NCBI GenBank assembly: GCA_964527395.1
Contig: CAZGQD010000001.1
Coordinates: 3,000-66,999 of the forward strand
Length of the DNA: 64,000 bases
Origin: an uncultured Methanosarcinales archaeon
GTDB taxonomy: Archaea > Nanobdellota > Nanobdellia > Woesearchaeales > GW2011-AR9
Direction of reading: 5' to 3'
In this document: positions 1-64,000 of the stretch, piece after piece
Layout of the letters: each line of letters begins with the position of its first letter
Numbering within the stretch: the first letter of the stretch is position 1
Made by a program: the position numbers and the translations under genes
The notes under the pieces: generated by a model
Told to the model about the DNA's origin: nothing
The model's input: the letters and a program-made list of their open reading frames with translations, nothing else
The model's database searches: none

Positions 1-1
1 T

Positions 2-733
2 AGACATTTGGAAACTTATGATGTGACAACTATTCGTAGCGCAACACCAATGTTTTTGATGGCAAGATACATTAAATCACTTGGAATAAAAGTAGTATTT
101 AGTGGAGAAGGGGCTGATGAAGTGTTTGGTGGTTATTTATACTTTCACATGGCACCTAGTGCTAAAGAACTTCATGAGGAAACTGTTAGAAAACTGAGCA
201 AATTAAGTAGATATGATTGTTTGCGTGCGAACAAGACTATGGCAGCTTGGGGGATTGAAGCTAGAGTTCCATTTTTAGGAAAGGATTTTTTGGACTATGC
301 AATGGGTTTTGATCCAAAAGCAAAAATGTGTAGTGATGGAAAAATGGAAAAAGATGTACTTAGGTCAGCTTTTAAAGGGTATCTTCCAGAATCTGTGCTT
401 TGGAGACAAAAGGAACAGTTTTCAGATGGAGTTGGCTATTCATGGATAGATTCGCTTAAGGCTTATGCTGAAATTTATGTAACAGATAAGATGATGCTTG
501 AAGCTGAGGATCGTTTTTTGATACAGCCACCAGAAACAAAAGAGGCGTATATGTTTAGGGAAATATTTGATGAATTGTTTCCTAGCGAAAGTGCAGCTTT
601 AACAGTAGAAGTTGGACCATCTATTGCTTGTAGTACACCAACAGCATATAGATGGAGTAAGCAGTTTGAAGGGATGTCAGATCCGTCAGGAAGAGCAGTA
701 TTTGTGCATAGCAAAGCTGTTAAGACTGTTTAG
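2..733 (+). CDS. asnB: Asparagine synthetase (glutamine-hydrolysing), C-terminal part; 5' end outside window
   Basis: Frame is open to the window edge. LETYDVTTIRSATPMFLMARYIKSLGIKVVFSGEGADEVFGGYLYFH matches the AsnB synthetase-domain signature. Confidence 0.85.
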   Translation, partial: RHLETYDVTTIRSATPMFLMARYIKSLGIKVVFSGEGADEVFGGYLYFHMAPSAKELHEETVRKLSKLSRYDCLRANKTMAAWGIEARVPFLGKDFLDYAMGFDPKAKMCSDGKMEKDVLRSAFKGYLPESVLWRQKEQFSDGVGYSWIDSLKAYAEIYVTDKMMLEAEDRFLIQPPETKEAYMFREIFDELFPSESAALTVEVGPSIACSTPTAYRWSKQFEGMSDPSGRAVFVHSKAVKTV

Positions 734-765
734 GGTTGATTTTTTTGTTTTTTTATTCAAAACCC

Positions 766-775
766 TTTTATAATA
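766..775 (+). promoter_or_regulatory. TATA box for asnS
   Basis: ttttataata about 25 nt upstream of ATG 796 (leaderless-type spacing). Confidence 0.5.
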
Positions 776-795
776 TTGAGTAGGAGAGATTAGTT

Positions 796-2103
796 ATGGT
801 AAGTGGAAAATATATTACAATCAAAGAAGCAATGGACAAAGGTTCAGGAGATGTAGCTGTTAGAGGATGGGTACATAGAGAACGTGGATCTTCCAAAATG
901 AAGTTCGTAGTACTTAGAGATACATCAGAAATAATTCAATGTATCTTTAAGAGAGACAGTTTTGATGATAGGTGGGATGCTATAGATAAACTTCAAGTAG
1001 AAGCAAGTATGACAATTGTGGGAGTGATCAAAAAGGATGAAAGAGCACCTAGTGGGTATGAAATTGAAGTAGTTGATTTTGAACTTGTGGGAGAGAGTAA
1101 TGAATTTCCAATCAATAAGGATGCAAGTAAAGAACATTTGGCAAACTTTCGTCATTTGCATTTACGTTCAAGAAAGATGGTTGCAATGCTGAAAATTCGT
1201 TCAACTGTATTTGGAGCTATTGATTCGTATTTCAAAGGTGCTGGGTTTTATGAATATCATTCACCAATATTTCAAGCAGTACAATGTGAAGGTGGATCTG
1301 ATTTATTTCATGTAGATTATTTTGGGAAGAAGGATGAAGTGTTTTTAGGACAGACATGGCAATTATATGCAGAACCAGCAATCTTTGCACTAGAAAAATT
1401 GTATACCATATCTCCTTCATTTAGAGCTGAGAAAAGTAAGACTAGTAGACATCTAACAGAATATTGGCATGCTGAAATGGAAATGGCATGGGCAGATTTT
1501 GATGATATTATTAGTCATGGAGAAGCTTTATTGAAATTTATTTTTAAGACTGTGCTTGAGAAACATGAAGAGGATCTTAAGATCTTGGGTCGTGACATTA
1601 GTAAGTTGAAGCCTATTGTAGAAAAGCCGTTTATTCGAATGACTTATACTGAGGCACTTAAGATTTTGAAAGAGAAGTGTGGAATGGATATTGAATGGGG
1701 TAAAGATTTACGAACAATTGAAGAAGAGAAATTGTCTGAACTTTATGATGTTCCAATTATTTGTACACATTATCCTAAAGCTGTTAAGGCTTTTTATATG
1801 ACTGTTGATAAGGAAGATCCTAGAACTGTACTTGGCTGTGACTTTTTAGCACCAGAAGGGTATGGAGAAATCATTGGAGGGTCACAGCGTGAAGCAGATA
1901 TTGAATCTGTGAAGCAGCGACTTGTTGAGGATGGAGAAGATCCTAGCGAATATGAGTTTTATTTAGATACCCGTAGATATGGTTCAGTTCCACATGGTGG
2001 ATTTGGACTAGGAGTTGAGCGAGTGATTCGATGGGTATGTGGACTTGAGACTATCAAAGATGCAATTCCATTTCCACGAACAATGGAGAGGTATAAGCCT
2101 TAA
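796..2103 (+). CDS. asnS: Asparaginyl-tRNA synthetase (archaeal type)
   Basis: Class IIb motifs PSFRAEKSKTSRHLTEYWH, KAFYM, LAPEGYGEIIGGSQRE and YLDTRRYGSVPHGGFGLGVERV. TATA-like ttttataata lies about 25 nt upstream. Confidence 0.93.
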   Translation: MVSGKYITIKEAMDKGSGDVAVRGWVHRERGSSKMKFVVLRDTSEIIQCIFKRDSFDDRWDAIDKLQVEASMTIVGVIKKDERAPSGYEIEVVDFELVGESNEFPINKDASKEHLANFRHLHLRSRKMVAMLKIRSTVFGAIDSYFKGAGFYEYHSPIFQAVQCEGGSDLFHVDYFGKKDEVFLGQTWQLYAEPAIFALEKLYTISPSFRAEKSKTSRHLTEYWHAEMEMAWADFDDIISHGEALLKFIFKTVLEKHEEDLKILGRDISKLKPIVEKPFIRMTYTEALKILKEKCGMDIEWGKDLRTIEEEKLSELYDVPIICTHYPKAVKAFYMTVDKEDPRTVLGCDFLAPEGYGEIIGGSQREADIESVKQRLVEDGEDPSEYEFYLDTRRYGSVPHGGFGLGVERVIRWVCGLETIKDAIPFPRTMERYKP

Positions 2104-2185
2104 GTGAGGGTTTTAGAATCTTTTTTTCTTCGTTTTTTGGCTTTGTTTTTTAGGTATTTTGGTTTCTAGAAGCGTGGTTTTTATG

Positions 2186-3025
2186 TTACTTAGCTGCTTG
2201 TGCTTCTTGTTGTATTTTTTCAATTGCTTCTTTGAGTGGTGTTATTGGAACACCTTGCCAGTTGTCTGGTCCGTTGTATCTAGCATGTTCTTCTGCTTCA
2301 GGACTGTAGAAAATTAAATCTTCTAGAAGAGTAATATCTCTTGTGTGTAAGTCTAGTTCAGAAACAGTTTGGTATAGACACTTATTAATGAATCCTCCTC
2401 CAATTAGTAGCTGTCTATTGGCAAAGGCAAAAGCTTCATTAGGAAATTGAAGATCTCCTTTATCTGCTTTAGTAACTATAACTCTATCAACTAAACCTTG
2501 TTCGACTAAGTGTGCTGTCCCAAAAGGATAATGATCTGCTGTTTCAAATACTACTCTTGATAATCCTAAGGTTTTTGCTTGTTTTAGAGTTTCAATACTT
2601 TTTTTGCCAATATCTCTAACTTCTTCCCTATATCTTCCTGAACCAGTTCTGTAGTGACATATTTGTGCATAAAATGGATGAACAAAAGCTAAAACTTGAT
2701 TTTTGAGAGGAGTTTGGATACAGTTATTGTTGTATGCGTGAGCAAGAGTTAGGTTTAAAGTACTTGTTCCAGATTCGCTATTATAGTTTGATCTACTTGT
2801 TTTTCTGTTTTTTGCTCTAGCTTCAAGCAAATCTCTGAATGGTTTGAAAAAAGGTGGAATTGATAATCTTGGTGAAAGTGGGAGACCTAAAGTTTCGTGG
2901 AGTTCAGGATCATAAGTAGTTATCCGCGAGCAAGCTCTTGGAAATCCTTGATTTCCAGATGCATAATGCTGAGCATTCTGCACTCTTGGGACTTGCTTTG
3001 TATACTCATCAAGTATTTGAGACAT
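2186..3025 (-). CDS. Hypothetical protein (start moved to internal ATG; carries a hairpin repeat element in frame)
   Basis: Long ORF. ATG at 3025 sits about 28 nt downstream of a minus-strand TATA (cttttataaaaaaa, 3047-3059). No family recognised. Confidence 0.5.
   Translation of the reverse strand: MSQILDEYTKQVPRVQNAQHYASGNQGFPRACSRITTYDPELHETLGLPLSPRLSIPPFFKPFRDLLEARAKNRKTSRSNYNSESGTSTLNLTLAHAYNNNCIQTPLKNQVLAFVHPFYAQICHYRTGSGRYREEVRDIGKKSIETLKQAKTLGLSRVVFETADHYPFGTAHLVEQGLVDRVIVTKADKGDLQFPNEAFAFANRQLLIGGGFINKCLYQTVSELDLHTRDITLLEDLIFYSPEAEEHARYNGPDNWQGVPITPLKEAIEKIQQEAQAAK
2923..2996 (+). repeat. Family B hairpin element, triple-hairpin variant, inside the minus-strand ORF 2186..3025
   Basis: tccgcgagcaagctcttggaaatccttgatttccagatgcataatgctgagcattctgcactcttgggacttgc aligns with 8606-8682. 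Read through as ..HYASGNQGFPRACSRI... Confidence 0.7.
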
Positions 3026-3046
3026 AATTTTTGTTTTATTTTGAAG

Positions 3047-3059
3047 TTTTTTTATAAAA
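3047..3059 (-). promoter_or_regulatory. TATA box for 2186..3025
   Basis: Minus strand reads cttttataaaaaaa, about 28 nt upstream of ATG 3025. Confidence 0.5.
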
Positions 3060-3132
3060 GTGAGTAGGATTTTGTGGATTTTGCTAATTTGTTTGAGAAA
3101 TATTAAAAAATAAGATTTCTTGTAGAACTGCA

Positions 3133-3654
3133 ATGGTACTTGATTTTGAATGTTTGTTGTCAGATTCACTAGATTCTATTGGGTTCTCTGGTGAGAAACA
3201 TGAGTTTTTGGTACATGATGGGTCTGTTCATGAAATAAATCCGCAGTGTTCTATGATGCTTGATAGATATTCTACTGCCCTTCATGGAGTTGTAGATCAT
3301 GTGAATGGTCGTTATTCTGCTGTTTTTGGTGAAGGGAAGGGTTTTGATCTCTTGAATTGGGTTAGGCACAATAATTATGACGAATTGGCCTATTTTTTGT
3401 CAGAAACAGGTAATAATTGTCTTAATCATAGTCAGAATCTGGCTCCACATAAGATTTTTTTGTATCTGGGATCTAAGGGGTTTGTAGTGGCGGTGGAGCA
3501 TGAAGGGGAGGGTTTTGATGCAAAAAAAGTGGATTTTAAGGGAATTTATCAGAATGAAGGGGCGGCTTTTGACTTTTATAGAGGTTGTGGGTCAAAAGTG
3601 TTTTTTGATGATAAAAATGAAGCTAAAGTGGTATTTATGGAGTTTTTGCTTTAA
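3133..3654 (+). CDS. Hypothetical protein (weak GHKL/HATPase-like HEGEGFD motif)
   Basis: ORF with a TATA-like aaatattaaaaaataa about 25 nt upstream. The motif resemblance alone is weak. Confidence 0.4.
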   Translation: MVLDFECLLSDSLDSIGFSGEKHEFLVHDGSVHEINPQCSMMLDRYSTALHGVVDHVNGRYSAVFGEGKGFDLLNWVRHNNYDELAYFLSETGNNCLNHSQNLAPHKIFLYLGSKGFVVAVEHEGEGFDAKKVDFKGIYQNEGAAFDFYRGCGSKVFFDDKNEAKVVFMEFLL

Positions 3655-3843
3655 AAAGGGAAAAAAAAGGGAAAATAGAGAAAATAAGCGATAGATTTAA
3701 ATAGCGCTGCTAATAAAATGGGGTTTAGAACACTATAATTCTGATCATGACTTATATTGGTTGTATTATAGAGTTTGAAAAATTATGGAAATCTTCAAAT
3801 TGGGTTTTCAAGTAAGAAAAAAGCATAAAAGAGTGAATAAAAC

Positions 3844-4116
3844 ATGAAAGGAACAGTAAAATTTTTTAACAGTGGCAAAGGATACGGCTTTGTTAGTGCA
3901 GAAGACGGAAAAGACTATTTTGTACATTTGTCTGGTATTTTAAACAATGCTAGATTAAGAGATGGTGACGCAGTTAACTTCGAAATCGAAGACGGAGACC
4001 GTGGACCAAAAGCAGTTAACGTTACACTTGCAGAAGGTGGAGATTCAGATTCAAACGATGAAGAAGCTCCAGCTCAAGAAGAATCAGCTGAAGAAGCAGA
4101 TTCAGATGAAGAATAA
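3844..4116 (+). CDS. Cold-shock domain protein with acidic Ser/Asp/Glu C-terminal tail
   Basis: MKGTVKFFNSGKGYGFVSAEDGKDYFVH is the canonical CSD RNP1/RNP2 region. The last ~30 aa are D/E/S-rich. Confidence 0.9.
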   Translation: MKGTVKFFNSGKGYGFVSAEDGKDYFVHLSGILNNARLRDGDAVNFEIEDGDRGPKAVNVTLAEGGDSDSNDEEAPAQEESAEEADSDEE

Positions 4117-4184
4117 ATATTAATATATTCTTTTGATTCTTTTTAATTTTTTATTTTAATATTATCTTTTGAATTGTGTGGAAA

Positions 4185-5240
4185 ATGTATATTCTAAAAC
4201 AAATATGTTCTGATTTTGTTGTTGAAGAAATTGCTGATTTTGATATAGATTTATTATCATTGGATCGGAAAAAATATAGTTATTATAGCTTAGAAAAAAG
4301 AGATATTTCGCACTTTTTAGCTTTAAAAATAGTTTCTAAAAAGTTAGCTGTTAGTGTTAAAGATATTAATTATAGCGGAACTAAAGATAAGAAAGCTAGA
4401 ACTATGCAATATATTAGTGTGAGAGCTGGGAAGAAATATTCAGTGCCTCAGGAAATTGGTAATAATATTAAGTTGGAGTTTTTAGGATATTTTGGTAATC
4501 CACTTAGTTTAGGTTCACATCAAGGAAACAAATTTACAATTGTAGTTCGTGGATTGGAAAAAGGAAAATATGTTGTTGATCGTGAGAAGAAATATTTTTT
4601 GAATTATTTTGATTCGCAACGATTTTCTAAGAATAACATTTCCATTGGAAAAAGTTTATTGCTTAAAGATTTTTCATCTGCTGCAAAATTAATAGATGAT
4701 GTTCGTGTTCAAGAATGTCTTTTGGACTATCCAAGTCAGCCAGTTAAAGCGATTAGTTTACTTAGTAGAAAAGAGATTTCATTGTATTTGCATGCATACC
4801 AAAGTTATTTGTTTAATGAAACTTTAAGGAAATTTGTAGAGGAGAAATGTGATGAGGGATCTGTTTTGTCTTTGGATTTTTCATTTGGGAAATTGGCTTT
4901 TGTGAGTGATGAAAGTGTTTTTAAGGATTATTTAGATTTAGAAGTCTCTTTGCCTGGGTTTTTAGAACTTAGGAGTTCAGATTCTTTGATTAATTCGATT
5001 CAAAAAGAGCTTTTGGTAGCTGAGGCTGTTTGTTCTAGGGATTTTATTATTAAGCAGTTTTCTAACTTAAGTGTAGAAGGGACTTTGAGGCCAATGCTTG
5101 CTGAAGTTAAGAATTTTGAAGTAGTGGAAGTTAGTGAGGATGAGTTGAACCCTGGCAAAGAAAAAGTTTGTGTTTCTTTTGAATTGGGCAAAGGGTCTTA
5201 TGCTACAATGCTAATTAAGCAGATAGTTAGGAAGAAGTGA
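4185..5240 (+). CDS. truD: tRNA pseudouridine synthase TruD/Pus7 family
   Basis: SGTKDKKARTMQYISV matches the TruD catalytic GxKD motif, and the size is typical. The start could instead be GTG at 4176. Confidence 0.8.
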   Translation: MYILKQICSDFVVEEIADFDIDLLSLDRKKYSYYSLEKRDISHFLALKIVSKKLAVSVKDINYSGTKDKKARTMQYISVRAGKKYSVPQEIGNNIKLEFLGYFGNPLSLGSHQGNKFTIVVRGLEKGKYVVDREKKYFLNYFDSQRFSKNNISIGKSLLLKDFSSAAKLIDDVRVQECLLDYPSQPVKAISLLSRKEISLYLHAYQSYLFNETLRKFVEEKCDEGSVLSLDFSFGKLAFVSDESVFKDYLDLEVSLPGFLELRSSDSLINSIQKELLVAEAVCSRDFIIKQFSNLSVEGTLRPMLAEVKNFEVVEVSEDELNPGKEKVCVSFELGKGSYATMLIKQIVRKK

Positions 5241-5291
5241 AGATTTTTTAGATTAAGATTATTGAAAATTTAGAAAATAAAAAAAATTAGT

Positions 5292-5759
5292 TTAATAAAT
5301 TGAAAATGCTGGATACCTTTTACCTAGGTGGCCAACTGTTGCTAAGTCAACACCAATTTCTTGTTTTAAAGCAGCTTTGAGACCGTTTGCTTCTAATGAT
5401 ACTTTGAATTCATCTTGTTGTAAAATGTATTTTTGATTTGCGCTTAGTTCTATCTCTTTACCAATTTTATCATAAAAAGTAAGTTCGTAAGTGTTTACTT
5501 TTAGATTGTAGATAGTGAATTCTTGCTTTAGGGTTGCTAAGGTATCTACTAATTCACAACTATTATTACAGTCAGTCATTAAATCAACATTGGTGTTAAT
5601 TTGTTGTTCAACTGCCCACTCCATTTGGATTGCTTGACCTTGAGCTGGGAAATCTTGAGAAAACCATACCAAAGTTACTAAAACTAAAACTCCAATAATA
5701 CCAACAAGAACAGTTTTTTCTTTTTCTGGTGTTAAAATGTGTGTTACTTTTGCCATCAT
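5292..5759 (-). CDS. Hypothetical membrane-anchored protein
   Basis: N-terminal hydrophobic helix (VLVGIIGVLVLVTLVWF). No family recognised. Confidence 0.5.
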   Translation of the reverse strand: MMAKVTHILTPEKEKTVLVGIIGVLVLVTLVWFSQDFPAQGQAIQMEWAVEQQINTNVDLMTDCNNSCELVDTLATLKQEFTIYNLKVNTYELTFYDKIGKEIELSANQKYILQQDEFKVSLEANGLKAALKQEIGVDLATVGHLGKRYPAFSIY

Positions 5760-5872
5760 ATAAACCTCATGGTTTTAGAAAGAAGTTAGGGTTTTTATTT
5801 GTTACTACTTTATCGTTCATTACTGAATAGTGGTTATTTGCAGTAAAGTTTATAAATGAGGGTGTTTTTTAG

Positions 5873-6448
5873 GTGTTTATGGCTATAGATATTAGTTCAA
5901 GCTTGGAAAAAGTAGTAAGATATATGGATTTAGCAGTTAGTAATCCAGGTGATTTTTTCAATAGTGGAAGGTTTGATTTTGTTTCTAGAGTGCTTGAATC
6001 TTGTGCTGGTAATGAAGATTTGACTGAAAATGATTATAGGACTATTACAGATGTTTATAGGGTTGCAGTTATGAATAGAGATCGTGTTCCTGAAGGATTT
6101 GTTGGGAAAGTGATGAATTATGTTCAAAATGCAGGATGGGGAAGAGTACATCTAGGAGCAGGTTCAGAAAGAGAAGATGAAGAAAAAACAGTGACTCAAA
6201 GAAGGGCATTAGTTGAAGTTGAATGGGATATTATGGATGAAGTTTTGCCTGGACCAGAAGTGATTTACAAAAGAAGTCCAGAATTTCCAGAGGGTCATGT
6301 ATTGGAAGGATATATTATCCCTAGGCAAGTAGAAGAATCTGTGACTATTAGAAATAGGTATGGAATGCTTGTTGTTGTAGATGGAGTTTCACCAGATGTA
6401 ACTAGTTTGAATACAACTGTTGATGAGGATTTACCTTCTTATATCTAA
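5873..6448 (+). CDS. Hypothetical protein
   Basis: ORF preceded by tttataaa at 5849-5856. No family recognised. Confidence 0.5.
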   Translation: MFMAIDISSSLEKVVRYMDLAVSNPGDFFNSGRFDFVSRVLESCAGNEDLTENDYRTITDVYRVAVMNRDRVPEGFVGKVMNYVQNAGWGRVHLGAGSEREDEEKTVTQRRALVEVEWDIMDEVLPGPEVIYKRSPEFPEGHVLEGYIIPRQVEESVTIRNRYGMLVVVDGVSPDVTSLNTTVDEDLPSYI

Positions 6449-6452
6449 TAAT

Positions 6453-7022
6453 CTAGAAACCTTTATTTTTTAGAGCGTTGCTTACTTGATCTAGAACTTC
6501 TCTTTTGGTTAAGCTTGCATCAATTGTGATTAAGATGTTTTCTTTTTTGTAGAATTCTTTTAGAGGTTCAGTTTTTTCTTGGTACTCAATGAACCTTTTT
6601 TTCATGGTTTCTTTGTTATCGTCAGATCTTAGTTTTTGTCCAGCTTCTTTAGTTTCGTTCACTCTATTGTTGAGTCTGTCAAAAGCAGTTTCAAAGTCAA
6701 TATCAAACATGAAAACAATGTCTAAATTTTCTCCACTTGCTTGGAAGGCTTGTGCTTGAGCTATAGTTCTTGGAAAACCGTCAAGAATATAGTTCTCTTT
6801 TTCGCCAAGTTGTGCGCCAACAATACCTAAAACAATATCGTCTGGAACTAATTTACCATCGTCCATGAATTTTTTGGCCATTATTCCAATTTCGCTTTCT
6901 TTTTTGATCTCTGCTCTGAATGCGTCACCAGTGGATAAATGAAATAGTTCGTATTTTTCAACAATTTTGTCTCTAACAGTACTTTTTCCAGCTCCAGGAG
7001 GGCCTAATAATGTGATTTTCAT
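6453..7022 (-). CDS. adk: Adenylate kinase (bacterial/eukaryal short type)
   Basis: MKITLLGPPGAGKSTV P-loop, GFPRTIAQA and LSTGDAFR motifs. Confidence 0.9.
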   Translation of the reverse strand: MKITLLGPPGAGKSTVRDKIVEKYELFHLSTGDAFRAEIKKESEIGIMAKKFMDDGKLVPDDIVLGIVGAQLGEKENYILDGFPRTIAQAQAFQASGENLDIVFMFDIDFETAFDRLNNRVNETKEAGQKLRSDDNKETMKKRFIEYQEKTEPLKEFYKKENILITIDASLTKREVLDQVSNALKNKGF

Positions 7023-7150
7023 AGGTTTTATGAGGTTTTGTATGCTTTATAAGGGTTTTGGCAATAGAATAGAAATTTTTATTGCCAACCTTTGTTCATT
7101 ACATTCACAAGGTTTTGCTCTGATTTGTTTTTATAAGGCAATAGGTTTTG

Positions 7151-7414
7151 TAGAAATCCTCAAACGGGGCGAGGCCAATGTCGAGCAAAGCTCTCCTAGC
7201 TTATTTATCCTCAAAGATTTTTCGGGACTTGACTATTCGCCAAGTTTCCAAGGAAAAATAAATGAAGAGGCTCTTCTCCGCGTTCATGGAAACCAAGGCT
7301 TTCCAGACGCATAATCAAAGATTTTGCATTCGTTCGTACCTCACTCAGGTCGAATGATCAAGCTCTATTGAAGAAGGTCTCTTTTTTGCGTAGGCGCCCC
7401 CGAGAGGATTTCTA
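7151..7414 (+). repeat. Long composite hairpin element (family L, full-length copy), closed by an 11-bp outer helix and a GGGGCG/CGCCCC inner helix
   Basis: tagaaatcctc (7151-7161) pairs perfectly with gaggatttcta (7404-7414), and ggggcg (7165-7170) pairs with cgcccc. The interior holds module 7171-7216 (also in the radB 5' region) and a family B double hairpin at 7283-7332. Confidence 0.7.
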
Positions 7415-7460
7415 TAGAGTCAGGCAACAGGAAGTTTTATAAGAAGGACTTTGCGTTTTT

Positions 7461-8018
7461 GTGCTTATGAATAGATTTTCACGTGATCGGAAGCCACTTA
7501 GTTTGTCTCAAATGAAAGTACAAATTGGGAAATTAGAGACTCGTCTTGAAACTGAGGCGCTTAAGTTTTCTGAGGAAAAAAAGCTTCGTGGTCAAGTTAG
7601 AGATATGAAGAAAAAGGCTGAGAAGATGGCTAAATCTTATGTAGCTCGTAAAAGGGTTTCTAATCAGCAGAATAAGGGAAGTTTTGATAAGCCTGAATTT
7701 GATTTGAAATCTGGGATTGGAATTTTAATTAAGAATGATAGAATGAAGCGTGGAATGAATCAAGAAGATTTTGCTTCATTTATTTCTGAGAGGCTTAGTA
7801 TTTTACAAAAGTGGGAAGTTGGGTCAATGAGACCTAGTATAGATGTTGCTAAAAGGCTTCAAAAGAAATTAGGGGTTACTTTGTTAGAAAAACAAGGTAG
7901 CAATGAAGAAGCTGAAACTGAAGCAGATAAGTTCTTAGAATCATTAGGGTCTAAAGCTGGCAAAAAGAAAGAAGCTACTTTAGGGGATATGATCAAAATC
8001 AAAATTAGAAAGAAATAG
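7461..8018 (+). CDS. MBF1-like HTH (XRE-type) protein with coiled-coil N-terminus
   Basis: C-terminal LIKNDRMKRGMNQEDFASFISERLSILQKWEVGSMRPSIDVAKRLQKKLGVTL resembles the aMBF1 HTH. TATA at 7435-7444. Confidence 0.65.
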   Translation: MLMNRFSRDRKPLSLSQMKVQIGKLETRLETEALKFSEEKKLRGQVRDMKKKAEKMAKSYVARKRVSNQQNKGSFDKPEFDLKSGIGILIKNDRMKRGMNQEDFASFISERLSILQKWEVGSMRPSIDVAKRLQKKLGVTLLEKQGSNEEAETEADKFLESLGSKAGKKKEATLGDMIKIKIRKK

Positions 8019-8085
8019 TTGTTTTGTGGAGTTTTCTTTTATGATGTTTAGTGTTTTAATTAGTTTTATTATTGTGATGTTTAGA

Positions 8086-8562
8086 TTATAAGAGATAAAT
8101 AAGTAGTGTTGCTATGATTAATCCTAATATTGTTCCTGCATTGACGTCTGCTAAATCGTGTTTTTTAAGTTTGATTCTGCTCCATGCTATGAAACTGGCT
8201 GCTGTGATTAAAAGGATCCATGTGCCTATGGTGTTGAAAAAGTTTGCAAAAGTTACTGCTAAAAAAAAAGCTTTAGTTGTGTGGACGGAAGGAAAACTGC
8301 TGGCGTGCATTTTGCCAACAAAACTAGTGAAAGGAACTTTTTTTGGTCTGTTTTTGAAATGAATCATTCTAGCTAAGATACTAATTAACATAATTAGAAA
8401 GAAACCTATTGTTAAGTTGATTGTTAGTTGGTATTCTTTGATCAATAATGTGAATAAGGTTAGAGCTGCGTAAAATGTGGTTCCACCAAATGTAGTTACG
8501 TCTCTTACAAAACTTTGAAAGAAATCATTATAAACAGGATCTTGTTTGTTTTTGTTTGTCAT
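8086..8562 (-). CDS. PAP2-family phosphatase (membrane)
   Basis: All three PAP2 motifs are present: KNRPKK, SFPSVHT and SRIKLKKHDLADV. Multiple TM helices. Confidence 0.75.
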   Translation of the reverse strand: MTNKNKQDPVYNDFFQSFVRDVTTFGGTTFYAALTLFTLLIKEYQLTINLTIGFFLIMLISILARMIHFKNRPKKVPFTSFVGKMHASSFPSVHTTKAFFLAVTFANFFNTIGTWILLITAASFIAWSRIKLKKHDLADVNAGTILGLIIATLLIYLL

Positions 8563-8605
8563 CTTGATAAAGTTAAATAAATTTTTTGAGTTTATAATAG
8601 TTGTG

Positions 8606-8682
8606 TCCGCGAGCTTTGCTTATGGAAATCAAGGATTTCTAGATGTAGAATAAAGAATTTTGCACTTCTAGGACTTGGTTGC
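8606..8682 (+). repeat. Family B hairpin element, triple-hairpin variant (intergenic copy)
   Basis: tccgcgagctttgcttatggaaatcaaggatttctagatgtagaataaagaattttgcacttctaggacttgg aligns along its length with 2923-2996. Confidence 0.7.
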
Positions 8683-8744
8683 ACTAAGCTTTGTTTAGGT
8701 TCTGGGTTTAATAGTTTCTTTGGTCCAGGCGAAATAGGCAAAAT

Positions 8745-9022
8745 GAGGGTTTAAATTGGTCAAAACTGTAAAAACGAGCTTTAAATTGGCTAAATCAGTA
8801 AAAATGGCTTCCTTTTGCTCTAAAACGGTCAAAATGATCTTTAAATTGAAAAAAGAGGCTAAAATTGGCTGTTTTTGCTCTAAAACGGTCAAAATGATCT
8901 TTAAATTGAAAAAAGAGGCTAAAATTGGCTGTTTTTGTCCTAAAACGGTCAAAATGATCTTTAAATTGAAAAAGGAGGCAAAAATGACCTCTAAAGTGAA
9001 AAAGAAGGGAAGTGGTTTTGTG
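8745..9022. repeat. Tandem repeat array, 60-bp period (two near-identical units plus degenerate flanking units)
   Basis: Units 8821-8880 and 8881-8940 differ at about one position, and 8941-8985 is a third partial unit. Each contains GGTCAAAAT sub-motifs. The array ends with gaaaaagaagggaagtg followed by a TATA box. Confidence 0.85.
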
Positions 9023-9040
9023 TCAAATAGACAAATTTTG

Positions 9041-9048
9041 TTTATAAA
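9041..9048 (+). promoter_or_regulatory. TATA box following the 60-bp tandem array
   Basis: tttataaa lies just after gaaaaagaagggaagtg, the same layout as at 23.8 kb. Confidence 0.45.
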
Positions 9049-9107
9049 GGGTTAAATTGGGACTTTTTTGTCAAGGGATTCTTATAGTTGATATTTGTTT
9101 AGGTTTT

Positions 9108-9434
9108 ATGGAATTAGGAATAGACTATGTGGTTGGTGCAATTGGTGGTTCTTCTGTAGAAGGATCTGGACTTGATGGCGGACTCTTGCTGAATGAAAAA
9201 GGCGGAGATCGTCCCATGGGGTGGCAAATCACAGGCATCTCAAGAGGTTCGCAAAGGCCTCAAAGACAAAGGCCACGTCTTCGAATTCCTATGCCAAGGC
9301 CTCAAGCAGGTAACAGTGGTCCTGTTCAAAGACCTGCTTATGACTCAAATGGGGGGACCCAGCGAGGTATCGCTGATATCACTGATTATGGGAATGTTGG
9401 TTTTGTTGCTGATCAAGGGTATTTTTCATTTTGA
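9108..9434 (+). CDS. Possible G/R/P/Q-rich hypothetical protein (coding frame uncertain)
   Basis: Two overlapping + frames are open (9057/9108..9434 and 9193..9516). The region is locally GC-richer than its surroundings. No family recognised. Confidence 0.25.
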   Translation: MELGIDYVVGAIGGSSVEGSGLDGGLLLNEKGGDRPMGWQITGISRGSQRPQRQRPRLRIPMPRPQAGNSGPVQRPAYDSNGGTQRGIADITDYGNVGFVADQGYFSF

Positions 9435-9501
9435 AATGAATGAGAAAATAGATGTGGGAGGAATAGAAAATACAATTGAAGAAGAAAAGATAATGGAAGG
9501 A

Positions 9502-10140
9502 TTATTCGGAGACTAGGCTGATTAAGACATCGTGGGCAGTGGAGAGATTTTTGGTTTTTACATAAATCAAGATCTCTGGCATTGCTTCAATAAAACCGTA
9601 GATGCAGATGTTGTTTAGAGCCATTTCTAGGCCAATTCTAGAGAGGATGCCTACAGCTTCATGAGAGTCTTTTGGAAATTCAATTCGGATCTCTGCCAAA
9701 TCGAAGTCGATGTATCTTAAATCTTTGTTTTGGAAGAGTTTTTTCTTTTTTTCAAAGTCTTTTTTGTTTAAGAAAATTCTAATGTTTTCTTTGCTTTTGA
9801 GCAGTCTGAAGTTCTCTTTGAGTTGTTTTTCTTCGAGGAAGTCTTTTGCGATGATTTTGAATTGTCTATCACTCATAGTCATTGAAGCAATATTGCTTTT
9901 TGTAGTGATAATAGCGTCTTCGAAGACTTTTTCAATACCTTTAATTTGCTGATTTAGTTCACTTTCTTCTTCAAAACGTCTGATTGCAGAAATGACAGCA
10001 TCAATACTGCCTTGGATATGTTTTTCTTGGATAAGGTATCTAGCTAGAGCTCTAGTGTTGATAAGACCACGCTTCATGTCTTTTTGAACGCTTAAATCTT
10101 CAGCAAGTAGTTTCCAAACTTCTGTATTTATTGAAGGCAT
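9502..10140 (-). CDS. Hypothetical regulatory protein (N-terminus resembles archaeal ACT-domain/wHTH regulators)
   Basis: RGLINTRALARYL...AVISAIRRFEE recalls archaeal ACT-domain proteins. The resemblance is recalled from memory only. Confidence 0.4.
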   Translation of the reverse strand: MPSINTEVWKLLAEDLSVQKDMKRGLINTRALARYLIQEKHIQGSIDAVISAIRRFEEESELNQQIKGIEKVFEDAIITTKSNIASMTMSDRQFKIIAKDFLEEKQLKENFRLLKSKENIRIFLNKKDFEKKKKLFQNKDLRYIDFDLAEIRIEFPKDSHEAVGILSRIGLEMALNNICIYGFIEAMPEILIYVKTKNLSTAHDVLISLVSE

Positions 10141-10251
10141 GTATATGTATAATGTGTCAAGTATATATAATTTATGTCCATAAATAGTAGGAAAGGAATA
10201 TTATTTAAGAAATTTAGCTTGTTTTGTTGCTTTGGAAGGGGTTTGGTAGTT

Positions 10252-10836
10252 TTAGCTTAGGTTTAAGTTATTTTCAATGAATTGATCTATTTTTTGGTGA
10301 AATTCTTCTAAGTTTGTGTTGTTTTTTATGGTGTAGTCTGCCTTTTGTATCAGTTCTGGGATCTCTTTTTCAGCTGGGTGTGAATCTCTTAATTTGAATT
10401 CTTCTATGGTTTTAGCTCTGTCTTGTTTTTGTCTTCTTAAGAATCTGGTTTTTTGGTCTGCTGTTAGTGCTACTAGAATGACTTTTGTGTTTTTTGGATC
10501 ATTAGGTTCGTTAGATTCTAGATTGCTTTTAAAGTATTTTAATTCGCTTATTGCTCTAATTCCATTGATTATGTAAGATTTTTCTTCTTTGATGATTTCT
10601 GTGACTTTTTTTGAGAAGCAATTTGGCCCTTCTTCTGATCTGAATTTTGTTCCAAGTATTTGCTGGGTTTCTTTTTTACCTATTTGTTCTTTGGTGATGA
10701 GGCCGCGTTCTATTCCTAGAAGATCTATTGCGTGACTCATATTTATTGATTTGATGTTTTGTTTTCGTTTTAGATGATTTGCAAATTCATCTTTGCCAGA
10801 AGCACTGTGGCCAGTTAAGAGAATGTATGTTTTCAT
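10252..10836 (-). CDS. P-loop nucleotide kinase, UPF0200/dephospho-CoA-kinase-like
   Basis: ILLTGHSASGKDEF P-loop. The layout (INGIRAISELKYF, RFLRRQKQDR, ADYTIKNNTNLEEF) matches archaeal UPF0200 kinases. Confidence 0.6.
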   Translation of the reverse strand: MKTYILLTGHSASGKDEFANHLKRKQNIKSINMSHAIDLLGIERGLITKEQIGKKETQQILGTKFRSEEGPNCFSKKVTEIIKEEKSYIINGIRAISELKYFKSNLESNEPNDPKNTKVILVALTADQKTRFLRRQKQDRAKTIEEFKLRDSHPAEKEIPELIQKADYTIKNNTNLEEFHQKIDQFIENNLNLS

Positions 10837-10920
10837 TGAAGGTGGTTTAAATTAGTTTTTTATATAAAGATTAGCACTGTCAAACTTTTCGAAATTGTAA
10901 GACAATTTCCAAACCCTCAA

Positions 10921-11026
10921 CGCTTTGCTTATGAGGTTATCGCAGGCGTGACCACTCGCTTTGGATTTTGCTCTTGTTGGTCGCAAAATGCTCGTTAATA
11001 TGGTCTTGTTTTGGATGGGATTGCCA
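10921..11026 (+). repeat. Family A structured repeat, copy A1
   Basis: Core atcgcaggcgtgaccactcgctttggattttgc...gcaaaatgctcgtt...ttgccagtagggga is shared with the copies at 20.3, 21.4 and 25.8 kb. Confidence 0.75.
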
Positions 11027-11098
11027 GTAGGGGACTGTGTTAATCTTTTATTTGTAATTTCTTTTTGTATGTGTTGAGTTTGTCTAGAATTTGGTGGT

Positions 11099-12670
11099 TT
11101 AATTTGTGTTGGTTTTGAATATCTTAAGAGTGCATAGTTTGCCTTCGTACTTTTCTTCATGGATTAAGGTTGCAATTGTTGTAACTTGTGCTTCGAATTC
11201 ATCTAAGGCGTTGCTACATTCTAAATCTTCAAATTTACATAGGAAATCACAGGTTCGGTAGACAATGAAGTCTGCTTCAGGGAGTCTTAGATCTATGACG
11301 GCTTGAGCGAATTTAGGGTTTGCTGTTGTTGGTTTTATGTAAACAGGGAACTCTGAAACGAAAGGGTGGCTAGAGACTATTGTGTCTTGGTATTTAGCTT
11401 CTTGGTTTAGGATATTTTTGGCGTTTTTGATGACTTGGTCCTCTTGGTATAAGTCTTCTTTTAGTTTGTTATCAAAATGGTTGATTGAAGCAGCTATCCA
11501 TAGTGTTAGAAGAAGTGTAACTAAAACAGCTGCTGCTTTTTTGTATTTGATGATCTTTGGAGTGAGTTTGTTATGGTTATTTTTTAGATCTTTGAATCTT
11601 TTAGGGATGTTCCATATCTTGAAGAACATTACTGCTGTTCCTATGCTAAGCCAAGGTAGGAGTAATGTCATGTATCTGATTTCTTTTCTGGCTACGAAAA
11701 ATATGAAGTAAAAGAGAAGTAAGAGTGGGATGATTGTGACTAGAATTTTTTCTGCTAGTTTGTCGTTTTGGTTGAAAATATTTTTTATTGGGTTGTTTTT
11801 TGATGATTTTATTAGTTTGTGTGTGATGTAGACTGTCCAGATTAGGAAAAGGATGTATATTGAGGCTTTATAAAGAAAGGCTTGTAAATAAAATGAAAAG
11901 GCAGTGTCGTAAAGCCAAGTTGAAGTGTTGATAATCCAAGAACCTGATGTGAATGGGAGTAATGGGTTTTGGTATAGTTTTTGGTTGATAGTTAGGAATG
12001 TGATTAGAGGGATTGAGAACCCTGCTCCTAAGGATACTAGATTCTTTAGAAAGGTTTTGATGTCATTTAGGTTGCTTTGGATTAGGTATAGACTAGTTGG
12101 GAGGATTAGTAGGCCTAAGGGGAATTTAGTCATTGCAGCTAAACTTAAGATGAAGCCTGAAAGGAAGAGAGTTGATCTTTTGAATTGGCTGTTATTGTCT
12201 TTTTTAATAAGGAGATGGATTCCAAGTAAGCTTAAGAAAATTGCAAGTGGTTCTGTTAGGAGAAGGCCAGTGTGGATTACAAAAAGAGGGTCTAATGCGA
12301 AGATGAAGCTAGCTAAGAAAGCTGTTTTCTGATCGAAAATCTTGTTTGTTATTTTGTAAACTAGGTAAACTGAAGCTAAGGAAAATATTAGGTTGATGGT
12401 TGTGCCTACAATTATTTGGTTTAGGTTTAAATGAAAAGGGATGGATAAGATTGCTGGAAACAAAAGAGGTCTGAATGATTCCCAAATGCCTAAACCAAAT
12501 GGACCTCCAGTGAAAATAGCTTTACTCATTGCAAGGTAAATGTATGAATCCCACCAAAAGTCGTAATTGTTCGATAAATGAATTAGTCTGGTGATTAAAG
12601 CTATTATTAGGATTAGAATTATGGTTATTTTTGTATACTTGTTGTTTGCTTTTTTTTGATAGTCTTTCAT
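11099..12670 (-). CDS. GT-C fold membrane glycosyltransferase (ArnT/PMT-like, family 39-like)
   Basis: About 12 predicted TM helices, an early WWDSYIY acidic-loop motif, and a soluble C-terminal domain. Confidence 0.6.
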   Translation of the reverse strand: MKDYQKKANNKYTKITIILILIIALITRLIHLSNNYDFWWDSYIYLAMSKAIFTGGPFGLGIWESFRPLLFPAILSIPFHLNLNQIIVGTTINLIFSLASVYLVYKITNKIFDQKTAFLASFIFALDPLFVIHTGLLLTEPLAIFLSLLGIHLLIKKDNNSQFKRSTLFLSGFILSLAAMTKFPLGLLILPTSLYLIQSNLNDIKTFLKNLVSLGAGFSIPLITFLTINQKLYQNPLLPFTSGSWIINTSTWLYDTAFSFYLQAFLYKASIYILFLIWTVYITHKLIKSSKNNPIKNIFNQNDKLAEKILVTIIPLLLLFYFIFFVARKEIRYMTLLLPWLSIGTAVMFFKIWNIPKRFKDLKNNHNKLTPKIIKYKKAAAVLVTLLLTLWIAASINHFDNKLKEDLYQEDQVIKNAKNILNQEAKYQDTIVSSHPFVSEFPVYIKPTTANPKFAQAVIDLRLPEADFIVYRTCDFLCKFEDLECSNALDEFEAQVTTIATLIHEEKYEGKLCTLKIFKTNTN

Positions 12671-12687
12671 TTTTTTTTTGGGTAAGT

Positions 12688-13407
12688 TTAAGTTGTGCAG
12701 AGTTGATCAAAATGTTGAACTTCGCAGATTAGTTCTCCAAGTTTGTCTTTATCAGTGAAACCTTCGTGAGTTTGACCGTTAATTACTAAACTAGGGTATT
12801 CTTGGATATTATATAATGAGATGAAAGTTTGAATCATTGGTTCTTCAGATTCTAGTTCAGTGTTGATTGGGAAGACTAGTAATTGATCACCTAAGAGTTT
12901 TTTGTAATATGTTAAAAGAGTTCCTTGATCTGCACAAGTTTCACACTTTTCTTGGTGAAAGTATAAAATTGGTACAACTTCTAATGAACAGCTTTCACTG
13001 GCTTTTTCAGACAAAAGATAGTATCTAATGTTGTCAAGAGCGTATCTTCTTTGAATGAGAAGTAGTTCTTCTTTTGGAAAGGCTTGGTTTCTTTCTTCAT
13101 AATCTATTATTTCTGCTAAAGATTCACTTAAATCTGAGACTGAATTTTGTAAGGTTGAGGAGAGAACAGTACAACTTTCTTTGTTTTGAGTTGTTGTTAA
13201 TAAGAGATATTGTAATTGAAGACTTAAGTATTCTACATCTTGAGCATCGTTTACTTCTTGAGCCCAATCATATCTTTGCTCTTCTAGGATGCTGCCTAAT
13301 GCAAGACCTAATAGGAAAATTAATAGGGTTATGATTCCAGCAACAATGTAACGTTTGGAGCTTATTTCTCTGAAATTTGCCCTTTTGTTTGTATCTTCTT
13401 CTTGCAT
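12688..13407 (-). CDS. Membrane-anchored thioredoxin-fold protein (CxxC)
   Basis: One N-terminal TM helix. The C-terminal domain has CETC and a cis-Pro-like YPSLVING motif. Confidence 0.5.
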   Translation of the reverse strand: MQEEDTNKRANFREISSKRYIVAGIITLLIFLLGLALGSILEEQRYDWAQEVNDAQDVEYLSLQLQYLLLTTTQNKESCTVLSSTLQNSVSDLSESLAEIIDYEERNQAFPKEELLLIQRRYALDNIRYYLLSEKASESCSLEVVPILYFHQEKCETCADQGTLLTYYKKLLGDQLLVFPINTELESEEPMIQTFISLYNIQEYPSLVINGQTHEGFTDKDKLGELICEVQHFDQLCTT

Positions 13408-13532
13408 ATCTTTTGTTTTTTGAAATTTAAGTAATTTAAAGCTTCTGTATGAAAAATCATTAGGAGACTAAATGTATATTGTAGAACATAGGTTGTATTA
13501 GTTAGATTATATTGGACTAAAAAAGGAGAATT

Positions 13533-14834
13533 TCACCATTTGTGTTTTTTGGCGAAAGTGAATTCGAACAAAGAGATTAGTAGGATTCCACCAACCAAAA
13601 GGAAGTAGAAAAAGAAATAAGGGATTAATTCAATGAAGCCAAATTTGAAAAGTTTTTCTTTTGCGTTGTAATGTGATTGAATGAAAAAGAAGGAGGATAA
13701 GAGTAGTAGAAATATGAATGGAACCATAATTGAAACATTTACGAAAAGATGTTTAAATGTTAATTTCCATGTTTTTATGAATGGCATGAAGTCAAAACCA
13801 ACTATGAATGCGTTTGAAATTGATTTAAATAGTGGGAAAATTAGGAATTTGAATCCAAGGAGTATTGCTGTGATTCCGAAAATGAATCCAAAGATGTTTA
13901 AAGTCATTTGTAAGAGACCAAAATCACCGTATTTTAAGTTACCAATGATACTTTTGTACTTGTAGGCGCATTGCATACTGCCAATGTACCAACGTCTTCT
14001 TTGTTTATAGAATGGATAAACTTTTTCTGGAGCAGTTGTATGAACGTAACCAATATGGCAATGTTTGATTTTATAATGATGTTTTTGAGCACGATAAGCA
14101 ATTTCTTGGTCTTCTGCAACAGTATTAATGTCAAATTTACCCATTTTTTTGATAATGTCTGTTTTGTATATTGAGAATGGCCCAGGAGCTACATAAATAC
14201 AATTAATTGAAGAAATTATTTTGCTTAAAAACATCATAATTAGGTATTCTAACCATTGGATTCTTTGTAAGAATGTTTTTGGTTTGTGAACTTTCATTGC
14301 TGGAGTAATTATTGCAATGTTTTTGTCATTCTCTTTGTTGTATAAATCAAGCATTTTGTTGAGAGTTTCTTCGTCGACAAAAGAATCTGCGTCAAGGCAA
14401 GCAAAAAAGTCACTTATTACATATTCTAATGCTTTATTTAGTGAAGCAGCTTTACCTTGATTGAGGTGTGTTAAGATTCTAAAAAAGTTGTATGCATTAT
14501 GTTTTTTAATGAAATCTATAGCTATTTGTTTGGTGTTGTCTGTTGAACCATCATCTATTATAATTACATCTAGTTTGTTTTTAGGATAATTTAAATTGTA
14601 AATTGATTCTAATGTTTTTTCAATAGTTTTTTCTTCATTAAAGGCTGGAACTAAGATAGATACTGTAGGATGGAAATCTTCTTTTGTTTTTTTGTAGTTT
14701 TGATTTTTGAGATTAGTTATGTTTGATTTATTATTTAGAAATATATTGTCTACAAAAGTTAGGAACAAAAATATATTAAAATAAAGTGATATTAGATAGA
14801 TGCTTAATAAGATAATTGTTTGTGTAGCTACCAT
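13533..14834 (-). CDS. Processive family 2 glycosyltransferase (cellulose/chitin/hyaluronan-synthase-like) with TM domains
   Basis: VSILVPAFNEE, IIIDDGSTDNT, LDADS and QRRRW (QxxRW) motifs, with flanking TM helices. Confidence 0.85.
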   Translation of the reverse strand: MVATQTIILLSIYLISLYFNIFLFLTFVDNIFLNNKSNITNLKNQNYKKTKEDFHPTVSILVPAFNEEKTIEKTLESIYNLNYPKNKLDVIIIDDGSTDNTKQIAIDFIKKHNAYNFFRILTHLNQGKAASLNKALEYVISDFFACLDADSFVDEETLNKMLDLYNKENDKNIAIITPAMKVHKPKTFLQRIQWLEYLIMMFLSKIISSINCIYVAPGPFSIYKTDIIKKMGKFDINTVAEDQEIAYRAQKHHYKIKHCHIGYVHTTAPEKVYPFYKQRRRWYIGSMQCAYKYKSIIGNLKYGDFGLLQMTLNIFGFIFGITAILLGFKFLIFPLFKSISNAFIVGFDFMPFIKTWKLTFKHLFVNVSIMVPFIFLLLLSSFFFIQSHYNAKEKLFKFGFIELIPYFFFYFLLVGGILLISLFEFTFAKKHKW

Positions 14835-14897
14835 TTTTGTTAAGTATATTCTGTAAAGTACAAAGTTTTTTAGTAGGAGGCTTATAAAAATCTAACT

Positions 14898-15797
14898 ATG
14901 GAATATGAGCTTGAAAATGAGGATGGCGATCAGAATGATGATTTTATGACTGGTAATTCTGAAGAAGTTAGGGAAGCTAATGTCGAGCAGAACTCTCCTG
15001 ACGTTGTTTGTTCCTCACAAAGTAAAGAAGTTGATGATGAAGTTGAAGATAAAGTTTCTAGTGTTTCAAATGATTTAGGGACTAAGGTGTCTTTAGGGTC
15101 TGATTTTTTAGATGAGTTTTTAGAAGGTGGACTTGAAAGAGGGATTTTGACTACAGTGTATGGACCATCAGGGTCTGGGAAAACTAATTTATGTTTGATG
15201 GCAGCAGTTGCAGTTGCTCTTAGTGGGAAAAAAGTGTTGATTATAGATACAGAAGGAGGAATTGCAGTTGAGAGAATTAAACAACTTAGTGGAGAAGAAA
15301 AGTATAAAAAAGTTTTAGAGAATATATTGTTTTTTCAACCATTTACGTTTGCTGATCAGGTGATGGCTTTTGATAAATTAAGGTTGATGGATTTTTCTGG
15401 TAAAGAAGATTTAGGACTGATTATTGTTGATTCTATTGCAATGTTGTATAGGTTGGAGCTTGGGAAAGCAGAAGCTATATTTGAAACAAACTCAGCTCTT
15501 GCACGGCAGATTGCTATAGTTATAGAAATTGCAAGAAAGGAGAAGATTCCAGCAATAATAACTAATCAAGTTTATTCGGATTTTAAAAATAAGGATGAAG
15601 TGAAAATGGTTGGTGGTGATTTGTTAAAATATGGAAGCAAATGTTTACTTGAGTTGAAGAAAAATGATGGAAAGCATATCTTGAAATTACATAAACATCG
15701 TTATGTTAGTCCAAAGAAATCTGATGAATTTGTTGTGGTTAAGAGTGGTTTTGAGAAATCAAGTGGAATGTTAGAAAATGATGAATTATTGGAGTAA
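14898..15797 (+). CDS. radB: RadB/RecA-family recombinase paralog with acidic N-terminal extension (start uncertain; GTG 15087 would give a canonical-length RadB)
   Basis: LGSDFLDEFLEGGLERGILTTVYGPSGSGKTNLCL Walker A, then IIVDS Walker B. The first ~63 codons are acidic and contain a repeat-element module. Confidence 0.8.
   Translation: MEYELENEDGDQNDDFMTGNSEEVREANVEQNSPDVVCSSQSKEVDDEVEDKVSSVSNDLGTKVSLGSDFLDEFLEGGLERGILTTVYGPSGSGKTNLCLMAAVAVALSGKKVLIIDTEGGIAVERIKQLSGEEKYKKVLENILFFQPFTFADQVMAFDKLRLMDFSGKEDLGLIIVDSIAMLYRLELGKAEAIFETNSALARQIAIVIEIARKEKIPAIITNQVYSDFKNKDEVKMVGGDLLKYGSKCLLELKKNDGKHILKLHKHRYVSPKKSDEFVVVKSGFEKSSGMLENDELLE
14974..15022 (+). repeat. Copy of family L module 1 inside the radB 5' region
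   Basis: aagctaatgtcgagcagaactctcctgacgttgtttgttcctcacaaag aligns with 7171-7216 (ggccaatgtcgagcaaagctctcctagcttatttatcctcaaag) at roughly 80% by eye. Confidence 0.65.
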
Positions 15798-15896
15798 ATT
15801 TTGTTTTGTTTATAAATGGTAGGGAAAGATATATAAATGGAAAAATGATTATTTTTGTTACTTTATACTAAAAGTAGTTAGTAGTAGTAAAAAGAG

Positions 15897-16166
15897 GTGG
15901 ATGGAAAAGTGAAAGCTAAAAATGAGGTTTCTAATAAAACGCTGTTTGGTCTTATCGTAGCGGTTACAGTAATTTCTATAGTAAGTACTTATTTTATTGT
16001 GGATTCTGTGATGAATGCAGAACCAGTAGTAGAAAGTATAGCAGAAGGAAGTGGAGTAGCAACTCTTGAAATAATAGAAGAGCCAGAGTCTGGAGGAGGT
16101 TCAGGAGAGGCGACTTTAAATATTCTTGAGAGTGAAGAGTCAGTTGAAGAGACTGATAGTGAATAA
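15897..16166 (+). CDS. Small membrane-anchored acidic protein
   Basis: GTG start, one TM helix (LFGLIVAVTVISIVSTYFIV), acidic tail. First gene of a tightly spaced operon. Confidence 0.4.
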   Translation: MDGKVKAKNEVSNKTLFGLIVAVTVISIVSTYFIVDSVMNAEPVVESIAEGSGVATLEIIEEPESGGGSGEATLNILESEESVEETDSE

Positions 16167-16181
16167 AAGAGGTGAATATAT

Positions 16182-16985
16182 ATGGAAGAACATAAATTAT
16201 TAACAGGGATGCTTTTAGCAGCACTCGTGGTTTCAGTAGCAGGTGCTTTTATGACTTTAGATCAACTAGGGTCAAGTGGTTTTACAGGAGCGGCAACAGG
16301 TACAGGTACAAGTACAGCAACTATAACTGCAGATTTGTCAATCTCGGTTTCAAATGCAGATAATACAATAGTTGCTTTTGGAAGTGGAGTTGTTGATTCA
16401 ACAGATGCTTATGCAGTTCTTTATTCAGAACCAACTGAAGGTCTTACAAATACAGACAATTCTTCAGGATGGGCAGCAGTGAATGATAATCTCTCAGTTC
16501 AGAATAATGGGAACACAGATTTGAATATAACAGTTAAGTCAAGTAATAAGTCAGGAATAGGTGATGGGTCTTTTGTTTGTCAAGGATCAGGGCTTTGTAC
16601 AATAGGCGGAGGATCTCAAACATATAAAGACAATGGGACTGATTTTGCGTTTAAAGTAGCTTCAGCAGAAGTAGATGCTACAAATGGACAAGCTTGTAAG
16701 AGTTTCGGGTATGCAATTTCTCAGATTACTGGAGGAGGAGATGTGACAGGAGCACTTCAAAATAATACAGCAGCTGTAGGTAACTTAACAAATCAAAGTT
16801 GGAATTCGTTTGTTGGAACAAATGTAGAGTATGATGCGTGTAAATGTTTGCAGCATGAGATTAATAATGATGAGATAGCTGTCTTTTTCAAGGCATCAGT
16901 CCCTCAAGATGCAGGTGTTGTGAGTGGAGGTTCTTCAGCGACGTTAACTTTCACATCTTCAGCAGCAGATTCAGGGGATTGTTAG
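16182..16985 (+). CDS. Secreted Thr/Gly/Ser-rich beta-rich protein (possible pilin/TasA-like surface subunit)
   Basis: N-terminal hydrophobic signal (LLTGMLLAALVVSVAGAF), Cys pairs, no cytoplasmic-type motifs. The TasA-like idea is speculative. Confidence 0.5.
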   Translation: MEEHKLLTGMLLAALVVSVAGAFMTLDQLGSSGFTGAATGTGTSTATITADLSISVSNADNTIVAFGSGVVDSTDAYAVLYSEPTEGLTNTDNSSGWAAVNDNLSVQNNGNTDLNITVKSSNKSGIGDGSFVCQGSGLCTIGGGSQTYKDNGTDFAFKVASAEVDATNGQACKSFGYAISQITGGGDVTGALQNNTAAVGNLTNQSWNSFVGTNVEYDACKCLQHEINNDEIAVFFKASVPQDAGVVSGGSSATLTFTSSAADSGDC

Positions 16986-17041
16986 TTGTTTAAGTGATTT
17001 TTTATTTTTTATTTTTTATTAATTTTTATTGGAGGGATAGA

Positions 17042-18238
17042 ATGATGAGTTTTAGAAGATTCTTTTTGGTTTTTTTTGTAGTAAGTATTATTTTTTCAAG
17101 TTCTTGTTTTGCAATTGGGATAATTACTCAACATCCAAGTTATGAGGGAGTTTATGATGATGAGCCAATAGTGATAGAATATTATTATAAAGGGTCAATA
17201 ACAAAGAAAACCGAAGCTACTGTAGAAGGAAATATAGCGCCTTATGTGACTTTGTCTCAAGAAGAGTTTAGTAGTAGTGAAGGAGATTTCACGGGAACAA
17301 TAGAGTTTGATGATGAAGCAGAATCAACGAAATATTCAGGTTCAGTTTGTATTGGGGAAGTGTCTGATGAGAAGGTAGGTGGTATTTCCTCTTTGACAAG
17401 GTCTTGTGGAAGGTTGTCCGTTCTTTTAATGACTGATGAAGCAGACCTATATGGGATATTGCAGACTCAAAGAACTGATGATAGGGAAATAATAACGTAT
17501 ACAGTGATTAATTATGGAAGAGAAAGTGTAAATTATGTTGATGCAAATATTGTTGTTAGAAATGCAGAGGGAGAAGAAGTTTTTTCTTTGAGTGATAGGA
17601 GTAGTGAAGTTCTTGCTTCTCAAGAACAAGTAATTTTTTATTTTGTAATGGAAGAGGTCGGAGATTATAAACCAGGGTATTATTATATGACTGCTGAAGC
17701 TTCATCTAGTGGAATTGAAACTGAAGTTACTGAAGGAGAGTTTAGATTGGGGGAAGAGTTTGTGGGGATATCAGATTATCAAAAAGAATTATTTATAAAT
17801 AGTGGAATTCAGGCTTATAATATAAATTTAGAAAATTTTTGGTCAGAAGAATTGAATGCTTATGCAGAGATTAATATTGGTGGACAGATAATTAAATCAG
17901 CAACAAGTGATTTTGACGCTTGGGAACAAAAAGGAGTTACACTTTATGTAAATACAGATACATTAGAACTGAAAACTTATGATGTTGAAGCGACAATTTA
18001 TTTTGGTGAAGAACAATCAACTAGTCAGATACTTTCAATTGGCGTGGTTGAAAAAGAAGTTGAGGAAGTAAGTGAGAGGGCAGATTTGAGTGAAAATAAT
18101 GATAGTAATGTAATGTTGTTTGTTGTAGGTTCAGCTTTAGTGTTTATTTTGGTGATAGTAAGTATATTTGTTTTTAGAAAATGGGATCAGGATAAGGGTT
18201 CTAAAAAAGAAGAATATATTGAGGGAGAGGAATTTTAA
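17042..18238 (+). CDS. Type I membrane surface protein (signal peptide plus C-terminal TM anchor)
   Basis: MMSFRRFFLVFFVVSIIFSSSCFA signal and a C-terminal VMLFVVGSALVFILVIVSIFVF anchor followed by RKW. Confidence 0.55.
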   Translation: MMSFRRFFLVFFVVSIIFSSSCFAIGIITQHPSYEGVYDDEPIVIEYYYKGSITKKTEATVEGNIAPYVTLSQEEFSSSEGDFTGTIEFDDEAESTKYSGSVCIGEVSDEKVGGISSLTRSCGRLSVLLMTDEADLYGILQTQRTDDREIITYTVINYGRESVNYVDANIVVRNAEGEEVFSLSDRSSEVLASQEQVIFYFVMEEVGDYKPGYYYMTAEASSSGIETEVTEGEFRLGEEFVGISDYQKELFINSGIQAYNINLENFWSEELNAYAEINIGGQIIKSATSDFDAWEQKGVTLYVNTDTLELKTYDVEATIYFGEEQSTSQILSIGVVEKEVEEVSERADLSENNDSNVMLFVVGSALVFILVIVSIFVFRKWDQDKGSKKEEYIEGEEF

Positions 18239-18240
18239 AA

Positions 18241-18672
18241 ATGAAGTTAAGTAAAGTACAAGTTTTATTAGTGTTATGTATTGTGGCAGTTTTTTCTGTT
18301 TTTTTGACAAATTTAGTTTATAATAATTATAATGTTCTTTATGTTGAGAGTTTTGAGATGCATATTGAAGTTGGAGACGGGGTAGGTATGAATGCTGATA
18401 CAGATAAATTGTGGTTTGGTGAGATTCCAGCTAGAAGTGATTCTTTAGCACGAAAAAATATTGTTCTTGAAAATACTTTTGATGTTCCAGTTAAAGTTGT
18501 TGGGAAAGTACAAGGAGATATGGCAAAATGGGTTACTCTTGTTGATCAAGGGATAGAAATTCAACCAGGAGAAGGTGCAAGTTTTACTGTTGTAGTGTCT
18601 CCTACAAAAGAAGAGACATTTTTTGAGGCAAATTATACTGGAGAACTAATAATTTATATGAAAAGGGTTTGA
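18241..18672 (+). CDS. N-terminally anchored small beta-sandwich-like protein
   Basis: Starts 2 nt after the preceding stop. Has an N-terminal TM helix. No family recognised. Confidence 0.5.
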   Translation: MKLSKVQVLLVLCIVAVFSVFLTNLVYNNYNVLYVESFEMHIEVGDGVGMNADTDKLWFGEIPARSDSLARKNIVLENTFDVPVKVVGKVQGDMAKWVTLVDQGIEIQPGEGASFTVVVSPTKEETFFEANYTGELIIYMKRV

Positions 18673-18713
18673 TGATAGTTAGTTATTTATAGGGATAAGT
18701 TATTTTATTTGGT

Positions 18714-20237
18714 GTGATGGGAGGAAAAAGAAAGAATTTTGGTTTTTTAGGTTCTTTAAATAAAGATACCGTTCTTTTTTCTTTAGTTGTATTTCTTTTG
18801 CTTTGGAATTTTGCTATAGTGGGAATAAATTTAGGTTTGACTGGTGCAGCTTCAGGAGGAGGTACTGCAAGTCTTTGTGCACAAGTTTTTGTGAATTTAG
18901 AAGCTATTTCTGATCAAGAGATAGTTCATACGTCTGGGTATATCTATAGAGTAAATGCATCTCAACGATTGAGTGATTATAATTATAGTTTTGAGACAAA
19001 TATTAGTTTTATTGATGTAGTTAATATAACATCGAATAGTTCTTTGATTTATTTTACTCCGAATATTTCTATAGTAGGAGAATATCATGTAAATGTTTCT
19101 GCTTTTGATAAAGCAAGTGCATGTCCTTATTATGATGAAGAAACCTTTACTTTGATAATTAATAACTCTGTTCCAGTTTTTAGTGGTACTATTGGTACTG
19201 AAATATGGAATGAAGATACAAGTAATACAGATATTGATTTATCTGATTATTTTAGTGATGATGATGGAGATACAATTACTTATGGTATAGAAGGAGCTGT
19301 AAACATTAGTGCTAGTTTTGTTTCTGGAGCTATGACACTAACGCCTGATACAAATTGGTATGGTAGTGAGACAGTGAATTTTACTGCTAATGATACTATT
19401 AATTTGACTCGTTCTAATGAGGTTTTGCTTGTTGTTGTTGAAACTGCTGCTTTTTGTGGTGATTTAGTTTGTGATTCAGGTGAGACTTGTAGTAGCTGTT
19501 CAGGAGATTGTGGAGCTTGCGCAGCTTCAGGAGGATCTTCTGGTGGTGGAGGAGGAGGAGGATCTTCTTCAAGTGGATCTACTAGTAGTAGTGAAACTTC
19601 AGACTCTGAAAGTGAATCTAGTGAGAGCGAATCTGATTCAAGTACTGAAGAAACTGGAGAAGAAGAATCTACAGAAGAAGCAAGTGATGAAGCTTCTGAT
19701 GAATGTGAATCATCATGGGAATGTACAAATTGGGAACCAACTGATTGTGATGAATCAGGAGTTCAAACACGTTATTGTGTTGATTTGAATAATTGTGGTG
19801 AAGAAAATTTACAAACAGAAGAAAGAGAGTGTGAGACGGGTGAAGAGTCTTTTTATTCAAACGTAGGGGATTGGTTAGATGAACTTTTTGGAGAAAGTGG
19901 TGCTACTGGACTTGCATTGTCTTTTGGAGGAGAAGAAATTAAGGCTGGACCTTTGATTTTAATGATTTTATTTGTGATCGGTCTTTTGGGCTCTTTAGCT
20001 GTTCTTAAGTTTAGAGGTGGAAGGAGAAAAAAGAGGAGTTTTGTTCTATCTCGTGAAAAATTACTTTTTATTCCAGTTGAAGGGAAGGATTATAGTATTG
20101 TGAATGTGATGACTGTAAGTTTAGGTTCTAAAGGGGAGCTAGCTATGAAGTCTGATTTTGTTAGGCATGAGGAGAATGAGGGTCATCCGCCTTGTTTAGA
20201 GCATGAACATGAGAATTCTGAAAAGATTAAGGGATGA
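18714..20237 (+). CDS. Large surface protein: Ig/cadherin-like repeat, Cys-rich modules, Ser/Glu-rich linker, C-terminal TM anchor
   Basis: Contains DIDLSDYFSDDDGDTITY...LTPDTNWYGSETVNFTANDT (adhesin-type domain), CGDLVCDSGETCSSCSGDCGAC, and CESSWECTNWEPTDCDESGVQTRYCVDLNNCG. TM helix LILMILFVIGLLGSLAVL is followed by RGGRRKKR. Confidence 0.6.
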   Translation: MMGGKRKNFGFLGSLNKDTVLFSLVVFLLLWNFAIVGINLGLTGAASGGGTASLCAQVFVNLEAISDQEIVHTSGYIYRVNASQRLSDYNYSFETNISFIDVVNITSNSSLIYFTPNISIVGEYHVNVSAFDKASACPYYDEETFTLIINNSVPVFSGTIGTEIWNEDTSNTDIDLSDYFSDDDGDTITYGIEGAVNISASFVSGAMTLTPDTNWYGSETVNFTANDTINLTRSNEVLLVVVETAAFCGDLVCDSGETCSSCSGDCGACAASGGSSGGGGGGGSSSSGSTSSSETSDSESESSESESDSSTEETGEEESTEEASDEASDECESSWECTNWEPTDCDESGVQTRYCVDLNNCGEENLQTEERECETGEESFYSNVGDWLDELFGESGATGLALSFGGEEIKAGPLILMILFVIGLLGSLAVLKFRGGRRKKRSFVLSREKLLFIPVEGKDYSIVNVMTVSLGSKGELAMKSDFVRHEENEGHPPCLEHEHENSEKIKG

Positions 20238-20269
20238 ATACTTTTTTCTTGATTTTTCTTTGTATTTGA

Positions 20270-20458
20270 GTACGTATTAAGTTACATTTTATATCTGAAG
20301 ACAGTACCGTCAGGCTTACTGCAGGCGTGACTACTTCGCTTTGAATTTTCCAAATCGCTACTTGGAAAAATGCTCGTTGTTTAGGTCTTGTGTTGAATGA
20401 GAGTGCCAGCAAGAGGACGGTGCTGTCTTCATAATAATTAACGTAACTTAATACGTAC
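20270..20458 (+). mobile_element. Family A repeat copy A2 carried on long hairpin arms: perfect 16-bp terminal inverted repeats flanked by an 8-bp direct repeat (MITE-like)
   Basis: gtacgtattaagttac (20270-20285) is the reverse complement of gtaacttaatacgtac (20443-20458). gtatttga occurs immediately outside both ends (20262-20269 and 20459-20466). The core gcaggcgtgactacttcgct...tgccagcaagagg lies between ~41-nt imperfect arms. Confidence 0.7.
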
Positions 20459-20643
20459 GTATTTGAGTTAGTTTTATAAATAAACAGTGTTATGGATAGT
20501 TTTATAGCCGAACTGAACATAAATTGTTTGTTCAGATTGCTGCATGAGGCCAAAAATATTGCAGAAGAGTTTAGATTCGTATTTGTTTCTTGATTCTTTT
20601 GTTTTTTGTGTTTGTAATGTAGCTTTTAGGTTGAATGGAGTGA

Positions 20644-21258
20644 ATGAATATGACAGAAGAAAATGCTGAGAATTTGTTAATTGATTCCAATGAATACTTG
20701 AAAACAGGAGTACATATTGGAACTAAATTTAAAACAAAATATATGAAGAACTTTATCTATAAGACAAGACCTGATGGACTTAGTGTTCTTAATTTGCAGA
20801 AAATTGATGAAAGATTGCGTATTGCAATTAACTTTTTATCACAGTATGATGCAAAAGATATTTTGTTTGTTTGTAGACGAGAAAATGGGTGGAGAGCTCT
20901 TCGTAAATTAAAGAAATTCACAGGTATTAATGTGATTAATGGACGTTATCCACCAGGAATACTTACAAATACAAATTTAGAGACTTTTATTGAACCAAAA
21001 GTAATGTTTGTATGTGACCCTTGGCCAGACAAAAACGCTGTTGTAGATGCAGGAAAAGCAGGAATTCCAGTTGTGGCACTTTGTGATACTAACAATGAGT
21101 CAAACAATGTAGATTTAGTTATTCCAGCTAACAACAAAGGTAAAAAATCAGTTGGATTATTGCTATATTTGATTGCACGTGAATATTTACGAGCAAAAGG
21201 AGTTTTGAAGGCAGAAGATGAGCCTGAATTTAAACCTGAAGACTTTATGGAAGAGTAG
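20644..21258 (+). CDS. rps2: 30S ribosomal protein uS2
   Basis: YLKTGVHIGTKFKTKYMKNFIYKTRPDGLSVLNLQKIDERLR and VCDPWPDKNAVVDAGKAGIPVVALCDTN are typical of archaeal S2. Confidence 0.9.
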   Translation: MNMTEENAENLLIDSNEYLKTGVHIGTKFKTKYMKNFIYKTRPDGLSVLNLQKIDERLRIAINFLSQYDAKDILFVCRRENGWRALRKLKKFTGINVINGRYPPGILTNTNLETFIEPKVMFVCDPWPDKNAVVDAGKAGIPVVALCDTNNESNNVDLVIPANNKGKKSVGLLLYLIAREYLRAKGVLKAEDEPEFKPEDFMEE

Positions 21259-21348
21259 ATTTGCTTGAAATATAGTGATTTATTGATTATTTTTTCTTGT
21301 TTTTTTGATATTCTTAATGACTTTTAGATGATTTTTCATTCTGTTGTA

Positions 21349-21524
21349 GAGAATTGTGGGTATCAGACTTAACTTCAAGCAAGCTTTCGGAACTTAGTTC
21401 ACATGTTCACTAAGTATCGCAGGCGTGACCACTTCGCTGTGATTTTTCCACTTTGTGAAAAAATGCTCGTTGTTTAGGTCTTTTGTTGGAGGGGAGTGCC
21501 AGTGAGGAGATACCCACAATTCTC
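21349..21524 (+). repeat. Family A structured repeat, copy A3, closed by a perfect 16-bp copy-specific helix
   Basis: gagaattgtgggtatc (21349-21364) pairs with gatacccacaattctc (21509-21524). Core atcgcaggcgtgaccacttcgctgtgatttttcc...gaaaaaatgctcgtt...gtgccagtgagga. Confidence 0.8.
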
Positions 21525-21740
21525 TTGGTGGATGAGGTTTTTTAAAGGTATTTTGAGGCTTTTGATCTTTTTTGGTTTAATTTGGGCTTTTGTTGCTTTT
21601 GGGTTAGGGTCTTTGTCCTTTGTGAGGGCTAGTGTGGGTTTTTAGCTTAAATCAGGCGAAATCTTTATAAAGCAAGTGGGCTCGAATGGCCTATACAGCA
21701 AATTCGCTCTAAATGTGGGTTTTGGCTGGAAAATTAGAAA

Positions 21741-21750
21741 CTTTATACTA
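21741..21750 (+). promoter_or_regulatory. TATA box for tuf
   Basis: ctttatacta about 30 nt upstream of ATG 21779. Confidence 0.5.
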
Positions 21751-21778
21751 TAGAGGTATACGGAGAATAAGTAAGAAA

Positions 21779-23071
21779 ATGGCAAAAGAAAAAGAACATA
21801 TTAACTTAGTTTTCATTGGTCACGTAGACCATGGAAAGTCCACATCAGTTGGAAGATTACTGTTTGATACAGGAAATGTAGATGAACAAGCTATGCGTAA
21901 ATTAAAAGAAAAGGCACAAATGCTTGGAAAAAGCGGATTCGAATTTGCTTTTGTAATGGATAACTTAAAGGAAGAACAAGAAAGAGGAGTTACAATTGAT
22001 TTGGCTCACAAGAAGTTCTTTACAGATAAGTACTACTTTACCATCATTGACGCACCTGGTCACAAGGATTTCATTAAGAACATGATTACAGGAGCTTCAC
22101 AGGCAGATTGCGCAGTTTTAGTTGTAGCAGCTAACGATGGAGTTAACTCACAAACAAAAGAACATTTGAAATTATCAAGAATTTTTGGAGTAGGACAATT
22201 AATTGTTGCTGTTAACAAAATGGATATTTCAGGAGTTAGTTGGAGTGAAGATAGATACAACAAAGTTGTTGAAGAAGTTAAGGCAGAAGCTAAAGTTGCA
22301 GGATGGCCTGTTGATAAAATTAGATTCGTTCCTATTGCATCACTTCCAGGAGCTAACATTACTAAGCCAGCAGAAGAAATGGCATGGTGGAAAGGAGATA
22401 CATTACTTGCAGCTATTGACAAGTTTGAATTACCTCAAAAACCAACATCATTACCACTAAGGTTACCTATTCAGGATGTGTATAACATTACAGGTATTGG
22501 AGTAGTTCCAGTTGGACGTATTGAAACTGGAGTTATGAAAGTAGGTGACAAAGTTATTGTTGTACCTGGACGTGAAGGTAAAGGAGTTCCTGCTGAAGTT
22601 AAAACAATTGAAATGCATCACGAAATGGTTCAAATGGCTGAACCTGGAGATAATGTAGGTTTTAACGCACGTGGTATTGGTAAAAAAGATATTGCTCGAG
22701 GAGATGTACTAGGTCACGCAGATAATGTGCCTTCAATTGCTAACGAATTTACAGCACAAATTGTAATTATGAACCACCCTACTGTTGTAACTGTAGGATA
22801 TACACCGGTTTTTCACATCCACACTGCACAAGTTGCTTGTCAGTTTATTGAGATTGTGAAAAAGCTAAACCCTGCTACAGGTCAAGAAGTTACAGAAAAC
22901 AAAGACATCTTAAGAAATGGAGATGCAGCTATTGTTAAACTAAGACCATTGCAGCCACTTGTGATTGAAAAGCAATCAGAGATCCCACAGATGTCAAGAT
23001 TCGCTATTCGTGATTCAGGTGTAACTGTTGCAGCTGGTATGTGTATTGAAATGACTAAAAAGGAATTATAA
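21779..23071 (+). CDS. tuf: Translation elongation factor EF-1alpha
   Basis: [38 protein letters not shown] ctttatacta at 21741-21750. The track ORF is extended upstream spuriously. Confidence 0.95.
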
Positions 23072-23201
23072 TTGAGTAATCAATTGTAATATTTTTTATT
23101 TTTTATTTTTTAACAAATCAAATGCTTGAAGCTCACGTATCTAAAACAAAAAGATTTATATACGGACTGGTTTGCAAGCGATCATAGGGAATTTATATAA
23201 A

Positions 23202-23516
23202 ATGGTACAGAGAGCAAGAATCAAATTAGCATCAACAGAAATTAGCAAAATTAATCAAGTTTCTACTAGTATTACTGAGATTGTGGATAAGACAGGCGTA
23301 GATATGAGAGGTCCAATTCCACTTCCTACAAAAAAATTGAAAGTTACAACTCGTAAGTCTCCTGATGGAGAAGGTAAAGCTTCTTGGGAGAGATATCAGA
23401 TGAATATCCATAAGAGATTGATCGATGTCCAAGCTGATGAGAGAACGCTTCGTCTTATTATGAGAATTTTGATTCCAGAAGGTCTTAATATTGAGATCGA
23501 AATGGTTAATAATTAA
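23202..23516 (+). CDS. rps10: 30S ribosomal protein uS10
   Basis: ARIKLASTE...GPIPLPTKKLKVTTRKSPDGEG...WERYQMNIHKRLIDV. Lies downstream of tuf as in the conserved archaeal arrangement. Confidence 0.9.
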   Translation: MVQRARIKLASTEISKINQVSTSITEIVDKTGVDMRGPIPLPTKKLKVTTRKSPDGEGKASWERYQMNIHKRLIDVQADERTLRLIMRILIPEGLNIEIEMVNN

Positions 23517-23589
23517 TTGTTTATTATTATTTTAGTTTATTTTCTTTAGTTTTGTTTATTGTGTCAGTTTTAGGTTCTTAGTTTCTTTT

Positions 23590-23790
23590 GAATCGGGAGA
23601 AATGAAGGTGCTTTTTGGCTAAATCGATAATATTTGCTTTCTTTTGGTCTAAAACGGTAATTTTGAGCTTCTTTTTGGTTTTAATGGTAAAAATGAGCTC
23701 TATTTGGCAAAAGGAGGTCAAAATTGTCTGCTTTTGGTGTTTAGCGGTCAAAATTGCCTGCAAATTGAAAAAGAAGGGAAGTGTTTTAGA
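23590..23790. repeat. Degenerate repeat array related to 8745-9022 (GGTCAAAAT-type units), ending with the same gaaaaagaagggaagtg motif before a TATA box
   Basis: ggtctaaaacggtaattttgagc, ggtcaaaattgtctgc and ggtcaaaattgcctgcaaattgaaaaagaagggaagtg resemble units of the 8.8-kb array. Confidence 0.65.
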
Positions 23791-23797
23791 ACAATAA

Positions 23798-23809
23798 TCT
23801 TTATAATAA
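23798..23809 (+). promoter_or_regulatory. TATA box following the repeat array, for 23831..24172
   Basis: tctttataataa about 25 nt upstream of ATG 23831. Confidence 0.5.
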
Positions 23810-23830
23810 GAAATTGGGTGAGGTAGTTTA

Positions 23831-24172
23831 ATGGGACTTATTCAACATTTAAGAGATGCTGTTAAGGCTAAAAGACAAGGAAAGCCAGTGATTCGAGATC
23901 CTTTATTGACTCTTGATTTAGGTCAAGTTTCGCTTTCTGCGGCAGCAAGGCAGATTTCAAGTCAAATTGGTGGAGCAGAAAGAGTCTTTTTTCAGGGTAC
24001 AAAAAATCATGGATATTTTCCGTGGGACCCAGATCTTAGAGGAGAAGCTTTAGGTGTAGATGAAGTAATAAGCTATGCGGTGAGAGCAGCAGAAGATTTA
24101 GCTGTACCTCTTGTAAGTGCACGTTTTTCTGAGGTTGTACATCCAGGTGGAAGGAGAGGTTATGTTTTATAA
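23831..24172 (+). CDS. Hypothetical protein, paralog of the next gene
   Basis: KPVIRDPLLTLDLGQVSLSAAARQISSQIGGAERV aligns with QPIIHKPDLSFDLSEVYIDDAAAQIADYLGADQVRV in 24218..24640. TATA at 23798-23809. Confidence 0.5.
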   Translation: MGLIQHLRDAVKAKRQGKPVIRDPLLTLDLGQVSLSAAARQISSQIGGAERVFFQGTKNHGYFPWDPDLRGEALGVDEVISYAVRAAEDLAVPLVSARFSEVVHPGGRRGYVL

Positions 24173-24217
24173 GGAGATAGTTATATTGAAGGAGATGAAG
24201 GTCTTTGGCCAAATGTA

Positions 24218-24640
24218 GTGCAAGTGTTTTTTGGTCATTCTAAAAGAATATTGGGCCCTTCTATACCTAAAAGTCAGCCAATTATTCATAAACCAGATTT
24301 GAGTTTTGATTTAAGTGAAGTTTATATTGATGATGCAGCAGCTCAAATAGCAGATTATTTAGGGGCTGATCAAGTTCGTGTATTGAGAAGTAATTCAGCA
24401 TCTGCTCCTTGGGACTTAGAAAGACCTGAAGGAAATGTATATACTGTAAGGGAGTCTTTAGATAGATTAACAGATGGTGCTTTTAATGAAGATGCACCGC
24501 TCAGAAGGGTTCATGTAGGTAATGTTACTTATACAAATGAAAAAGAAGGGAAAGTAATAGTTGGGGATTCTAGATATGTTTGGGGTCAAGTGATGCCAGA
24601 TAGATTTCGTTTGTATGTAGAACCAGTTCTTGATAATTGA
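24218..24640 (+). CDS. Hypothetical protein, paralog of 23831..24172
   Basis: Shares an N-terminal domain with the preceding gene. GTG start is assumed. Confidence 0.45.
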   Translation: MQVFFGHSKRILGPSIPKSQPIIHKPDLSFDLSEVYIDDAAAQIADYLGADQVRVLRSNSASAPWDLERPEGNVYTVRESLDRLTDGAFNEDAPLRRVHVGNVTYTNEKEGKVIVGDSRYVWGQVMPDRFRLYVEPVLDN

Positions 24641-24645
24641 TTTTC

Positions 24646-25290
24646 TTAACTAGCATCTACTATTGAATCTATCGTTGCATATGTAGTTGAGTAAGTAGGT
24701 TGAGGTATTGGCTGAGGAGCTAAGGAATCAACTTTTTCTTTGACCCGATTGTATGCTGTTTTCCAAGCAGAATCTTTTTGAAGGAGTTTTGGATCAGTTT
24801 CTTTGATATACATGGAAGAAGCTAATGCAATTAGGCCAAGACCATATTGAAGCTGATCATAGCTTTTTGGATCTATTGGTTCTCCATGTTTTAGTTTTTG
24901 GTATAAATCTACTAAGAATGTTCCTGTAAAACCTAAACCTGCTGTGAAAACTGGAAGCCTTGTAGAAGAATTGAGTTTTTTATAAATGAAAGTTTTAGGA
25001 TCAATTGAAAGTTGTGGATTTTGTGTTTCATTATCGATTTGATCAGTGGCTCCTTCAAAGTTATGACCAAAATCGAATATATTTATTCCAAGTCTTAAAG
25101 GGATTGTGGTCCCAAATAATTTATCTTCAGCTAAAGCGCATAATAAAAGTCCAGATAACCATACAGGACATGCAGCTAAATATCTTCTATTTCCTTTATC
25201 TAGTTTTAGTTTTTTAGCTACTTTAGTATATTGTCTAAGAACTTGTTCGTCTAACCATTTTGCTGGTTTTAGTAGTTTTTCTAAGGACAT
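24646..25290 (-). CDS. Hypothetical membrane protein
   Basis: Several hydrophobic segments. No family recognised. Confidence 0.5.
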   Translation of the reverse strand: MSLEKLLKPAKWLDEQVLRQYTKVAKKLKLDKGNRRYLAACPVWLSGLLLCALAEDKLFGTTIPLRLGINIFDFGHNFEGATDQIDNETQNPQLSIDPKTFIYKKLNSSTRLPVFTAGLGFTGTFLVDLYQKLKHGEPIDPKSYDQLQYGLGLIALASSMYIKETDPKLLQKDSAWKTAYNRVKEKVDSLAPQPIPQPTYSTTYATIDSIVDAS

Positions 25291-25317
25291 TTTGTTTATT
25301 TTTGTTTGATGGTTAGT

Positions 25318-25635
25318 TTAATATTTCCATTTACTGTGGCCGAAGGCTATGAATAAATCGAAACCTTTGACGTTTGGAGTGTCACAAGCACCATAACAGT
25401 CTCCTGCCCAGAATGTGATGTTTAAAGTAGGGATTGCTTTTAGAAGTTCTTCTTGGATTTTGTTTGCTTTTGGTTTTAAGCCGTCTGGAAGTTGAATTAG
25501 AACTGTTTTAGGATTCTTGGAAACAGAGTTTCCAGACGCAAAATTAGAAGATTTTGCATTTTCTTCTTTGATTTTTTCTATAGCTTTGTCTAGCTCTAGG
25601 TTCAATTCTAAGTGAGTTTTGATTGCTTCTGACAT
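25318..25635 (-). pseudogene. dph2: Diphthamide synthase Dph2, N-terminal ~100 aa only (truncated or split), with a 14-aa repeat-element insertion
   Basis: AK..KTVLIQLPDGLKPKANKIQEELL...GDCYGACDTP...FDLFIAFGHS matches domain 1 of archaeal Dph2 (AKRVLIQSPEGL...YGACD...LIHLGHS). The ORF stops right after GHS, whereas Dph2 is normally ~330 aa. Confidence 0.6.
25514..25560 (+). repeat. Family B double-hairpin element inside the Dph2 fragment (in frame)
   Basis: ttcttggaaacagagtttccagacgcaaaattagaagattttgca has hairpin 1 ggaaac/gtttcc and hairpin 2 gcaaaat/attttgc. It corresponds to the extra SSNFASGNSVSKNP. Confidence 0.75.
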
Positions 25636-25752
25636 TATGTGCTTAAAATTGGGCTTGTTTTTAAAGCTTTGTTGAGTTGCAGAGTGTTTTTTGAGGGATT
25701 TGGTTTTGTGATTCTTTTGGTTCTATTGAATCTTGGTTGTTTGATGTTATGT

Positions 25753-25879
25753 CTTTACGCTCATCAGACTTAGTGCAGGCGTGACCACTGCGCTGTGATT
25801 TTGCTTCCGTTGGTCACAAAATGCTTGTTGTTAGTTAGATGTGTTGAGTGGGATTGCCAGTAAGGAGATGAGCGTGCAG
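25753..25879 (+). repeat. Family A structured repeat, copy A4
   Basis: Outer helix ctttacgctcatc / gatgagcgtgcag. Core agacttagtgcaggcgtgaccactgcgctgtgattttg...caaaatgcttgtt...ttgccagtaagga. Confidence 0.8.
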
Positions 25880-26020
25880 TTGGTGAAGATGGGCTTTGAT
25901 TTGGAGATTCTTTTGGATATGAGGAGGTATTTGTAGTTGAATTAGGATTTTGAGCTTTTTTAGTAGTGGTAGGAGTTGTTTATGGAAGTTTGTGGGGAAA
26001 ATAGGGATTTGAATACAAAA

Positions 26021-26031
26021 CCTTAAAAAGC
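26021..26031 (+). promoter_or_regulatory. TATA box for the retropepsin-rimK operon
   Basis: ccttaaaaagc about 28 nt upstream of ATG 26054. Confidence 0.45.
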
Positions 26032-26053
26032 TTTAAGGGAAATTGATCGGTAG

Positions 26054-26407
26054 ATGGCAAAAAGAGTAGTTTTAGGGTTAACAGAAGAGTTGACTGTGAT
26101 TAGTCAAGCTGATGGAGTGGAAAATGTGTCGCTACGAGGTCGAATAGATACAGGAGCTACATTGTCTTCAATTGATATAGAATTAGCTCATGAATTAGGG
26201 CTAGGGCCTGTAGTGCGTGACAAAATTGTGAAACAAGCAGCAGGTAAGTCAAGAAGGCATGTGGTGATGGTGACTTTAATTATTAAAGGTAAGAAGATTA
26301 CTGAAGAAGTTTCAATAGCTGATCGTAAAAGGATGAAATATCCGCTCCTTGTTGGGCAAAATATGCTTAAAAAAGGGAATTTTATGGTTGATCCATTGAT
26401 TGATTAG
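26054..26407 (+). CDS. Retropepsin-like aspartic protease (RimK-associated, DUF785/RimB-like)
   Basis: GRIDTGATLSSID carries the D-T-G motif. Small size, and sits immediately upstream of rimK. Confidence 0.75.
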   Translation: MAKRVVLGLTEELTVISQADGVENVSLRGRIDTGATLSSIDIELAHELGLGPVVRDKIVKQAAGKSRRHVVMVTLIIKGKKITEEVSIADRKRMKYPLLVGQNMLKKGNFMVDPLID

Positions 26408-26468
26408 TTTTGGGTTGTTTGTGTTTTAGGTTATAGTTTATGAAAAAAGAAAGGAAAATGTGTTTAAA

Positions 26469-27551
26469 ATGAGAGCGGCAATAATTTCACTCGGATCAAA
26501 ATCATCAGTTATGACAGCGGAAGCTATGAAAGAGTTTTTTGATCATGTAGATATGATTCAGCTTAAGAAAATTGAGATTTTGCTTGGTCGAGATGCAGGG
26601 ATTTACTATAATGGTAAACCAATGGAAGAGTATGATTGTGTTTATGTAAAGGGATCTTTTCGTTATGCAAATTTACTTCGATCAATTACAAGTATGCTTG
26701 AAGGAAAAGTAGCATATTTACCAATACCATCACATTGTTTTACAACAGTTCACAATAAATTGTTGACTCACTTGGCTTTACAACAGCATAATATTCCAAT
26801 GCCAAAAACGTATTTATCTTCTACTGTAGATGAAGCTAAGGAACTACTTAAGCGTGTTAATTATCCGATTGTGATGAAGTTTCCAGAAGGAACACAAGGA
26901 AAAGGAGTAGTTTTTGCTGATTCTAAGGCTTCTGCATCTTCACTACTTGATGCTTTTAGTGCTTTAAATCAACCTTTTATTATTCAAGAATATCTTGAGA
27001 CAGGTGGGACTGACTTACGTGTTATTGTGATTGGTGACAAAGCTGTAGCAGCTATGAAAAGAGTGGCTAAAACAGATGAGAAACGTGCTAACATTCATGC
27101 AGGTGGATCTGGAGAAGCTGCGCATATCACACGTGAGGTGGCTGCTCTTGCTATCAAGACTGCTCGGGCACTTGGAGCTGAAGTTGCTGGTGTTGATATC
27201 TTAGAAGGACCTCATGGACCTATGGTGATTGAGGCTAATATTTCTCCAGGACTTCAAGGAGTTAGTGCAGCGCATCCCAACAAAAACATTGCTCGAGAGA
27301 TTGCAGCGTTCTTTTCTAATCAAACTAAAATGGTTCTTAGTAGTAAAGGTAAAGTTGAAACTGCTAAAGTTCTTAAGAAAATGGATGATGAAGAGAAAGG
27401 CATTAATGAAATTATTACTAATTTGCAGTTTAAAGGTGAAAGGATAGTTCTGCCACTTGTTGTAACAAAGTTAACTCAGTTCAATGAACTTGAAAATTAT
27501 GTGATTCGTTCTAAGAAAGGTAAGCTTGAGATTAGTGAGTTTAATTTGTAG
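26469..27551 (+). CDS. rimK: ATP-grasp alpha-L-glutamate ligase, RimK family, with C-terminal extension
   Basis: YPIVMKFPEGTQGKGVVFADS, FIIQEYLETGGTDLRVIVIGDK, ANIHAGGSGE and GVDILEG...VIEANISPGLQG are typical ATP-grasp motifs. Confidence 0.85.
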   Translation: MRAAIISLGSKSSVMTAEAMKEFFDHVDMIQLKKIEILLGRDAGIYYNGKPMEEYDCVYVKGSFRYANLLRSITSMLEGKVAYLPIPSHCFTTVHNKLLTHLALQQHNIPMPKTYLSSTVDEAKELLKRVNYPIVMKFPEGTQGKGVVFADSKASASSLLDAFSALNQPFIIQEYLETGGTDLRVIVIGDKAVAAMKRVAKTDEKRANIHAGGSGEAAHITREVAALAIKTARALGAEVAGVDILEGPHGPMVIEANISPGLQGVSAAHPNKNIAREIAAFFSNQTKMVLSSKGKVETAKVLKKMDDEEKGINEIITNLQFKGERIVLPLVVTKLTQFNELENYVIRSKKGKLEISEFNL

Positions 27552-27605
27552 GTTTTTGGTTGATTTTTAGATAATTTTATGTATTTGTTTATTTTGTTAA
27601 TTTTT

Positions 27606-27986
27606 ATGGAAGATTTAGATAGATTAGTAGGTGCTGTTTATTGTGGGAAAATTGATGATGAAAATAAAAGAACTTTTGTTTTTTCAGATGGTTTTCATGT
27701 TAAAGTAGATTATAATGGAGAAACTCTTTTAGAAGATGCTTATTCTGTTGGAAGAAGAGAAGAAGTTTTAGGAATTGATGAATTAGATGATTTAAAGAGA
27801 GTGAAAGTAGGAAGTAGTTCAGTTCGTGAAGGAGGAGTAGGGAGGTTAGATTTTGAGAATGGGATGTATCTTGAACTTGGTTTGAATGGATCTAGTTACT
27901 CTGTTGGAAATGATCGAGAGGCTTTAAGAGATTTCTTTGCACCAGTTTTTTCTGCTTTAGGAGAAGAGAATTATCAAAATAGTTGA
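27606..27986 (+). CDS. Hypothetical small acidic protein
   Basis: ORF starting at an internal ATG with a TATA-like element ~30 nt upstream. No family recognised. Confidence 0.45.
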   Translation: MEDLDRLVGAVYCGKIDDENKRTFVFSDGFHVKVDYNGETLLEDAYSVGRREEVLGIDELDDLKRVKVGSSSVREGGVGRLDFENGMYLELGLNGSSYSVGNDREALRDFFAPVFSALGEENYQNS

Positions 27987-28081
27987 TTTTTAATAAACCG
28001 TTATGTTTTTAAAGGATAATTGTTTCTTTTAATATGTTATTTTTGTTTTATTAGATAGAAAAATAGTATGGAGGTGAAAAA

Positions 28082-28792
28082 ATGTTAGATGGAAAGAGTT
28101 TTATGGGTCTAGTTTTAGTTTTCGGAGGTATTTTGATTGCTAGTTCTTTACTTTTTGGCGGTGCTTCATTAGAGGTAGCTACAACAGGTCAAGCTTATCA
28201 AGATGGAATTGGCTATAATGAAGAGGAATTAGATGATGCTTGGGAAAAATCTGATGGAGATGGAGTTAGTGCACCAACTGTTCAAGAAAATAATGAAGGA
28301 GATTTAGTTGATGGTGATACAGATGATACAGATGACCCAAGTGAAAGTGATGAAAGATATGGGAGAATGCCAGTGGTTGAAGCAAAATTACAGTTAACTC
28401 CCCAGACGTCTTTTCCAGGGCTAGAAGGTGATAGTAACCCAGATAATGATATGCAACATCCGACAGTAGAAGGACAGACAATTGATTATTATTGTGCAGA
28501 GGGAGATGATGTAATTGATTATTATCAAGGTGCTGAGACATTCAATTATTACTATGGTGAAGATGGGAATGTAGTACAAGTTGAAACTGAGTCAGAAAGA
28601 ACATGGGATCATTGTTTAGAAGATAATGAAGTAAGCCCTTTTATTGAAGCAGGTGTACTTGATAATGATTTTGAAAATGTACAAGCACAGTACCTTGTAG
28701 AATATTATTGTTCAGGAAGCACTAAAGTTGTTACTGTAACATCATGTAAAGAAGGTTGTTATAATGACGGGTTTTCTCAGTGTTGGAGTTAG
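28082..28792 (+). CDS. Secreted acidic Cys-containing protein
   Basis: N-terminal signal/TM (FMGLVLVFGGILIASSLLF), D/E-rich, six or more Cys in the C-terminal half. Confidence 0.5.
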   Translation: MLDGKSFMGLVLVFGGILIASSLLFGGASLEVATTGQAYQDGIGYNEEELDDAWEKSDGDGVSAPTVQENNEGDLVDGDTDDTDDPSESDERYGRMPVVEAKLQLTPQTSFPGLEGDSNPDNDMQHPTVEGQTIDYYCAEGDDVIDYYQGAETFNYYYGEDGNVVQVETESERTWDHCLEDNEVSPFIEAGVLDNDFENVQAQYLVEYYCSGSTKVVTVTSCKEGCYNDGFSQCWS

Positions 28793-28806
28793 TTTTAATT
28801 TTTTTT

Positions 28807-29268
28807 TTATTTTTCTAATATTATTTTAAATTCAAATGGAAATGTTGCTTTTTTTCTTAATCTAATCCAATATGGAGTTGCTTGGAAGAATTCTATGTCT
28901 TTGTGATTTAGATAGTCTAAGTTGATGTTGGGAAATTTTTCTTTGAAAAATGATTTGATTTTTGTGATTTGTTTTTGGTTATTGATTAGAATTGTGTTTG
29001 CTTGGATTTGGGCGTATTCGTTTGTAGTTTGGTTATGAATATCAATGCCAATTTTTTTGTTTTGCTTTAAATTGTGTTTTTTTCTACTAGAATTGAAGCT
29101 TTTGAAGTAAATATTGTTATCTTTGTCTACTACGAATTGCATGGTTGCTACTTGAGGTTCGATTTGATCTTTTGATTTTAGGTTAACTGTAGCTAGATTA
29201 AGATATTTAGTTGTTTTTAGAAGTTTTTGATATGTTTTTAAGTGAGAATTGGTTTGGTTTGATTTCAT
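28807..29268 (-). CDS. Pyridoxamine 5'-phosphate oxidase-like FMN-binding split-barrel protein (tentative)
   Basis: YLNLATVN...VATMQFVVDKDNNIYFKSFNSSRKKHNLKQNKKIGIDIH resembles the PNPOx-like/general stress protein 26 pattern. Confidence 0.4.
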   Translation of the reverse strand: MKSNQTNSHLKTYQKLLKTTKYLNLATVNLKSKDQIEPQVATMQFVVDKDNNIYFKSFNSSRKKHNLKQNKKIGIDIHNQTTNEYAQIQANTILINNQKQITKIKSFFKEKFPNINLDYLNHKDIEFFQATPYWIRLRKKATFPFEFKIILEK

Positions 29269-29280
29269 TTTCTTTTTTTT

Positions 29281-29916
29281 TTAATATTCAATACCACGTC
29301 TGGCGTTTTGACCTTCGTCAAAATAGTGTTTTTTTAAGGTCATTTCTGTGACTAGGTTAGCTGCGTTTTTGATAGCTTTAGTTGCTCCTCTGCCAGTTAA
29401 GATCAATTCTACATGTTCTGGTTTGTTTTTGATTAGATTAATTACTTTGTTTTCATCTAACATGCCTAATTGGACTGCAACGTTGATTTCATCTAGAATT
29501 ATTAAGTTGTGTTCGCCTTGGTGGACTAATTCATGGCTTCGTTTGAAAGCTTCTTCGATATAGTCTTTTTGGATATCATCGTTTAAAAAGCAGAATCTGC
29601 AGGTTCCACACTCAATATCTTCTCTGATGTAGTCAAACAATTTTGATTTTTGTTCTATTTTTGTTAGGTCAAAATAACCTTTCATTTTCATTTGCTTTTT
29701 TTGTTTGATGCAATGACGGCCGTATTGTTCGATATTGAAATTTGGTAAGTAGTTTTTGGCTGCAAGATACTCGCCTGTGTAAGCACCACCTTTCATATAT
29801 TGGATCATAAAAACTTTGAAACCTTGGCCTACTGCTCTTAAAGCTAAACCTAAAGAAGCAGTGGTTTTTCCTTTTCCATCCCCAGTGTAAACTTGGACTT
29901 TACCTGTTCTTGTCAT
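29281..29916 (-). CDS. cobA: Cob(I)alamin adenosyltransferase, CobA/CobO/BtuR type, with a Cys-containing insertion
   Basis: GKVQVYTGDGKGKTTASLGLALRAVGQGFKVFMIQYMKG, LIILDEINVAV, VELILTGRGA and LVTEM..KH. Confidence 0.85.
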   Translation of the reverse strand: MTRTGKVQVYTGDGKGKTTASLGLALRAVGQGFKVFMIQYMKGGAYTGEYLAAKNYLPNFNIEQYGRHCIKQKKQMKMKGYFDLTKIEQKSKLFDYIREDIECGTCRFCFLNDDIQKDYIEEAFKRSHELVHQGEHNLIILDEINVAVQLGMLDENKVINLIKNKPEHVELILTGRGATKAIKNAANLVTEMTLKKHYFDEGQNARRGIEY

Positions 29917-29999
29917 TTTGATGTTTATTATTTTAATTGATAACTTGTGAAAGTAGTTTTTATAGATTTAGATTTTCTAGTGTTATATTTTGTTAATTC

Positions 30000-32036
30000 T
30001 TAGTAGGAGTTGAGTACTTGAGTGTCTAAACTGCCGTCACGGTAAACAGTGATACCTTTACAACCTAAATCGTAAGCTAGCATAAATACTCTTTGGATAT
30101 CGTCAACAGTAGCATTATGAGGGAAATTTACTGTTTTTGAGATTGAATTGTCTAAGTGTTTTTGAAAAGCAGCTTGCATTTTCACATGTTCATCAGGAGT
30201 TAAATCCATAGCAGTTACAAAGAGTTTTCTGACATCTTTAGGAATTTCTTTAACATCTTGAATAGATACTTTCCCTGCTATTGTTCTGAAGATTTCCTCT
30301 GAATAGAAACCTTTTCTTTTAGCTATTTTTTCGAACATTGGATTTACTTCTAGGAATTCGAATTGGGCGGTACGTCTAAGGAATGAGATGCCGTATAATG
30401 GTTCTATACTTGGTGAACAACCAGCTATGTGAGAGATGGTTCCTGTTGGGGAAATTGAAGTGATGCAAGCATTTCTTCTTTTTGGTTTGTCTTTGTAGAT
30501 GCTGATGTTTTGGTTAGGGAATTCGCCCCTTTCTTCTGCTAGATTTTGTGTTGCAATTTTGGCTGTTTGATCTATGAATTTCATTAGTTTTGAAGCTAAG
30601 TCTCTTGCTTCGCTGGAGTTGTATGGTAGTTCTAGTTTGATTAGAAGGTCAGCAAAACCCATGAGTCCTAAGCCAATTTTACGGTTGTTGTTTACTATTT
30701 CTTTGGTTTTTCTAAGAGGAAATGAGTTGATTTCTGTGGCGTTGTCTAAGAATCTTATAGCTAGGTTGATTGTGTTTTCTAGTTTTTCGTAATTTATCTC
30801 TTCTGTTTTGGTTTCTTGCTTGGTGATGGTATGGTTTTTTAGGTTAATTGAACCAAGAATGACAGATTCGTAAGGAAGCATTGGATACTCGCCGCAAGGG
30901 CTAGTGGTTTCGTGTTTTCCTAGAGCTGGAGTAGGGTTGTTCTTTTGGATGTTGATTCTGTCTACGAAAATTATTCCAGGGTCACCGTTTTTCCATGCCA
31001 TAAGTGAGAGAAGGTCCATGATTCTTTTGGCATTTAGTTTTCCTGCTGGTTCTTTGTTTCTTGGATTATAAAGAGTGTACTCTGTACCTTTTTTAAGGGC
31101 CCTCATAAAGGCGTCTGTGATTCCAACAGATAGGTTGTAGTTGTTTACAGTTTCTCTGTCGTCTTTAATTGTGATAAAATCAATAATGTCAGGGTGGTCT
31201 ATTCTTAAGACAGCCATGTTTCCACCAGGTCTGATTTGACCTTGCTTGATGATACTAGTTGCTTTATCAAAGAGTTTTAGAAAAGCTAGTGGACCGCAAG
31301 CTGTACCAGGTTTACCTCTGATACTGTCACGTCTAGGTCTGATTCTTGAGAATGAAAAGCCTGTTCCACCACCTTTTTTGTGAATAATAGCAGCTGCCTT
31401 TAAGGTTGTGAATACTCCTTCTGTTGAGTCTTCTATAGGGAGTGCTGTAACACTGGATAGGAGGCCGTTTTGTTTGCCAGCGTTAAGAAACATAGGTGAA
31501 TTTGGAAGGAAATCTTTGTTTGTAAGAAGGTCCAAGAAGAGTTTTTGATATCTTTCTTGGTTTTGTTGTCCTTGATTATTTGGTTTGAAGATTTTTTCTG
31601 CTTTGATTATGTGTTTTACAACTCTTTCAAACATTTGTCTTGGAGTTTCTATGACTTTTCCAGATTCGTCCTTTAAAAGGTATCTTGATTCTAAGATTCT
31701 TAGGGCGTTCATTCCTAGTTTTAAGTCATCTGTTACTCCTGTTTGTTCTTTTCTTTCTCTTAGTTGTGAACGTTTATATCTGTAGAGGATGAAAGCTTTA
31801 GCAACTTTAGGGTAACCTTCTTCCATTAGTACCTTTTCTATGAAGTCTGAGATGCTTTCTACGTGGACTGGGTTAGTTTCTAAGAGTCTTAAATAGTCGC
31901 AGACAAGAGAACTTAGAGCTTCTGCAGGAGTAATTTGGTCTTGATTTACTGATTCAGCTGCTCTTTTGATAACTTTGATGATGTTATTCTGATCGAATTT
32001 TACAATGTTTTCATCACGTTTTTGTACGAATTCCAT
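30000..32036 (-). CDS. nrdJ: Class II (adenosylcobalamin-dependent) ribonucleotide reductase with N-terminal ATP-cone
   Basis: VQKRDENIVKFDQNNI (ATP-cone), TSPCGEYPMLPYESVILGSINL, ISPTGTISHIAGCSPSIEPLY. TATA on the minus strand at 32058-32068. Confidence 0.9.
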   Translation of the reverse strand: MEFVQKRDENIVKFDQNNIIKVIKRAAESVNQDQITPAEALSSLVCDYLRLLETNPVHVESISDFIEKVLMEEGYPKVAKAFILYRYKRSQLRERKEQTGVTDDLKLGMNALRILESRYLLKDESGKVIETPRQMFERVVKHIIKAEKIFKPNNQGQQNQERYQKLFLDLLTNKDFLPNSPMFLNAGKQNGLLSSVTALPIEDSTEGVFTTLKAAAIIHKKGGGTGFSFSRIRPRRDSIRGKPGTACGPLAFLKLFDKATSIIKQGQIRPGGNMAVLRIDHPDIIDFITIKDDRETVNNYNLSVGITDAFMRALKKGTEYTLYNPRNKEPAGKLNAKRIMDLLSLMAWKNGDPGIIFVDRINIQKNNPTPALGKHETTSPCGEYPMLPYESVILGSINLKNHTITKQETKTEEINYEKLENTINLAIRFLDNATEINSFPLRKTKEIVNNNRKIGLGLMGFADLLIKLELPYNSSEARDLASKLMKFIDQTAKIATQNLAEERGEFPNQNISIYKDKPKRRNACITSISPTGTISHIAGCSPSIEPLYGISFLRRTAQFEFLEVNPMFEKIAKRKGFYSEEIFRTIAGKVSIQDVKEIPKDVRKLFVTAMDLTPDEHVKMQAAFQKHLDNSISKTVNFPHNATVDDIQRVFMLAYDLGCKGITVYRDGSLDTQVLNSY

Positions 32037-32041
32037 GTAGG

Positions 32042-32098
32042 GTGTATGTGTGAGGGTTGTTTATAAAGGTGATTGTGTGTTGGAGGTGGTTTTTTGGT
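32042..32098. repeat. Direct repeat DR1a (nrdJ promoter region), duplicated at 33621-33675
   Basis: gtgtatgtgtgagggttgtttataaaggtgattgtgtgttggaggtggttttt versus gtgtatgtgtgagggttgtttataagatgattgtgggttgtgagtggttttt. Confidence 0.8.
32058..32068 (-). promoter_or_regulatory. TATA box for nrdJ
   Basis: Minus strand reads cctttataaac, about 27 nt upstream of ATG 32036. Confidence 0.5.
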
Positions 32099-32145
32099 AC
32101 TTAGTTAGCATAATCTTTATAAGGATTTGATTTTGAGGAGTATTT

Positions 32146-32493
32146 ATGTTACGAGGACATTTGAGAGTAAGGACTTTTAATTTTGATCTTGCTGACTGTG
32201 TAGATGAGGCTTTTGCTTTGTTGAGAAGAAGTTATGTTGGGCCAGGAGTTGGAGAAGAAGTCTCATCTGATGATGGCTGTCTTGAATTAAAGGATGCTGT
32301 TTCAGGTTCAACTAGGTTTTTAGTGAATGGAGAAAATATTAGTGTTATGGTTTCTTATGATGCTGGGTTTGGTGGAACTGAATATGCAAAAGGTGTAGAA
32401 ATGGTTTGTGGAGATAATTTAGCAGTAAATGGTCAGATTAGAGATTTTGTTGATTATTTAGATACTCATGCGAATAGGGAGAAGTATTCTTGA
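32146..32493 (+). CDS. Hypothetical small protein (its 3' end is duplicated at 36411-36452)
   Basis: ORF with TATA ctttataagg at 32115-32124. No family recognised. Confidence 0.45.
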   Translation: MLRGHLRVRTFNFDLADCVDEAFALLRRSYVGPGVGEEVSSDDGCLELKDAVSGSTRFLVNGENISVMVSYDAGFGGTEYAKGVEMVCGDNLAVNGQIRDFVDYLDTHANREKYS

Positions 32494-32612
32494 GAAGTTT
32501 GTTGAAATAATTTTGGAAAGATGATTTTTTCAAGTTGAATAAAAAAATTGCTCAAATAGTGAACTTTGAGAAGCAATAGATAAGATTATTGGTGACATTG
32601 AGGGTGATAGAA

Positions 32613-33608
32613 ATGAATAAATCCAAAAATAACATAATAATATATCAAAATATTGATGGAAAATCAGATATTTTTGTGAAAATTAAAAATGAAACAGTTT
32701 GGTTAACTCAGGCTCAAATGGTTGATTTATTTAATTCAAGCAAATCAAATGTTAGTGAGCATATTAAACATATTTTTGAAGAAGGAGAATTGAAAAAAGA
32801 ATCAGTTGTTCGGAAATTCCGAACAACTGCCTCAGATGGTAAAAATTACAATATTGAACATTATAACTTAGACATGATTATTTCATTAGGATATCGTATT
32901 AAATCATCAATTGCCACCAAATTTAGACAATGGGCTACTAAAAGGTTAAGAGAATACATTGTTAAAGGCTTTGCGATGGATGATGAACGGCTTAAAGATC
33001 TTGGTGGTGGTAATTATTGGAAAGAATTACTTGATCGGATTCGAGATATTCGTTCAAGTGAGAAAGTTTTGTATCGTCAGGTTCTTGATTTGTACGCAAC
33101 AAGCACAGATTATGACCCAAAATCTTTGCAATCAATAGAGTTTTTCAAAATTGTTCAAAATAAGCTTCATTTTGCAGCCCATAGCAATACTGCCGCTGAA
33201 ATGATTTTTAACCGTGCTGATGCAAAAAAAGAATTTATGGGCTTAACTACATTTAAAAGGAATATTCCTGTTAAGTCTGATATTGTAGTGGCAAAAAATT
33301 ATCTTTCTAAAAATGAATTGAAGATACTCAATAATATCGTTTCTGCATTCTTTGATCTGGCAGAAGTTAAAGCGATGAATCAACAAGCAATGGGAATGAA
33401 AGATTGGATTACTCAACTGGATCGATTAATTAAGACATTTGATAAAGATATTCTAGCTGATGCTGGCAAAGTAAGCCATAAAAAAGCTATTGCAAAAGCA
33501 GAAAAAGAGTACAGAAAATATCAAGTGAGAACATTATCTCTTGTTGAAAAAGCATATTTAGATAATATAGTGGACATTCAAAAGAAAGTGAAAAATAAAG
33601 CAAAATAG
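32613..33608 (+). CDS. rhuM: RhuM-family virulence-associated protein
   Basis: IIIYQNIDGKSDIFVKIKNETVWLTQAQMVDLFNSSKSNVSEHIKHIFEEGEL and ISLGYRIKSSIATKFRQWATKRLREYIVKGFAMDDERLK are characteristic of RhuM. Confidence 0.85.
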   Translation: MNKSKNNIIIYQNIDGKSDIFVKIKNETVWLTQAQMVDLFNSSKSNVSEHIKHIFEEGELKKESVVRKFRTTASDGKNYNIEHYNLDMIISLGYRIKSSIATKFRQWATKRLREYIVKGFAMDDERLKDLGGGNYWKELLDRIRDIRSSEKVLYRQVLDLYATSTDYDPKSLQSIEFFKIVQNKLHFAAHSNTAAEMIFNRADAKKEFMGLTTFKRNIPVKSDIVVAKNYLSKNELKILNNIVSAFFDLAEVKAMNQQAMGMKDWITQLDRLIKTFDKDILADAGKVSHKKAIAKAEKEYRKYQVRTLSLVEKAYLDNIVDIQKKVKNKAK

Positions 33609-33620
33609 GAGATGATTTTA

Positions 33621-33675
33621 GTGTATGTGTGAGGGTTGTTTATAAGATGATTGTGGGTTGTGAGTGGTTTTTGTA
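33621..33675. repeat. Direct repeat DR1b (copy of the nrdJ promoter segment)
   Basis: See DR1a. 25 consecutive identical bases including the TATA box, then about 80% identity. Confidence 0.8.
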
Positions 33676-33723
33676 TGGAGAATTAAGGACAACTACCCAA
33701 ATTAATTACTTTTAGGTGATAAT

Positions 33724-33733
33724 ATTTATAAAT
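33724..33733 (+). promoter_or_regulatory. TATA box for the TrpF-like gene
   Basis: atttataaat about 25 nt upstream of GTG 33755. Confidence 0.5.
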
Positions 33734-33754
33734 CAGGCTTATTTTTGGAAATTT

Positions 33755-33844
33755 GTGGTAAGTTACGTTAAAATTTGTGGTATTGATCATTTAGAAGATG
33801 CTCTTACTGCAATTCATTATGGAGCAGATGCATTAGGTTCATGA
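33755..33844 (+). pseudogene. 5' fragment (29 codons) of the TrpF-like gene, cut off by stop codons supplied by a hairpin element
   Basis: GTG about 25 nt downstream of tttataaa (33724-33733). (M)VSYVKICGIDHLEDALTAIHYGADALGS* is the canonical PRAI N-terminus (VKICGI..ED...A...GADA.G). Confidence 0.7.
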
Positions 33845-33889
33845 AAATTATAAATTTTCAGACGCAGAATTAAAAAAATTCTGCATTTT
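33839..33889 (+). repeat. Family B double-hairpin element interrupting the TrpF-like gene
   Basis: Hairpin 1 is gaaaat-tataa-attttc (33843-33859) and hairpin 2 is gcagaat-taaaaaa-attctgc (33864-33884). In-frame TGA at 33842 and TAA at 33851. The downstream ORF resumes in the same frame at GTG 33890. Confidence 0.8.
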
Positions 33890-35833
33890 GTGATAACAGA
33901 ATCTAGAGATAATCCAATTAGAAGGGAAAAATATCAAAAAATAGTAACACAAACTCCTTCTCATATAGATACTTATTTGGTTACTACATTTACTGATTAT
34001 GGTACATTGTCTAGTTTGATTAGTGAAATTGGTTTTAGTGCAGTTCAATTGAATGTTGATGCTAGAAAAGGTTCTGGACAAATAGAAGATATTTCAATTG
34101 AAGATATTCAAAAATTGAGAGAAAATTTTCCTGATTTGAAAATAGTTAAGGGAATTGTAATAAATTATGAGGTTGAAAAAGGAGTTAGTCCAATTGAGTA
34201 TGGCGAGAGATTTCTACCTTATGTGGATAATGTTCTTTTAGATGCAGTATCTGTTGATGATAGTGGAAGATTACTTTTCATGGAAACTGAGGGTTTCCAG
34301 ACGCTGCTCTCAGCAGCACATGGAGGAACAGGGATTACATTAGATTGGGATGATTGTAGAAGATTTGTTGATCAATATGGTTTTGATGCTAATAATTCCA
34401 GACAAGTAATCTTAGCAGGGGGTCTAAATAGGCATAATGTTCAAGAAGCAGCAGCAAAAACAGGAGTTATGGGAGTTGATGTACAATCAGGAGTTGGAAA
34501 GTGGAGAAAGGATTATTTGTTACTTGAAGATTTTCTAAAAAATGCTAAGAGTAGGGAAGCTCAGAGAAGAGTAACAACTGGAATGACATTTAAGGATTTA
34601 GCTGAAAATTTGCCGGTTTTACCTAGACAACACCTATTTAGAGAAAGAGAAGAGTACTTAAGTTCAATTTCTGATTTAGAAACATTCAGAAGAGCTCTTT
34701 ATTTTTCACAAAGAACTGATGCTGTTGGAAGACCAAGAATTAATGAGGAAGAATGGGGAAGAGTAGCTTCTAAGTTAGGAGATTTGGCTGATATTGTTGA
34801 AAGAAATACAGCAAGACATGCAGGAGATGTAGTATTCAGGTCGAATAATTATTTCTTAGGACATACACTATTTGGAATATTTGGAGAAGAAGCAAAAAAA
34901 GAAGGAGAAAAAGTTGCAAGCGAAATTGATTTAAGATTTAAAGAAAATGAGGGTTTGATAGCTAAATTAGCTTCAAAAGGAGAAATTTCTAGGGATATTA
35001 ACTTACAAATACCTATATTTAGTGTTTTAGATCATCAAAAGCAGTACGCATTACTTTTAATGAAGAATGTATATACTGCAATGAGAAAGGCTGATAAAGC
35101 TGGAAAAAGACCTGATGAGGTAATAAGTAGAGAAGATTTTGATACTTTATTTCAATTATGTCAAGATACAGTTTCAGTTGCATATAGGTTTATTCTTACT
35201 GGAGAGGTTATTCCAATTGATTATAAAAGTGATTTTGTTGAAAAACTCACAAACAAGTTAGAATTTAGTGATTGGAAAGATTCTTGGAGAGAAATGGATG
35301 ACCCTGCTAAAATTCTTTTATATACTATAAATGCTATGCAAAATCTTGAAAGAGAAGTAGATTTGATAGTAAATCCTTTCTCAGGAGGGATGGAGTTAGG
35401 GTATGCTTTTAGAGGAATTACTGCAGCTTTAGGAAAGGATGTTGTTAGAGATGTTTTGCTGCTGAAGTTTTCAATGCATGGTGATGGAGATGACTTAGTT
35501 GATTATCCAAAAGAGCAATGGTTTGAAAAACTTGTAAGTGGAGGGATTCCAAGATTAATAAGAGATGAGGCAAGAGGAAAATTATTGGTTAATCATGGAT
35601 TAATAATTGATGATAATACTACTTCTAAAAGTACACTAGCACAAATTAGAGAAGCTGTTACTAGTAAGGGAATTAATCAAGGAAGATATGGGATATGTGC
35701 TATTGAAATAGGAAGGTTAGATAAAGTGAATTTTGATGAAACAATTCTTACTGATTTAGAATTTGAAGCGATAGGTGATAGGATGAGTGAAAAGCATAAA
35801 ACTGGATTAGTAGCAGAATCTCTTAAAATATGA
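33890..35833 (+). CDS. Fusion protein: PRAI (TrpF)-like TIM barrel, central helical region, C-terminal type I phosphoribosyltransferase domain
   Basis: GGTGITLDWDD...VILAGGLNRHNVQEAA...GVDVQSGVG are TrpF C-terminal motifs, and GLIIDDNTTSKSTLAQI is the type I PRT PRPP-binding loop. Same frame as the 33755 fragment. Confidence 0.7.
   Translation: MITESRDNPIRREKYQKIVTQTPSHIDTYLVTTFTDYGTLSSLISEIGFSAVQLNVDARKGSGQIEDISIEDIQKLRENFPDLKIVKGIVINYEVEKGVSPIEYGERFLPYVDNVLLDAVSVDDSGRLLFMETEGFQTLLSAAHGGTGITLDWDDCRRFVDQYGFDANNSRQVILAGGLNRHNVQEAAAKTGVMGVDVQSGVGKWRKDYLLLEDFLKNAKSREAQRRVTTGMTFKDLAENLPVLPRQHLFREREEYLSSISDLETFRRALYFSQRTDAVGRPRINEEEWGRVASKLGDLADIVERNTARHAGDVVFRSNNYFLGHTLFGIFGEEAKKEGEKVASEIDLRFKENEGLIAKLASKGEISRDINLQIPIFSVLDHQKQYALLLMKNVYTAMRKADKAGKRPDEVISREDFDTLFQLCQDTVSVAYRFILTGEVIPIDYKSDFVEKLTNKLEFSDWKDSWREMDDPAKILLYTINAMQNLEREVDLIVNPFSGGMELGYAFRGITAALGKDVVRDVLLLKFSMHGDGDDLVDYPKEQWFEKLVSGGIPRLIRDEARGKLLVNHGLIIDDNTTSKSTLAQIREAVTSKGINQGRYGICAIEIGRLDKVNFDETILTDLEFEAIGDRMSEKHKTGLVAESLKI
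34277..34323 (+). repeat. Family B double-hairpin element, second copy inside the TrpF-like gene (open, in frame)
   Basis: ttcatggaaactgagggtttccagacgctgctctcagcagcacatgg has hairpins ggaaac/gtttcc and gctgc/gcagc. It lengthens the segment between LLD and GGTG relative to typical TrpF. Confidence 0.7.
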
Positions 35834-35878
35834 CGAAAGTTTAAAATATCTGAGGCTCTTTTAAGAATTAGATTAAAA

Positions 35879-36271
35879 ATGGAATTAGCAATAGATCAAC
35901 AAAAAAAAGTTCAAACACTACTGGTTGAGTTAGTTGGTGGAACAGATGTTGATTGGCCAAAAGACGATTATCGTGCAGCTAGAAGAGTTGTTAATCAAAG
36001 AATAAATGATTATATTGTTGATTTTTATGAAAAAACTAAAGATTTGCCTTTTCAGGATTTCCATGAATTTGCAGAAAGAGCTGGATTTGTCTGGGAGAAA
36101 TTAAGATTAGGGTTAAGAGAAGAAGTTTCAAGAGTTTATGCAGATCAAGAACAAATCAAGAATAGATTGCTTAGTTATATCGGTTCTGAAGAACATGGAA
36201 GGATTGCACATCTAGAAGTAGATTATATGATGACTCGAAGACCTTCTTGGATTGATGAGTATAGAACTTAG
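35879..36271 (+). CDS. Hypothetical protein (130 aa)
   Basis: ORF 45 nt after the fusion gene. Its 5' region is partly duplicated at 36306-36370. Confidence 0.5.
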   Translation: MELAIDQQKKVQTLLVELVGGTDVDWPKDDYRAARRVVNQRINDYIVDFYEKTKDLPFQDFHEFAERAGFVWEKLRLGLREEVSRVYADQEQIKNRLLSYIGSEEHGRIAHLEVDYMMTRRPSWIDEYRT

Positions 36272-36287
36272 AGGTTTTCTTATTTAA

Positions 36288-36452
36288 TATGGAAAAAAGG
36301 AATTAATTGAGCTAGTTGGTGGAACAGATACAGTTTGGCAAAGAAATGATTATTTTTCAGCAGAAGATTTGATTGAAGGGATTTAGCATTAAGTGAACAA
36401 ATAAGAAATTCTGTTGATTAATTGTATACTCATGCGAATAGTATTCTTGATG
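36288..36452 (+). pseudogene. Gene remnants: frameshifted copy of the 5' part of 35879..36271 followed by a copy of the 3' end of 32146..32493 (DR2b)
   Basis: ttgagctagttggtggaacagat... matches 35925-35990, reads ELIELVGGTDTVWQRNDY and has no start codon. ctgttgattaattgtatactcatgcgaatagtattcttga matches 32447-32493 with a 7-nt gap. Confidence 0.65.
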
Positions 36453-36469
36453 GAGAGTATTTGGATAGG

Positions 36470-37246
36470 TTATATCTCTATAACAAAATCTCTCTTAAAG
36501 TCCAACTGTTGTCCATCATCAACATAACCTAAAGTATTTTTAACAATTCTTGTTTGTCCAATTTTTATATCACAAAAACCATGAGAATGTCCACAGACCC
36601 ATAGATTTATTTGAGGATGAGATTTAATGAATTGATCTAAGTTTGTTGCATATGCTGAATTTATATTACTATTAGCGTAAATTTTAGGGATACAAGAAAA
36701 ACTAGGTAAATGATGAGTCATAACAACAATTTTTCCATCAAATGGTTTCTCAATCTCTTGTTTTAAGAAATAAAAACTGATTTTGTGGAGCTTTTTGACC
36801 TTTTCAACAGAGATGGGTGATTTTTCATTGTAAATGTCTTTTTCAAAGATTATTCTAAAATCATTCATCCCATTTTCTATTGCTAATTGCTCGGCTTTTG
36901 ATATGTCAGACCATAAAGTACTTACTATAAACTTAACACCGTTTATTACTAAACTCTTGTTATTCAATTTTATGTGATTTTCACTCAAATTACTTGAATA
37001 ATCAGGATAAGCATAAGACAAAATGCCGTGATAAAATTCATGATTTCCCATTACTGAGATAATATTTTTGAAGTCTTTTGAAATTTTATCATAGAATTTT
37101 CTTGCTTTTTTCTTATATTTGTCAGGAACAATATCTCCTGCTAATAGTAGAATGTCTCCTTTAGGTATTATAGGATTATTTTCTAACCATTCTCTATTTT
37201 CTTTAAATTCTAAGTGTAAATCAGATGCTATTTGAATCTTAACCAT
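36470..37246 (-). CDS. Calcineurin-like metallophosphoesterase
   Basis: IASDLHLEF, LLAGDI, GNHEFY, VMTHHLP and CGHSHG are the metallophosphoesterase motifs. Confidence 0.8.
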   Translation of the reverse strand: MVKIQIASDLHLEFKENREWLENNPIIPKGDILLLAGDIVPDKYKKKARKFYDKISKDFKNIISVMGNHEFYHGILSYAYPDYSSNLSENHIKLNNKSLVINGVKFIVSTLWSDISKAEQLAIENGMNDFRIIFEKDIYNEKSPISVEKVKKLHKISFYFLKQEIEKPFDGKIVVMTHHLPSFSCIPKIYANSNINSAYATNLDQFIKSHPQINLWVCGHSHGFCDIKIGQTRIVKNTLGYVDDGQQLDFKRDFVIEI

Positions 37247-37400
37247 GTTAATGTCAGAGGGAGGAGTTTATTTAAATTTGTTTGATGAATTTGGAGCTGT
37301 TTTGGTTTTGAGATGTTATATTTACTCAAGTTTTATCTGCAGTGGGCCATATCTCTCAAGTAGCCAAAAGATTTTTAATTAAAACAATTTTTGAGTTAAG

Positions 37401-38549
37401 ATGACAGCATATTCACATTCAAGATTAGGTACTTACATACAATGTAAGTATAAATATAAGTTACAATATATTGATAAGGTCAAAGTTGATATTCCAGATA
37501 CTGTTGAAACTTTCATGGGAAAGTTGGTGCATGAGGCTCTTGAGAAGCTTTACAAAGATCTTCAGTTTCAAAAACGTAATTCTAAGCAAAATTTGATTGA
37601 TTTCTATCTAATGCGTTGGGAACAAGAGTGGACAGATAAGGTTTTGATAGCTAAAAAAGAGTATTCTGAAGATAATTACAAAGATATGGGAATTAAGTTT
37701 GTTTCTGATTACTATGATCATTATAAACCATTTAATCATTTGCGAACTGTTGGACTTGAAACAGAAGATAGAATGCAACTTGAAGATGGGAATCAATATC
37801 ATGTAAGAATAGATAGGTTAGCATGTGACAAAGAAGGAAATTATTATGTTTGTGATTACAAAACCAATAATCGTTTAAAAGCACAAGGAGAATTAGATGA
37901 AGATAGACAGCTTGCAATGTATTCCTTATGGGTAAAAAATCAGTTCCCAGATTGTAAATCAGTAAAATTAGTTTGGTATTTCTTAGCATTTGATAAAGAG
38001 ATGGTCTCTGAGCGTTCTGAGGAGCAGTTACTTCAATTGAAGAAAAGTACTGAAGATTTGATAGCTGAAATAGAATCTAATACAGAATGGCCAACTACTG
38101 TGACTGCACTTTGTGGTTGGTGCAAATTTAAACCAATTTGTCCAACTTGGAAGCATGAAGCTGAGCTTGAGGAAAAGACTCCAGAAGAGTTTGCTGAGGA
38201 TGATGGGGTCAAATTAGTTGATGAGTTAGCTGTTTTAGAAGGTCAAAAGAAGCAAGTTAGTGATAGAATTAGTGAAATTAAGAGTCAATTGGTAGAATTT
38301 GCCAAACAAAAGGAAGTTCAAGCAGTGTTTGGATCAGAAAAAAGGGTGTCTGTGAAAGGTTATGAATGGTTGGAATACCCTAAATCTGAAGAATTTTATT
38401 CAATTTTGAAGGAAAAAGGTCTTTGGGATGATGTTTTAGGAGTAAATGGTTCTAAAATGCAAAAAGTCTTAAAGAAAAGCTATGATGAACTGAAAGATTA
38501 TGTTAATAAGGAATTGAAGTATAGGTTGAGTTTGGGTAAGAGGAAGTGA
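37401..38549 (+). CDS. PD-(D/E)XK nuclease, Cas4/RecB-like with Cys cluster, plus coiled-coil C-terminal extension
   Basis: N-terminal Cys (YIQCKYKY), core IDRLACD...VCDYKT, QLAMY, and C-terminal CGWCKFKPICPTW. This matches the Cas4/AddB 4-Cys nuclease layout. Confidence 0.8.
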   Translation: MTAYSHSRLGTYIQCKYKYKLQYIDKVKVDIPDTVETFMGKLVHEALEKLYKDLQFQKRNSKQNLIDFYLMRWEQEWTDKVLIAKKEYSEDNYKDMGIKFVSDYYDHYKPFNHLRTVGLETEDRMQLEDGNQYHVRIDRLACDKEGNYYVCDYKTNNRLKAQGELDEDRQLAMYSLWVKNQFPDCKSVKLVWYFLAFDKEMVSERSEEQLLQLKKSTEDLIAEIESNTEWPTTVTALCGWCKFKPICPTWKHEAELEEKTPEEFAEDDGVKLVDELAVLEGQKKQVSDRISEIKSQLVEFAKQKEVQAVFGSEKRVSVKGYEWLEYPKSEEFYSILKEKGLWDDVLGVNGSKMQKVLKKSYDELKDYVNKELKYRLSLGKRK

Positions 38550-38550
38550 G

Positions 38551-38964
38551 ATGGTGAAAATAGATAGGATTTATGTTGATACTAATGTTTATGTCAGTTT
38601 AGTTCAACCAGAAGAAGGAAAATGGCAAAGTTTTACTGATTTAGCGGCATTTTTGTTTCATAGAATCCGTCAAGGAGAATTCACATTAGTTATTTCTGAC
38701 CATGTTATTGAAGAATTTAGTAAATATAGAGATATAAAAGAGATTCAAGAGATATTAGATGGTATAGAGAGTGATAATTTAATTGAAGTAAAAACTACTT
38801 ATAAAGATAAACAAAAAGCTCGTGAATTTTCTTCAACAAATTATCCTGATGCTTTGCATGTTGCGTTAGCTTTAAAGGCAAATGCAGTAGTTTTAGTTAC
38901 AAGAGATTCAGATTTTGCTGAATTTGAGGATTTTATTGAGATCTGTTTTCCTGACGAGCTTTAG
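38551..38964 (+). CDS. PIN-domain protein
   Basis: IYVDTNVY (N-terminal Asp), internal acidic residues, and LVTRDSDF near the C-terminus. Starts 1 nt after the nuclease stop. Confidence 0.65.
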   Translation: MVKIDRIYVDTNVYVSLVQPEEGKWQSFTDLAAFLFHRIRQGEFTLVISDHVIEEFSKYRDIKEIQEILDGIESDNLIEVKTTYKDKQKAREFSSTNYPDALHVALALKANAVVLVTRDSDFAEFEDFIEICFPDEL

Positions 38965-39970
38965 AGGTGTATTTATAATATGGACTATCTTTTGGAATTA
39001 TAATTGGAGGACAGTTATCTCCAAGCGTAGTGATGTGTTCGTCTATGCTTGCTAAAAGAACTTCTAATTTCATGTAATAATGTTCTTTTAATATGTTAAT
39101 CTCATACCAGTTCTTTTTTTGCAAAGATTTGTAAAGATTGTATGTTGCCATTATTTCCCACACTTTCAAAAACGTTTCATTCATTTGAGATCTGATGTCT
39201 TCTAGCTCTCTAATTGGCAGTTTACTTAATAATCTTAAGCTAAATGAAAGAAAAGATTCGAGAACTTCTATTATTTTGTTATTTTCTTCTGTCTTTTTAA
39301 AGTTAAAAATAAAATGTTTAATATTTTTTTTCAATAAGTAAATAGAGTCTTCAGTGAATTTATCAAGTAAATTTTGACTAATTAGTAATCGAAGTTTGTA
39401 TGACTCATTTCCAGTTTCAGTATAATGTCTTTCTAATAGTTCTGTAGTTGTAGGAATGTCTTTGAATTCTTCGATAATGTCTGTAATTTTAGTATCATAT
39501 TGTTTTGAAGAAGTAATTCCTGTTAAATCAGGATTATATAACACGGCACATTGACCATACAAGAACCATCCATATGGAACATTGTTCTCTTCAGTTGATT
39601 TAATTAACTTAACAAGAATTTTCTGCCTGAAAGTTTTTCCGAGTTTTCTATGTGGCACAATTTTTGACCAAATTTCTTCAATTCGTTTTAAAAGTTGCTT
39701 TGTTCTATGTTCTTGCTCTTGAGTAATTGGAAGTCCCATCAAAGTATCTTTTCGTGGTTTGATAAACCCTGTGGTACCAATGCTAAAATATTCTTTTCCA
39801 TTTTTGATAGATGATTTAACTAGGTTGATTTTAGAAAGTACTGAAATTGTTTTTTTGACTGTTTCCCAATTAATATCTGTTGCTTTCGCTACTTGGTGAA
39901 TAGTTTTTGGATTTTTTTTGAGTGTTTCTACTACTTTTTCGAATAATTTTTCTCTAGTTTGTCGTGCCAT
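38933..39970 (-). CDS. Winged-helix DNA-binding protein with large uncharacterised C-terminal domain
   Basis: N-terminal TIHQVAKATDINWETVKKTISVLSKINLV is wHTH-like. The rest is unrecognised. Confidence 0.5.
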   Translation of the reverse strand: MARQTREKLFEKVVETLKKNPKTIHQVAKATDINWETVKKTISVLSKINLVKSSIKNGKEYFSIGTTGFIKPRKDTLMGLPITQEQEHRTKQLLKRIEEIWSKIVPHRKLGKTFRQKILVKLIKSTEENNVPYGWFLYGQCAVLYNPDLTGITSSKQYDTKITDIIEEFKDIPTTTELLERHYTETGNESYKLRLLISQNLLDKFTEDSIYLLKKNIKHFIFNFKKTEENNKIIEVLESFLSFSLRLLSKLPIRELEDIRSQMNETFLKVWEIMATYNLYKSLQKKNWYEINILKEHYYMKLEVLLASIDEHITTLGDNCPPIIIPKDSPYYKYTSKARQENRSQ

Positions 39971-40266
39971 CTTAGAACCATCTCTCCTTTTTTTGTGTTA
40001 TTAAACACAAAAAATGAAGTTATAGATATAAATGTTTGTATTTTTTTACTTAATTCATTATTTTTTAATAATTTTGAATGATGATTAATCTAGAATTAAT
40101 TTAAAAATGGAATAATTTTCACAAAAAGAACATAAATTTTACTAAAATATTAAATTATTTCTTTTAAATTTATGCAAAAGTGTAAACTGTTCTGTTTTTA
40201 TGAATAAAGCTTATAAAGAGAAAAGACCCTGGTGGGACTTAAGCAAAGAAATAAGTTGCAACTGTC

Positions 40267-42456
40267 CTACTCCAGCGGTACGCCAGTCCAAAGTGTCCAA
40301 TCTTCTGAAGGAGAGTAAGAACCGAAGACGAAGTAAGGAGGATGACCTTGACCCATATGGTTGTAATGAATAGCGCTCCATTTCTTGCCGCCGTAACCTG
40401 TGAAACCTTTGCCAGTACCAGTTACGTGAGCTCCGAAAAGATCCCAGGTTTTTTGGACACTACGCCAACCACCTTGATCAAGAGTGAAGTCTGCACCAGG
40501 TTCTACGATTAATTCGCCATCGTAGCCGTTTTCTTTAAGAATTTCAACCATTCTCTTGATTGGAGCAATACCTTCGCCTGGAGCTAAATGTTCGTCTTGG
40601 TAGCCGTAATTATCATCTAAGTGAACGTGACCTACAACATCTGCTTTAGCTAGCTTTTCTGTCATATCTAGCATCCAACCTTGAAATATTTTATTGTTTT
40701 CGTCTGGAGATTTTGAGGTGTCGTCTTTGAAGTATTTACGCCACATGTTCATATGACCAACATCGAATGTCATGGAAATGGTTTTTCTAGCAGCTTGTTT
40801 AGCTTTTTCATCGTTATAACCAAAAGCAGCTTGGAGTTGTTTTGCCATGGATTTTCTAGAATTTGTAACTAGTTCAATAATTTCGTCAGGGTGAGCACCG
40901 TGAGCTTCTGGAAAGAGGTTTTCCATTGCAACCATAAGGTTCTTTTTTAGTTTTCCTTTGCTTTTTAGTTGTTCACTTTGACGCCAAGCAAATACGCCTG
41001 CTTGACCATAAGCATCGTATGCTTCTTGAAGAGCGTAAGTTCTACCACTTTGAATGTTTCTTGCAGTTTCCATTTGTTCTTCTGATTGTGACCATTGTCC
41101 AGCAGCTGCATCTTGAGCTTGGTTTATGGCAGATTTGATGTTTTGCATCTCTTTTTCAATAATTGCAGTAGGCATTTTTTTGTCAGGAGTTACTAAGCCT
41201 AATTGTTCAGATTGGAGTGCAGTTACTTGTTTTTCGTATCTCCATTTTTCTTCTGGACTTGTTGCTTCTTCTATTTTTTTGTAGAGTTCTTTTGCTTCTT
41301 TTAGTTTTTTGAGTCTTTGAATATTCTCTTCATAATCTCTAGAATATTGGAAAGCGAAAGCTCTGGAGTTAGCTGCGTTTGTTTCTAAGGAAGATATGAT
41401 ATAAGCTTCTTCAGGCATAACTTTGACATCTTCTACTGATTCTGCGTCTTTGAATCTATACCAAAGGTCAGATTTCCATTTAGGGTTATTTTTGTCTTTT
41501 TGGTATTCTTTCCAGAAATGTTTTGCATCTTTAGTCATTTCTTTTGCTTCTATTTCAAGGTCAGGCCAGCCTAATTGTTCAATTTTAAAGATGTTGTTTT
41601 TCTTGTCCCAAACAGGGATTCTGTTAGCTCTTTCTAATTTATTTCCCCAATAATCAATATAGTCTCCTCTTCTCACTGTGTTACCATGTTCGTCAGTGTA
41701 GGAGTCTTTTTTACCTTGCTTATCCCATTGATCATCAGTTTCACTATACCTTTTCCAAACAGGACGACTAATTGTTTTTCCTTTCCTTGCTTGTTGTACG
41801 ATTGAGCCTGTTCTAGTGTCAATTATATCGTAAGTTCCACGTTTTTCTTCTTCATCGTACATCTCGAATCTACCTTTCCATTTACCTTTAGTGTTCCAAT
41901 CTGCGTCACTTACTGGACGGTTAAATTCTCCAGTATGTACTACAACTGGACCACCTTCAGCAACATCTGCTGCGAACTCAATTGCACGTTTGATCTCTTG
42001 AATTGACATAACTTTTTGTTCTTTTGAGAAGTTACCTTGACGATCTTTACCAGCAAGTCCAGCTACACCTACACTAGTGTGTAAGGTCCAATCTACTCTG
42101 TTTGCTCGAGCTTTTTCTCTTAATGCTTGACGTTGTTTTTTACCGTACATACCAGCAGTATGGCCTTGACCGGAACCTTTACCCATACCAAAAAAACCTA
42201 ATTCTAATACTTTTTGTCCAGAATGAATTTTACTCATAGTTGCTGGTAAATTTGGTACTGGACCTAAACCAAAACTCATACCAAAATCACCTGCGGAAAC
42301 TCCTACATCACCTGTAGCTTTTGGGCTTCCATGATCATGTCCGCAATCGTGACCACCACCACCTGAGCTATGTCCATGACCATGATCGCCTTCTCTGTCC
42401 ATAGAACTAGCGTAACCTGTTTCGAATTCAAAATTATTATTACCAAATACAACCAT
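40267..42456 (-). CDS. Xylose-isomerase-like (AP endonuclease 2 family) TIM-barrel protein split by a ~370-aa insertion, with a His/Gly-rich N-terminus
   Basis: N-half has WTLHTSVG and GGPVVVHTGEF. C-half has MTFDVGHMNMW, VGHVHLDDNYGYQDEHLAPGEGIAPIKRMVEILKENGYDGELIVEPG. N-terminal GDHGHGHSSGGGGHDCGHDHG. Confidence 0.6.
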   Translation of the reverse strand: MVVFGNNNFEFETGYASSMDREGDHGHGHSSGGGGHDCGHDHGSPKATGDVGVSAGDFGMSFGLGPVPNLPATMSKIHSGQKVLELGFFGMGKGSGQGHTAGMYGKKQRQALREKARANRVDWTLHTSVGVAGLAGKDRQGNFSKEQKVMSIQEIKRAIEFAADVAEGGPVVVHTGEFNRPVSDADWNTKGKWKGRFEMYDEEEKRGTYDIIDTRTGSIVQQARKGKTISRPVWKRYSETDDQWDKQGKKDSYTDEHGNTVRRGDYIDYWGNKLERANRIPVWDKKNNIFKIEQLGWPDLEIEAKEMTKDAKHFWKEYQKDKNNPKWKSDLWYRFKDAESVEDVKVMPEEAYIISSLETNAANSRAFAFQYSRDYEENIQRLKKLKEAKELYKKIEEATSPEEKWRYEKQVTALQSEQLGLVTPDKKMPTAIIEKEMQNIKSAINQAQDAAAGQWSQSEEQMETARNIQSGRTYALQEAYDAYGQAGVFAWRQSEQLKSKGKLKKNLMVAMENLFPEAHGAHPDEIIELVTNSRKSMAKQLQAAFGYNDEKAKQAARKTISMTFDVGHMNMWRKYFKDDTSKSPDENNKIFQGWMLDMTEKLAKADVVGHVHLDDNYGYQDEHLAPGEGIAPIKRMVEILKENGYDGELIVEPGADFTLDQGGWRSVQKTWDLFGAHVTGTGKGFTGYGGKKWSAIHYNHMGQGHPPYFVFGSYSPSEDWTLWTGVPLE

Positions 42457-42654
42457 CCTAAAGTTTGATTATGAGAAGATGTATATTAATGTATCTTTGA
42501 ATGAAGTTAATGGTGCAAAGAATCAAGTTCCAAAAAATTATGCATCAAAGACCCTAAATACAAAGAATCATGACTCAAGGCCTATAGAAACAAAAAAACC
42601 AATAAAAAAGATTTAACTTTTAGATAATACAACTACAAATACTTCAGTTACAAA

Positions 42655-42806
42655 GACTCCAAAGAAAATGTGTGGGGGGCGTAAAGTGCAGAACAAGAAC
42701 ATATTAGTAAGATCAAACGACCCGAAGTGACCAAATGGAGCGAGCGTGGAGAAGAGCCTTTTCGCTAATCGCCCCCATCGAGCAACGTGAGATTTTCTTT
42801 GGAGTC
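42655..42806 (-). repeat. Family L element, short copy in inverted orientation, closed by a perfect 15-bp helix
   Basis: gactccaaagaaaat (42655-42669) pairs with attttctttggagtc (42792-42806). Inner ggggggcg/cgccccc helix. The reverse complement shares ggggcga, aggctcttctccacg and gatc.. segments with 7151-7414. Confidence 0.65.
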
Positions 42807-42865
42807 TAAAAGAAGGTTATTTTGTACTTAAATTTTTTATAAAAAGCTATTTTTGAAGGAAAAAT

Positions 42866-43276
42866 ATGGATTTTATACAAATTAGAGATATATTTTATTC
42901 AATTGATGATGTAAATCATCAAATTATTGTTAAAGGAAGGGCAGAAGGATTAGTTAAGTGTATTGAAGTAATTCAAAGGGAATGTCAAAGTGGACAAGTA
43001 ACAGTTAGAGATGACTTAGCTGAAGAAATAGAACAAATGAGGAGATATGAAATGGGTGAATTGATAGGATACGATTTGTATGGGGAATTAAGTGCTTCTC
43101 AATTAACTTTTGGGCAATTACATAGGGTTAAATTAGGAGTAGATGTTTTTAGAGATTATGGAGATGAGGCATTGTTTTTCTTATATTTTGCTAACGATTT
43201 GCCAAATGATGATCATGCTTTGAGTTTTTTAAGAGTGAAATCTGTATTTGAAGCAGTTTTGGAGAATAATTATTGA
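42866..43276 (+). CDS. Hypothetical protein
   Basis: ORF with TATA ttttttataaaaag at 42834-42847. No family recognised. Confidence 0.45.
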   Translation: MDFIQIRDIFYSIDDVNHQIIVKGRAEGLVKCIEVIQRECQSGQVTVRDDLAEEIEQMRRYEMGELIGYDLYGELSASQLTFGQLHRVKLGVDVFRDYGDEALFFLYFANDLPNDDHALSFLRVKSVFEAVLENNY

Positions 43277-43287
43277 TAAATTATAGT

Positions 43288-43974
43288 TTATACTTTGTAA
43301 TGTTCTTGCATTGATTTTTCTTCTTTGGCTTGGATATACATAGAACTAGTTTTTTCTTTAAGGCTTAAAGATACACTCGCCATGATTTCTGCAGTTTTGT
43401 TGAATGAATAGTTACCAGCTTCAACATCTTGGACTTTTTGTTCTATAGCTGAACCTAAATTGTACATTTGAGTTTGTTCTTCTGGACTGACATAACCTTT
43501 TTGAGTTGCTGCAGCGTAAATTCCTTGCATTTCTGTGTAAAGAGTTTGAATTGGGATTAGAGATAGTTGGCCAATTTGGTCTGCTCTGTAAGCTGCTGGA
43601 AGTGCTCCAATCTGTCCTGGATGAATTGGGATTGATTCGTTTGCTAATTGTTCATCTAAGGATTCAGCTTGTTTCTTTTTTACTTTTGATTCTATAGATT
43701 CTTCAGTGTAATTTTCAGTAGTGTCCGATGTACTTGTTTTGATACCACGTTGGGTTTCTATGATCAATTTTGCTTCAGCTGAAACATTAGTGGTATCTCT
43801 AGTTGCAACCTGAGGGATAGGAACTTTTTCTTCTTCTTCCTCAACTTTTCTGACTTCTTGTTCAGCTTCTTTGATCTCTTCTTTTAGTTTTTTGATCTCA
43901 GCTTCTTTTTGTTTTTCGAGCTTTTCTAGATCTTCTTTACGTTTAAGAGCATCAATTTGTTTGCCTTCTGACAT
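43288..43974 (-). CDS. Coiled-coil protein with conserved-looking C-terminal domain
   Basis: N-terminal K/E heptad-rich segment, then a Q/S-rich globular part. No family recognised. Confidence 0.5.
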   Translation of the reverse strand: MSEGKQIDALKRKEDLEKLEKQKEAEIKKLKEEIKEAEQEVRKVEEEEEKVPIPQVATRDTTNVSAEAKLIIETQRGIKTSTSDTTENYTEESIESKVKKKQAESLDEQLANESIPIHPGQIGALPAAYRADQIGQLSLIPIQTLYTEMQGIYAAATQKGYVSPEEQTQMYNLGSAIEQKVQDVEAGNYSFNKTAEIMASVSLSLKEKTSSMYIQAKEEKSMQEHYKV

Positions 43975-44106
43975 AGTAAGGTCTAGAAATGCTAATACTA
44001 TAAAAAGTTATTATCTCTAAATGACAATAATTTAGAAAAATGTATATGTTGTATTTGTTTTTGAGAAAGATTGAATGAAAAATTGTCCAGAGATTTCGAG
44101 CAAAGC

Positions 44107-45501
44107 TTACCAAGTTATCATCCTATGGGACTTCTTAAAGTAACGATAGGTTCCCCAAGCAACTCTTTTTGCATAGGCTCCATCTTTGTCATTTTCGTCT
44201 TTTTTTTCATTTGATTTATTGGTTTTTTGTTTAGGTGGAGGGAGAAAATCACCGAAAAGTTTGTGAATAAAAGGTCTATTATCTTTCCATTTTTCTTTTT
44301 TTGATTCTAGATTCTCTTTTGGTTCTTTTCCTTCAATTTTACCTTTTGATTCTAAATAATATCTCTCTAATTCATCACCTAAGCCTTTCATAGCTTGGAT
44401 AACAGATTGAGATACATCTCCTAGAAGGTATAAGTTCTCTTTTTCTTTCATTTTTTTGTATTTTTTGATTTCTTCTTTAGTCCAATTGTAGGCTCTAAAA
44501 GTTAAATCTACTCTTCCAACGTGAACTGGACCTCTTTGGTATCCTTCTTGAACGAATTTCATGTGAGGAGTTGTTCTATAATTCCATGAAACTAAAACAC
44601 AGCCTTGTTCTTCATCATGGTGGCCAATTACTTCAATGTCTGTTCTACTACTTTCAAAAGCAGAAACAAGGTCTACAGAATCTTGATGTTCAGCTTTTAA
44701 ATGGAGTCTTTGCACGTTTTTTAGATAAGGTTTGATCCAAGTCATATACATCTGAATTATATCATAGTGTTGTCCTAAATATTTTAGTTGGAATTCACGT
44801 CTGTTTTTGTGCTCTTTGTATGTTCTTTTTTTCCATTCCATGAAGTGTCTTAAATGTCTTTTTAAAACCCTTAGAACAGCTTGGTTAAAATCAGTTAAAC
44901 CATCAACAAAATCTTCCATTTCGTCTTTGTTATTAAATGGAGGAGCATCGAAGAAAAGGTCAGGTAATGCTACGAATTCTAATTGGGAAGCCATACCAAA
45001 TACAGAACTTGGACTTTTACCACCACCTTGAACTAGATCTACAAAAATACCTTTCAAAGTAATTTCGTCAGCGTTCTTCCTATCTTTTAGAGGTTTGTCT
45101 ATTTGTTTAAATGAACCCTTGTAGTAAGCTACTCTTTCATCAATGATTCTTAGTTCTCTAACCATCTGAAAGAGTTCTTTTACCATTTTTCCAACTGTAG
45201 CTAAGAATTGTGAAATTTTGTCTTGTTGTACACCTAATCTTTGTTGTGTCATACCAAAAAAGGCTGAATTTTCTGAAGCTGAGAAACTGTCTTCAACTTT
45301 GATTACTTTAGAATAGAACTTTTTTCTGAATTCGTTAACTACCCAATAATATGGTTCTTCAATAGAAAGGTCTGGCATTTCGTAGACTAATTTATATCTT
45401 TTAAGGCATTTAGGGTATCCTGTTTTTTCGAATCTAGCGTCTACTGTTTCAGCGTACTCTTCCTCGAAACCGAATTCTTTTAGAAGTTCTGAACGTACCA
45501 T
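44107..45501 (-). CDS. Hypothetical protein (464 aa), basic C-terminal tail
   Basis: Long ORF with non-repetitive composition. GGGKS is not a proper Walker A. No family recognised. Confidence 0.55.
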   Translation of the reverse strand: MVRSELLKEFGFEEEYAETVDARFEKTGYPKCLKRYKLVYEMPDLSIEEPYYWVVNEFRKKFYSKVIKVEDSFSASENSAFFGMTQQRLGVQQDKISQFLATVGKMVKELFQMVRELRIIDERVAYYKGSFKQIDKPLKDRKNADEITLKGIFVDLVQGGGKSPSSVFGMASQLEFVALPDLFFDAPPFNNKDEMEDFVDGLTDFNQAVLRVLKRHLRHFMEWKKRTYKEHKNRREFQLKYLGQHYDIIQMYMTWIKPYLKNVQRLHLKAEHQDSVDLVSAFESSRTDIEVIGHHDEEQGCVLVSWNYRTTPHMKFVQEGYQRGPVHVGRVDLTFRAYNWTKEEIKKYKKMKEKENLYLLGDVSQSVIQAMKGLGDELERYYLESKGKIEGKEPKENLESKKEKWKDNRPFIHKLFGDFLPPPKQKTNKSNEKKDENDKDGAYAKRVAWGTYRYFKKSHRMITW

Positions 45502-45597
45502 CCTTTATTTTGGAAGAATGTTTTAGTATATATTGTTTACGGGTGTTTGGCGTTTTTTTCGAAAAAGTTATTACTCTTGATATGCTTTTGGTTTGTC

Positions 45598-45759
45598 ATG
45601 GAAGAAATATTTGAAGAAAAAGAGAGAAAATTGAAAAACAAGGGAATAATGAGTGCTTTTGGTCTTCTGAAGGATAAGAATATTGATGCGCAGAAAATTA
45701 AGGATGAAATTCGGGAAGAAGAGATTATTTCTGAGAGACGAAAATATAAAGATTGCTGA
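45598..45759 (+). CDS. Possible small charged protein (antitoxin-like composition)
   Basis: Short ORF MEEIFEEKERKLKNKGIMSAFGLLKD.... Overlaps the 3' end of the convergent methyltransferase gene. Weak support. Confidence 0.25.
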   Translation: MEEIFEEKERKLKNKGIMSAFGLLKDKNIDAQKIKDEIREEEIISERRKYKDC

Positions 45760-46402
45760 TAATTTTAATAGTTGTGTTTGGAAAAAGGTTTTTTATAGTG
45801 TTTAGCCATTGTTCTTTCGTATATTTTTGTATCTCTTGAGTTTGATGTAATGGAGATACGCCTGTTTTTGATAGAACTGTAACTAAAGTTCCGTTTGCTT
45901 TGAGGATTCTTTTTGCTTCTTGGAGAAGATTGTTTGGATTATTTAAATAGTTTAAAAGGAAAATTGCTGTAATAATGTTGAATTCATTGTCTTTTATTGG
46001 TATTTTGTTGTTGCTGTTGTTTGTTTTGTTTAAATCAAATTTGATCTTGTTTTCTATATTGTCGTTGAACTTGAGCATTCTTGGGCTAAAATCAATACCT
46101 GTGTGTGAATCTATGTAACTGTAGGCACCGCAACCTAAATCTAGAATTTTTGGAGTTGTATTTGTTTTTGAGTGAATGTTTTTGATGTTGTTTAATTCGT
46201 TTTTGATTTGTTCTTTTACTTTTTTAGGGATTTTTCTTTGCCAAAGATAGGTTTCTACATTCCAAAATGCTTGTTTGTTATCTGGCCAACCTTTTGCCCA
46301 TGGTATTATTTGTGCTAGAGCTTTGATTTCTTCATTCTTTGTTTGGTTGTATTGGAAATCAATGAGCTTTAGAATGAATTCATCCTCTAGTTTGTTAATC
46401 AT
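45725..46402 (-). CDS. Class I SAM-dependent methyltransferase
   Basis: ILDLGCGAYSY (motif I), GIDFSPRML, FNIITAIFLLNYL, AKRILKANGTLV. Confidence 0.75.
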   Translation of the reverse strand: MINKLEDEFILKLIDFQYNQTKNEEIKALAQIIPWAKGWPDNKQAFWNVETYLWQRKIPKKVKEQIKNELNNIKNIHSKTNTTPKILDLGCGAYSYIDSHTGIDFSPRMLKFNDNIENKIKFDLNKTNNSNNKIPIKDNEFNIITAIFLLNYLNNPNNLLQEAKRILKANGTLVTVLSKTGVSPLHQTQEIQKYTKEQWLNTIKNLFPNTTIKIISNLYIFVSQK

Positions 46403-46452
46403 TATGATTTGTTTGTTGAGGGAGAAGTTTTTAAAGCTTTATTAACTTCTTT

Positions 46453-47112
46453 TTGATTATGGTTGATTCGTATGGTTCTGGTTCTGGTGGTTCAGGAGTA
46501 TCTGGAGGAGTGGGTGCTTCTGCTGGAGCTAGGGTTTCTGGAACTGAAGCTGTGCTTTATTCTGTGCCTAAGAAAATGTCAACTGTGTTCTTGTCTAAGT
46601 TTTTGGTACTTGTTTTGCTTTCTGGCTTATTTTATGCTGGAATTTTGTTGAATATCTCATTGTTATCGCTTCGTAGGGCTACTGAGAGTAATGCCAAAAT
46701 TGGAGCTTTAATGATAGTGGTGTTCTTGCTATTTTTTGGACTTATTAGTAATTTTGTTAAGGCTAAACATCCAATTGTGTTTTTGCAGACAGGTGTGAAA
46801 CTGTCTAAGCATAAAACTTTGTTGTTTTCAGAGATTAGTAGTGTTGAACGTAAAAGAGGGATTTTTGATAGAATTTTTTCTAGTTATCATTTACGATTGA
46901 ATAAAAAATATGTGCTTGAAGGGATAGATAATTCTGTTGATTTAGAGACTTATTTGAATCAGTTAGTAGCTTATGCACATCAGCAGTCTGCTCAAAGTGG
47001 TTATGGATATTCAAGTCAAATGGGTCAGATGGGTCAGGGTGGATATGGTTCTAGTGGGTCTTATGGTGGTTATGGATCTAATGCTGGTTATGATGGGCAG
47101 AGAAGGTATTGA
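46453..47112 (+). CDS. Membrane protein with bacterial-PH (YdbS/YdbT-like) domain and Gly/Ser/Tyr-rich termini
   Basis: Two TM helices followed by LFSEISSVERKRGIFDRIFSSYHLRL (bPH_2-like). Low-complexity G/S/Y ends. Confidence 0.45.
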   Translation: MIMVDSYGSGSGGSGVSGGVGASAGARVSGTEAVLYSVPKKMSTVFLSKFLVLVLLSGLFYAGILLNISLLSLRRATESNAKIGALMIVVFLLFFGLISNFVKAKHPIVFLQTGVKLSKHKTLLFSEISSVERKRGIFDRIFSSYHLRLNKKYVLEGIDNSVDLETYLNQLVAYAHQQSAQSGYGYSSQMGQMGQGGYGSSGSYGGYGSNAGYDGQRRY

Positions 47113-47121
47113 GTGAGTTTA

Positions 47122-48792
47122 TCAAAAACCAACGTAGCCTTGCTGAGTTTCTTGGCTGTTTTCTCCCAATTCTTTGATTTGTTCTGCTTTTAGTTTTTCT
47201 TTGTATTCTTTTACGTAATTTGGGTAGAAGGGAATACTTATTGGGATTGCGAATCTGGTGAAAGTGGAAGTTACTATTGCTTCACCTTTGTCTAGAGAGG
47301 CTATGGATTTAGATTGGTCCTTTAAATCTTGAGCAGCACTTTCTATGATAGCTTGACGTTCAGGTTGCATTTCTATTCCTAAGATGATTTTGGTGTTCAT
47401 GTTAGCTAGAATGGTTTTTGGAATTTCTGAAGGTAATTGGGTAATTGCTGTTAGACCGATTTTGAATTTACGTCCTTCTCTTGCTAAAGTGTCGAAAACA
47501 TTTGAGCCTTGCTCTAGGACTTTTTTACCTAAGACTCTTGGAGCTTCTTCTAGAACAATACTGATAACTGGTTTTGTTTCTAGGGTGCCTTCACGTTTGT
47601 ATTTTTTGTAGAGACTTAGCATTTCTGTAGCTATCATAGCACCAACCATGATTTCTACTGCGCCTGAAAAAAATGAAGTGTCGATAATCACTTTTTTACC
47701 TTGTTCTAATTCTTTGGTGATCTCTGAGATTGTGTTTTCTCCAGCAGTTGTTGAGAATATTCCGTCGGCTGTGATTTGGTTGTTGTCTAGGATGTCTAGG
47801 TTTAAAAGGGACATGAGTTTTCTTTTTACTACTGCAACAGTGTCAGGGTGGAAACTAGCACCTTGGATTCTTTCTTCTTTCATGATGGCAGGAATCCATT
47901 CTTGTTTGAACTTTTTGTTGTATAGGAGCATTAATTGTCTTTGTGGAGAACTTAGTTGTAAGGCACCGTGAAAATGGTTTGGTTTTAGAATGCAAAGGTT
48001 GAAGATAAGGGTTTTAGCACCAGGAGGAGGTTGTGTAGGGGTATAGTAGCTGACATTTTGCCTGGTTTTAGGGTGGTTTTTAAGTCCAAGTTCTGTTCTG
48101 CCGTAGTATTCATCATGAGGATCTAAGATAAGCATGCCTAAGTAGTCTTTGTTCGTACTGTCCCAGACTAGACATTTAAGAAAATTAGATTTTCCCTTAC
48201 CAGTACTTGCAGCTACTAATAAGTGGTGACTGAATACTTCCTTACCTGGTAGGAAAATGTCTTTGTTGATTTTTTTGGATCCGCTCCTTAAGTTTCCTAG
48301 AAATAATGCATCTTTTGGAGTTTGCATGAAGCTAATGTCATCTGCTTGTATCTGTTTTACTTTAGCAAATATTTCTGGGAGTTTTTTACAAGGAATTGCT
48401 TTGTGATTGTTGTTTTGGTCTTTTTTTATTATTAGAAGGGGTTTGAGAATGGCTATTTGATAGATTCTTTGAGATGTGTTGAAGAGGTTGGTGTCTAAGT
48501 TGTCTTCTAATCTTAATCCGGAGACCATTTCTAGGTTTTGTTGGCTCATTTGGTAAGAATATGATAAATCGTATACTTGAGCTAGGATGATGGTGTTTTG
48601 GTCTTTGCTGTTTGTATCTTTTGTCTCAATTGTAACTATTTCACCAATTTCAATCTCTTGGTTAGATTTGACTCGCATGAGAATTTTATCAAAATCACCA
48701 CCTAAGACTTCACCTTTGATTTGGTTTATGTTTTGCTCTTTTTTTGTATTTTCATCCATTGGTAATTTTTGGTTTTGGGTGTTTTTAAGCAT
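47122..48792 (-). CDS. HerA/FtsK-like ATPase (DUF87 family)
   Basis: N-terminal barrel-like region ([15 protein letters not shown]...IGEIVTIE), Walker [12 protein letters not shown], Walker [13 protein letters not shown], and [20 protein letters not shown]. Confidence 0.8.
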
Positions 48793-48865
48793 TTCTGAGC
48801 ATTAGATGTAGTTTGGCGAAAGATTAATATATAATTGACTATATGTTAACTATAGGTGACATATA

Positions 48866-49090
48866 GTGGAAATAACTACAATTCAAATAGATAAAGCACT
48901 TGCACAGAAATTAAAGGAACTTCGAGAGTATCCAAGACAAACTTATAATGAGCTTATAGAAAAAATGATTAGTGTTTTTAAAGATGTAAAAAGACAAAAT
49001 CAGTATGACGAATTTCTTCATAAGGTGCAACAGCAAAAAATGAAAGAGTTTTGGGATAATGAAGAAGATGAAGCATGGGAAAATGCTTAG
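48866..49090 (+). CDS. Small RHH/antitoxin-like protein
   Basis: GTG start. N-terminal beta-strand-like ITTIQIDKALAQKLKEL. Overlaps and precedes a PemK-like gene. Confidence 0.5.
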   Translation: MEITTIQIDKALAQKLKELREYPRQTYNELIEKMISVFKDVKRQNQYDEFLHKVQQQKMKEFWDNEEDEAWENA

Positions 49091-49101
49091 AGGAAGTTGT
49101 G

Positions 49102-49413
49102 ATGGTAGAAAGTGGAGATGTTGTTCTAACTCAAATTCAGTATACAGATACTTTTGAGGTTAAAAAAAGGCCAGGAGTGGTTTTATTTGAAGAGTTTGGA
49201 AATGTAGTTGTTGCAGGAATTACAAGTAATTTGGAGATGATAGGAGTTCCATTGACTAAAAAAGAAGGAGCAATTAAGGAAAGTGTGATTAAGTTAAATT
49301 ATTTGTTCACAGTTTCTAAGTCTCTGATTCAGAAAAAGCTTTTTTCTTTGACAGAGGAGAAAAAAGAGATAGTTTTTGATCAGTTAGTTGAGAGGTTAAA
49401 AGATTTGAAGTGA
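49102..49413 (+). CDS. PemK/MazF-like toxin
   Basis: GDVVLTQIQYTDTFEVKKRPGVVLFEEFGNVVVAGITSN follows the MazF/PemK pattern (GD.v...fp.td....KkRPalVl......vi.a.ITSn). Confidence 0.65.
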   Translation: MVESGDVVLTQIQYTDTFEVKKRPGVVLFEEFGNVVVAGITSNLEMIGVPLTKKEGAIKESVIKLNYLFTVSKSLIQKKLFSLTEEKKEIVFDQLVERLKDLK

Positions 49414-49451
49414 AATTCTCAGTTAACTTATGATAATCAGAGATTCTCAAC

Positions 49452-49500
49452 ATTATGAAAACTTTTAGTTTTCAAACCTTGCTTCGTTCCTTGCAAGATT
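49452..49500 (+). repeat. Family B-like double hairpin (divergent copy)
   Basis: attatgaaaacttttagttttcaaaccttgcttcgttccttgcaag has hairpins gaaaac/gttttc and ccttgc/gcaagg, the same layout as the other B copies. Confidence 0.5.
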
Positions 49501-49545
49501 TGTCATTTTCAAGGCCAAACTTTATAAAGAGAAGCTTAATTTTTA

Positions 49546-49806
49546 TTGATTATGGAAGCAACAGTAATGCATTTTAGGCAAGGAAGACACCACCAGAACA
49601 CTGGGCAAGTGATTTTGAAGGCTAGTGAGTCAGCAGAGGAGTCTGAGAAGCTAATTGGAAAGAAAGTTACTTGGAAAAGTCCAGCTGGAAAAGAGATTTC
49701 TGGTAAAGTATCAGCTTTACACGGTAGAAAAGGGAATGTAAGAGCTATTTTTGCTGAGAAGGGGTTACCTGGACAGGCTCTTGGAACAAAAGTAGTTATT
49801 GCTTAG
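49546..49806 (+). CDS. rpl35ae: 50S ribosomal protein eL33 (L35Ae)
   Basis: GKKVTWKSPAGKEISGKVSALHGRKGNVRAIFAEKGLPGQALGTKV is the L35Ae signature. TATA at 49521-49530. Confidence 0.8.
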   Translation: MIMEATVMHFRQGRHHQNTGQVILKASESAEESEKLIGKKVTWKSPAGKEISGKVSALHGRKGNVRAIFAEKGLPGQALGTKVVIA

Positions 49807-49933
49807 GTTTTTTGATTTTATTCTTGGTTTTTTAGGTTATTTGGGTTGTTTTTCTTGATTTGGGTGTGGTTTATAGTCTTTTTTAAAAGATTATTTAGGC
49901 CCAGTTTATCTTTTGTCACTTTCTAGTACTGAA

Positions 49934-49943
49934 CATTTATAAC
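49934..49943 (+). promoter_or_regulatory. TATA box for 49966..51231
   Basis: catttataac about 27 nt upstream of ATG 49966. Confidence 0.5.
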
Positions 49944-49965
49944 TGAGTGCTGTTTTTGGGTAATT

Positions 49966-51231
49966 ATGGCAGATTATACAGTTGGTGGACGATTTATTTT
50001 ACTTCCTGATGTTCGTAGTAGGAAATCAGTTTTAGAAGCAGCAGGAGAAGTAATTGATACTAGAGAAGCTGCTAACAATTCTATTAATTATGATGCTGTA
50101 ATTGCTCCAGGGAATTTGATTAATGCAACTGAAGGTTTTTCTACAGAAAATTATGGTGGAGCTTTTTCTTTGGTTCTTGATGCTCAAAATGAAGTTCTTC
50201 AGGCTAGGAGGTCTGACCTTGAAGCTGCAAGCTCTTCTTTACAAGTAAAGATGCAAGAAAAAGGAGTTAATGGAGAAGAAGAACTTATGCAAAAGTTGCA
50301 GGAAGGAGATGAGGATTTAAGGCCTTTATTTGAAGCAGTAATGACTATTCAAAAAGAAATTGGAGAAGAATCTTTAGAAAAGGCATATAGTAATGGATTT
50401 ACTTTAGATCATTTGCTAGGTGGAGTTAGAAGTGAATATGAAGGTTTGAAACCATCTTTTGAAAATCTTGCTTCTAAAGTACCTATATTTTCTATTTGTG
50501 GTGGACAAGATACTTTGCTTGCTTATGAGGTATTAGATCAAAGTAATGGAGGGCCTTTACAGTTTGTTGAGTATAAGAAAGCTGGAGTAACTTTATCTGG
50601 AATTAATGGATTAGATTGGTTTGTTCAAGGTGATACAAATACAGCTCAAAGATCAAATATAGCAGGTATGTTAAATACTCTTTGTGGGTGGGAAGGTAAA
50701 GAAGATAGTTTAGTTGATATTTTGATTAATTATAATTCTGGATTAACTGTTAATGAAGAGAATAAAGGATTAATGAATGATGCAAATTATAGACTTGGAA
50801 TGGCCAGTGGTAGAATACTTACATTTTCACAAAGTGTTCAAAAAAATAGATTAGATGATACTGTTTTAGATGCTGATGGAAACCCAAAGAAAGCTGATTT
50901 ATTTATATCTAGTAATCCAATTTATAATGCTTTATTTGGAACAGGAGATGTGGCACTAGAGTATGGAGTTAAATCAAATACTGTATTTTCTGGTAATGAA
51001 CCAGTTGCTAGAATTGGTAATTTGATTGGTCCAGCTATAGATCAAGCAATTCAGGCTTCTACAGAAACTTGCACTGTTGAAGGGTATGATGGAGAAGTTC
51101 CAGTATTTTATTTTGATGTAGATGAAAGTGGAGTTCCACAACTAAATTGTGGTCCAGAATACATGTTTGAAGTAATTTATGATGATCAAAAACAGGTACA
51201 AGAAGTAATAATTTATGATATTGCTGCTTAA
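49966..51231 (+). CDS. Hypothetical protein (421 aa)
   Basis: Long ORF with a TATA at 49934-49943. No signal peptide or recognised family. Confidence 0.55.
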   Translation: MADYTVGGRFILLPDVRSRKSVLEAAGEVIDTREAANNSINYDAVIAPGNLINATEGFSTENYGGAFSLVLDAQNEVLQARRSDLEAASSSLQVKMQEKGVNGEEELMQKLQEGDEDLRPLFEAVMTIQKEIGEESLEKAYSNGFTLDHLLGGVRSEYEGLKPSFENLASKVPIFSICGGQDTLLAYEVLDQSNGGPLQFVEYKKAGVTLSGINGLDWFVQGDTNTAQRSNIAGMLNTLCGWEGKEDSLVDILINYNSGLTVNEENKGLMNDANYRLGMASGRILTFSQSVQKNRLDDTVLDADGNPKKADLFISSNPIYNALFGTGDVALEYGVKSNTVFSGNEPVARIGNLIGPAIDQAIQASTETCTVEGYDGEVPVFYFDVDESGVPQLNCGPEYMFEVIYDDQKQVQEVIIYDIAA

Positions 51232-51271
51232 AGGTTTTATTAGAGTTACTTAGATTGCTAGTATTTTTGTT

Positions 51272-53260
51272 TTATCTTCTTCTTCTACCGTTTGGAGATG
51301 ATCTTTTTCTTTTTGTTGAAGTCCATTCTGATGCTCCACTTGGCGATCTTGGATTTTGACTAGTTCCACCTCTGGTTTTTGTGGTAACTCTTCTATGTGA
51401 GTCTGATTTGCCATTTGGTGTTAACCATGTTTCTTTTTGCCTTTTTCTTCTTTCTTTTTCATGATTTGGAATAGCATAGTCAGGGGCTAAGACTTTAGAA
51501 CCGTCTGAGATGTGTTCTGTCGTGAATCTTTTGTATCTTGAAGAATGTTTTTCTTTAGCAGATAATTCTTTACTTAGTTGTCTAGCTATTTTTGCTTTTA
51601 TAATGGAATCTGCTGAGAGGTCAGTTATTTCTTTAGTTATTTTTTCAGTTAACCTTAATAGGTTTTCAGCGCTTCTTTTGATGTTTTTTGCTTCTTGAAG
51701 ATTTTTATTGATGCTTCTTTTGATGTGTGGAGGATAATCTTTAGAGAGTTTATCTTTTTTCTCAGCAAGTTTTATAGCTTTATCAGCGTCTTTGATGCAT
51801 TGATTTATTGCTTTTTTAGTGTCATCTCTAGATTTTCTTGCAGCTTTTAAAGTAGCTCTGGTAGCAAGTGCATATCTTTTTGCGTTTTCAGCATTTGTTG
51901 TATGGTTTGGTTCTTTATTTTGGATGCTTCTTAAGAATAGTAAGATCCCATTATGGAAAAGTTTTGTTTTTTCTTTTTCGAAAGAAACTTTTTTTGAATG
52001 TATAATTGCTTTTGTTTTACTTTGTTTTGCTAAGTTAACAAATTTTTCTACTCTATTAGCTCTACCTTTTGCAAATCTTTCTTTGTAAGTTAACCTTTTG
52101 GCAGCTTTAGCTTCTGCTTGCGCTGCTAGTTTTCTGATTGTAGCCAAATCAGCTATTCTTTCTGCAGCAATTCCTCTTTCTCTTGCTGCGTTTGCTTTTA
52201 GAGTGTCTAAAACTTTTCTCATCTCTGCAGCTTTAGCAGCTGCTTTGTGACTATCTTTGTTTCTTTTAGATTCTGCTTGCGCTTCTTTAGCTAATCTTTC
52301 TTGTTCTTTTGCTAATCTTGTAGCTTCCTCTGCCGCTATTTTTGCAGCTTCTGCTGCTGCTTGTGCTTTTTCTGCTGCTTCTTTTGCTGCTATAGCTGAG
52401 TCTCTTTCTGCCTGTGCTGCTGCTTGTTCTTTTCTTGCAAATTCTGTTTCTGCTCTTGTTGCATCTCTTTGTGCATTTTGATTATCAGTTTCTTCTTTAG
52501 CTAATCTTGCAGCTTGCTCTGCTGCTGTTCTAGCTTCTTCTGCATCTCTTTGAGCTTGCTGCGCAGCTTGTCTTCTCAAATCTGCTTCTGTTGCAGCAGC
52601 TTGTGCATCTTCTAAAATTTTGTGTGCTTTAGAGATTGCATCTTCGAGAAAAGAATCTTCAATTTCTTTTTTTAATTCAAGAATTTGATCTGTTTTTTCT
52701 TTAGCTAAGGATTTTTGTTCAATTGCATTGTTAACATATCCTTGTAATGTGTCTATGACTGTAAGAAAATCAGGCTTGTCAATATCAAAATTAGTGCTTG
52801 TTCCAATAGCATCTACAATAGCTTTTGATTGAGTAGTTTGATTCGATGTTTCTACTTCATGTTGTTTTACTAAGAGGTTAAGTTGATTTATTCTTTCTAA
52901 TTTTTGTCTGATTGCAGTATTAACATCATTTTTATTTATAGAATAAGTAGAAGTTGTTGCATCATTTGCAATTTTTGATAGAATAATTACTGTTTTTTGG
53001 GCAGCTCCAGCAGCAATGATCAAATTTTTAACTTTGATTAGGACAATTTCTTCTGCTTCTTTTTTTGTAGCTTTTGATGCTTTGATGATGTTAACGATAT
53101 CTTCTTTAGTTTTGTCTGCTTTATTTGATAAAAGTTCTGAAATTTCTGCGTGGGATTTTGTTTCTTCAAGTTTTTGCATAGCTAAAGTAGCGTTGATTCT
53201 AGCTTCAGTGGCCAATTTCACAATAGGTTTTCTAGTTGCCATTTTATTTGAAATATTCAT
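51272..53260 (-). CDS. Long Ala/Glu/Lys-rich coiled-coil protein with Arg/Lys/Ser-rich C-terminal tail
   Basis: AAQQAQRDAEEARTAAEQAARLAKEE...AAKEAAEKAQAAAEAAKIAAEEATRLAKEQ. Its start overlaps the upstream stop (ATGA). Confidence 0.55.
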   Translation of the reverse strand: MNISNKMATRKPIVKLATEARINATLAMQKLEETKSHAEISELLSNKADKTKEDIVNIIKASKATKKEAEEIVLIKVKNLIIAAGAAQKTVIILSKIANDATTSTYSINKNDVNTAIRQKLERINQLNLLVKQHEVETSNQTTQSKAIVDAIGTSTNFDIDKPDFLTVIDTLQGYVNNAIEQKSLAKEKTDQILELKKEIEDSFLEDAISKAHKILEDAQAAATEADLRRQAAQQAQRDAEEARTAAEQAARLAKEETDNQNAQRDATRAETEFARKEQAAAQAERDSAIAAKEAAEKAQAAAEAAKIAAEEATRLAKEQERLAKEAQAESKRNKDSHKAAAKAAEMRKVLDTLKANAARERGIAAERIADLATIRKLAAQAEAKAAKRLTYKERFAKGRANRVEKFVNLAKQSKTKAIIHSKKVSFEKEKTKLFHNGILLFLRSIQNKEPNHTTNAENAKRYALATRATLKAARKSRDDTKKAINQCIKDADKAIKLAEKKDKLSKDYPPHIKRSINKNLQEAKNIKRSAENLLRLTEKITKEITDLSADSIIKAKIARQLSKELSAKEKHSSRYKRFTTEHISDGSKVLAPDYAIPNHEKERRKRQKETWLTPNGKSDSHRRVTTKTRGGTSQNPRSPSGASEWTSTKRKRSSPNGRRRR

Positions 53261-54597
53261 GTAATGTCATTTACACATTCTTCTGTTTCTTGAGCGTAAT
53301 GTTCAGCAGCACCTGCAGCAGCTTCAGCAATTTGAACATATCTTTCAACTCTGGAGTTTGCTTCTTGTGCTTCATTTAATTCTTCATCTGTTGGACCATC
53401 TGAAGGGTCAGGTTCAGGTTCTTCTGGATTTCTTGTATCATTATCATCAGGGTCACTTGGGAAACCAGGTTGTCTTATTCCTCTACCAATTGGTCTTTTA
53501 GCTCTTGGAGGAGTTCTTGATCTGTCTGGGTCATCATCATTTCCTGGTGGAGTCCTTCTACGTCTTCCTCTAGGCGGGTTAGGTCCTCTTGTACCGTCTT
53601 CATTGTCATCATCCTCACCAGGGTTGCTTTGATCTCCAGGTTGTCTTATGTTCCTATTATCGCCTCTTCTTCTGCCCCTTCTAGGGTTTGGGTTTCTTGA
53701 ACCGTCTGGGTCATCATCTTCATGATCGTCATTTGGTGGAGTTCTTCTTCTTCTTTCTCGACCAGCATCTGAACTGTTGTCTCTTGGATCGCTACCTCTT
53801 CTACCAGATCTTCCATCTCTGGAACCATTAGATGCATCTGAACCGTCTGCTCCATCTCTACCATCAGCGCCATCCCTACCGTCAGCTCCATCTCTTGCAT
53901 TATTGTTTGGAGGTAATTGTTCTTCATCTCCCATGTCTCTGACAATGATTTCGTTAGCTTTTTTGATGAAGTCGTCAATTTGGTCTATAATATAAGCACA
54001 AAAGTCTTCAACTTTTTTGATATTTGCTTGTAATGTAGTTACTTTTCTTCTGTAACTGTTAGCAGTAGCTTTTGGAATCTTTTTATGGCAATGTTTTACG
54101 TAGAATTCTAAGGCATGGTCACAAAGAGTGTGAACAGCTGAAAGGGCTTTATTAATTGGATCTCTAGTTAGTCTATGTGAAACTCTTACATTCCTTCTAG
54201 CTTCTTGTAATTTGTTTCTAATCCTGCTGGAAAGAGATTTTGCTTCATTCGTAGTTGAATCATCTTTCTTTTTAGATAGAACTTCAGTTCTTAATTCACG
54301 ACAAAGAGCGATAACTTCTAAAAGTTTTCTTTTTGCAATCATAAGATATTTCTTACGCATTTCTAATTTGTCTTTTTTTTTTTTTGTCTTTTTTCTTTTT
54401 TTGTTCCACTTTTTGAAGTCTTTTTCAGCTTGTTTTGCTTTTTCTTCTTTTTCATTTTTTTCTGCTTGAGTTTCGAATGATAAGAATTGGAAGAAATACC
54501 AAGCTGTGGCTAAAAAAGCAAAACCAATAGCTACATGTAAGAACTCAACTACTGTACCCCCCACTACCAGAAAGCCTATTAATTCCTCTGCTGTCAT
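53257..54597 (-). CDS. Membrane-hairpin protein, paralog A: TM hairpin, Lys-rich segment, helical domain, long R/D/G/N/P low-complexity tail, short helical C-terminus
   Basis: Start placed at MTAEELIGF by homology with 55425..56342. The first ~222 aa are nearly identical to the paralog. The tail has RDGADG x3 and two ~50-aa RRRRTPP...IRQPG modules. Confidence 0.55.
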   Translation of the reverse strand: MTAEELIGFLVVGGTVVEFLHVAIGFAFLATAWYFFQFLSFETQAEKNEKEEKAKQAEKDFKKWNKKRKKTKKKKDKLEMRKKYLMIAKRKLLEVIALCRELRTEVLSKKKDDSTTNEAKSLSSRIRNKLQEARRNVRVSHRLTRDPINKALSAVHTLCDHALEFYVKHCHKKIPKATANSYRRKVTTLQANIKKVEDFCAYIIDQIDDFIKKANEIIVRDMGDEEQLPPNNNARDGADGRDGADGRDGADGSDASNGSRDGRSGRRGSDPRDNSSDAGRERRRRTPPNDDHEDDDPDGSRNPNPRRGRRRGDNRNIRQPGDQSNPGEDDDNEDGTRGPNPPRGRRRRTPPGNDDDPDRSRTPPRAKRPIGRGIRQPGFPSDPDDNDTRNPEEPEPDPSDGPTDEELNEAQEANSRVERYVQIAEAAAGAAEHYAQETEECVNDIT

Positions 54598-54805
54598 ACT
54601 TGAAAATCGCCTCTTTTGAAATTTTGATAAGTGATGTTGAGCTATACTCAACGCAGTTAATTTCCGTACATTTTCATATACTAATATTAACTGCGTTTCG
54701 AGATACTGAACGAGTGCAAATGATTGCATGAAATGTTCGATTATTTTGTTCGTTCAGTATATTCGTTTTGATCAAAATAGTTTAGTGAATAATTGTGATC
54801 TGTTT

Positions 54806-55372
54806 TTAAGTTGCTGTTGCACTTTTTAAGTGGTTGATGTAGTGTAACATTGAGGATAGGATCCAAAACAAGAGTAGGCAAAGTGCAAATTGAACAAATC
54901 TAGCTGCTCTTTTGTTACTTTCATCATTCATCTTTAACCATTCTGGTATCTTGTAGACCATATACATAATTCCAATTGTAGGGCCACCTATAAGGATTAA
55001 TGAAATTGCAGTTGCCCAGCCTGCTCCAACAGCGCCAAGAGCTTCTAAAGGTATGAAAATCCCTGAAATGATTGCTAAAATACCTGCTACAATTGCTCCA
55101 ATAGCAGGATTTGGCTCTTTTAATGGTTTTAGAACTTTTACATGTTGAATTACTGCATAGAAAATAGCAAAAATTAGGATTGTGATTAAGAATCTCATAA
55201 ACATTAGTAACATGACGCTTGATTCCATTCCTGGGATCCATGAAAAACTACCAATTGCGATGACTTTATTGAAAACATTAGTTAATGATTCTACAACATC
55301 TGCGTGTGCAATAGGAATAGCAAGACTTGTTGCTAGAATAGTAGCTATTTTTTGTTTGTTCATCCATCTCAT
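54806..55372 (-). CDS. Polytopic membrane protein with signal-like N-terminus
   Basis: MRWMNKQKIATILATSLAIPIAHA followed by four or more hydrophobic helices. Confidence 0.55.
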   Translation of the reverse strand: MRWMNKQKIATILATSLAIPIAHADVVESLTNVFNKVIAIGSFSWIPGMESSVMLLMFMRFLITILIFAIFYAVIQHVKVLKPLKEPNPAIGAIVAGILAIISGIFIPLEALGAVGAGWATAISLILIGGPTIGIMYMVYKIPEWLKMNDESNKRAARFVQFALCLLLFWILSSMLHYINHLKSATAT

Positions 55373-55424
55373 GGACGAAAAGAAGTAATTTGGGTTTATA
55401 AGGCTTACGTTATGGCGGAGATGA

Positions 55425-56342
55425 TTAGTCTTCTCCTCTTCTATTATTAGCAGGTCTTCGTCTTACAATTGCTGCTGGTCTTCCAGGTCTATTTGTATTT
55501 CTTGCTCTTGAATCGTTTGTGCCATTTGTTTCGTCGTTTCCATTTCTGCCATTTCTACTGTTAGTTCCGTTCCTATCATCAGCTCCATCAGTACCATCTC
55601 TTCCGTTGTTCCCATCATCTGTGTCGTTATCAGATCCACTTCTATTGTTGCCTGGAGGAACTGTTTCTTCACCATCCATATCTCTTACAGTGATTTCGTT
55701 AGATTTTTTGATGAAATTGTCAATTTCTCTTACAATATAAGCACAATAATCTTCAACTTTTTTGATATTTGCTTGTAGTGTAGTTACTTTTCTTCTGTAA
55801 CGGTTAGCAGTGGCTTTTGGAATCTTTTTATGGCAATGTTTTACGTAGAATTCTAAAGCATGGTCACAAAGAGTGTGAACAGCTGAAAGGGCTTTATTAA
55901 TTGGATCTCTAGTTAGTCTATGTGAAACTCTTACATTCCTTCTAGCTTCTTGTAATTTGTTTCTAATCCTGCTGGAAAGAGATTTTGCTTCATTTGTAGT
56001 TGAATCATCTTTCTTTTTAGATAGAACTTCAGTTCTTAATTCACGGCAAAGAGCGATTACTTCCAAAAGTTTTCTTTTTGCAATCATAAGATACTTTTTA
56101 CGCATTTCAAGTTCGTCTTTTTTCTTTTTTGTCTTTTTTCTTTTTTTGTTCCACTTTTTGAAGTCTTTTTCAGATTTTTTGGCATTTTCTTCTTTTTCAT
56201 TCTTTTCTTCTTGAGTTTCGAATGATAAAAACTGAAAGAAATACCAGGCTGTGGCTAAAAAAGCAAAACCGATAGCTACATGTAAGAACTCAACTACTGT
56301 GCCTCCTACTACTAGAAAGCCTATTAATTCCTCTGCTGTCAT
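55425..56342 (-). CDS. Membrane-hairpin protein, paralog B (shorter N/G/R/D-rich tail)
   Basis: About 0.67 kb (55675-56342) is near-identical to 53930-54597. Confidence 0.55.
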   Translation of the reverse strand: MTAEELIGFLVVGGTVVEFLHVAIGFAFLATAWYFFQFLSFETQEEKNEKEENAKKSEKDFKKWNKKRKKTKKKKDELEMRKKYLMIAKRKLLEVIALCRELRTEVLSKKKDDSTTNEAKSLSSRIRNKLQEARRNVRVSHRLTRDPINKALSAVHTLCDHALEFYVKHCHKKIPKATANRYRRKVTTLQANIKKVEDYCAYIVREIDNFIKKSNEITVRDMDGEETVPPGNNRSGSDNDTDDGNNGRDGTDGADDRNGTNSRNGRNGNDETNGTNDSRARNTNRPGRPAAIVRRRPANNRRGED

Positions 56343-56487
56343 CTTTTTCTTTTTTTTATTGGTTGATTTTAGTAAGTGGAGAATGTTTTTGGCTTTATTA
56401 ATGTTTTTGAATTTTGTTTTGAAGTTGAGTTGTTTAATTATATGAGTTTAGCTTTGTATTTTGAAGGAGATGATTTGCTATTGTTCA

Positions 56488-56502
56488 AAAAGCTTATTAA
56501 GG
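56488..56502 (+). promoter_or_regulatory. TATA-like box for 56525..59911
   Basis: aaagcttattaagg about 27 nt upstream of ATG 56525. Confidence 0.45.
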
Positions 56503-56524
56503 TCTATTTGTTTTGTTAGATAGT

Positions 56525-59500
56525 ATGGTTGTTAAAAAGATGCAGATAAAGATAGGTTCAAAGTATTTTAGAGGTTTATTGAATGATGGTTCTGATCAGA
56601 TGAAATTGAGTTTTTTTGAGGTTTCTGTAATAAAGGGTTTTTTCAAGAAGGTTAGAATTGCATTAATTTTAGATTTAGATAAACCTGGTTCCCGTAGGTC
56701 ATTATGGAATTTCACTATAGCTAAACAAGAACTTTTTATGAAGGATTTATTGTCATTTTTGTCTTTAGATGATAGGGTGGAGCTAGCAGATTATAAGGAT
56801 TTCTTTGATTCTTCTAAAAAATGTCGTGAAATTCTTCCTTTTATAAAGATGATCTTAGAGAATTTTTCTAAGTATGAAAAAATTTTTAGTTCACAAGATA
56901 AATCTGCTATTTTACTTAAATTTAGAAATTCTGTGATTCATTTTGAAGCTTATTTGTTGAATAAAGGAATTGTTAAGAAAAAAAGGACTGCATCTAAAGT
57001 AGGCAAGGCTAAAAAAGTTGAAGGAAAGAAAGCAAAGTCAGGTAAGGCTAAAGTTGAAAAATCTGCAAAGCTTAAGAAAAGTGTTACTAAAAGAGTTTTG
57101 AGTAGGTTTAGTGGTAAGAAGAAAGGATTTTTTAGTAAATTACTTGTTTCTGAAGATTTGGGTGCTTTTGTAGGAACTATTAATTCTGATGAGTTTTTGG
57201 TGGCTTTTGAAGGAGTTTCTAGGTTGAAAAGTGATGGTTTTTGGGATAAATATAGTGAGGAATATTTCAGTAATGCGTTGTCTATTTTTGAGCTTGATGG
57301 TCTTAAGTTGGTTGATGGAACTGATTATTCCAAATTAGGTAAGGGTGATGTTATTGCTTCAGCTTATTTTAGTGTTGCTTTTAGAGTGGATTTATTGTTT
57401 AAAAGATTATTGGCAATTAAAGGACATTTCGATAAAGGTTATTTCATTGATGGTGATTTAAAGGAAAGTATTGTGTCTTCTTTAGGGATTGTTAAGAAAG
57501 AGGTTATTAAATATAAGGGAAATCTACTGAAGTATAAAATTGCTGAATATAAAAAGCCTAAAATTGGCCTTATCAAAAAAGGGAAGATAAGGCTTGCTAA
57601 GGTAGGTTCTGCTAGGAAAAGATTGAGTTCTAGAGTAAAGAGAATAGGTTCTAAGAAAAGTGGTAAGCATTTTTTTGTAAGGTTGATTGAAAGTAAGGAT
57701 GTTTTCTTGAAGAAACCTAAAAATAAAGACTGGAATGAGCTCTTAAAGGTAAAGTTAAATCCAGAACTAGGGTTAGAGTCAGTTGGAGCAGAACTAGTAA
57801 GAGATCAAGTGAAAAGTTTATTTGATGCTGTAAGAGTTTTTGCTAAGAATGTTGCAGAAGTACAAGAGAAGTTAGAAAGAAAAGGGCCAATAGATCAAAA
57901 ATTGAAAGATTTGGACATTCTTTCAGATGAATATCGTGATTCTTTAAGGGCTTCAATGCTTTTAGATGATGAAATTGTTAAACAAAAAAAACAGATTTTG
58001 TATTTAATTAATGAAAAGATTAAACCAGCATTAGGTCCTTTGGGGTTTTTTGATTTGAAGAAAACTAGAAAACCTTTACCTACAAGGTATACTTTTGGAA
58101 TTTTGCTACAAATAGGTGGATTGAGTAATGAAGAGTATTTAAAGAATCATTTAGGGAAGAAATTAAGTGGAATTCTTTTAGGTCATGTTAATTCTTTGGA
58201 AAAGGGGATGGATTATGTTATTCAATTATTGCAATTATTTGAATTAACTGAATCTGAAAGAAGGTCAGATCATGGGGAAAGTATGACTGATGTAGAGTTG
58301 TTATATTCACTAGGAAATGAGTTTGAAAGAATTAAAGATTTATTAGTTATCCAGTTAGGATTTTTAGATAAAATAGGTTCTGCTAAGGAGAAGGTTCCTT
58401 TAGTTGAGGAAGAATGGGAAGCAGATGAACATTTTTTCCAACGATTGTTTAAAACTGACAAAATTAGTGAAGGAGAGTTTTTTTCATCGCGAGATTATGC
58501 TGTTCTTAGTGCTTCTTTGAAGAAAGTTAAACATGGGCTTTTAGAAATTAAGGGAAGTTATGCAACTGTTGAAGGTAATAAGTTGAATGCAAAACAAAGA
58601 GCAGATTTTTATACTCTTATTTTGCAGCAAGTTGCTTTTGTTGTTAAGGAATTAGAGCATGGTTTACATTTTACTCATTCAGAGGAGTCAGCTGCCGGTT
58701 TAGCTGCTGTAGATTCTTCTTTACACAATTTGATTGATTTAATGAAAGATCATCCTTCAGTTCAATATTTTGAAGCAAAGAATGTTGATCCAATAATTGA
58801 TGCTTTGACTACTTTAGAAGTTTATTTGAAAGATTTGAATACTCTTGTGACTACGCCTAAAGGTAAATGGAAGAGGATGACTAAAGGTAAACTTAAGAGT
58901 TTTAGGTATAGGTCAAAAGGAAAAAATATTGATGATCATATGGGGAAGATTAGGTTACTTTTGCTTGAGCAGTTAGGGTTTACTCATGAGGTTGTTGATT
59001 TTGAGAAAGGTTTTGTGACTAAAGCAAAAGTATGGCCAGAAGTACACCTTAAGGTTGAAGAAGTTAAAGTTGGTGGGCATAGGTCTTCTAGGGTGGCAGG
59101 TGATTTTCAGAGGGTATTAATTGATAGTTCTGGTAGTGGTTCTTCTTATCAAGTAAAAATTAGGCAAAATAGGAAAGTAAGACTTGGGAGAAATAAATAT
59201 GTCTTCAGAAAGGATCATGATCATTTTGTGGTGTGTAATTTGGAACGTAAAGAGAAGTTTCAGTTGATTGAGCACGGGATTGAGGGTGAAAAGCTAGTTT
59301 CTAGAAAAAAAGGTAGCCATCATGCAGTTTCAATGCTTTTGCCATTGCCTTCAAAAGGTCCGCTTGTTCTTGAAAAAAAATATGCTGTTTTTGATTTTGT
59401 ACCAAAAAAGTATGTGTTTATGTCTTTTGAAGGAAAAGCGTATCAAAAGAAGATAGGGATGAAAGATTTGAAGGGGACTTTTGGTAAGATGTCGGTTGGA

Positions 59501-59911
59501 ACAAGGTATTCACGTTATGTTGAAAGTGATTTGTTTGGAATGTTTAGAATGGTGGCTCAAGCAATTGGAGATAGAGAAGGAAGAATTAGATTATCTTTGA
59601 TTTCAGCTTCTAATAGTAAATTCGGAGTTGCTTTAAAGCAAGGTGGAAGATACGTTGAGAGAAGGGGATCTACAAAGGTTGTTTATGATGGTCAGAAGGT
59701 ACAAATGGTTGTTTTACGTGAGATTGATCCAAAAAAGAAGCTTGCAAAGTTAGTGGTTACAAGTGGAGACCGTAGAAAATTGCATTTTTTCAATATAGAT
59801 TTAGTTTCTGAAGAGAAAGAAGGAAAGGTTAGTTTTGATTTAAGAAAATTGTTTGATACAACAATAAATATTTGGTCAGATGCTGATGCAAGGTATTTTT
59901 TTGATGAATGA
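56525..59911 (+). CDS. Large Lys-rich hypothetical protein (about 1128 aa)
   Basis: ATG about 25-30 nt after aagcttattaagg. The C-terminal ~250 aa are homologous to the C-terminus of the next gene. Confidence 0.55.
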   Translation: MVVKKMQIKIGSKYFRGLLNDGSDQMKLSFFEVSVIKGFFKKVRIALILDLDKPGSRRSLWNFTIAKQELFMKDLLSFLSLDDRVELADYKDFFDSSKKCREILPFIKMILENFSKYEKIFSSQDKSAILLKFRNSVIHFEAYLLNKGIVKKKRTASKVGKAKKVEGKKAKSGKAKVEKSAKLKKSVTKRVLSRFSGKKKGFFSKLLVSEDLGAFVGTINSDEFLVAFEGVSRLKSDGFWDKYSEEYFSNALSIFELDGLKLVDGTDYSKLGKGDVIASAYFSVAFRVDLLFKRLLAIKGHFDKGYFIDGDLKESIVSSLGIVKKEVIKYKGNLLKYKIAEYKKPKIGLIKKGKIRLAKVGSARKRLSSRVKRIGSKKSGKHFFVRLIESKDVFLKKPKNKDWNELLKVKLNPELGLESVGAELVRDQVKSLFDAVRVFAKNVAEVQEKLERKGPIDQKLKDLDILSDEYRDSLRASMLLDDEIVKQKKQILYLINEKIKPALGPLGFFDLKKTRKPLPTRYTFGILLQIGGLSNEEYLKNHLGKKLSGILLGHVNSLEKGMDYVIQLLQLFELTESERRSDHGESMTDVELLYSLGNEFERIKDLLVIQLGFLDKIGSAKEKVPLVEEEWEADEHFFQRLFKTDKISEGEFFSSRDYAVLSASLKKVKHGLLEIKGSYATVEGNKLNAKQRADFYTLILQQVAFVVKELEHGLHFTHSEESAAGLAAVDSSLHNLIDLMKDHPSVQYFEAKNVDPIIDALTTLEVYLKDLNTLVTTPKGKWKRMTKGKLKSFRYRSKGKNIDDHMGKIRLLLLEQLGFTHEVVDFEKGFVTKAKVWPEVHLKVEEVKVGGHRSSRVAGDFQRVLIDSSGSGSSYQVKIRQNRKVRLGRNKYVFRKDHDHFVVCNLERKEKFQLIEHGIEGEKLVSRKKGSHHAVSMLLPLPSKGPLVLEKKYAVFDFVPKKYVFMSFEGKAYQKKIGMKDLKGTFGKMSVGTRYSRYVESDLFGMFRMVAQAIGDREGRIRLSLISASNSKFGVALKQGGRYVERRGSTKVVYDGQKVQMVVLREIDPKKKLAKLVVTSGDRRKLHFFNIDLVSEEKEGKVSFDLRKLFDTTINIWSDADARYFFDE

Positions 59912-59972
59912 CTTCAATGTATTTAAGGAGATTTTGCTTTATTTTTATTGGACTTTTTTAGAAAAAGAATAA

Positions 59973-59983
59973 CTTTTATTAAC
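59973..59983 (+). promoter_or_regulatory. TATA-like box for 60008..61567
   Basis: cttttattaac about 27 nt upstream of ATG 60008. Confidence 0.45.
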
Positions 59984-60007
59984 TACAATTCTATTTGTTT
60001 TATTTAG

Positions 60008-61567
60008 ATGTCAACAAGGGATGATGGAAGTGGTGCAAGTCCAGGGGATGAGGAGTATGATGGTATTCTTACAGGTGATATAAAAAAGATTAATTTTGGT
60101 AAAAGAAACCTTATTGAGAGGTTGTTTTTTTATGATGATATCAAAAATGTATATATGAGCAGTATTGAACTGAATAATTTTATTCTAACTCTTCAAAGAT
60201 TGCAAGATGTATTTAGAGAGATATTGAGGTTGTACCCTCTTTTTGAAGCTACAAAAGGTAAAACTTCAGCTAAAGGAATGAGTGAACGTTTTGGATATTT
60301 TAGTGCTTTAAAGAGTAATTTTGAGAAAGCTGAGTTTCTGATCAGGGAAGGAATGAGGTTTTTAAGTGTTAGGAAGACAAGTATAGGTACGATAAGGAGA
60401 GATAAGAAGGGTTTATCTGTTTCTTTTCATGATATTATGCGTTTTGCAGCAGATGAATATTCTGGTGCTTTTCCTGAGAAAAAAGTGATTAGTTATTTGT
60501 ATCATTCTGTTGCAAATATGAAAGAATTATTGGTGATCTTTAAAGCGAATGCAGGGAAAAAAGATCAAACACCGTTACTTTCGCATATTCGTGATCTGCT
60601 TATTCATGAAATGGGATATTTAGAGAAAATTGAAGATTATGTTACAAAGGCATCAGTTGAAGTTGCTGTAGTTCCAGGTTTACATCTTGAATTGGAAGAG
60701 ATAAGGGGTAAGAAGAAATTTGTTCAGGTGATAGAGCAATTTAGAGATATAGGGGTTGAGAGTGATGATTTTGAAGCAAAAAGACCTTTTATGAGTTTTA
60801 ATGTGCTTAGAAGTGGTAGAAGAGGTGTAATTTTCACTAAAGATATAAAATATCAGTTTATTGATCATGAAGAAGATGAAGAAATAGAGCTTAAAATCAG
60901 AAGAAAAGGGATTTTTGAATTGATTGGTCAAGGAGATCATGGAGAAAGAGAAGTTTCTGAGAGGAAGGGAAGATTAAATGAAGTGTCTGTTTTTATTGAT
61001 ATGCCAGAAGACATAGATAGAAGTGATATTTTAGTTAAGGCTTTTTCGTTGTATGATATTGATTATGAAGAGGATCATTTCTTTGATTATTCAGGCTATG
61101 TTTTTCATAAAGGAGGTAGAAGTTCTTTGCCAGTAACTGTATTAGGTAGGGTTGAGAAAGATAAGCATTTTATGATGAATTGGCGTAGTAATTTACTTAG
61201 TGATAGTTGGGACAATTTTCAAATAGTGGCTGTATGTGATTCAGATGATGAAAACAAAATTCATATGCATATGGTAGCCCACACGTCTGTAAATTTTAGA
61301 GCAGTTTTGACTCAAGGTGGGAAGTATAAAAACCAAATAAGTAATTCAACTCATACATATTTTCAAGGAAGAAGGGTGTCTTTAGCAGTTTTAGATAGGT
61401 TAGATGCTAGAAGCAAGAATCCGAGACTTGAAATACGTTCTAATGATGGCAGAAAAGTGAAGTATTTTGATATCAAATTTAAGTTTGGAGTTAGAAAAGA
61501 TAAACATAAAAAGAAGTTAGATAAGATAGCAGATGTGAAGTTAGTATTGTGGTGGGGAGTTAAGTAA
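60008..61567 (+). CDS. Hypothetical protein (519 aa), C-terminal domain paralogous to 56525..59911
   Basis: FRAVLTQGGKYKN...YFQGRRVSLAVLDRLD...DGRKVKYFDIKF aligns with FGVALKQGGRYVE...VYDGQKVQMVVLREID...DRRKLHFFNIDL. Confidence 0.55.
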   Translation: MSTRDDGSGASPGDEEYDGILTGDIKKINFGKRNLIERLFFYDDIKNVYMSSIELNNFILTLQRLQDVFREILRLYPLFEATKGKTSAKGMSERFGYFSALKSNFEKAEFLIREGMRFLSVRKTSIGTIRRDKKGLSVSFHDIMRFAADEYSGAFPEKKVISYLYHSVANMKELLVIFKANAGKKDQTPLLSHIRDLLIHEMGYLEKIEDYVTKASVEVAVVPGLHLELEEIRGKKKFVQVIEQFRDIGVESDDFEAKRPFMSFNVLRSGRRGVIFTKDIKYQFIDHEEDEEIELKIRRKGIFELIGQGDHGEREVSERKGRLNEVSVFIDMPEDIDRSDILVKAFSLYDIDYEEDHFFDYSGYVFHKGGRSSLPVTVLGRVEKDKHFMMNWRSNLLSDSWDNFQIVAVCDSDDENKIHMHMVAHTSVNFRAVLTQGGKYKNQISNSTHTYFQGRRVSLAVLDRLDARSKNPRLEIRSNDGRKVKYFDIKFKFGVRKDKHKKKLDKIADVKLVLWWGVK

Positions 61568-61713
61568 GGAGAGTTGTTGTTTGTTCTTAGTGTTGATAAT
61601 GTTATTTTTTTGTTATTTTCTATAAGTGTAATTAAATGTATAGTTTTCTTAGAAATAGTGTAGTTTTAAGGGATGGTTGTTATAAAATGAATAAAAGTTA
61701 AGAAAAAAAAGGA

Positions 61714-63243
61714 TTATTTGATGATCCAATGATCTTTTAGGAAGTTATGGATCCCTATTGTAGCGTGTAAAACTTCTTTTTCTTCAATTTCTATTGCTTT
61801 ATTTAGTCCTTTTGGTTCTGTTCCTTTGCCATTAAGGAATTCGTTTATTTCTGATAATATGTTTTCAAGTTGTGTTTTTGCATCACTTGCATCAAAAATT
61901 TGTTTATTTTTGCTATAGTAGTCTTGTATAAGGGAGATTTGTTTTAGGTCATTTTCATTAAATTTATTTTCTTCATTTTCTTTTCTATAGATTGGTTTAT
62001 TGTTTTTTATTCTATTGAAAATAGTTTCAATGGCTGTTTTGAATTTTCCATATTCTGCCATGAATTTTTTTTCATTTTTTCTTGCAGCTTCTATGTTTCT
62101 TTCTATTTTAATGAATCCATTAAGTAAATTATCCTCTAATGCTTGGAGATCTCTAATTTCTGATCCAGTTCTTTCTTGTTCGATGAATTCTTTTATAAGC
62201 TTTTTAACTTCTTTAGTTTGTCTTCTGTTGGTTTTTTTCCATCTGTTTTCTGCTCTAATTACGTCTTTTAGGTCTTTTTCTAGATCATTTGCTCGACTTT
62301 CTATGATTTTGAAATGTTCTTTTGTTATAATTTCTGAACTATCTCCTGTAATTAGAGTAGCTATTGAAGTTCTGAATTCTTCTGTAATGTCTTTTGTTGC
62401 TTGGAGTTCTTTTAAAACTGCTTTTTCATCATGAATTTCTTTTAATAGTAGGAACTTTTCACGTCTGGCATGTTGGAGTTTTCTTCCTTTTACAGTAAAT
62501 CCCCCTGTGTCAGAGTGTTGGATTCCTCTGTCTACAACTGTTGACAACCAACCTTTTCCTTGTTCAGATGGATCTACTCCAGTACTACTGAAGCCTTTGA
62601 ATAGTGCATGGATTAGTAAGAAGATGTTGATGATTAGGGCTGCACCTACTACAGTATTCACATTTTTAAATGCATCTTCTAAACCAGCAGGTCTAGGGGT
62701 GATATCTGCAATCATTCTAAGCATATCGTCTGATGCAGAGATCTCTCCATCACCTAGAGCTGCAGTCATAACACCAAGGACTATGATTACTAAGAATAAT
62801 ACAATTGCTCTTAAGAAATGTTGTTCTTTTAGAAAAACATATGCTGCTGCACCAGGTGCAACCAAAGCGACTAGAAGGATTAATGAGAAAGCTACTCCAA
62901 GGCCAACTGCCCAACCGAAAAGAATTTGAGTTGGAATAAAGAAAACTCCAATGATGGAAACTGTGGTAGCAATTACTATTGAAGAAGGACCTTTTAAGAA
63001 TGGGATTTTGCTAAGTAGTGCGTTAAAGACAAAAGCAAAGGTAAAGATTAGACAAAACCTAATTAATCCGTCTAAAGGAGATAGGTTTAGTTTTATACCA
63101 ACAGTTTCTAAGAATTTTAGGGTGATTAGACTTGTTGCCATTTCGCTTAAGGTAGCTGCAAAAGCTGTTGTTGATAACAGAGTTACAAAAGCTGCGATAA
63201 TAATTGAGTAAATTGTGATTTTTTTATAGTTCATTCCATCCAC
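61714..63243 (-). CDS. Polytopic membrane protein with long cytoplasmic coiled-coil C-terminal half
   Basis: Signal-like N-terminus plus about six hydrophobic helices, then K/E-rich helical sequence. Confidence 0.55.
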   Translation of the reverse strand: MDGMNYKKITIYSIIIAAFVTLLSTTAFAATLSEMATSLITLKFLETVGIKLNLSPLDGLIRFCLIFTFAFVFNALLSKIPFLKGPSSIVIATTVSIIGVFFIPTQILFGWAVGLGVAFSLILLVALVAPGAAAYVFLKEQHFLRAIVLFLVIIVLGVMTAALGDGEISASDDMLRMIADITPRPAGLEDAFKNVNTVVGAALIINIFLLIHALFKGFSSTGVDPSEQGKGWLSTVVDRGIQHSDTGGFTVKGRKLQHARREKFLLLKEIHDEKAVLKELQATKDITEEFRTSIATLITGDSSEIITKEHFKIIESRANDLEKDLKDVIRAENRWKKTNRRQTKEVKKLIKEFIEQERTGSEIRDLQALEDNLLNGFIKIERNIEAARKNEKKFMAEYGKFKTAIETIFNRIKNNKPIYRKENEENKFNENDLKQISLIQDYYSKNKQIFDASDAKTQLENILSEINEFLNGKGTEPKGLNKAIEIEEKEVLHATIGIHNFLKDHWIIK

Positions 63244-63391
63244 CTCTAAAAACCCTTAGGTTAAAGTATAATAGTTATACTTTAGGGATAGAATTTTTGC
63301 TTTTAAATGTTTCGAAGTTTGAATGTGTTTTTTCGAGTATTTATTGTATAAATTTAATAGAAAGAAAAAGGGATTAAAAAAGAAAAAATGT

Positions 63392-64000
63392 TTATTGTTC
63401 CAATAGTGCTTGTGTAGCAGCTTCAGCTTGAGTTGGTTGCGCCATTGTAGGTGCTTGGAAATTAGCTGCAGGAGATGCTGTTGAAGCAGGTTCAGATACA
63501 TAAGTACCGCCAGCGTTACCAACTTGAGTTCTTAGTGGTTGCTGTACTGCTTGCGCTTCTTGTCTTTCTCTAGCTGCATGATCTAATCCACTGAAAAAAT
63601 TGTGGTCAACATGTCCTACTGATCTACCTAATTCTGTTTCGTGTTTCTTATTAATAAGGTCTTTATGATGTTTAGTGTTGTGGTTGTTGTCAAAACTATA
63701 TGTTTCGTTAATATCACCACAGCTTTTTGCTAAGTCATAAGTGGTATTTTCTAAATAATCAGCACCATTTTTGTTTGCAAATTGGAGTTCTTGTGCGTTT
63801 GATCCAACTTGTCTACTAATAGTTCTTCTACGATCTCTTGCTCTATTATCAGCGATGTTTTCAACAAGGCCAGTAACTTCGATAGTTCCATTTGCCATTT
63901 CTTTTAAACCGTAGTTAAAATGGTTAGATTCTCTTGTTTCTCCTTCAATAGGATCTCCATTTGCGTTTTGGTAACCAAAATGTATAGATAATCTAAGTAA
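63392..64000 (-). CDS. Hypothetical protein, probably 5'-truncated by the window edge
   Basis: The frame stays open upstream of the ATG at 63898 to position 64000 (..IHFGYQNANGDPIEGETRESNHFNYGLKE-MANGT..). The C-terminus is Q/A/T-rich. Confidence 0.45.
   Translation of the reverse strand, partial: LLRLSIHFGYQNANGDPIEGETRESNHFNYGLKEMANGTIEVTGLVENIADNRARDRRRTISRQVGSNAQELQFANKNGADYLENTTYDLAKSCGDINETYSFDNNHNTKHHKDLINKKHETELGRSVGHVDHNFFSGLDHAARERQEAQAVQQPLRTQVGNAGGTYVSEPASTASPAANFQAPTMAQPTQAEAATQALLEQ

Follow-up and report, generated by a model that had tools for sequence, protein, structure and literature searches.

A 48-nt double-hairpin insertion in a TrpF-like gene of a Woesearchaeota-like archaeon, probably a recent disruptive event

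The TrpF-like gene and its insert

A PRAI/TrpF-like gene lies within the 64-kb window (the whole stretch of DNA that was analyzed). Its open reading frame starts with GTG 33755, reading VVSYVKICGIDHLEDALTAIHYGADALGS, and is cut by two in-frame stop codons, TGA 33842-44 and TAA 33851-53, both within a 48-nt double-hairpin segment; it then resumes in the same frame at GTG 33890 (Table 1). The GTG opening, the two stops and the same-frame resumption had been described in an earlier note on this DNA, and all of them were confirmed. The same note placed GTG 33890 inside the element, which proved incorrect: the codon lies outside and is the native Val30 codon of the gene, being GTA in the close relative L001 and GTG in L002. 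Motifs of the TTTATAAA type are found about 31 nt 5' of many first-in-operon genes in the window, and as a TATA-like box of this kind sits 30 nt 5' of GTG 33755, the mRNA of the TrpF-like gene is probably leaderless or near-leaderless.

Table 1. Features of the TrpF-like locus and copies of the double-hairpin family in the window
Feature	Position	Strand	Remarks
TATA-like box TTTATAAA	33725..33732	+	30 nt 5' of GTG 33755; identified from sequence
N-terminal stub, 29 codons	33755..33844	+	beta1 with KICG, then alpha1; ends at element-borne TGA
Copy c5, 46-nt core CATG...TGCA	33840..33885	+	inside TrpF-like gene; 48 nt added in total
TrpF-like remainder, 647-codon ORF	33890..35833	+	same frame as stub; rest of PRAI barrel plus C-terminal region
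Copy c1	2937..2982	+	antisense in N-terminal part of minus-strand ORF 2186-3169; open in the frame of that ORF
Copy c2	7285..7328	+	intergenic, between adenylate kinase gene and HTH gene; adds 46 nt, not a multiple of 3
Copy c3	8621..8664	+	intergenic, adjoins promoter of PAP2 gene; degenerate, with G-T pairs; adds 46 nt
Copy c4	25516..25558	+	antisense in conserved "mini-Dph2" gene (25318-25635, minus); in-frame, open 45-nt insertion, read AKSSNFASGNSVSKN
Copy c6	34279..34318	+	sense, in the same TrpF-like gene as c5; in-frame, open 42-nt insertion, read ..FMETEGFQTLLSAA..

In an alignment with T. maritima TrpF, the stub covers residues 4-31 (beta1-alpha1); it appears as a 29-aa product in the ENA gene calls of assemblies L006 and L007. 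When positions 33839-33886 are removed in silico, the sequence reads ...GADALGFVITESR..., which is identical to P0002, the orthologous protein of L001. The reconstructed protein matches the Pfam PRAI profile (PF00697) with 62 bits (cut-off 22.7) over profile positions 1-190 of 193, and it aligns to T. maritima TrpF (1lbm/1nsj), VKICGI included. The proposal that this deletion would restore a plausible TrpF N-terminus was thereby borne out. Judged from its sequence, the host gene is a member of the PRAI/TrpF family (PF00697), with a predicted N-terminal KICG strand. Searches of Pfam and of PDB sequences matched the PRAI part alone and gave no family match for the uncharacterized C-terminal region of about 430 aa, and structure prediction of the intact ortholog, based on an alignment of four sequences, yielded a mean pLDDT of 33.5. 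The neighbors of the gene (RhuM, PIN and a PD-(D/E)XK nuclease) are accessory genes, and its relatives have different neighbors; for these reasons the gene is plausibly dispensable.

The ortholog P0002/L001, from the same sample, is 87% identical and encodes an uninterrupted protein of 676 aa, the length predicted for the rejoined gene. Its empty site reads GGTTTTGT, as against GGTT[46 nt]TTTTGT in the window. Because a relative this close has an uninterrupted protein and such an empty site, the 48 nt in the TrpF-like gene is, by sequence comparison, an insertion. The insert (copy c5 in Table 1) is flanked by TT (33838-39) and TT (33886-87), and its target was TTTT at codons 29/30, precisely where alpha1 of the barrel gives way to beta2. 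Both of the hairpins described earlier are real, hairpin 1 being formed by 33842-49/33853-60 and hairpin 2 by 33864-71/33877-84; the minimum free energy of the RNA is -13.8 kcal/mol, with a z-score of -3.5 against shuffled sequences. That the reading frame is kept is weak evidence when taken alone, since a length that is a multiple of 3 occurs by chance in one case of three.

At least four independent assemblies, L005, L006, L007 and L140 among them, contain this insert without any difference in sequence, and three or more samples are represented. The samples come from an anoxic basin (SAMN10231912, SAMN10231922 and SAMN10231923). An 86-nt string that spans the junction recurs in ENA assemblies from three samples as well as in one JGI assembly, and the same 647-aa call occurs on eight contigs in the protein index (three from ENA/NCBI and five from JGI). 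An assembly error, one of the three options raised in the earlier note, is refuted by this recurrence, and we give practically no weight to an artefact of assembly or sequencing. The interrupted alleles are 100% identical to each other; in all assemblies of the strain the interrupted allele seems to be fixed, and it is also carried by the recombinant haplotype L007, in which the ORF is still open.

A family of double-hairpin elements in the window

The 64-kb window holds six copies of the element, all of one architecture and one fold. The core of the family, 40-46 nt long, can be written as C(A/T)TGGAAAC-loop-GTTTCC-AGAYGC-second hairpin-TGCA; its left end is CATGGAAAC and its right end TGCA, and the two are not inverted repeats. 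Compensatory changes preserve the pairing of both stems across the copies. When the window was scanned for the arrangement hairpin-AGAYG-hairpin, family copies were found where shuffled sequences are expected to give only about 0.17 matches per window, and a relaxed scanner recovered 6/6 of them; the repeat family claimed earlier therefore exists.

Copies within genes add 48, 45, 48 and 42 nt, and the two intergenic copies add 46 nt each. For c4, the 15 additional residues are missing from all of the aligned homologs (10/10), and an empty site is found at the DNA level in L142 (GGATTTTCTTC). The Dph2-like ORF that hosts this copy was also considered as a broken gene, and this was rejected, as its family, with proteins of about 85 aa, is widespread. 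Copy c6, which sits just before the GGxGxxxDW phosphate-binding motif, is absent from L002-L004/P0004 and present in L001/P0002. As for c1, the only distant homolog of its host ORF (P0006) starts 3' of the copy, and translation of c1 is plausible. The suggestion that members of the family are translated through in other genes thus holds for c4 and c6 insofar as both are open, in frame and matched by empty sites in relatives, while their translation is itself a prediction from sequence. The open frame in the genic copies is not significant when taken alone, as about half of all frames through the elements are open.

All 6/6 copies lie on the G-rich plus strand, whatever the orientation of the gene, the host genes being divided into two on the plus and two on the minus strand. 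GC skew of the plus strand ranges from +0.2 to +0.44 over most of the window, and the strand bias corresponds to a binomial p of about 0.03, with six copies only. The occurrence of copies in both gene orientations but on one DNA strand suggests an element that acts at the DNA level rather than at the RNA level. Matching YT dinucleotides flank 5/6 copies (CT/CT, TT/TT, CT/CT, TT/TT and TT/TT); the targets of c5 and c4 are in T-runs, where a 2-nt duplication is indistinguishable from a 48-nt element without a duplication. The sequences immediately upstream differ among the copies (AAGCT, GCGTT, TTGCT, AGGATT, TAGGTT and ACTTTT).

Pfam identified no transposase among the window ORFs scanned, and no Y1_Tnp, TnpA or RAYT was found in the window. 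Rfam gave no match at gathering score for the whole window, nor at E<=1 around the site. The pattern TGGAAAN{4,9}TTTCCAGAYGC occurs in at least 120 stretches of the genome collection, and a second hairpin of the family form was present in 0/87 among the matches listed, each of which comes from a different, unrelated genome; the pattern is too loose. A stricter pattern applied to JGI metagenome contigs gave eight matches, all on contigs of 44-50% GC and lacking the second hairpin, and these were discarded as chance occurrences. In the collections scanned, the family was seen solely in this population and in the close relative L001.

Explanations for the interrupted reading frame

The explanation that we consider probable is that an RPE/MITE-like element inserted recently and disrupted the gene, which would now be either a young pseudogene or the source of a product truncated at the N-terminus. 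Events would have run as follows: a small non-autonomous mobile element, which usually comes to lie between apparently duplicated YT dinucleotides, entered the TrpF-like gene; the AT-rich c5 copy presents TGA and TAA in the frame of its host; translation from GTG 33755, on an mRNA that is probably leaderless, would end after 29 codons; the barrel would lose beta1, with the KICG cysteine, and alpha1; and, the 647-codon downstream ORF having no start signal of its own, the gene would be a very young pseudogene or would at best give traces of a protein truncated at the N-terminus. Mobilization would take place at the DNA level, possibly via single-stranded DNA and linked to replication. Loss of function, the recency of the insertion and the DNA-level route are what we infer from the data. 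The earlier note had combined a recent disruptive insertion with a restart of expression; the former is supported by the clean empty site in P0002/L001, whereas the restart found no positive support: GTG 33890 is not preceded by a Shine-Dalgarno sequence and is a codon native to the gene, and the transcript appears to be leaderless from GTG 33755.

Several observations do not sit easily with a recent disruption. All 647 codons of the downstream ORF remain open, the allele is apparently fixed and occurs in a recombinant with an open ORF, and the window has yielded no transposase. In addition, no relaxed selection was measurable for the window lineage, with 37 synonymous and 22 non-synonymous codon changes as compared to 50 and 20 for the branch of L001, in which the gene is intact, although such branch-wise counts cannot separate a recent pseudogene from a gene that still functions. 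Apart from the missing transposase, these observations would also fit if the 647-codon ORF were expressed from GTG 33890 and the truncated protein were useful by virtue of the roughly 430 aa at its C-terminus, the start being provided by reinitiation after the 29-codon stub or by a new promoter derived from the AT-rich hairpin 1 (ATTATAAA, 33847-54). This is consistent with the intact ORF, with non-synonymous change not being in excess on this branch, with an allele that has outlasted a recombination event and is found across samples, and with the resemblance of the c5 loop TTATAAAT to the TATA boxes of this genome. However, no Shine-Dalgarno sequence is present within 20 nt of GTG 33890 (some internal genes here have one), the TATA-like sequence is about 43 nt 5' of this GTG as compared to the usual distance of about 31 nt, 45 nt separate the stop from the start, and the barrel would be without beta1 and alpha1. 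The apparent conservation is also fully explicable by recency, because the interrupted alleles do not differ from one another. The intact ORF, the codon counts and the fixed allele fit a very recent insertion and a still-expressed, useful ORF equally; overall, continued expression of the downstream ORF seems rather unlikely to us.

That some ribosomal or RNA-processing activity skips the double hairpin, so that the full-length TrpF-like protein is still made, is very doubtful. Were it true, the locus would be for archaea what the "byp" elements are for yeast mitochondria, or gene 60 bypassing for phage T4, and the presence of a fixed, recombining interrupted allele with an in-frame 647-codon ORF would be explained; the rescued product, if made, would carry the peptide ICGIDHLEDALTAIHYGADALGFVITESR. 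Two routes were considered. In one of them, ribosomes would hop over the 48 nt, a behavior known from T4 gene 60 and from the byps of yeast mitochondria. As in those systems, a mobile hairpin insert of about 50 nt (48 nt here, 50 nt in gene 60) carries an in-frame stop in an otherwise continuous ORF, and TCA-TGA occupies 33839-44, with the TGA overlapping the 5' arm of hairpin 1, although a stop at the base of a hairpin comes with the structure of the element and is not specific to bypassing. Bypassing is characterized by matched or wobble-matched take-off and landing codons, a stem-loop at the stop and a mini-SD (10.1101/2022.08.31.505936). Matched take-off and landing codons and a mini-SD are absent here: for ..GCA TTA GGT TCA, no matched or wobble-matched in-frame landing triplet exists between 33854 and 33890; no GGN or TCN triplet is in frame ahead of FVITESR to serve as a partner for GGT or TCA; the sole TCT (33880-82) lies in another frame, which leads to TAG; and no GAG/GGA mini-SD occurs 5-7 nt before the point of resumption, where positions 33870-33889 read TTAAAAAAATTCTGCATTTT. 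We know of no description of bypassing in archaea, and we regard this route as highly improbable. The other route, that of an archaeal protein-gene intron, had been left open in the earlier note, which asked for a check with attention to the bulge-helix-bulge (BHB) motif. The archaeal splicing endonuclease would remove the 48 nt and the full 676-aa protein would result. As with the BHB intron of cbf5 in Crenarchaeota, the host is an archaeon (EF-1alpha, RadA, mini-Dph2), the inserted segment is a short one, and an exact deletion of it re-establishes the ORF and with it a textbook TrpF N-terminus, the one found in P0002. We scanned 33780-33950 in both topologies for two 3-nt bulges on opposite strands, located at the splice sites and separated by a 4-bp helix, with flanking helices, and no candidate cleaving at 33837/85, 33838/86 or 33839/87 was found. 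The best pairing at the junctions has three of the four central pairs and at most one flanking pair, lenient BHB-like matches are rarer here than in the background (9 against a mean of 20), and the fold is dominated by the two hairpins of the element. Moreover, the family is independent of gene orientation, copies c1 and c4 being antisense to their host genes, and c4 and c6, the verified genic copies, keep the frame of their hosts open, which would be expected of sequence that is translated and not removed. Splicing is therefore given next to no probability.

Other forms of recoding were tried and rejected. A +1 frameshift reads ALGFM... and then meets a stop; readthrough would have two stops to pass; the A7 run lies 3' of both stops, so that transcriptional slippage would be of no help; and a variant genetic code does not apply, as each of the three stops is used to end ORFs here (TAA 28, TGA 12 and TAG 11 times).

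Relation to known mobile elements

The element family is new, and it is of a kind already known, namely RPE/MITE-like. For the TrpF-like gene this reading is deflationary, as it amounts to a knockout or a truncation by a mobile element and not to a new type of intron or of recoding; inactivation of genes by MITE insertion is a known outcome (PMC10969869). The elements described here resemble MITEs, such as the Correia elements and the archaeal MITEs of Sulfolobus and Haloquadratum, in that they are small and multicopy, contain no transposase ORF, show presence/absence polymorphism with clean empty sites (c5 against L001, c6 against L002 and c4 against L142) and have what may be short flanking duplications, here the matching YT dinucleotides of 5/6 copies. 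They differ from MITEs in that terminal inverted repeats are missing (CATGG...TGCA is not inverted), the size is below that typical of MITEs, all copies are on one strand, and no cognate autonomous element was identified.

A likeness to the PATE and REP elements derived from IS200/IS605 is seen in the subterminal hairpins, in the lack of inverted repeats and in an orientation that is tied to the chromosome strand and not to transcription, with 6/6 copies on the G-rich strand here. In IS608 and ISDra2, mobilization of single-stranded DNA at the replication fork leads to an orientation that is tied to the strand. The strict polarity of our elements with respect to the chromosome strand likewise hints at a single-strand, replication-linked mobilization. 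However, PATE and REP elements insert 3' of a fixed 4-5-nt motif without duplicating the target, while here the flanks resemble a duplication of 2 nt and the upstream sequences show no evident fixed motif. Also, the two hairpins of our element are unlike in sequence, and no TnpA or RAYT gene was found in the window.

RPEs are short palindromic, non-autonomous repeats of Rickettsia, about 100-150 bp in size, which are found both between and within genes, where they lie in frame and are apparently translated as extra loops (PMC10969869). Copies c4 (45 nt) and c6 (42 nt) are likewise palindromic, open and in frame, and their translation is predicted. However, RPEs are bacterial and each of their families encodes a conserved peptide, whereas the element described here is 40-46 nt long, consists of two different hairpins, has no sequence relation to RPEs, resides in an archaeal host, occurs in both gene orientations with a strict chromosomal strand bias, and includes a copy, c5, that is not translatable. 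It is in Rickettsia that palindromic insertions of this type, in frame and apparently translated, are best known; here a much smaller element appears to behave likewise in a reduced-genome DPANN (Woesearchaeota-like) archaeon, whichever way it is oriented with respect to the gene. Should the pattern hold genome-wide, the family would provide a compact model of the way in which proteins of streamlined archaea are reshaped by very small mobile hairpins, and it would also be a warning for genome annotation, as split genes and spurious ORFs of 29-42 aa are the result.

The 48-nt insertion in the TrpF-like gene

The earlier note described a TrpF-like gene that opens at GTG 33755, meets two in-frame stop codons and resumes in the same frame at 33890, and all of this is as described. 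The open reading frame encodes VVSYVKICGIDHLEDALTAIHYGADALGS, followed by TGA (33842-44) and TAA (33851-53), and then reopens at GTG 33890 for 647 codons, ending at 35833. A TTTATAAA box is located 30 nt upstream of GTG 33755, and the same box occurs at the same spacing before many first-in-operon genes of the window, a spacing that suggests leaderless archaeal mRNAs. The two perfect hairpins reported within the insert were borne out (33842-49/33853-60 and 33864-71/33877-84; MFE -13.8 kcal/mol, z = -3.5). Removal of 33839-33886 yields GADALGFVITESR, and the claim that this gives a plausible TrpF N-terminus was confirmed: the reconstructed 676-aa protein matches the Pfam PRAI profile from position 1 with 62 bits and can be aligned to T. 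maritima TrpF. The barrel is broken at the alpha1/beta2 boundary.

The orthologs, whose alignment had been proposed as a check on the 48 nt, are uninterrupted. One, recovered from the window's own sample (cluster P0002, locus L001; 676 aa, 87% identity), reads MVSYVKICGIDHLEDALTAIHYGADALGFVITESRD, and a more distant one (cluster P0004; 655 aa, 72% identity) is likewise continuous. The DNA of L001 carries a clean empty site, GGTTTTGTA, versus GGTT-CATG...CTGCA-TTTTGTG in the window. Judged from this alignment, 48 nt were inserted cleanly, and the junction is ambiguous by 2 nt (TT). An assembly error, also considered in the earlier note, is excluded because an identical 86-nt junction-spanning string recurs in the ENA assemblies of three different samples and in one assembly from JGI, and eight contigs in the protein index carry the same 647-aa call.

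The window gene and its relatives (clusters P0001-P0004) carry, fused to the PRAI domain, a further ~430 aa that contain a PRPP-loop-like GLIIDDNTTSKST motif and have no match in Pfam or PDB. Among 5.8 billion proteins, this architecture was found in only four protein clusters, each of which derives from assemblies belonging to the study series SUTE22-1 or SCRA20-1.

A family of double-hairpin elements

The insert (c5) belongs to a repeat family with six copies in the window, all built on the plan C(A/T)TGGAAAC-loop-GTTTCC-AGAYGC-hairpin 2-TGCA and all folding alike. Both stems covary (GGAAAC/GTTTCC, GGAAATC/GATTTCC and GAAAAT/ATTTTC in hairpin 1; GCAGAAT/ATTCTGC, GCAAAAT/ATTTTGC and GCTGC/GCAGC in hairpin 2). 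The copies were found by a hairpin-AGAYG-hairpin scanner, with ~0.17 expected by chance. When the scanner was relaxed, all six were the top scores, save one unrelated hairpin pair, and nothing comparable turned up in ~0.9 Mb of unrelated DNA that had been chosen because it carries the first hairpin. Matching dinucleotides flank five of the six copies (CT/CT, TT/TT, CT/CT, TT/TT and TT/TT).

Repeats and related features of the window
Feature	Positions	Strand	Context
c1	2937-2982	+	antisense in ORF 2186-3169; frame open, translation putative
c2	7285-7328	+	intergenic
c3	8621-8664	+	intergenic
c4	25516-25558	+	antisense in mini-Dph2 gene
c5	33840-33885	+	sense in TrpF-like gene, stop-bearing
c6	34279-34318	+	sense in TrpF-like gene
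c1/c3 extra flanking similarity	2925-2935, 8605-8618		
Unrelated double hairpin	4081-4132	+	just upstream of TruD gene
mini-Dph2 gene	25318-25635	-	105 aa
TrpF-like gene	33755-35833	+	
Second repeat family	10931-11035, 20310-20412, 21408-21505, 25764-25868	+	intergenic
Tandem repeats	8762-8985		60-nt period, at least three units
Pair related to tandem repeats	23591-23784		14.8 kb off
Short duplicate 1	32417-32477, 36381-36441		
Short duplicate 2	35925-35979, 36307-36361		

All copies lie on the + strand, while their host genes lie on both, and over most of the window the GC skew of this strand ranges from +0.2 to +0.44. Across positions 1-64000 this skew is very strong, near-uniform and independent of gene orientation; as it never changes sign, there is no origin or terminus within the window. 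Copies c1 and c3 share additional flanks (TCCGCGAGC upstream and GCACTYYTRGGACTTG downstream), which suggests either a longer subfamily or a duplicated segment already bearing the element. The unrelated hairpin pair, built about an AGATG core (GAATCAGC..GCAGATTC and AAGAATA..TATTCTT), has no relation to the family by sequence and may be a terminator-like structure.

Copy c4 lies antisense in a highly conserved ~85-aa mini-Dph2, a protein found widely among Woesearchaeota and Nanoarchaeota. Its 15 extra residues are missing in all ten aligned homologs, and the TARA ortholog (L142) has the empty site GGATTTTCTTC, so c4 is a 45-nt insertion. Both verified targets, c4 and c5, are in the middle of a TTTT run after GG(A/T). 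Copy c6, an in-frame insertion encoding FMETEGFQTLLSAA directly ahead of a GGxGxxxDW motif, is present in the window and L001 and missing from L002-L004. Together with its immediate flanks (34271-34324), it forms a 54-nt stretch identical to L001, the second-longest such run between the orthologs. The two genes share 88% nucleotide identity, and only 1.7% of 42-nt windows are free of differences; c6 is either under nucleotide-level constraint or, compared with its flanks, younger or exchanged. For the mini-Dph2 of the window, the match to Pfam Diphthamide_syn is confined to the first ~56 profile positions, and its family (335 matches of 79-115 aa, mostly ~85 aa) may represent an N-terminal Dph2 module that was split off or stands alone.

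The genic copies c1, c4, c5 and c6 add 48, 45, 48 and 42 nt, whereas both intergenic copies add 46 nt. Such lengths are consistent with selection that retains in-frame insertions, an effect also reported for the palindromic elements of Rickettsia (RPEs; review PMC10969869). In line with the statement that the family is translated through in other genes, c4 is in frame and open, and so is c6 within the TrpF-like gene itself; both are apparently translated, while translation of c1 is only putative. As about half of all frames through the elements are open, an open host frame is weak evidence by itself. Copy c5 is read in the 'SWK' phase, which is open in four of the five other copies; its AT-rich hairpin 1 variant changes TGG to TGA, and the loop gives TAA.

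Functionally, the family resembles RPEs and MITEs: it is non-autonomous and polymorphic among relatives, and in-frame genic copies are tolerated with occasional disruption. Its hairpin-only ends and strand polarity resemble those of IS200/IS605-type single-strand elements. By sequence, size or defining features, it is outside all three classes. A metagenome scan returned chance matches only. Among the matches listed from the genome collection the family was absent too, but the pattern of that scan was too loose to inform.

Fate of the interrupted gene

The earlier note had raised the possibility that the element is an intron. However, no bulge-helix-bulge (BHB) motif is present at any of the three possible junction pairs, lenient BHB-like matches are rarer at the insert than in random windows, the local fold is dominated by the element's own hairpins, and family orientation tracks the chromosome, not the transcript; splicing is therefore not supported. 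Gene-60-type ribosome bypassing is defined by matched take-off/landing codons and a mini-SD (10.1101/2022.08.31.505936), and the insert has neither. Recoding was also rejected, as TAA, TGA and TAG are all in normal use and the other frames through the insert are closed too. The remaining proposal was a recent disruptive insertion with expression restarting at a GTG inside the element. The insertion is real, but GTG 33890 lies outside the element: it is the native codon for Val30, which is GTA in L001 and GTG in L002. No Shine-Dalgarno sequence precedes it, though some internal genes of the window have one; the stop-to-start distance is 45 nt, and the TATA-like loop of the element is ~43 nt upstream instead of the usual ~31 nt.

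The simplest reading is therefore a truncated gene without beta1 (KICG) and alpha1. Against a dead gene, the 647-codon frame is still intact, constraint on the window branch is not relaxed (37 synonymous and 22 non-synonymous changes, versus 50 and 20 for L001), and the interrupted allele appears fixed in all assemblies and occurs also in a recombinant haplotype (L007, cluster P0003). This recombinant is identical to the window allele over its first ~425 residues, with the 48-nt insert among them, and to the P0004 allele (72% identity) over its last ~215. The shared part is identical in all interrupted alleles, so the insertion would be too recent for visible decay. A young pseudogene and a still-useful truncated protein would fit these data alike, and the two cannot be separated by them; the insertion itself is most likely an ordinary recent insertional disruption.

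Host and gene neighbourhood

Judged by gene content, the window comes from the chromosome of a DPANN archaeon, since it encodes EF-1alpha, RadA, ribosomal protein S2, class II RNR, AspRS/AsnRS, TruD, HerA and mini-Dph2; sources name the mini-Dph2 homologs Woesearchaeota or Nanoarchaeota. The neighbours of the TrpF-like gene are of accessory type (RhuM, PIN and a PD-(D/E)XK nuclease), and its relatives sit beside other neighbours, so the host could plausibly do without the gene. A transposase was looked for in the window and not found.

A second repeat family, unrelated to the double hairpin, consists of ~100-nt copies with the core GCAGGCGTGACCACT...AAAATGCTCGTTG...TGCCAG, two of which precede the genes for rpS2 and EF-1alpha. 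RNAalifold predicted a weak closing stem and, inside it, a hairpin that shows a single compensatory pair, and Rfam gave no match; the family could be an ncRNA, a leader or another mobile element. Tandem repeats and two short duplicated segments (78-82% identity) were also observed. The latter are located around a 130-aa ORF on the downstream side of the TrpF-like gene and close to a 115-aa ORF on its upstream side, which suggests that parts of this accessory region were locally duplicated or rearranged.

Follow-up and report, generated by a model that had tools for sequence, protein, structure and literature searches.

The 42-nucleotide unit at 34277-34318, on the forward strand of the window (the whole stretch of 64,000 nucleotides that was analyzed), is a copy of a lineage-specific, non-autonomous mobile element composed of two hairpins, and sequence alignment with an element-free paralog confirms it as an insertion in a TrpF-like gene. 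The unit adds 14 codons (FMETEGFQTLLSAA) without shifting the reading frame, and because its length is a multiple of three and it contains no stop in the gene's frame, we infer that it is translated as 14 extra residues. The insert is likely to be a translated selfish sequence, contributed by a lineage-specific, non-autonomous element whose family probably moves as single-stranded DNA in a strand-specific manner. The unit is arranged as follows:

34277-34318, + strand: inserted element unit; matches the covariance model R1 (42.1 bits, E = 3e-8), is lacking in the C11 (L001) paralog and is present in the L004 ortholog
34281-34299, + strand: hairpin 1, stem TGGAAAC/GTTTCCA with a 5-nt loop, from the DNA fold and family covariation
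34303-34317, + strand: hairpin 2, GCTGCT/AGCAGC subvariant with a 3-nt loop, from the DNA fold; the subvariant occurs in other copies
34319-34321, + strand: CAT (His) codon, which replaces CAA (Gln) of the element-free copy; atypical 3′ junction

R1 was built from 25 other copies in the genome, with the 34277 copy left out; its match covers 34277-34319, and the E-value is 8e-7 when the whole genome is considered instead of the window. In the preliminary description, the sequence at 34277-34323 was placed in the same family as copies at 7283, 25514, and 33839. The R1 match supports this placement, and all of the named copies are members, those at 7283, 25514, and 33838 scoring above the 34277 copy; only the start of the last one had to be moved, from 33839 to 33838, and two further copies, at 2935 and 8619, were added. 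The other copies in the window are:

2935-2983, + strand: family copy (R1), antisense inside the ORF 2186-3169
7283-7329, + strand: intergenic family copy (R1) within a composite repeat; the paralogous sites at C3 and C39 are empty
8619-8665, + strand: diverged family copy (R1, 32 bits)
25514-25559, + strand: family copy (R1) in a Dph2-like ORF (antisense, in frame)
33838-33885, + strand: sibling element of 48 nt (R1, 67.5 bits), with an exact empty site in L004

The stems of the 34277 copy (34281-87/34293-99 and 34303-08/34312-17) are connected by the conserved, single-stranded linker GAC (34300-34302), directly before hairpin 2. Folded as DNA, the copy reaches -11.9 kcal/mol (z = -4.4), a value matched by none of 200 shuffles. 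The second hairpin had been described as changed in sequence with its structure kept, and the DNA fold agrees with this: GCTGCT/AGCAGC is a recurring subvariant, found also at C11:11241, C2:34760, C44:437, and C6:36254. The + strand is the G-rich strand here (local skew +0.21). At its 3′ end the copy reads GCA/CA, and the TT present at that place in 35 of 49 copies is absent. It is an older copy, and its empty site is known only from a 74%-identical paralog, so that the exact junction is blurred.

The family has the layout TTCA-hairpin1-(A)GAC-hairpin2-(A)T, with a length of 42-50 nt and a conserved unpaired motif before each hairpin; the fuller pattern is TTCATG-stem1-loop-stem1′-AGAC-stem2-loop-stem2′-AT. 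In the family alignment, 97% of the stem cells pair and 10 of the 16 pairs show compensatory changes, values that none of 500 shuffles reach. The genome is a fragmented assembly of 1.6 Mb. It contains 58 family matches, versus 0, 0, 0, and 1 in four congeners and zero or one in 36 other relatives. Nine identical copies lie within a 277-bp MITE; they were left out of the counts and used as a control, and 49 copies are free. These nine copies were considered as ends of an insertion sequence, but are instead passengers in the MITE, a classical one with terminal inverted repeats (TIRs) and target site duplications (TSDs) of 8-9 bp. Six adjacent pairs of copies are found within 500 bp, versus 0.73 expected, and head-to-tail tandems join as GCA/TTCATG; the idea of an insertion hotspot put forward earlier is supported to the extent of this genome-wide clustering.

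About 40% of the copies are inside ORFs. The length is divisible by three in 14 of the 15 copies within ORFs of at least 200 codons, versus 10 of 29 elsewhere; the genes with such in-frame copies include those for PolB, PolD, CDC48, an RPA-like protein, peptidase M3, and RibL. The comparison of frames among genic copies, proposed in the preliminary description, yields this ratio, together with insertion in both orientations relative to the gene, several reading frames, and no single peptide. Copy-by-frame combinations are open in 51% of the cases versus 31% in shuffles, and a stop-poor design was rejected as the sole cause of open genic copies, the effect being modest and insufficient alone. 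Selection would keep only the frame-preserving ones among the copies that land in genes.

The receiving gene, copy B, and its landmarks around the insertion are:

33755-35833, + strand: TrpF-like fusion gene, copy B; Pfam PRAI, Foldseek matches 1NSJ and 1LBM
34241-34243, + strand: Asp codon of LLD, aligned with Asp126 of Thermotoga maritima TrpF (1LBM, E = 4e-14); in strand E143-147 of the model
34322-34333, + strand: GGTG motif, which closes the enlarged loop; G174, G175, and G177 are nearly invariant in 139 sequences

Copy B consists of an N-terminal TrpF barrel and about 400 residues without a profile match; neither Pfam (E ≤ 1) nor PADLOC gave a match for the C-terminal part, and a “PRTase” domain considered there was dropped. 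Genetic code table 25 (TGA = Gly) did not improve the gene structure, and table 11 fits. The N-terminal domain has the TrpF (beta/alpha)8 fold, including a Cys in the first strand and an Asp in the sixth. In the alignment, its KICG and LLD motifs correspond to T. maritima TrpF residues Cys7 and Asp126, which we take to be the catalytic residues. The AF2 model of the protein (pLDDT 89, pTM 0.88) matches 1NSJ and 1LBM in Foldseek through its TrpF-like domain, with a TM of 0.88-0.90. The comparison with the T. maritima enzyme, suggested in the preliminary description, puts the insert in the loop after the strand of the presumed catalytic Asp; this loop begins directly after the LLD Asp codon, and the earlier statement that the insert separates the LLD strand from the GG(T/L)G motif is in accord with both the alignment and the model. 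In the model, the insert corresponds to residues 159-172, between strand E143-147 and helix H182-192, and is of low confidence, with residues 166-171 below 50. As modeled, the insert is probably a floppy, disordered loop, and it adjoins the active site of the predicted TrpF-like enzyme. The peptide FMETEGFQTLLSAAH would be the expected mark of the translated element.

An element-free version of the gene is found in the same genome. The paralog at C11:17679-19643 (L001/P0004, 74% amino acid identity) is intact and reads ...ELL/QGGLG at the corresponding place; it had been considered as an ortholog of copy B, but is a paralog on another contig. The 14 insert residues are exactly those missing from this paralog, and the loop from the Asp to the GG has 12 residues in the paralog and 26 in copy B. 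The addition of 15-17 residues estimated earlier is to be replaced by a net gain of 14 codons relative to the element-free copy. The short LLD-to-GGTG spacing assumed as canonical holds for the usual TrpF (mode 7 among 137 homologs), but not for the paralog, whose loop is already longer without any element. Homologs having an equally long loop without the repeat had been named as counter-evidence to the insertion, and none was found among the 137, in which the maximum is 15.

The sibling element at 33838 provides a relative date. It lies 439 bp upstream of the 34277 copy, is inserted between GG and TTTT, and carries TGA and TAA in frame. L004/P0002, the strain ortholog of copy B (87% amino acid identity, same downstream gene, intact gene for 676 residues), has the 34277 element and the exact empty site for the 33838 element. 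Because L004 carries the one without the other and its gene is intact, the 34277 insertion is, on this comparison, the older one, predating the split of the two strains, and is tolerated, while 33838 is a younger insertion that breaks the gene in this strain. That the 34277 copy is a second family member in one gene, in frame and open, was recognized in the preliminary description and agrees with the R1 match and the reading frame. Comparison of the window gene with L004 gives a dN/dS of 0.185 overall and of 0.167 for the TrpF domain, and that of the gene lineage is 0.17-0.27; judged by these ratios, the TrpF-like gene has been under purifying selection since the 34277 insertion. The relaxed selection suggested earlier is plausible insofar as the intact paralog could make copy B dispensable, and the paralog may buffer the loss of the 33838-broken gene, but these ratios and the intact L004 ortholog speak against it. 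Between the window and L004, the 34277 element is identical at 45 of 45 nt, whereas the flanks differ by 9.8% (P about 0.009). Another sequence with both elements, L005, was not counted: it is a hybrid of a copy B 5′ part and a copy A 3′ part, either an assembly chimera or a recombinant. The paralog without the insert, L004 with the tolerated insert, and this strain with a gene-breaking second one form a natural dated series, which directly shows selfish hairpin DNA becoming a part of a protein beside an active site.

Nearly all of the copies have the same polarity: 39 are on the G-rich strand versus 3 on the C-rich strand (p = 5.6e-9). This polarity is not due to gene orientation, because the long ORFs are split 399:346 between the strands; besides, genic copies are both sense and antisense. 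The passive copies in the 277-bp MITE show an orientation of 4:3. Several filled/empty site pairs occur within this genome, and TT stands at the junction of all nine empty sites that could be resolved, with no longer duplication (background frequency of TT 0.134, P about 1e-8). Relative to the element, the orientation of the TT is constant. The empty sites fit two readings: insertion 3′ of TT by an element that itself ends in TT, or duplication of 2-3 nt, and a 2-nt TT duplication might also be the work of some other enzyme. Terminal inverted repeats are absent from the element; its two hairpins are in direct order, one per end.

Because the copies are nearly all of the same polarity and adjoin TT, movement as single-stranded DNA is suggested, and the family is probably mobilized in a way that resembles IS200/IS605 or REP elements. 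The G-rich strand is assumed here to be the lagging-strand template, by analogy with bacteria and a few archaea. The element would be copied or moved strand-specifically as single-stranded DNA, most likely at the replication fork, and would land beside a TT dinucleotide with a target duplication not above 2-3 nt. A HUH/Y1 transposase would act in trans and process the element in the style of IS200/IS605 ends or REP elements. Among five genomes of the genus, this one alone has a gene for a Y1 transposase. This sole gene (PF01797, C2:54381-54724) carries a frameshift, and its flanks are unlike the element, so that tnpA ends were rejected as the element source. No TnpB gene was found in this genome.

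Other readings have to be weighed against single-strand movement. A classical cut-and-paste MITE, moved as double-stranded DNA by a DDE transposase with a TT(Y) target duplication of 2-3 bp, is unlikely. TT(Y) does flank the element on either side at filled sites and occurs singly at empty ones, as a 2-3-bp duplication possibly would, and an active-looking classical MITE exists in this genome. However, a classical MITE has TIRs and a TSD of fixed length, whereas the element has no TIRs and no duplication beyond the possible 2-3 bp; its two separate hairpins run in direct order with a TT of constant orientation, and a double-stranded mechanism does not predict the strand polarity; the genuine 277-bp MITE has the TIRs, the long duplications, and the balanced orientation. 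The polarity is also what a host-selected signal would give, if a Chi- or KOPS-like sequence serving replication, segregation, repair, or the binding of a protein to DNA or RNA followed the strand asymmetry and the TrpF copy were kept for that purpose; the conserved unpaired motifs and the identity of the 34277 copy between diverged strains would fit as well. We consider it quite improbable, since only about 50 copies are present in 1.6 Mb and are clustered, the family is nearly missing from 40 relatives including the four congeners, copies disrupt genes (33838) or are found in essential proteins, and presence or absence varies between strains and paralogs.

It is very improbable that the element is removed or skipped, as a bulge-helix-bulge (BHB) intron or by ribosome bypass, giving a protein without the insert. 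Such a process would explain why the 33838 copy, in spite of two stops, has a length of exactly 48 nt and leaves the frame intact, and the elements are indeed strongly structured. Nevertheless, when 34247-34351 is folded as RNA, only the two internal hairpins form, and there is no BHB motif (two 3-nt bulges and a 4-bp helix with the flanks); the flanks are unpaired, the context fold has a z of only -0.7, and an Rfam search of the window gave no match. Furthermore, the filter that leaves genic copies in-frame and open would be needless if they were spliced, and these copies are found both sense and antisense to the gene. As for a coincidental resemblance in a long loop native to the TrpF-like protein, the 12-residue loop of the paralog points in that direction, but the E-value of a model excluding the 34277 copy, the exact correspondence of the 14 residues to those missing from the paralog, and the loop lengths of the homologs refute it, and its probability is negligible.

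In-frame palindromic elements are textbook knowledge for Rickettsia. No archaeal counterpart was found in the literature searched. The best reading of the present family is a translated selfish insert resembling these Rickettsia palindromic elements (RPEs). RPEs are hairpin repeats in frame in unrelated genes, including housekeeping genes, and add extra peptide segments (Ogata et al., 2000, 2002, summarized in PMC10969869). Likewise, the double hairpins are dispersed repeats in frame in ORFs that are kept open and presumably read as peptide, and RPE inserts occupy fold-compatible positions, like the low-confidence loop on the confident TrpF barrel of the AF2 model. RPEs (RPE-1 to RPE-10) are about 100-150 bp and form one long palindrome, whereas the present element has 42-50 nt, two tandem hairpins, and an archaeal host, and occurs in both orientations and several frames without a single conserved peptide. 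In its way of working the element resembles an RPE, but it does not belong to the RPE-1 to RPE-10 families. Strand polarity and the TT junction are shown for the double-hairpin family, and we know of no description of either for RPEs. These two features turn the descriptive label “RPE-like” into a testable single-strand, fork-coupled mechanism.

IS200/IS605 elements have an orientation bias toward the lagging-strand template (PMC5027513). The double hairpins share with them (IS608, ISDra2; PMC5027513, PMC3333891) conserved unpaired nucleotides at the foot of hairpins, no inverted terminal repeats, a short fixed sequence beside the insertion, and a replication-strand bias, provided that the strand equation holds; a target duplication, which IS200/IS605 elements do not make, would not exceed 2-3 nt here, and a Y1 gene is confined to this genome within the genus. 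The differences are that the element is cargo-free with only about 45 nt in total, that the resident tnpA is frameshifted with unrelated flanks and has no TnpB companion, and that the target is TT only instead of a tetra- or pentanucleotide. REP/BIME and REPIN sequences, with their RAYT (TnpA-REP) transposases (PMC3333891, PMC3116915, PMC6006769), are similar in forming hairpins of 30-40 nt that carry a conserved tetranucleotide on the 5′ side, in tens to hundreds of copies that are often clustered or in tandem, and in a spread thought to be due to a HUH enzyme in trans. REPs are extragenic and usually in inverted pairs, whereas here many copies lie within genes and the two hairpins have direct order; a REPtron is also lacking, the Y1 gene having no flanking repeats. 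Small dispersed repeats of cyanobacteria, of about 21-27 nt, were reportedly described by Elhai and co-workers in 2008 as hairpin-forming and mobile-looking, nesting or in tandem, and able to sit in genes; they are alike in being very small hairpin units, but differ in sequence, size, and host.

Tentatively, the double hairpins might be cargo-less minimal IS200/IS605-like units, a left-end plus a right-end hairpin, copied in single-stranded form by a HUH/Y1 enzyme at the archaeal fork and inserted beside TT, although we hold this to be somewhat doubtful. If so, they would rank with the smallest known transposable units, and strand-polar mobile elements coupled to the fork would be shown for the first time in a DPANN-type archaeon. 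They would have colonized essential replication genes (PolB, PolD, RPA-like, CDC48) as translated loops, and the hairpins, not the peptide, would be under the constraint that has kept the TrpF copy identical between strains. In archaeal genomes available only as fragments, the polarity of the elements could also mark the direction of replication. Such inserts lead gene callers to split or truncate genes, as seen at 33838, and knowledge of the family improves the annotation of small archaeal genomes.

The following features of the studied genome, in which C11 is a separate contig and plain numbers are window positions, are needed for the argument.

33755–35833 (+), TrpF-like fusion gene
33838, hairpin element 1
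34277–34318 (+), hairpin element 2
33755–36271, two-gene cassette (fusion gene plus small partner gene downstream)
C11:17343–19643, second copy of the cassette
C11:17679–19643, fusion gene of the second copy, encoding P0004

The sequence first singled out, 34277–34323 (+), lies within an open reading frame (33890–35833) and shares its frame. Its membership in a double-hairpin family was examined with a covariance model built from an alignment of 25 other genomic copies, element 2 being left out; the model nevertheless finds it at 34277–34319 with 42.1 bits (E = 3e-8 in the window, 8e-7 in the whole genome of 1.585 Mb and 63 contigs, in which the window is C1:3000–66999), which bears out the family relationship proposed in the preliminary description. 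The consensus of the alignment reads TTCATG-GAAAC-loop-GTTTCC-AGAC-GCAGAAT-loop-ATTCTGC-AT; 97% of the stem cells are paired, compensatory double changes occur at 10 of 16 pairs, and none of 500 shuffles reached these values. Folded as DNA, element 2 forms both hairpins on either strand (-11.9 kcal/mol, z = -4.4). Its second stem, GCTGCT/AGCAGC, is a subvariant recurring among family copies, so that structure is kept while sequence differs, as had been noticed.

The whole fusion gene has only three relatives in the protein search, and among the 1.84 billion representatives of a sequence library its product makes up just one cluster at 50% identity. P0004 (74% amino acid identity) lacks both elements and reads ...VSSGEGQELL/QGGLGVTLDW (slashes mark junctions). 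P0002 (87%), encoded at locus L004, has an unbroken N-terminus (GADALG/FVITESRD) and element 2, and P0003, encoded at locus L005, has both elements. The gene for P0004 lies in the studied genome itself, on the 40,973-bp scaffold C11 that underlies locus L001; since homology between C11 and C1 is confined to the two-gene cassette of fusion gene and 121/130-aa gene, P0004 is a paralog and not an ortholog. The two cassettes share 74% amino acid identity; neither element occurs in the C11 copy, which is intact. The actual strain ortholog is L004, which has its downstream gene in common with the window. As a hybrid of both paralogs, L005 was left out as independent evidence: at 1239–3296 of ENA scaffold_22441 the first ~1260 nt of the gene, both elements included, match the window copy at 100% identity, and the sequence from there on follows the C11 paralog. 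It arose either by chimeric assembly at a shared stretch or by real recombination between the paralogs.

Judged from this distribution, element 2 is an insertion, and one older than element 1. The two paralogs diverged before element 2 inserted; the strains then split (dS about 0.3–0.4), and element 1 inserted at 33838 in the studied strain only. In the nucleotide comparison, whose empty comparator is the 74%-identical paralog, the net gain by element 2 is 42 nt (34277–34318), or 14 codons, with CAT directly after it in place of the CAA of the element-free copy. An added loop was thus correctly predicted, while its size, put at 15–17 residues, was overestimated.

Over its full length, the N-terminal domain without the element aligns with Thermotoga maritima TrpF (1LBM/1NSJ; E = 4e-14), KICG with Cys7 and LLD with Asp126, both of them catalytic residues. 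This alignment and an AlphaFold2 model of the N-terminal domain of the L004 protein (pLDDT 89.2, pTM 0.88) place the insert between the LLD strand and GG(T/L)G, as anticipated. The modelled barrel is confident and retrieves TrpF structures first in Foldseek (TM 0.88–0.90); the insert, residues 159–172, is predicted with low confidence (below 50 at 166–171) between strand E143–147 and helix H182–192.

Loop length, in residues between the LLD Asp and the GG(T/L)G motif (alignment of 139 sequences)
137 TrpF homologs: mode 7 (95 sequences), maximum 15
Element-free paralog: 12
Element-bearing gene: 26

An equally long loop in repeat-free orthologs, which would have made the resemblance of element 2 to the family a coincidence, was not found among these homologs, and coincidence is excluded.

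Between the window copy and L004, both with element 2, dN/dS is 0.185 for the whole gene and 0.167 for its TrpF domain, so the gene stayed under purifying selection with the insert present; it is 0.20–0.30 against the paralog and 0.42–0.45 for the small neighbouring gene. By these ratios element 2 is tolerated and the gene is not decaying. The two insertions in one gene had been ascribed to a hotspot or to relaxed selection. Clustering is indeed seen: six pairs of neighbouring copies lie no more than 500 bp from each other, where 0.73 would be expected, and one of the six is the TrpF pair (spacing 439 bp). Relaxed selection is supported in part: the intact paralog could render this gene dispensable, but the dN/dS of 0.185 speaks for purifying selection. 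Furthermore, the 45 nt of element 2 are unchanged between the two strains, against a divergence of 9.8% in the flanks up to 300 nt away (P about 0.009), which is suggestive, not decisive, of nucleotide-level constraint. The C-terminal 255 residues of the fusion protein match no Pfam or PADLOC profile.

Across the genome the model gives 58 matches at E<1e-5, 49 free and nine passengers in a MITE, whereas each of 40 relatives, four congeneric species among them, has 0–1, which points to a recent burst specific to this lineage. Long ORFs contain about 20 copies, inserted in either orientation and in several frames. The hosts include an M3 peptidase, a RibL-type FAD synthetase, seven orthologs of which show a clean gap in place of the 16 element residues, and core replication and proteostasis genes with copies in frame:

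C22:4127–9508, PolD large subunit (the gene also carries an intein)
C24:13679–16402, family-B DNA polymerase
C6:36214–38604, CDC48
C44:227–1231, RPA-like protein (two copies)

Of the 15 copies in ORFs of 200 codons or more, 14 have lengths divisible by three (42, 45 or 48), versus 10 of 29 elsewhere (Fisher p = 2.7e-4). There is some circularity in this test, as an ORF would not survive a frameshifting copy; the result nevertheless shows that surviving genic copies are those keeping frame. The family is mildly stop-poor, 51% of frames being open against 31% in shuffles. Such a length filter would be expected of a translated insert, and a spliced one would not need it. A BHB intron or a bypass element is argued against by these open, 3n genic copies in both orientations, and bulge-helix-bulge geometry was not found in the element.

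GC skew is very strong throughout the window and all large contigs, about 0.3–0.4 in either direction. Where absolute skew is at least 0.1, the TTCATG strand of free copies is on the G-rich strand in 39 cases and on the C-rich in three (p = 5.6e-9); the MITE-borne passengers, an internal control, are 4:3. Long ORFs are nearly even between strands (399:346), so gene orientation does not underlie the skew, and together with genic copies being sense and antisense this also removes it as the cause of the polarity. To find paralogous empty sites, the two flanks of every copy were joined and used to search the genome. All nine resolvable sites, including the exact L004 site of element 1, are N/TT(Y) when empty and N[TTCATG...GCA]TT(Y) when filled (P about 1e-8 at a TT frequency of 0.134), with no longer target duplication at these nine. 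Head-to-tail tandems join GCA/TTCATG. These junctions are compatible with a classical MITE making a 2–3-bp duplication, but that leaves both the polarity and the lack of inverted ends unexplained. A polar signal selected by the host is unlikely, as the family is nearly absent from congeners and copies break genes.

The closest mechanistic parallel looks to be with IS200/IS605 ends, REPs and REPINs. Because a preference in orientation for the lagging-strand template is documented for IS200/IS605 (PMC5027513), and REPs have an established, conserved unpaired tetranucleotide at the hairpin foot (PMC3333891), we favour mobilisation of the element as a single strand, by an HUH-type enzyme that would act in trans; in this fragmented assembly the G-rich strand is assumed to be the lagging-strand template. 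Membership in these groups fails: the element is without cognate transposase ends, unlike IS200/IS605, and in contrast to REPs and REPINs there is no REPtron here and many copies are intragenic. The Rickettsia palindromic elements (PMC10969869) are likewise hairpin repeats read in frame within unrelated genes, but the present element does not belong to their families, being a third as long, built of two tandem hairpins and resident in an archaeon. No published archaeal counterpart was found in the literature searched.

A candidate for the enzyme is the product of a single Y1 (IS200/IS605-type) transposase gene, at C2:54381–54724 (-); of the five genomes in the genus, no other has such a gene. 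Although a frameshift splits it, the gene retains the HUH motif and C-terminal Tyr; its flanks show no resemblance to the element, and a TnpB gene was not found in the genome. A long perfect hairpin lies upstream of it.

The MITE is 277 bp long, with nine near-identical copies (C3:88708–88984 and eight further sites, all outside the window), terminal inverted repeats GATGCTGGGT...ACCCAGCATC and target duplications of 8–9 bp; its passenger is a degenerate double-hairpin copy, identical in all nine. Contig C42 has six element copies within 8 kb, adjoining an intein-bearing MCM gene. A Dph2-like ORF of 105 aa (25318–25635 (-)) that holds an antisense copy matches only the first 56 of 302 Pfam positions, the rest being absent downstream, and is perhaps a remnant or part of a split gene. 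A larger repeated module (7151–7414; flanks ...aggctcttctccgcg / tcgttcgtacctcac...) surrounds the copy at 7283; other sites of this module are:

C3:68518
C39:9624–9828
C2:79300
C4:37100
C6:9494

Since other copies of the module are without the hairpin element, the element has invaded another repeat family.

Follow-up and report, generated by a model that had tools for sequence, protein, structure and literature searches.

An orphan-rich gene block in a woesearchaeal genome, probably an expanded copy of a conserved chromosomal membrane-protein module

The Ced and Ted import systems comprise CedA/VirB6, CedA1/VirB2 and CedB-CedD/VirB4 parts (PMC11868833, PMC9905601), and polytopic plus small membrane proteins placed beside a HerA/VirB4-class ATPase make up the Ced layout (PMC11868833). 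The nine-gene block considered here resembles these machines, and type IV secretion too, in that polytopic and small membrane proteins lie next to an ATPase of the HerA/VirB4 superfamily. This ATPase is in turn orthologous to the herA that other Woesearchaeota pair with mre11, which brings in the end-resection genes herA-mre11(-rad50-nurA) for comparison, and calcineurin-like metallophosphoesterases (PF00149) come in through the first gene of the block (g1), homologous over its full length to members of that family at the same locus in relatives. Finally, the block shares tandem tetraspan proteins of the g4 type, paired or fused with helical cytoplasmic domains, with an array that sits beside rpl35ae-herA in Woesearchaeales and for which we found no published description; no described family or system matches this module, which is apparently undescribed.

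The block belongs to a tiny DPANN archaeon of the Woesearchaeota. DPANN archaea account for a large part of archaeal diversity and are small, host-dependent cells; to our knowledge, the organisation of their envelopes and their dealings with hosts are largely unknown. In the window (the whole stretch of DNA analysed, 64,000 nucleotides), nine consecutive genes, g1 to g9, run from position 49966 to about 64753 (~15 kb), the last one overshooting the window by 753 bp. The layout of nine genes is thus as the first-pass annotation had described it, but the end it had set at the window edge is not, the real one lying ~750 bp further on. A toxin-antitoxin (TA) cassette and a ribosomal protein gene had been said to precede the block, and there we find a PemK-type TA pair and rpl35ae (49546-49806, plus strand; Pfam Ribosomal_L35Ae, 43.5 bits), the latter a conserved flank; in the window the TA pair is an extra element in the interval from herA to rpl35ae, and the other flank carries an AI-2E permease. 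Searches of the nine block proteins against Pfam, PHROG, PADLOC and NCBIfam returned no significant family.

The ATPase, a conserved neighbour on the minus strand (47122-48792; DUF87, 70 bits), is 58-63% identical across genera. Could the module be the membrane part of a DNA or protein translocator powered by this HerA-type enzyme, like Ced/Ted import or type IV/VII secretion? To our minds this is improbable. Besides the shared layout, roughly half of the related loci have the module next to herA, and the ATPase matches the CedD model weakly (71 bits), if along most of the protein (residues 110-518). This score is, however, set against a cut-off of 600, and all HerA, CedD and defence models likewise stay far under theirs. 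In most loci rpl35ae lies on the opposite strand between module and herA, so the two do not form one operon: rather than a VirB4/CedB-type ATPase encoded with the membrane proteins we find a soluble one, free of any TM segment, behind the intervening gene. No sequence similarity of the block's membrane proteins to VirB6/CedA or VirB2 was detected, and when the membrane portion of the g8 model (pLDDT 70-83) was compared by fold for likeness to VirB6/CedA and VirB2/CedA1, no match was significant. Moreover, the herA orthologue precedes a 'GSHD' mre11 in deeper clades, and the genome's own mre11 (contig C5) and nurA (C9), along with three other DUF87 ATPases, are found elsewhere; the enzyme therefore looks like a repair HerA, and herA is probably not part of the module. 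We also considered and rejected the block as a HerA-NurA/Mre11-Rad50 repair operon: none of its nine genes belongs to the end-resection system, and NurA, Mre11 or Rad50 is encoded by no gene in it.

We favour, as the probable explanation, that the block is chromosomal and inherited vertically, a membrane-protein module expanded in this species; in our genome sample the module is restricted to Woesearchaeales and their close relatives. Genomes of the same and of other genera keep homologues of g8, g4, g3 and g1 in this order next to rpl35ae and herA; among 55 related loci with at least 4 kb of upstream sequence, 26 have the module immediately upstream of herA, rpl35ae is divergently upstream of herA in 50 of 78, and our block occupies this same fixed position. 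Matches to the tetraspan and helical (cc) family HMMs place g4, g8, g3 and g5 in the module, and together with g1 they belong to a chromosomal module conserved in Woesearchaeales. Among 401 genomes of the phylum the g4 family turned up in 66, which fall in a single class, and in none outside it: 31 of the 42 genomes sampled from the archaeon's own family, 32 genomes in 22 other families of the order and three in other orders of the class. From herA to g9 the locus measures ~16 kb here vs 1.4-7.6 kb in 32 related loci, which makes the block the largest module copy seen. The claim that it is made only of ORFans is wrong for g1, g3, g4, g5 and g8 because clear homologues exist in related genomes, and holds for the other four of the nine (g2, g6, g7, g9). 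The proposed lineage-specific envelope or membrane module is supported for the core genes (g4-, g3- and g8-type), which keep order and place in many Woesearchaeales, and the suggested check of synteny and presence across relatives came out in its favour for this core, the accessory genes being different.

The ancestral module would measure 3-6 kb and consist of two tandem pairs, each with a ~175-aa signal-peptide protein of four TM helices and a single-TM protein whose N-terminus is external and whose basic cytoplasmic domain (~200 aa) is helical, the two genes of a pair often being fused. Here pair A is g8 and pair B g4 plus g3. The 188-aa product of g4 (54806-55372, minus strand), the pair-B tetraspan protein, has a signal peptide, an amphipathic helix and four TM helices with a conserved Arg in the first; its family (28 sequences in alignment A5, 22-43% identical to g4) finds no sequence match in Pfam or the PDB. 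The pair-B cc protein, g3, is encoded on the minus strand (53257-54597); its open frame reaches 54729 and we set the start at Met 54597, where its paralogue and relatives begin. After a short external N-terminus and one TM helix (residues 6-24) come ~220 aa of basic, helical domain on the cytoplasmic side, then a long low-complexity tail of Arg, Asp, Gly and Pro. On the cc-family HMM g3 scores E 2e-54, although it is itself one of the HMM seeds; independent homologues are found in L013, L014 and L023, and in 20 of 80 related loci.

That the block holds two paralogue pairs, as the first-pass annotation had it, is confirmed by alignment for g3/g5 and for g6/g7 (see below). Over 230 aa g3 and g5 (55425-56342, minus strand, 305 aa) are 92.6% identical, and 93% identical in nucleotides over 690 nt from the start codon, a duplication that a direct-repeat search also recovered as repeat family D2. 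In g5, a recent duplicate, codons 1-230 of g3 thus run on into another low-complexity tail, which ends in RPAAIVRRRP. Codon differences between the copies are 25 synonymous vs 17 non-synonymous, and third positions contribute 29 of the 49 differing bases; both g3 and g5 are therefore under purifying selection.

A relation absent from the earlier description is that g8 (61714-63243, minus strand, 509 aa) consists of an N-terminal membrane domain of the g4 type and a middle part of the g3 type: the tetraspan domain (residues 11-163) is followed by an extra TM helix and a helical cytoplasmic domain of the cc type (~193-401 and beyond). Being a seed of neither family HMM, g8 matches the g4 domain at E 9e-18 and the cc domain at E 3e-8, and its homologues are 17-27% identical (alignment A3). 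Several loci carry such natural fusions of g4-type and cc-type genes, g8 being one of them, and the products of the two therefore probably act together. Structure prediction with Foldseek searches, proposed earlier as a check, went part of the way for g8 and g7: the AlphaFold2 model of g8 is all-helical (pLDDT 64) and gave no functional lead, its Foldseek search against the PDB returning nothing below E 0.25 and generic helical bundles only, and that of g7 (pLDDT 35) is unusable.

In a subclade the module has apparently gained a cytoplasmic calcineurin-like phosphoesterase on the opposite strand, of which g1 (49966-51231, plus strand, 421 aa) is a descendant without metal ligands. The protein is acidic and soluble, and its gene runs in the same direction as rpl35ae, starting 160 bp downstream of it. 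Full-length homologues (21-31% identity) occupy the same position in relatives, if patchily (7 of 41). While g1 itself has no match in Pfam, five homologues from the corresponding position align with it over the full length (alignment A1), among which that of G007 scores 40 bits on Metallophos (PF00149; cut-off 21.5); another homologue reaches 24 bits on Metallophos_2 and 21 bits on Metallophos, both under the cut-offs (27 and 21.5). We compared the five motifs of PF00149 (DxH, GDxxD, GNH[DE], H, GHxH): the relatives in A1 have DTH, DLH or DIH (one DLG) at the first, and GD, GNHD, H and GHxH are kept in all five, whereas g1 reads DVR, GN, GGQD, S and GNEP at the same places. Homology thus puts g1 in the family, unlike the motifs, which it no longer carries: all metal-binding and catalytic residues save the first Asp are replaced, and its subfamily differs further by a helical insert of ~100 aa between motifs II and III. 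Because the metal-ligand motifs are replaced, we read g1 as a pseudoenzyme, a member of the metallophosphoesterases by descent that is predicted to be inactive. The statement that the block has no recognisable enzymatic motif is literally true, but overlooks this descent from an enzyme whose catalytic motifs were lost. We rejected an assignment of g1 to Mre11, since comparison with the 'GSHD' Mre11 encoded in this genome showed no significant similarity; none was found to PDB chains either.

Genomes with the phosphoesterase also seem to have a pair-B helical protein whose tail ends rich in Lys and Arg, several of these ends being PRAVVRRRP-like. Lys plus Arg in the last 25 residues number 6-11 in six phosphoesterase loci and mostly 0-5 in 25 loci without the enzyme, a link that comes from few lineages related to each other and has exceptions (L060, L054, L023). 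The active vs dead phosphoesterase in sister species and the basic tail that tracks the enzyme offer experimental handles.

The four remaining genes (g2, g6, g7 and g9; 8.3 kb in total) would have been inserted at module junctions. Together with the recent g3 duplication and the dead phosphoesterase, these species-specific ORFans are what the block adds to the Woesearchaeal array. The 662-aa product of g2 (51272-53260, minus strand) is helical, basic (pI 9.9) and rich in Ala, Lys and Glu, with Arg dominating its tail; it has no TM segment and neither ATPase motifs nor family matches. Since 100 genomes from the archaeon's family and 80 related loci yielded no homologue, g2 appears to be an ORFan specific to the species. 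The start codon of g2 and the stop codon of g3 overlap, and this ATGA coupling, reported earlier, can be read straight from the sequence. On the plus strand, g6 (56513-59911, 1132 aa) encodes a basic (pI 9.7) soluble protein, the C-terminal ~490 residues of which are paralogous to g7 (60008-61567, plus strand, 519 aa; 23% identity over 491 aa, E 1e-22, and 24% along the whole length). Exhaustive HMMER searches over 1.84 billion representative proteins recovered for g6 only its own fragment and g7, and no paralogue was found elsewhere in the genome. For g7, predicted to be helical in its N-terminal and beta-rich in its C-terminal part, the same set holds no detectable homologue apart from g6, and none was found in 100 family genomes, a word-indexed set of 5.8 billion proteins or viral contigs, bearing in mind that the word-indexed database missed known distant homologues of g8. 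That proteins as large as these (1132 and 519 aa) have no relative among ~15 billion predicted proteins bears on gene birth in reduced genomes.

Do these four genes work with the module? Their position suggests so and, for g2, so do the overlapping codons; yet the spot may simply be a variable one, and the four genes passengers with no relation to the module. On that account, only the five core genes would form a functional unit, and g2, g6, g7 and g9 would be unrelated, fast-evolving or newborn genes in a recombination-permissive gap, a scenario that we consider unlikely but take seriously. Indeed, species of the same genus have wholly different accessory genes between constant flanks, which are formed by herA with rpl35ae at one end and by the AI-2E permease with a presenilin homologue at the opposite end: the sister genome G001 carries unrelated ORFans of 471, 500 and 986 aa, a glycosyltransferase takes the g9 slot in G002 and other loci hold yet other unrelated inserts. 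In addition, g6 and g7 are transcribed opposite to the module genes. They sit, however, within the module, between g5 and g8 rather than at its edge, the ATGA overlap of g3 and g2 fits co-translation, and g2, g6 and g7 are strongly basic, as are the cytoplasmic domains of the module proteins.

Returning to the expanded module, our best guess at what it does is a heteromeric membrane scaffold with lineage-specific partners. Tetraspan and single-TM proteins would assemble into a heteromeric complex in the cytoplasmic membrane, whose cytoplasmic helical arms and basic tails may dock soluble partners: the phosphoesterase, or here the inactive protein descended from it, and perhaps also the basic g2, g6 and g7 products. 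In this picture g5 is an extra g3 with a swapped tail and g9 a possible variable membrane or surface component; sister species carry different orphan genes, no less isolated, in the same slots. Candidate roles for such a complex are envelope organisation, transport or cell contact. One might go further and see in the pairs of tetraspan and helical-anchor proteins the core of an undescribed Woesearchaeales envelope apparatus, a heteromeric membrane platform with cytoplasmic arms that recruit exchangeable, fast-evolving partners (g1, g2, g6, g7, g9) as the basis of species-specific host contact or uptake. This is speculative and, we think, rather unlikely; if true, an arms race or host switching would lie behind the complete turnover of accessory genes from one sister species to the next. 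What can now be told apart from species-specific additions is a pair of membrane-protein families that are conserved across the order and apparently undescribed.

A last alternative, raised early on as a cryptic integrated element, sees the orphan genes, perhaps the whole block, as decayed cargo of an integrated virus or plasmid. The density of ORFans, the TA pair at one edge, the patchy homologues of g1 and the weak match of the nearby HerA/FtsK-type ATPase to a PHROG terminase family would fit, yet the case is not supported and we regard it as very improbable. As was noted before, there is no integrase, capsid-like, terminase or replication motif: Pfam and the PHROG families reveal no integrase, capsid, portal or replication protein among the nine, PHROG matches being low-complexity ones to tail-fibre families, and no relatives of g6 or g7 were found in viral contigs. 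The 64-kb window holds no tRNA, and its sequence, which stops short of the block's end, shows no flanking direct repeats, only low-complexity repeats and the g3/g5 duplication. The ATPase is a conserved cellular gene (at least 576 loci), the core genes keep a fixed chromosomal place across an order, and relatives with a short form of the locus have the same flank genes. Nor did the proposed composition check indicate foreign origin: codon-usage distances of the nine genes fall between the 15th and 62nd percentile of 675 genome ORFs and GC (0.32-0.39) is within the genome's normal range; GC skew tracks the coding strand. A dense ORFan block beside a TA pair and a HerA ATPase thus need not be a prophage or defence island.

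As for g9 (minus strand; 63392-64000 in the window, full end equivalent to window position 64753; full ORF L003 392-1753), its 453-aa product has a charged N-terminal region, a moderately hydrophobic stretch (~80-112) below the TM threshold used, a mixed domain and a disordered Ala/Gln/Pro tail. Homologues are absent from 100 family genomes and 80 related loci, and its sole match in the word-indexed database is a 98% identical strain variant with an in-frame deletion of 18 bp in the tail.

Five of the nine consecutive genes (g1-g9, 49966 to ~64753) have homologues in relatives and are therefore not orphans, so the first-pass annotation, which saw a block made only of ORFans, is right for g2, g6, g7 and g9 (without relatives in our searches) and wrong for the others. 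A six-frame search found g1 homologues in 6 of 40 relatives, and the DNA around these also encodes relatives of g3/g5, g4 and g8. The same compact arrangement recurs in genomes of the same family (G003, G002, G007 and G023, and G016 with one inserted gene) and comprises, in this order, a tetraspan protein, a TM-anchored helical protein, a second tetraspan, a second helical protein and an opposite-strand gene of ~400 aa, after which rpl35ae and herA usually follow. In several genomes the two genes of the first pair are fused into one, and g8 is this fusion: HMMs built without g8 recognise in it a g4-type domain (residues 11-163, E 9e-18) and a g3-type domain (193-401, E 3e-8). The second pair, represented here by g4 and g3, is likewise fused at five loci (L046, L047, L054, L060, L061). 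Natural gene fusions are classical evidence of two products acting together, and because they are naturally fused, the tetraspan and helical products may be taken to do so. As topology signals, g4 shows a signal peptide and four hydrophobic helices, while g3 and g5 each show a single TM helix with a Lys/Arg-rich segment after it. A same-genus g4 homologue (G003 contig C10, L013 1717-2296) is split into overlapping frames of 122 and 118 aa, by a frameshift or an assembly error.

The nine genes look like real, native genes. Our ORF table reproduces them in the layout first described, without competing frames. Both paralogue pairs (g3/g5, g6/g7) are borne out; no paralogues of the nine proteins were found elsewhere in the genome. 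Their codon usage is typical of the genome and the sign of the GC skew switches with the coding strand in the block as elsewhere in the window. This skew is very strong across the window, +0.2 to +0.44 at plus-strand and about 0 at minus-strand genes, which means a marked excess of G over C on the coding strand throughout the genome. The start of g2 overlaps the stop of g3 as ATGA, and g9 (453 aa in full) extends 753 bp beyond the window end. The block is flanked on the g1 side by rpl35ae, a DUF7557/PemK toxin-antitoxin pair and the HerA-type ATPase, and beyond g9 by ordinary chromosomal genes for an AI-2E permease, a presenilin-type protease, an MBL-fold protein, HisRS and MetAP.

Of the two readings proposed for the block, a lineage-specific envelope or host-interaction module is upheld in part, as a lineage-specific membrane module, by conserved gene order and by the fusions in relatives; a cryptic integrated element is not. 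Pfam and PHROG scans of the block proteins gave no integrase, capsid, portal, terminase or replication protein, neither a tRNA nor att-like repeats were found in the 64-kb window, and the block does not deviate in composition from the genome. Moreover, the comparative survey of presence and synteny has the core genes in conserved order at a conserved chromosomal position in relatives. A second public assembly of the locus (L109, L110) is 99.6% identical, too similar for dN/dS estimates or selection tests. Within the block its differences amount to two substitutions and one in-frame deletion of 18 bp (63468-63485) in the Ala/Gln/Pro-rich C-terminal tail of g9, the latter a change that fits coding sequence. 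The SUTE22 and SCRA20 metagenome series also contain near-identical contigs. Selection can be read from g3 and g5, which are 93% identical over ~690 nt from the start codon and then run into mutually unrelated low-complexity tails: their codons differ by 25 synonymous and 17 non-synonymous changes and third positions make up 29 of 49 differing bases, a pattern indicating that both copies are maintained by purifying selection.

The opposite-strand gene of the module is, judged from its sequence, a calcineurin-like metallophosphoesterase, the G007 homologue of g1 scoring 40 bits on PF00149 (cut-off 21.5). In an alignment of the family, GD, GNHD, H and GHxH are kept in 5/5 relatives and DxH in four, the fifth having DLG. 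g1 aligns with them end to end (21-31% identity) and reads DVR, GN, GGQD, S and GNEP at the motif positions, and with homology along its whole length and its motifs replaced, g1 is on sequence grounds a pseudoenzyme by descent from the phosphoesterase. We rejected g1 as a relocated Mre11: the true mre11, with its 'GSHD' motif, is on contig C5 and has nothing significant in common with the g1 family. A single-protein scan of genome contigs with g1 gave no match. Only 6 of 81 related loci carry the phosphoesterase, and there the neighbouring helical protein has a C-terminal tail rich in Lys and Arg, with a PRAVVRRRP-like motif in several; the last 25 residues hold 6-11 K+R at these loci and mostly 0-5 elsewhere (exceptions L060, L054 and L023). 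In our block, Arg-rich ends are seen in g3 and g2 as well as in g5, whose tail closes with RPAAIVRRRP. From these few, mutually related lineages we infer that the basic tail may dock the phosphoesterase.

Described families and systems offer no match for eight of the nine proteins or for the module taken as a whole. Searches of g1-g9 against Pfam, PHROGs, NCBIfam and PADLOC gave nothing significant, weak tail-fibre, collagen and DndD matches being confined to low-complexity or coiled-coil stretches. Nor was there a match in PDB profile searches with the phosphoesterase and g4 families, or an accepted Pfam match for the latter; Fig1, a tetraspan family hit by 2 of 28 g4 members at E ~1e-3, was taken as hydrophobic-composition noise. 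Of the structure work suggested earlier, prediction was run on g8 and g7 and Foldseek on the g8 model. The AlphaFold2 model of g8 (13 homologues; pLDDT 64 overall, 70-83 in the membrane part) is entirely helical: it shows four to five membrane-spanning helices plus one more and, on the cytoplasmic side, a long bundle of helices. Its only PDB matches, generic helical bundles such as syntaxin and designed ones, were no better than E 0.25 and were rejected as uninformative. For g7, where the C-terminal part of g6 was the sole other alignment row, the model is unusable (pLDDT 35); secondary structure prediction points to a helical part at the N-terminus and a beta-rich one at the C-terminus.

Starting from the observed gene order, fusions, topology signals, motif loss in g1 and purifying selection on g3/g5, the tetraspan and single-TM subunits would form a heteromeric membrane complex, in which a conserved Arg in TM1 of g4 possibly contacts the likewise conserved, acidic EFIDYA motif on the outer end of the partner helix, and whose cytoplasmic helical arms and basic tails may recruit soluble partners. 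Envelope organisation, transport or host contact are candidate cellular roles.

As for the orphans, g2, g7 and g9 had no match in 100 same-family genomes, and all four had none among all ORFs of 80 related loci. For g6, 1.84 billion cluster representatives (standing for ~15 billion proteins) were searched exhaustively with HMMER, and the only matches were a fragment of g6 itself and g7; a scan of viral contigs found no g6/g7 relatives. A word-indexed search gave only self matches or a 98% strain variant; it missed known g8 homologues, is thus too insensitive and was not used alone as evidence of ORFan status. The sister genome G001 (JABHSG010000001.1) shares the flanks and core genes and carries, in equivalent slots, orphans of its own: one of 471 aa in the g1 slot, one of 500 aa with a mid-chain hydrophobic segment and a basic one of 986 aa, without detectable relation to g1, g9 or g6/g7. 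Profile comparisons gave no support for kinship of g6/g7 with the 986-aa ORFan, compared through its last 871 residues as an 871-aa frame in L023 (probability 0.2%), or for kinship between the 471-aa protein and the phosphoesterase family (8%). A glycosyltransferase fills the g9 slot in G002. G016, of another genus, carries two unannotated acidic orphans of its own (364 and 794 aa), inserted within and next to the module (contig C1, L016 10934-12028 and 16682-19066). Several lineages have thus gathered genes of their own at this locus. Whether g2, g6, g7 and g9 are partners of the module or mere passengers seems to us evenly balanced.

To follow the module further, the well-conserved HerA (58-63% identity between genera) served as anchor; at least 576 such loci exist, and 80 fetched from public genomes plus L022 made up the 81 analysed. 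Of these, 55 have 4 kb or more of sequence upstream of herA, and in 26 of the 55 the module lies there directly, on the herA strand. At 32 related loci it spans 1.4-7.6 kb, counted from the first module gene to herA; the ~16 kb from herA to g9 here is the largest span seen. With a profile of 28 g4-type proteins, 401 genomes from across the phylum were sampled and 66 proved to carry the family: 31 of 42 in the same family, 32 in 22 other families of the order, three in other orders of the class and none outside the class. In distant lineages the g4 domain heads proteins of 313-998 aa, whose remaining parts are unannotated save one IPT/TIG domain. Two such proteins, of 800 aa (G398 contig C4, L114 4590-7004) and 576 aa (G187 contig C7, L119 4542-6272), are the one with this Ig-like domain and another matching Baculo_PEP_C at 34 bits (cut-off 38); the soluble parts joined to the tetraspan domain thus vary. 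The source of the window (C1:3000-66999 in an assembly of 1.585 Mb in 63 contigs, ~95% complete, 34% G+C) is a DPANN archaeon of the Woesearchaeales, given the archaeal markers neighbouring the module in relatives (fibrillarin-type and Nop56-type genes, aIF2-gamma, proteasome alpha) and the titles of related contigs, which name Candidatus Woesearchaeota, Nanoarchaeota and Nanoarchaeia among others. The Woesearchaeal herA locus is found, at 53-62% identity, on many 'MAG TPA_asm' contigs that bear the title 'uncultured Methanosarcinales archaeon' and on one labelled 'Candidatus Aminicenantes bacterium'; these look like taxonomic mislabels or mis-binned contigs.

That the module so frequently adjoins herA (47122-48792) among related loci would suit a Ced-like translocon powered by the neighbouring HerA (cf. 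PMC11868833), which we consider improbable. Arguing against module and herA as a functional unit are rpl35ae, which separates them on the opposite strand and at 50 of 78 loci is transcribed divergently from herA; the herA orthologue itself, which directly precedes 'GSHD' mre11 in deeper clades; and the low model scores, the ATPase staying far below the cut-offs of all specific HerA, CedD and defence-HerA models. A further point against such a translocon is that mre11 (C5:2096-3427), nurA (C9:22491-22886) and three further DUF87 ATPases lie elsewhere in this genome. The DUF87 ATPases number four in all, two of them (on C27 and C3) exceeding 1000 aa. In the source genome's family herA is unlinked from mre11, and the tight herA-mre11 pair, with 'GSHD' as motif III, occurs in deeper Woesearchaeal clades (L073, L078, L087, L096). 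Convergent with herA, a membrane protein with Gly/Ser/Tyr-rich ends (46453-47112; no Pfam match at E 0.01) is kept beside it within the genus (L013 6698-7252, L023 12318-12893).
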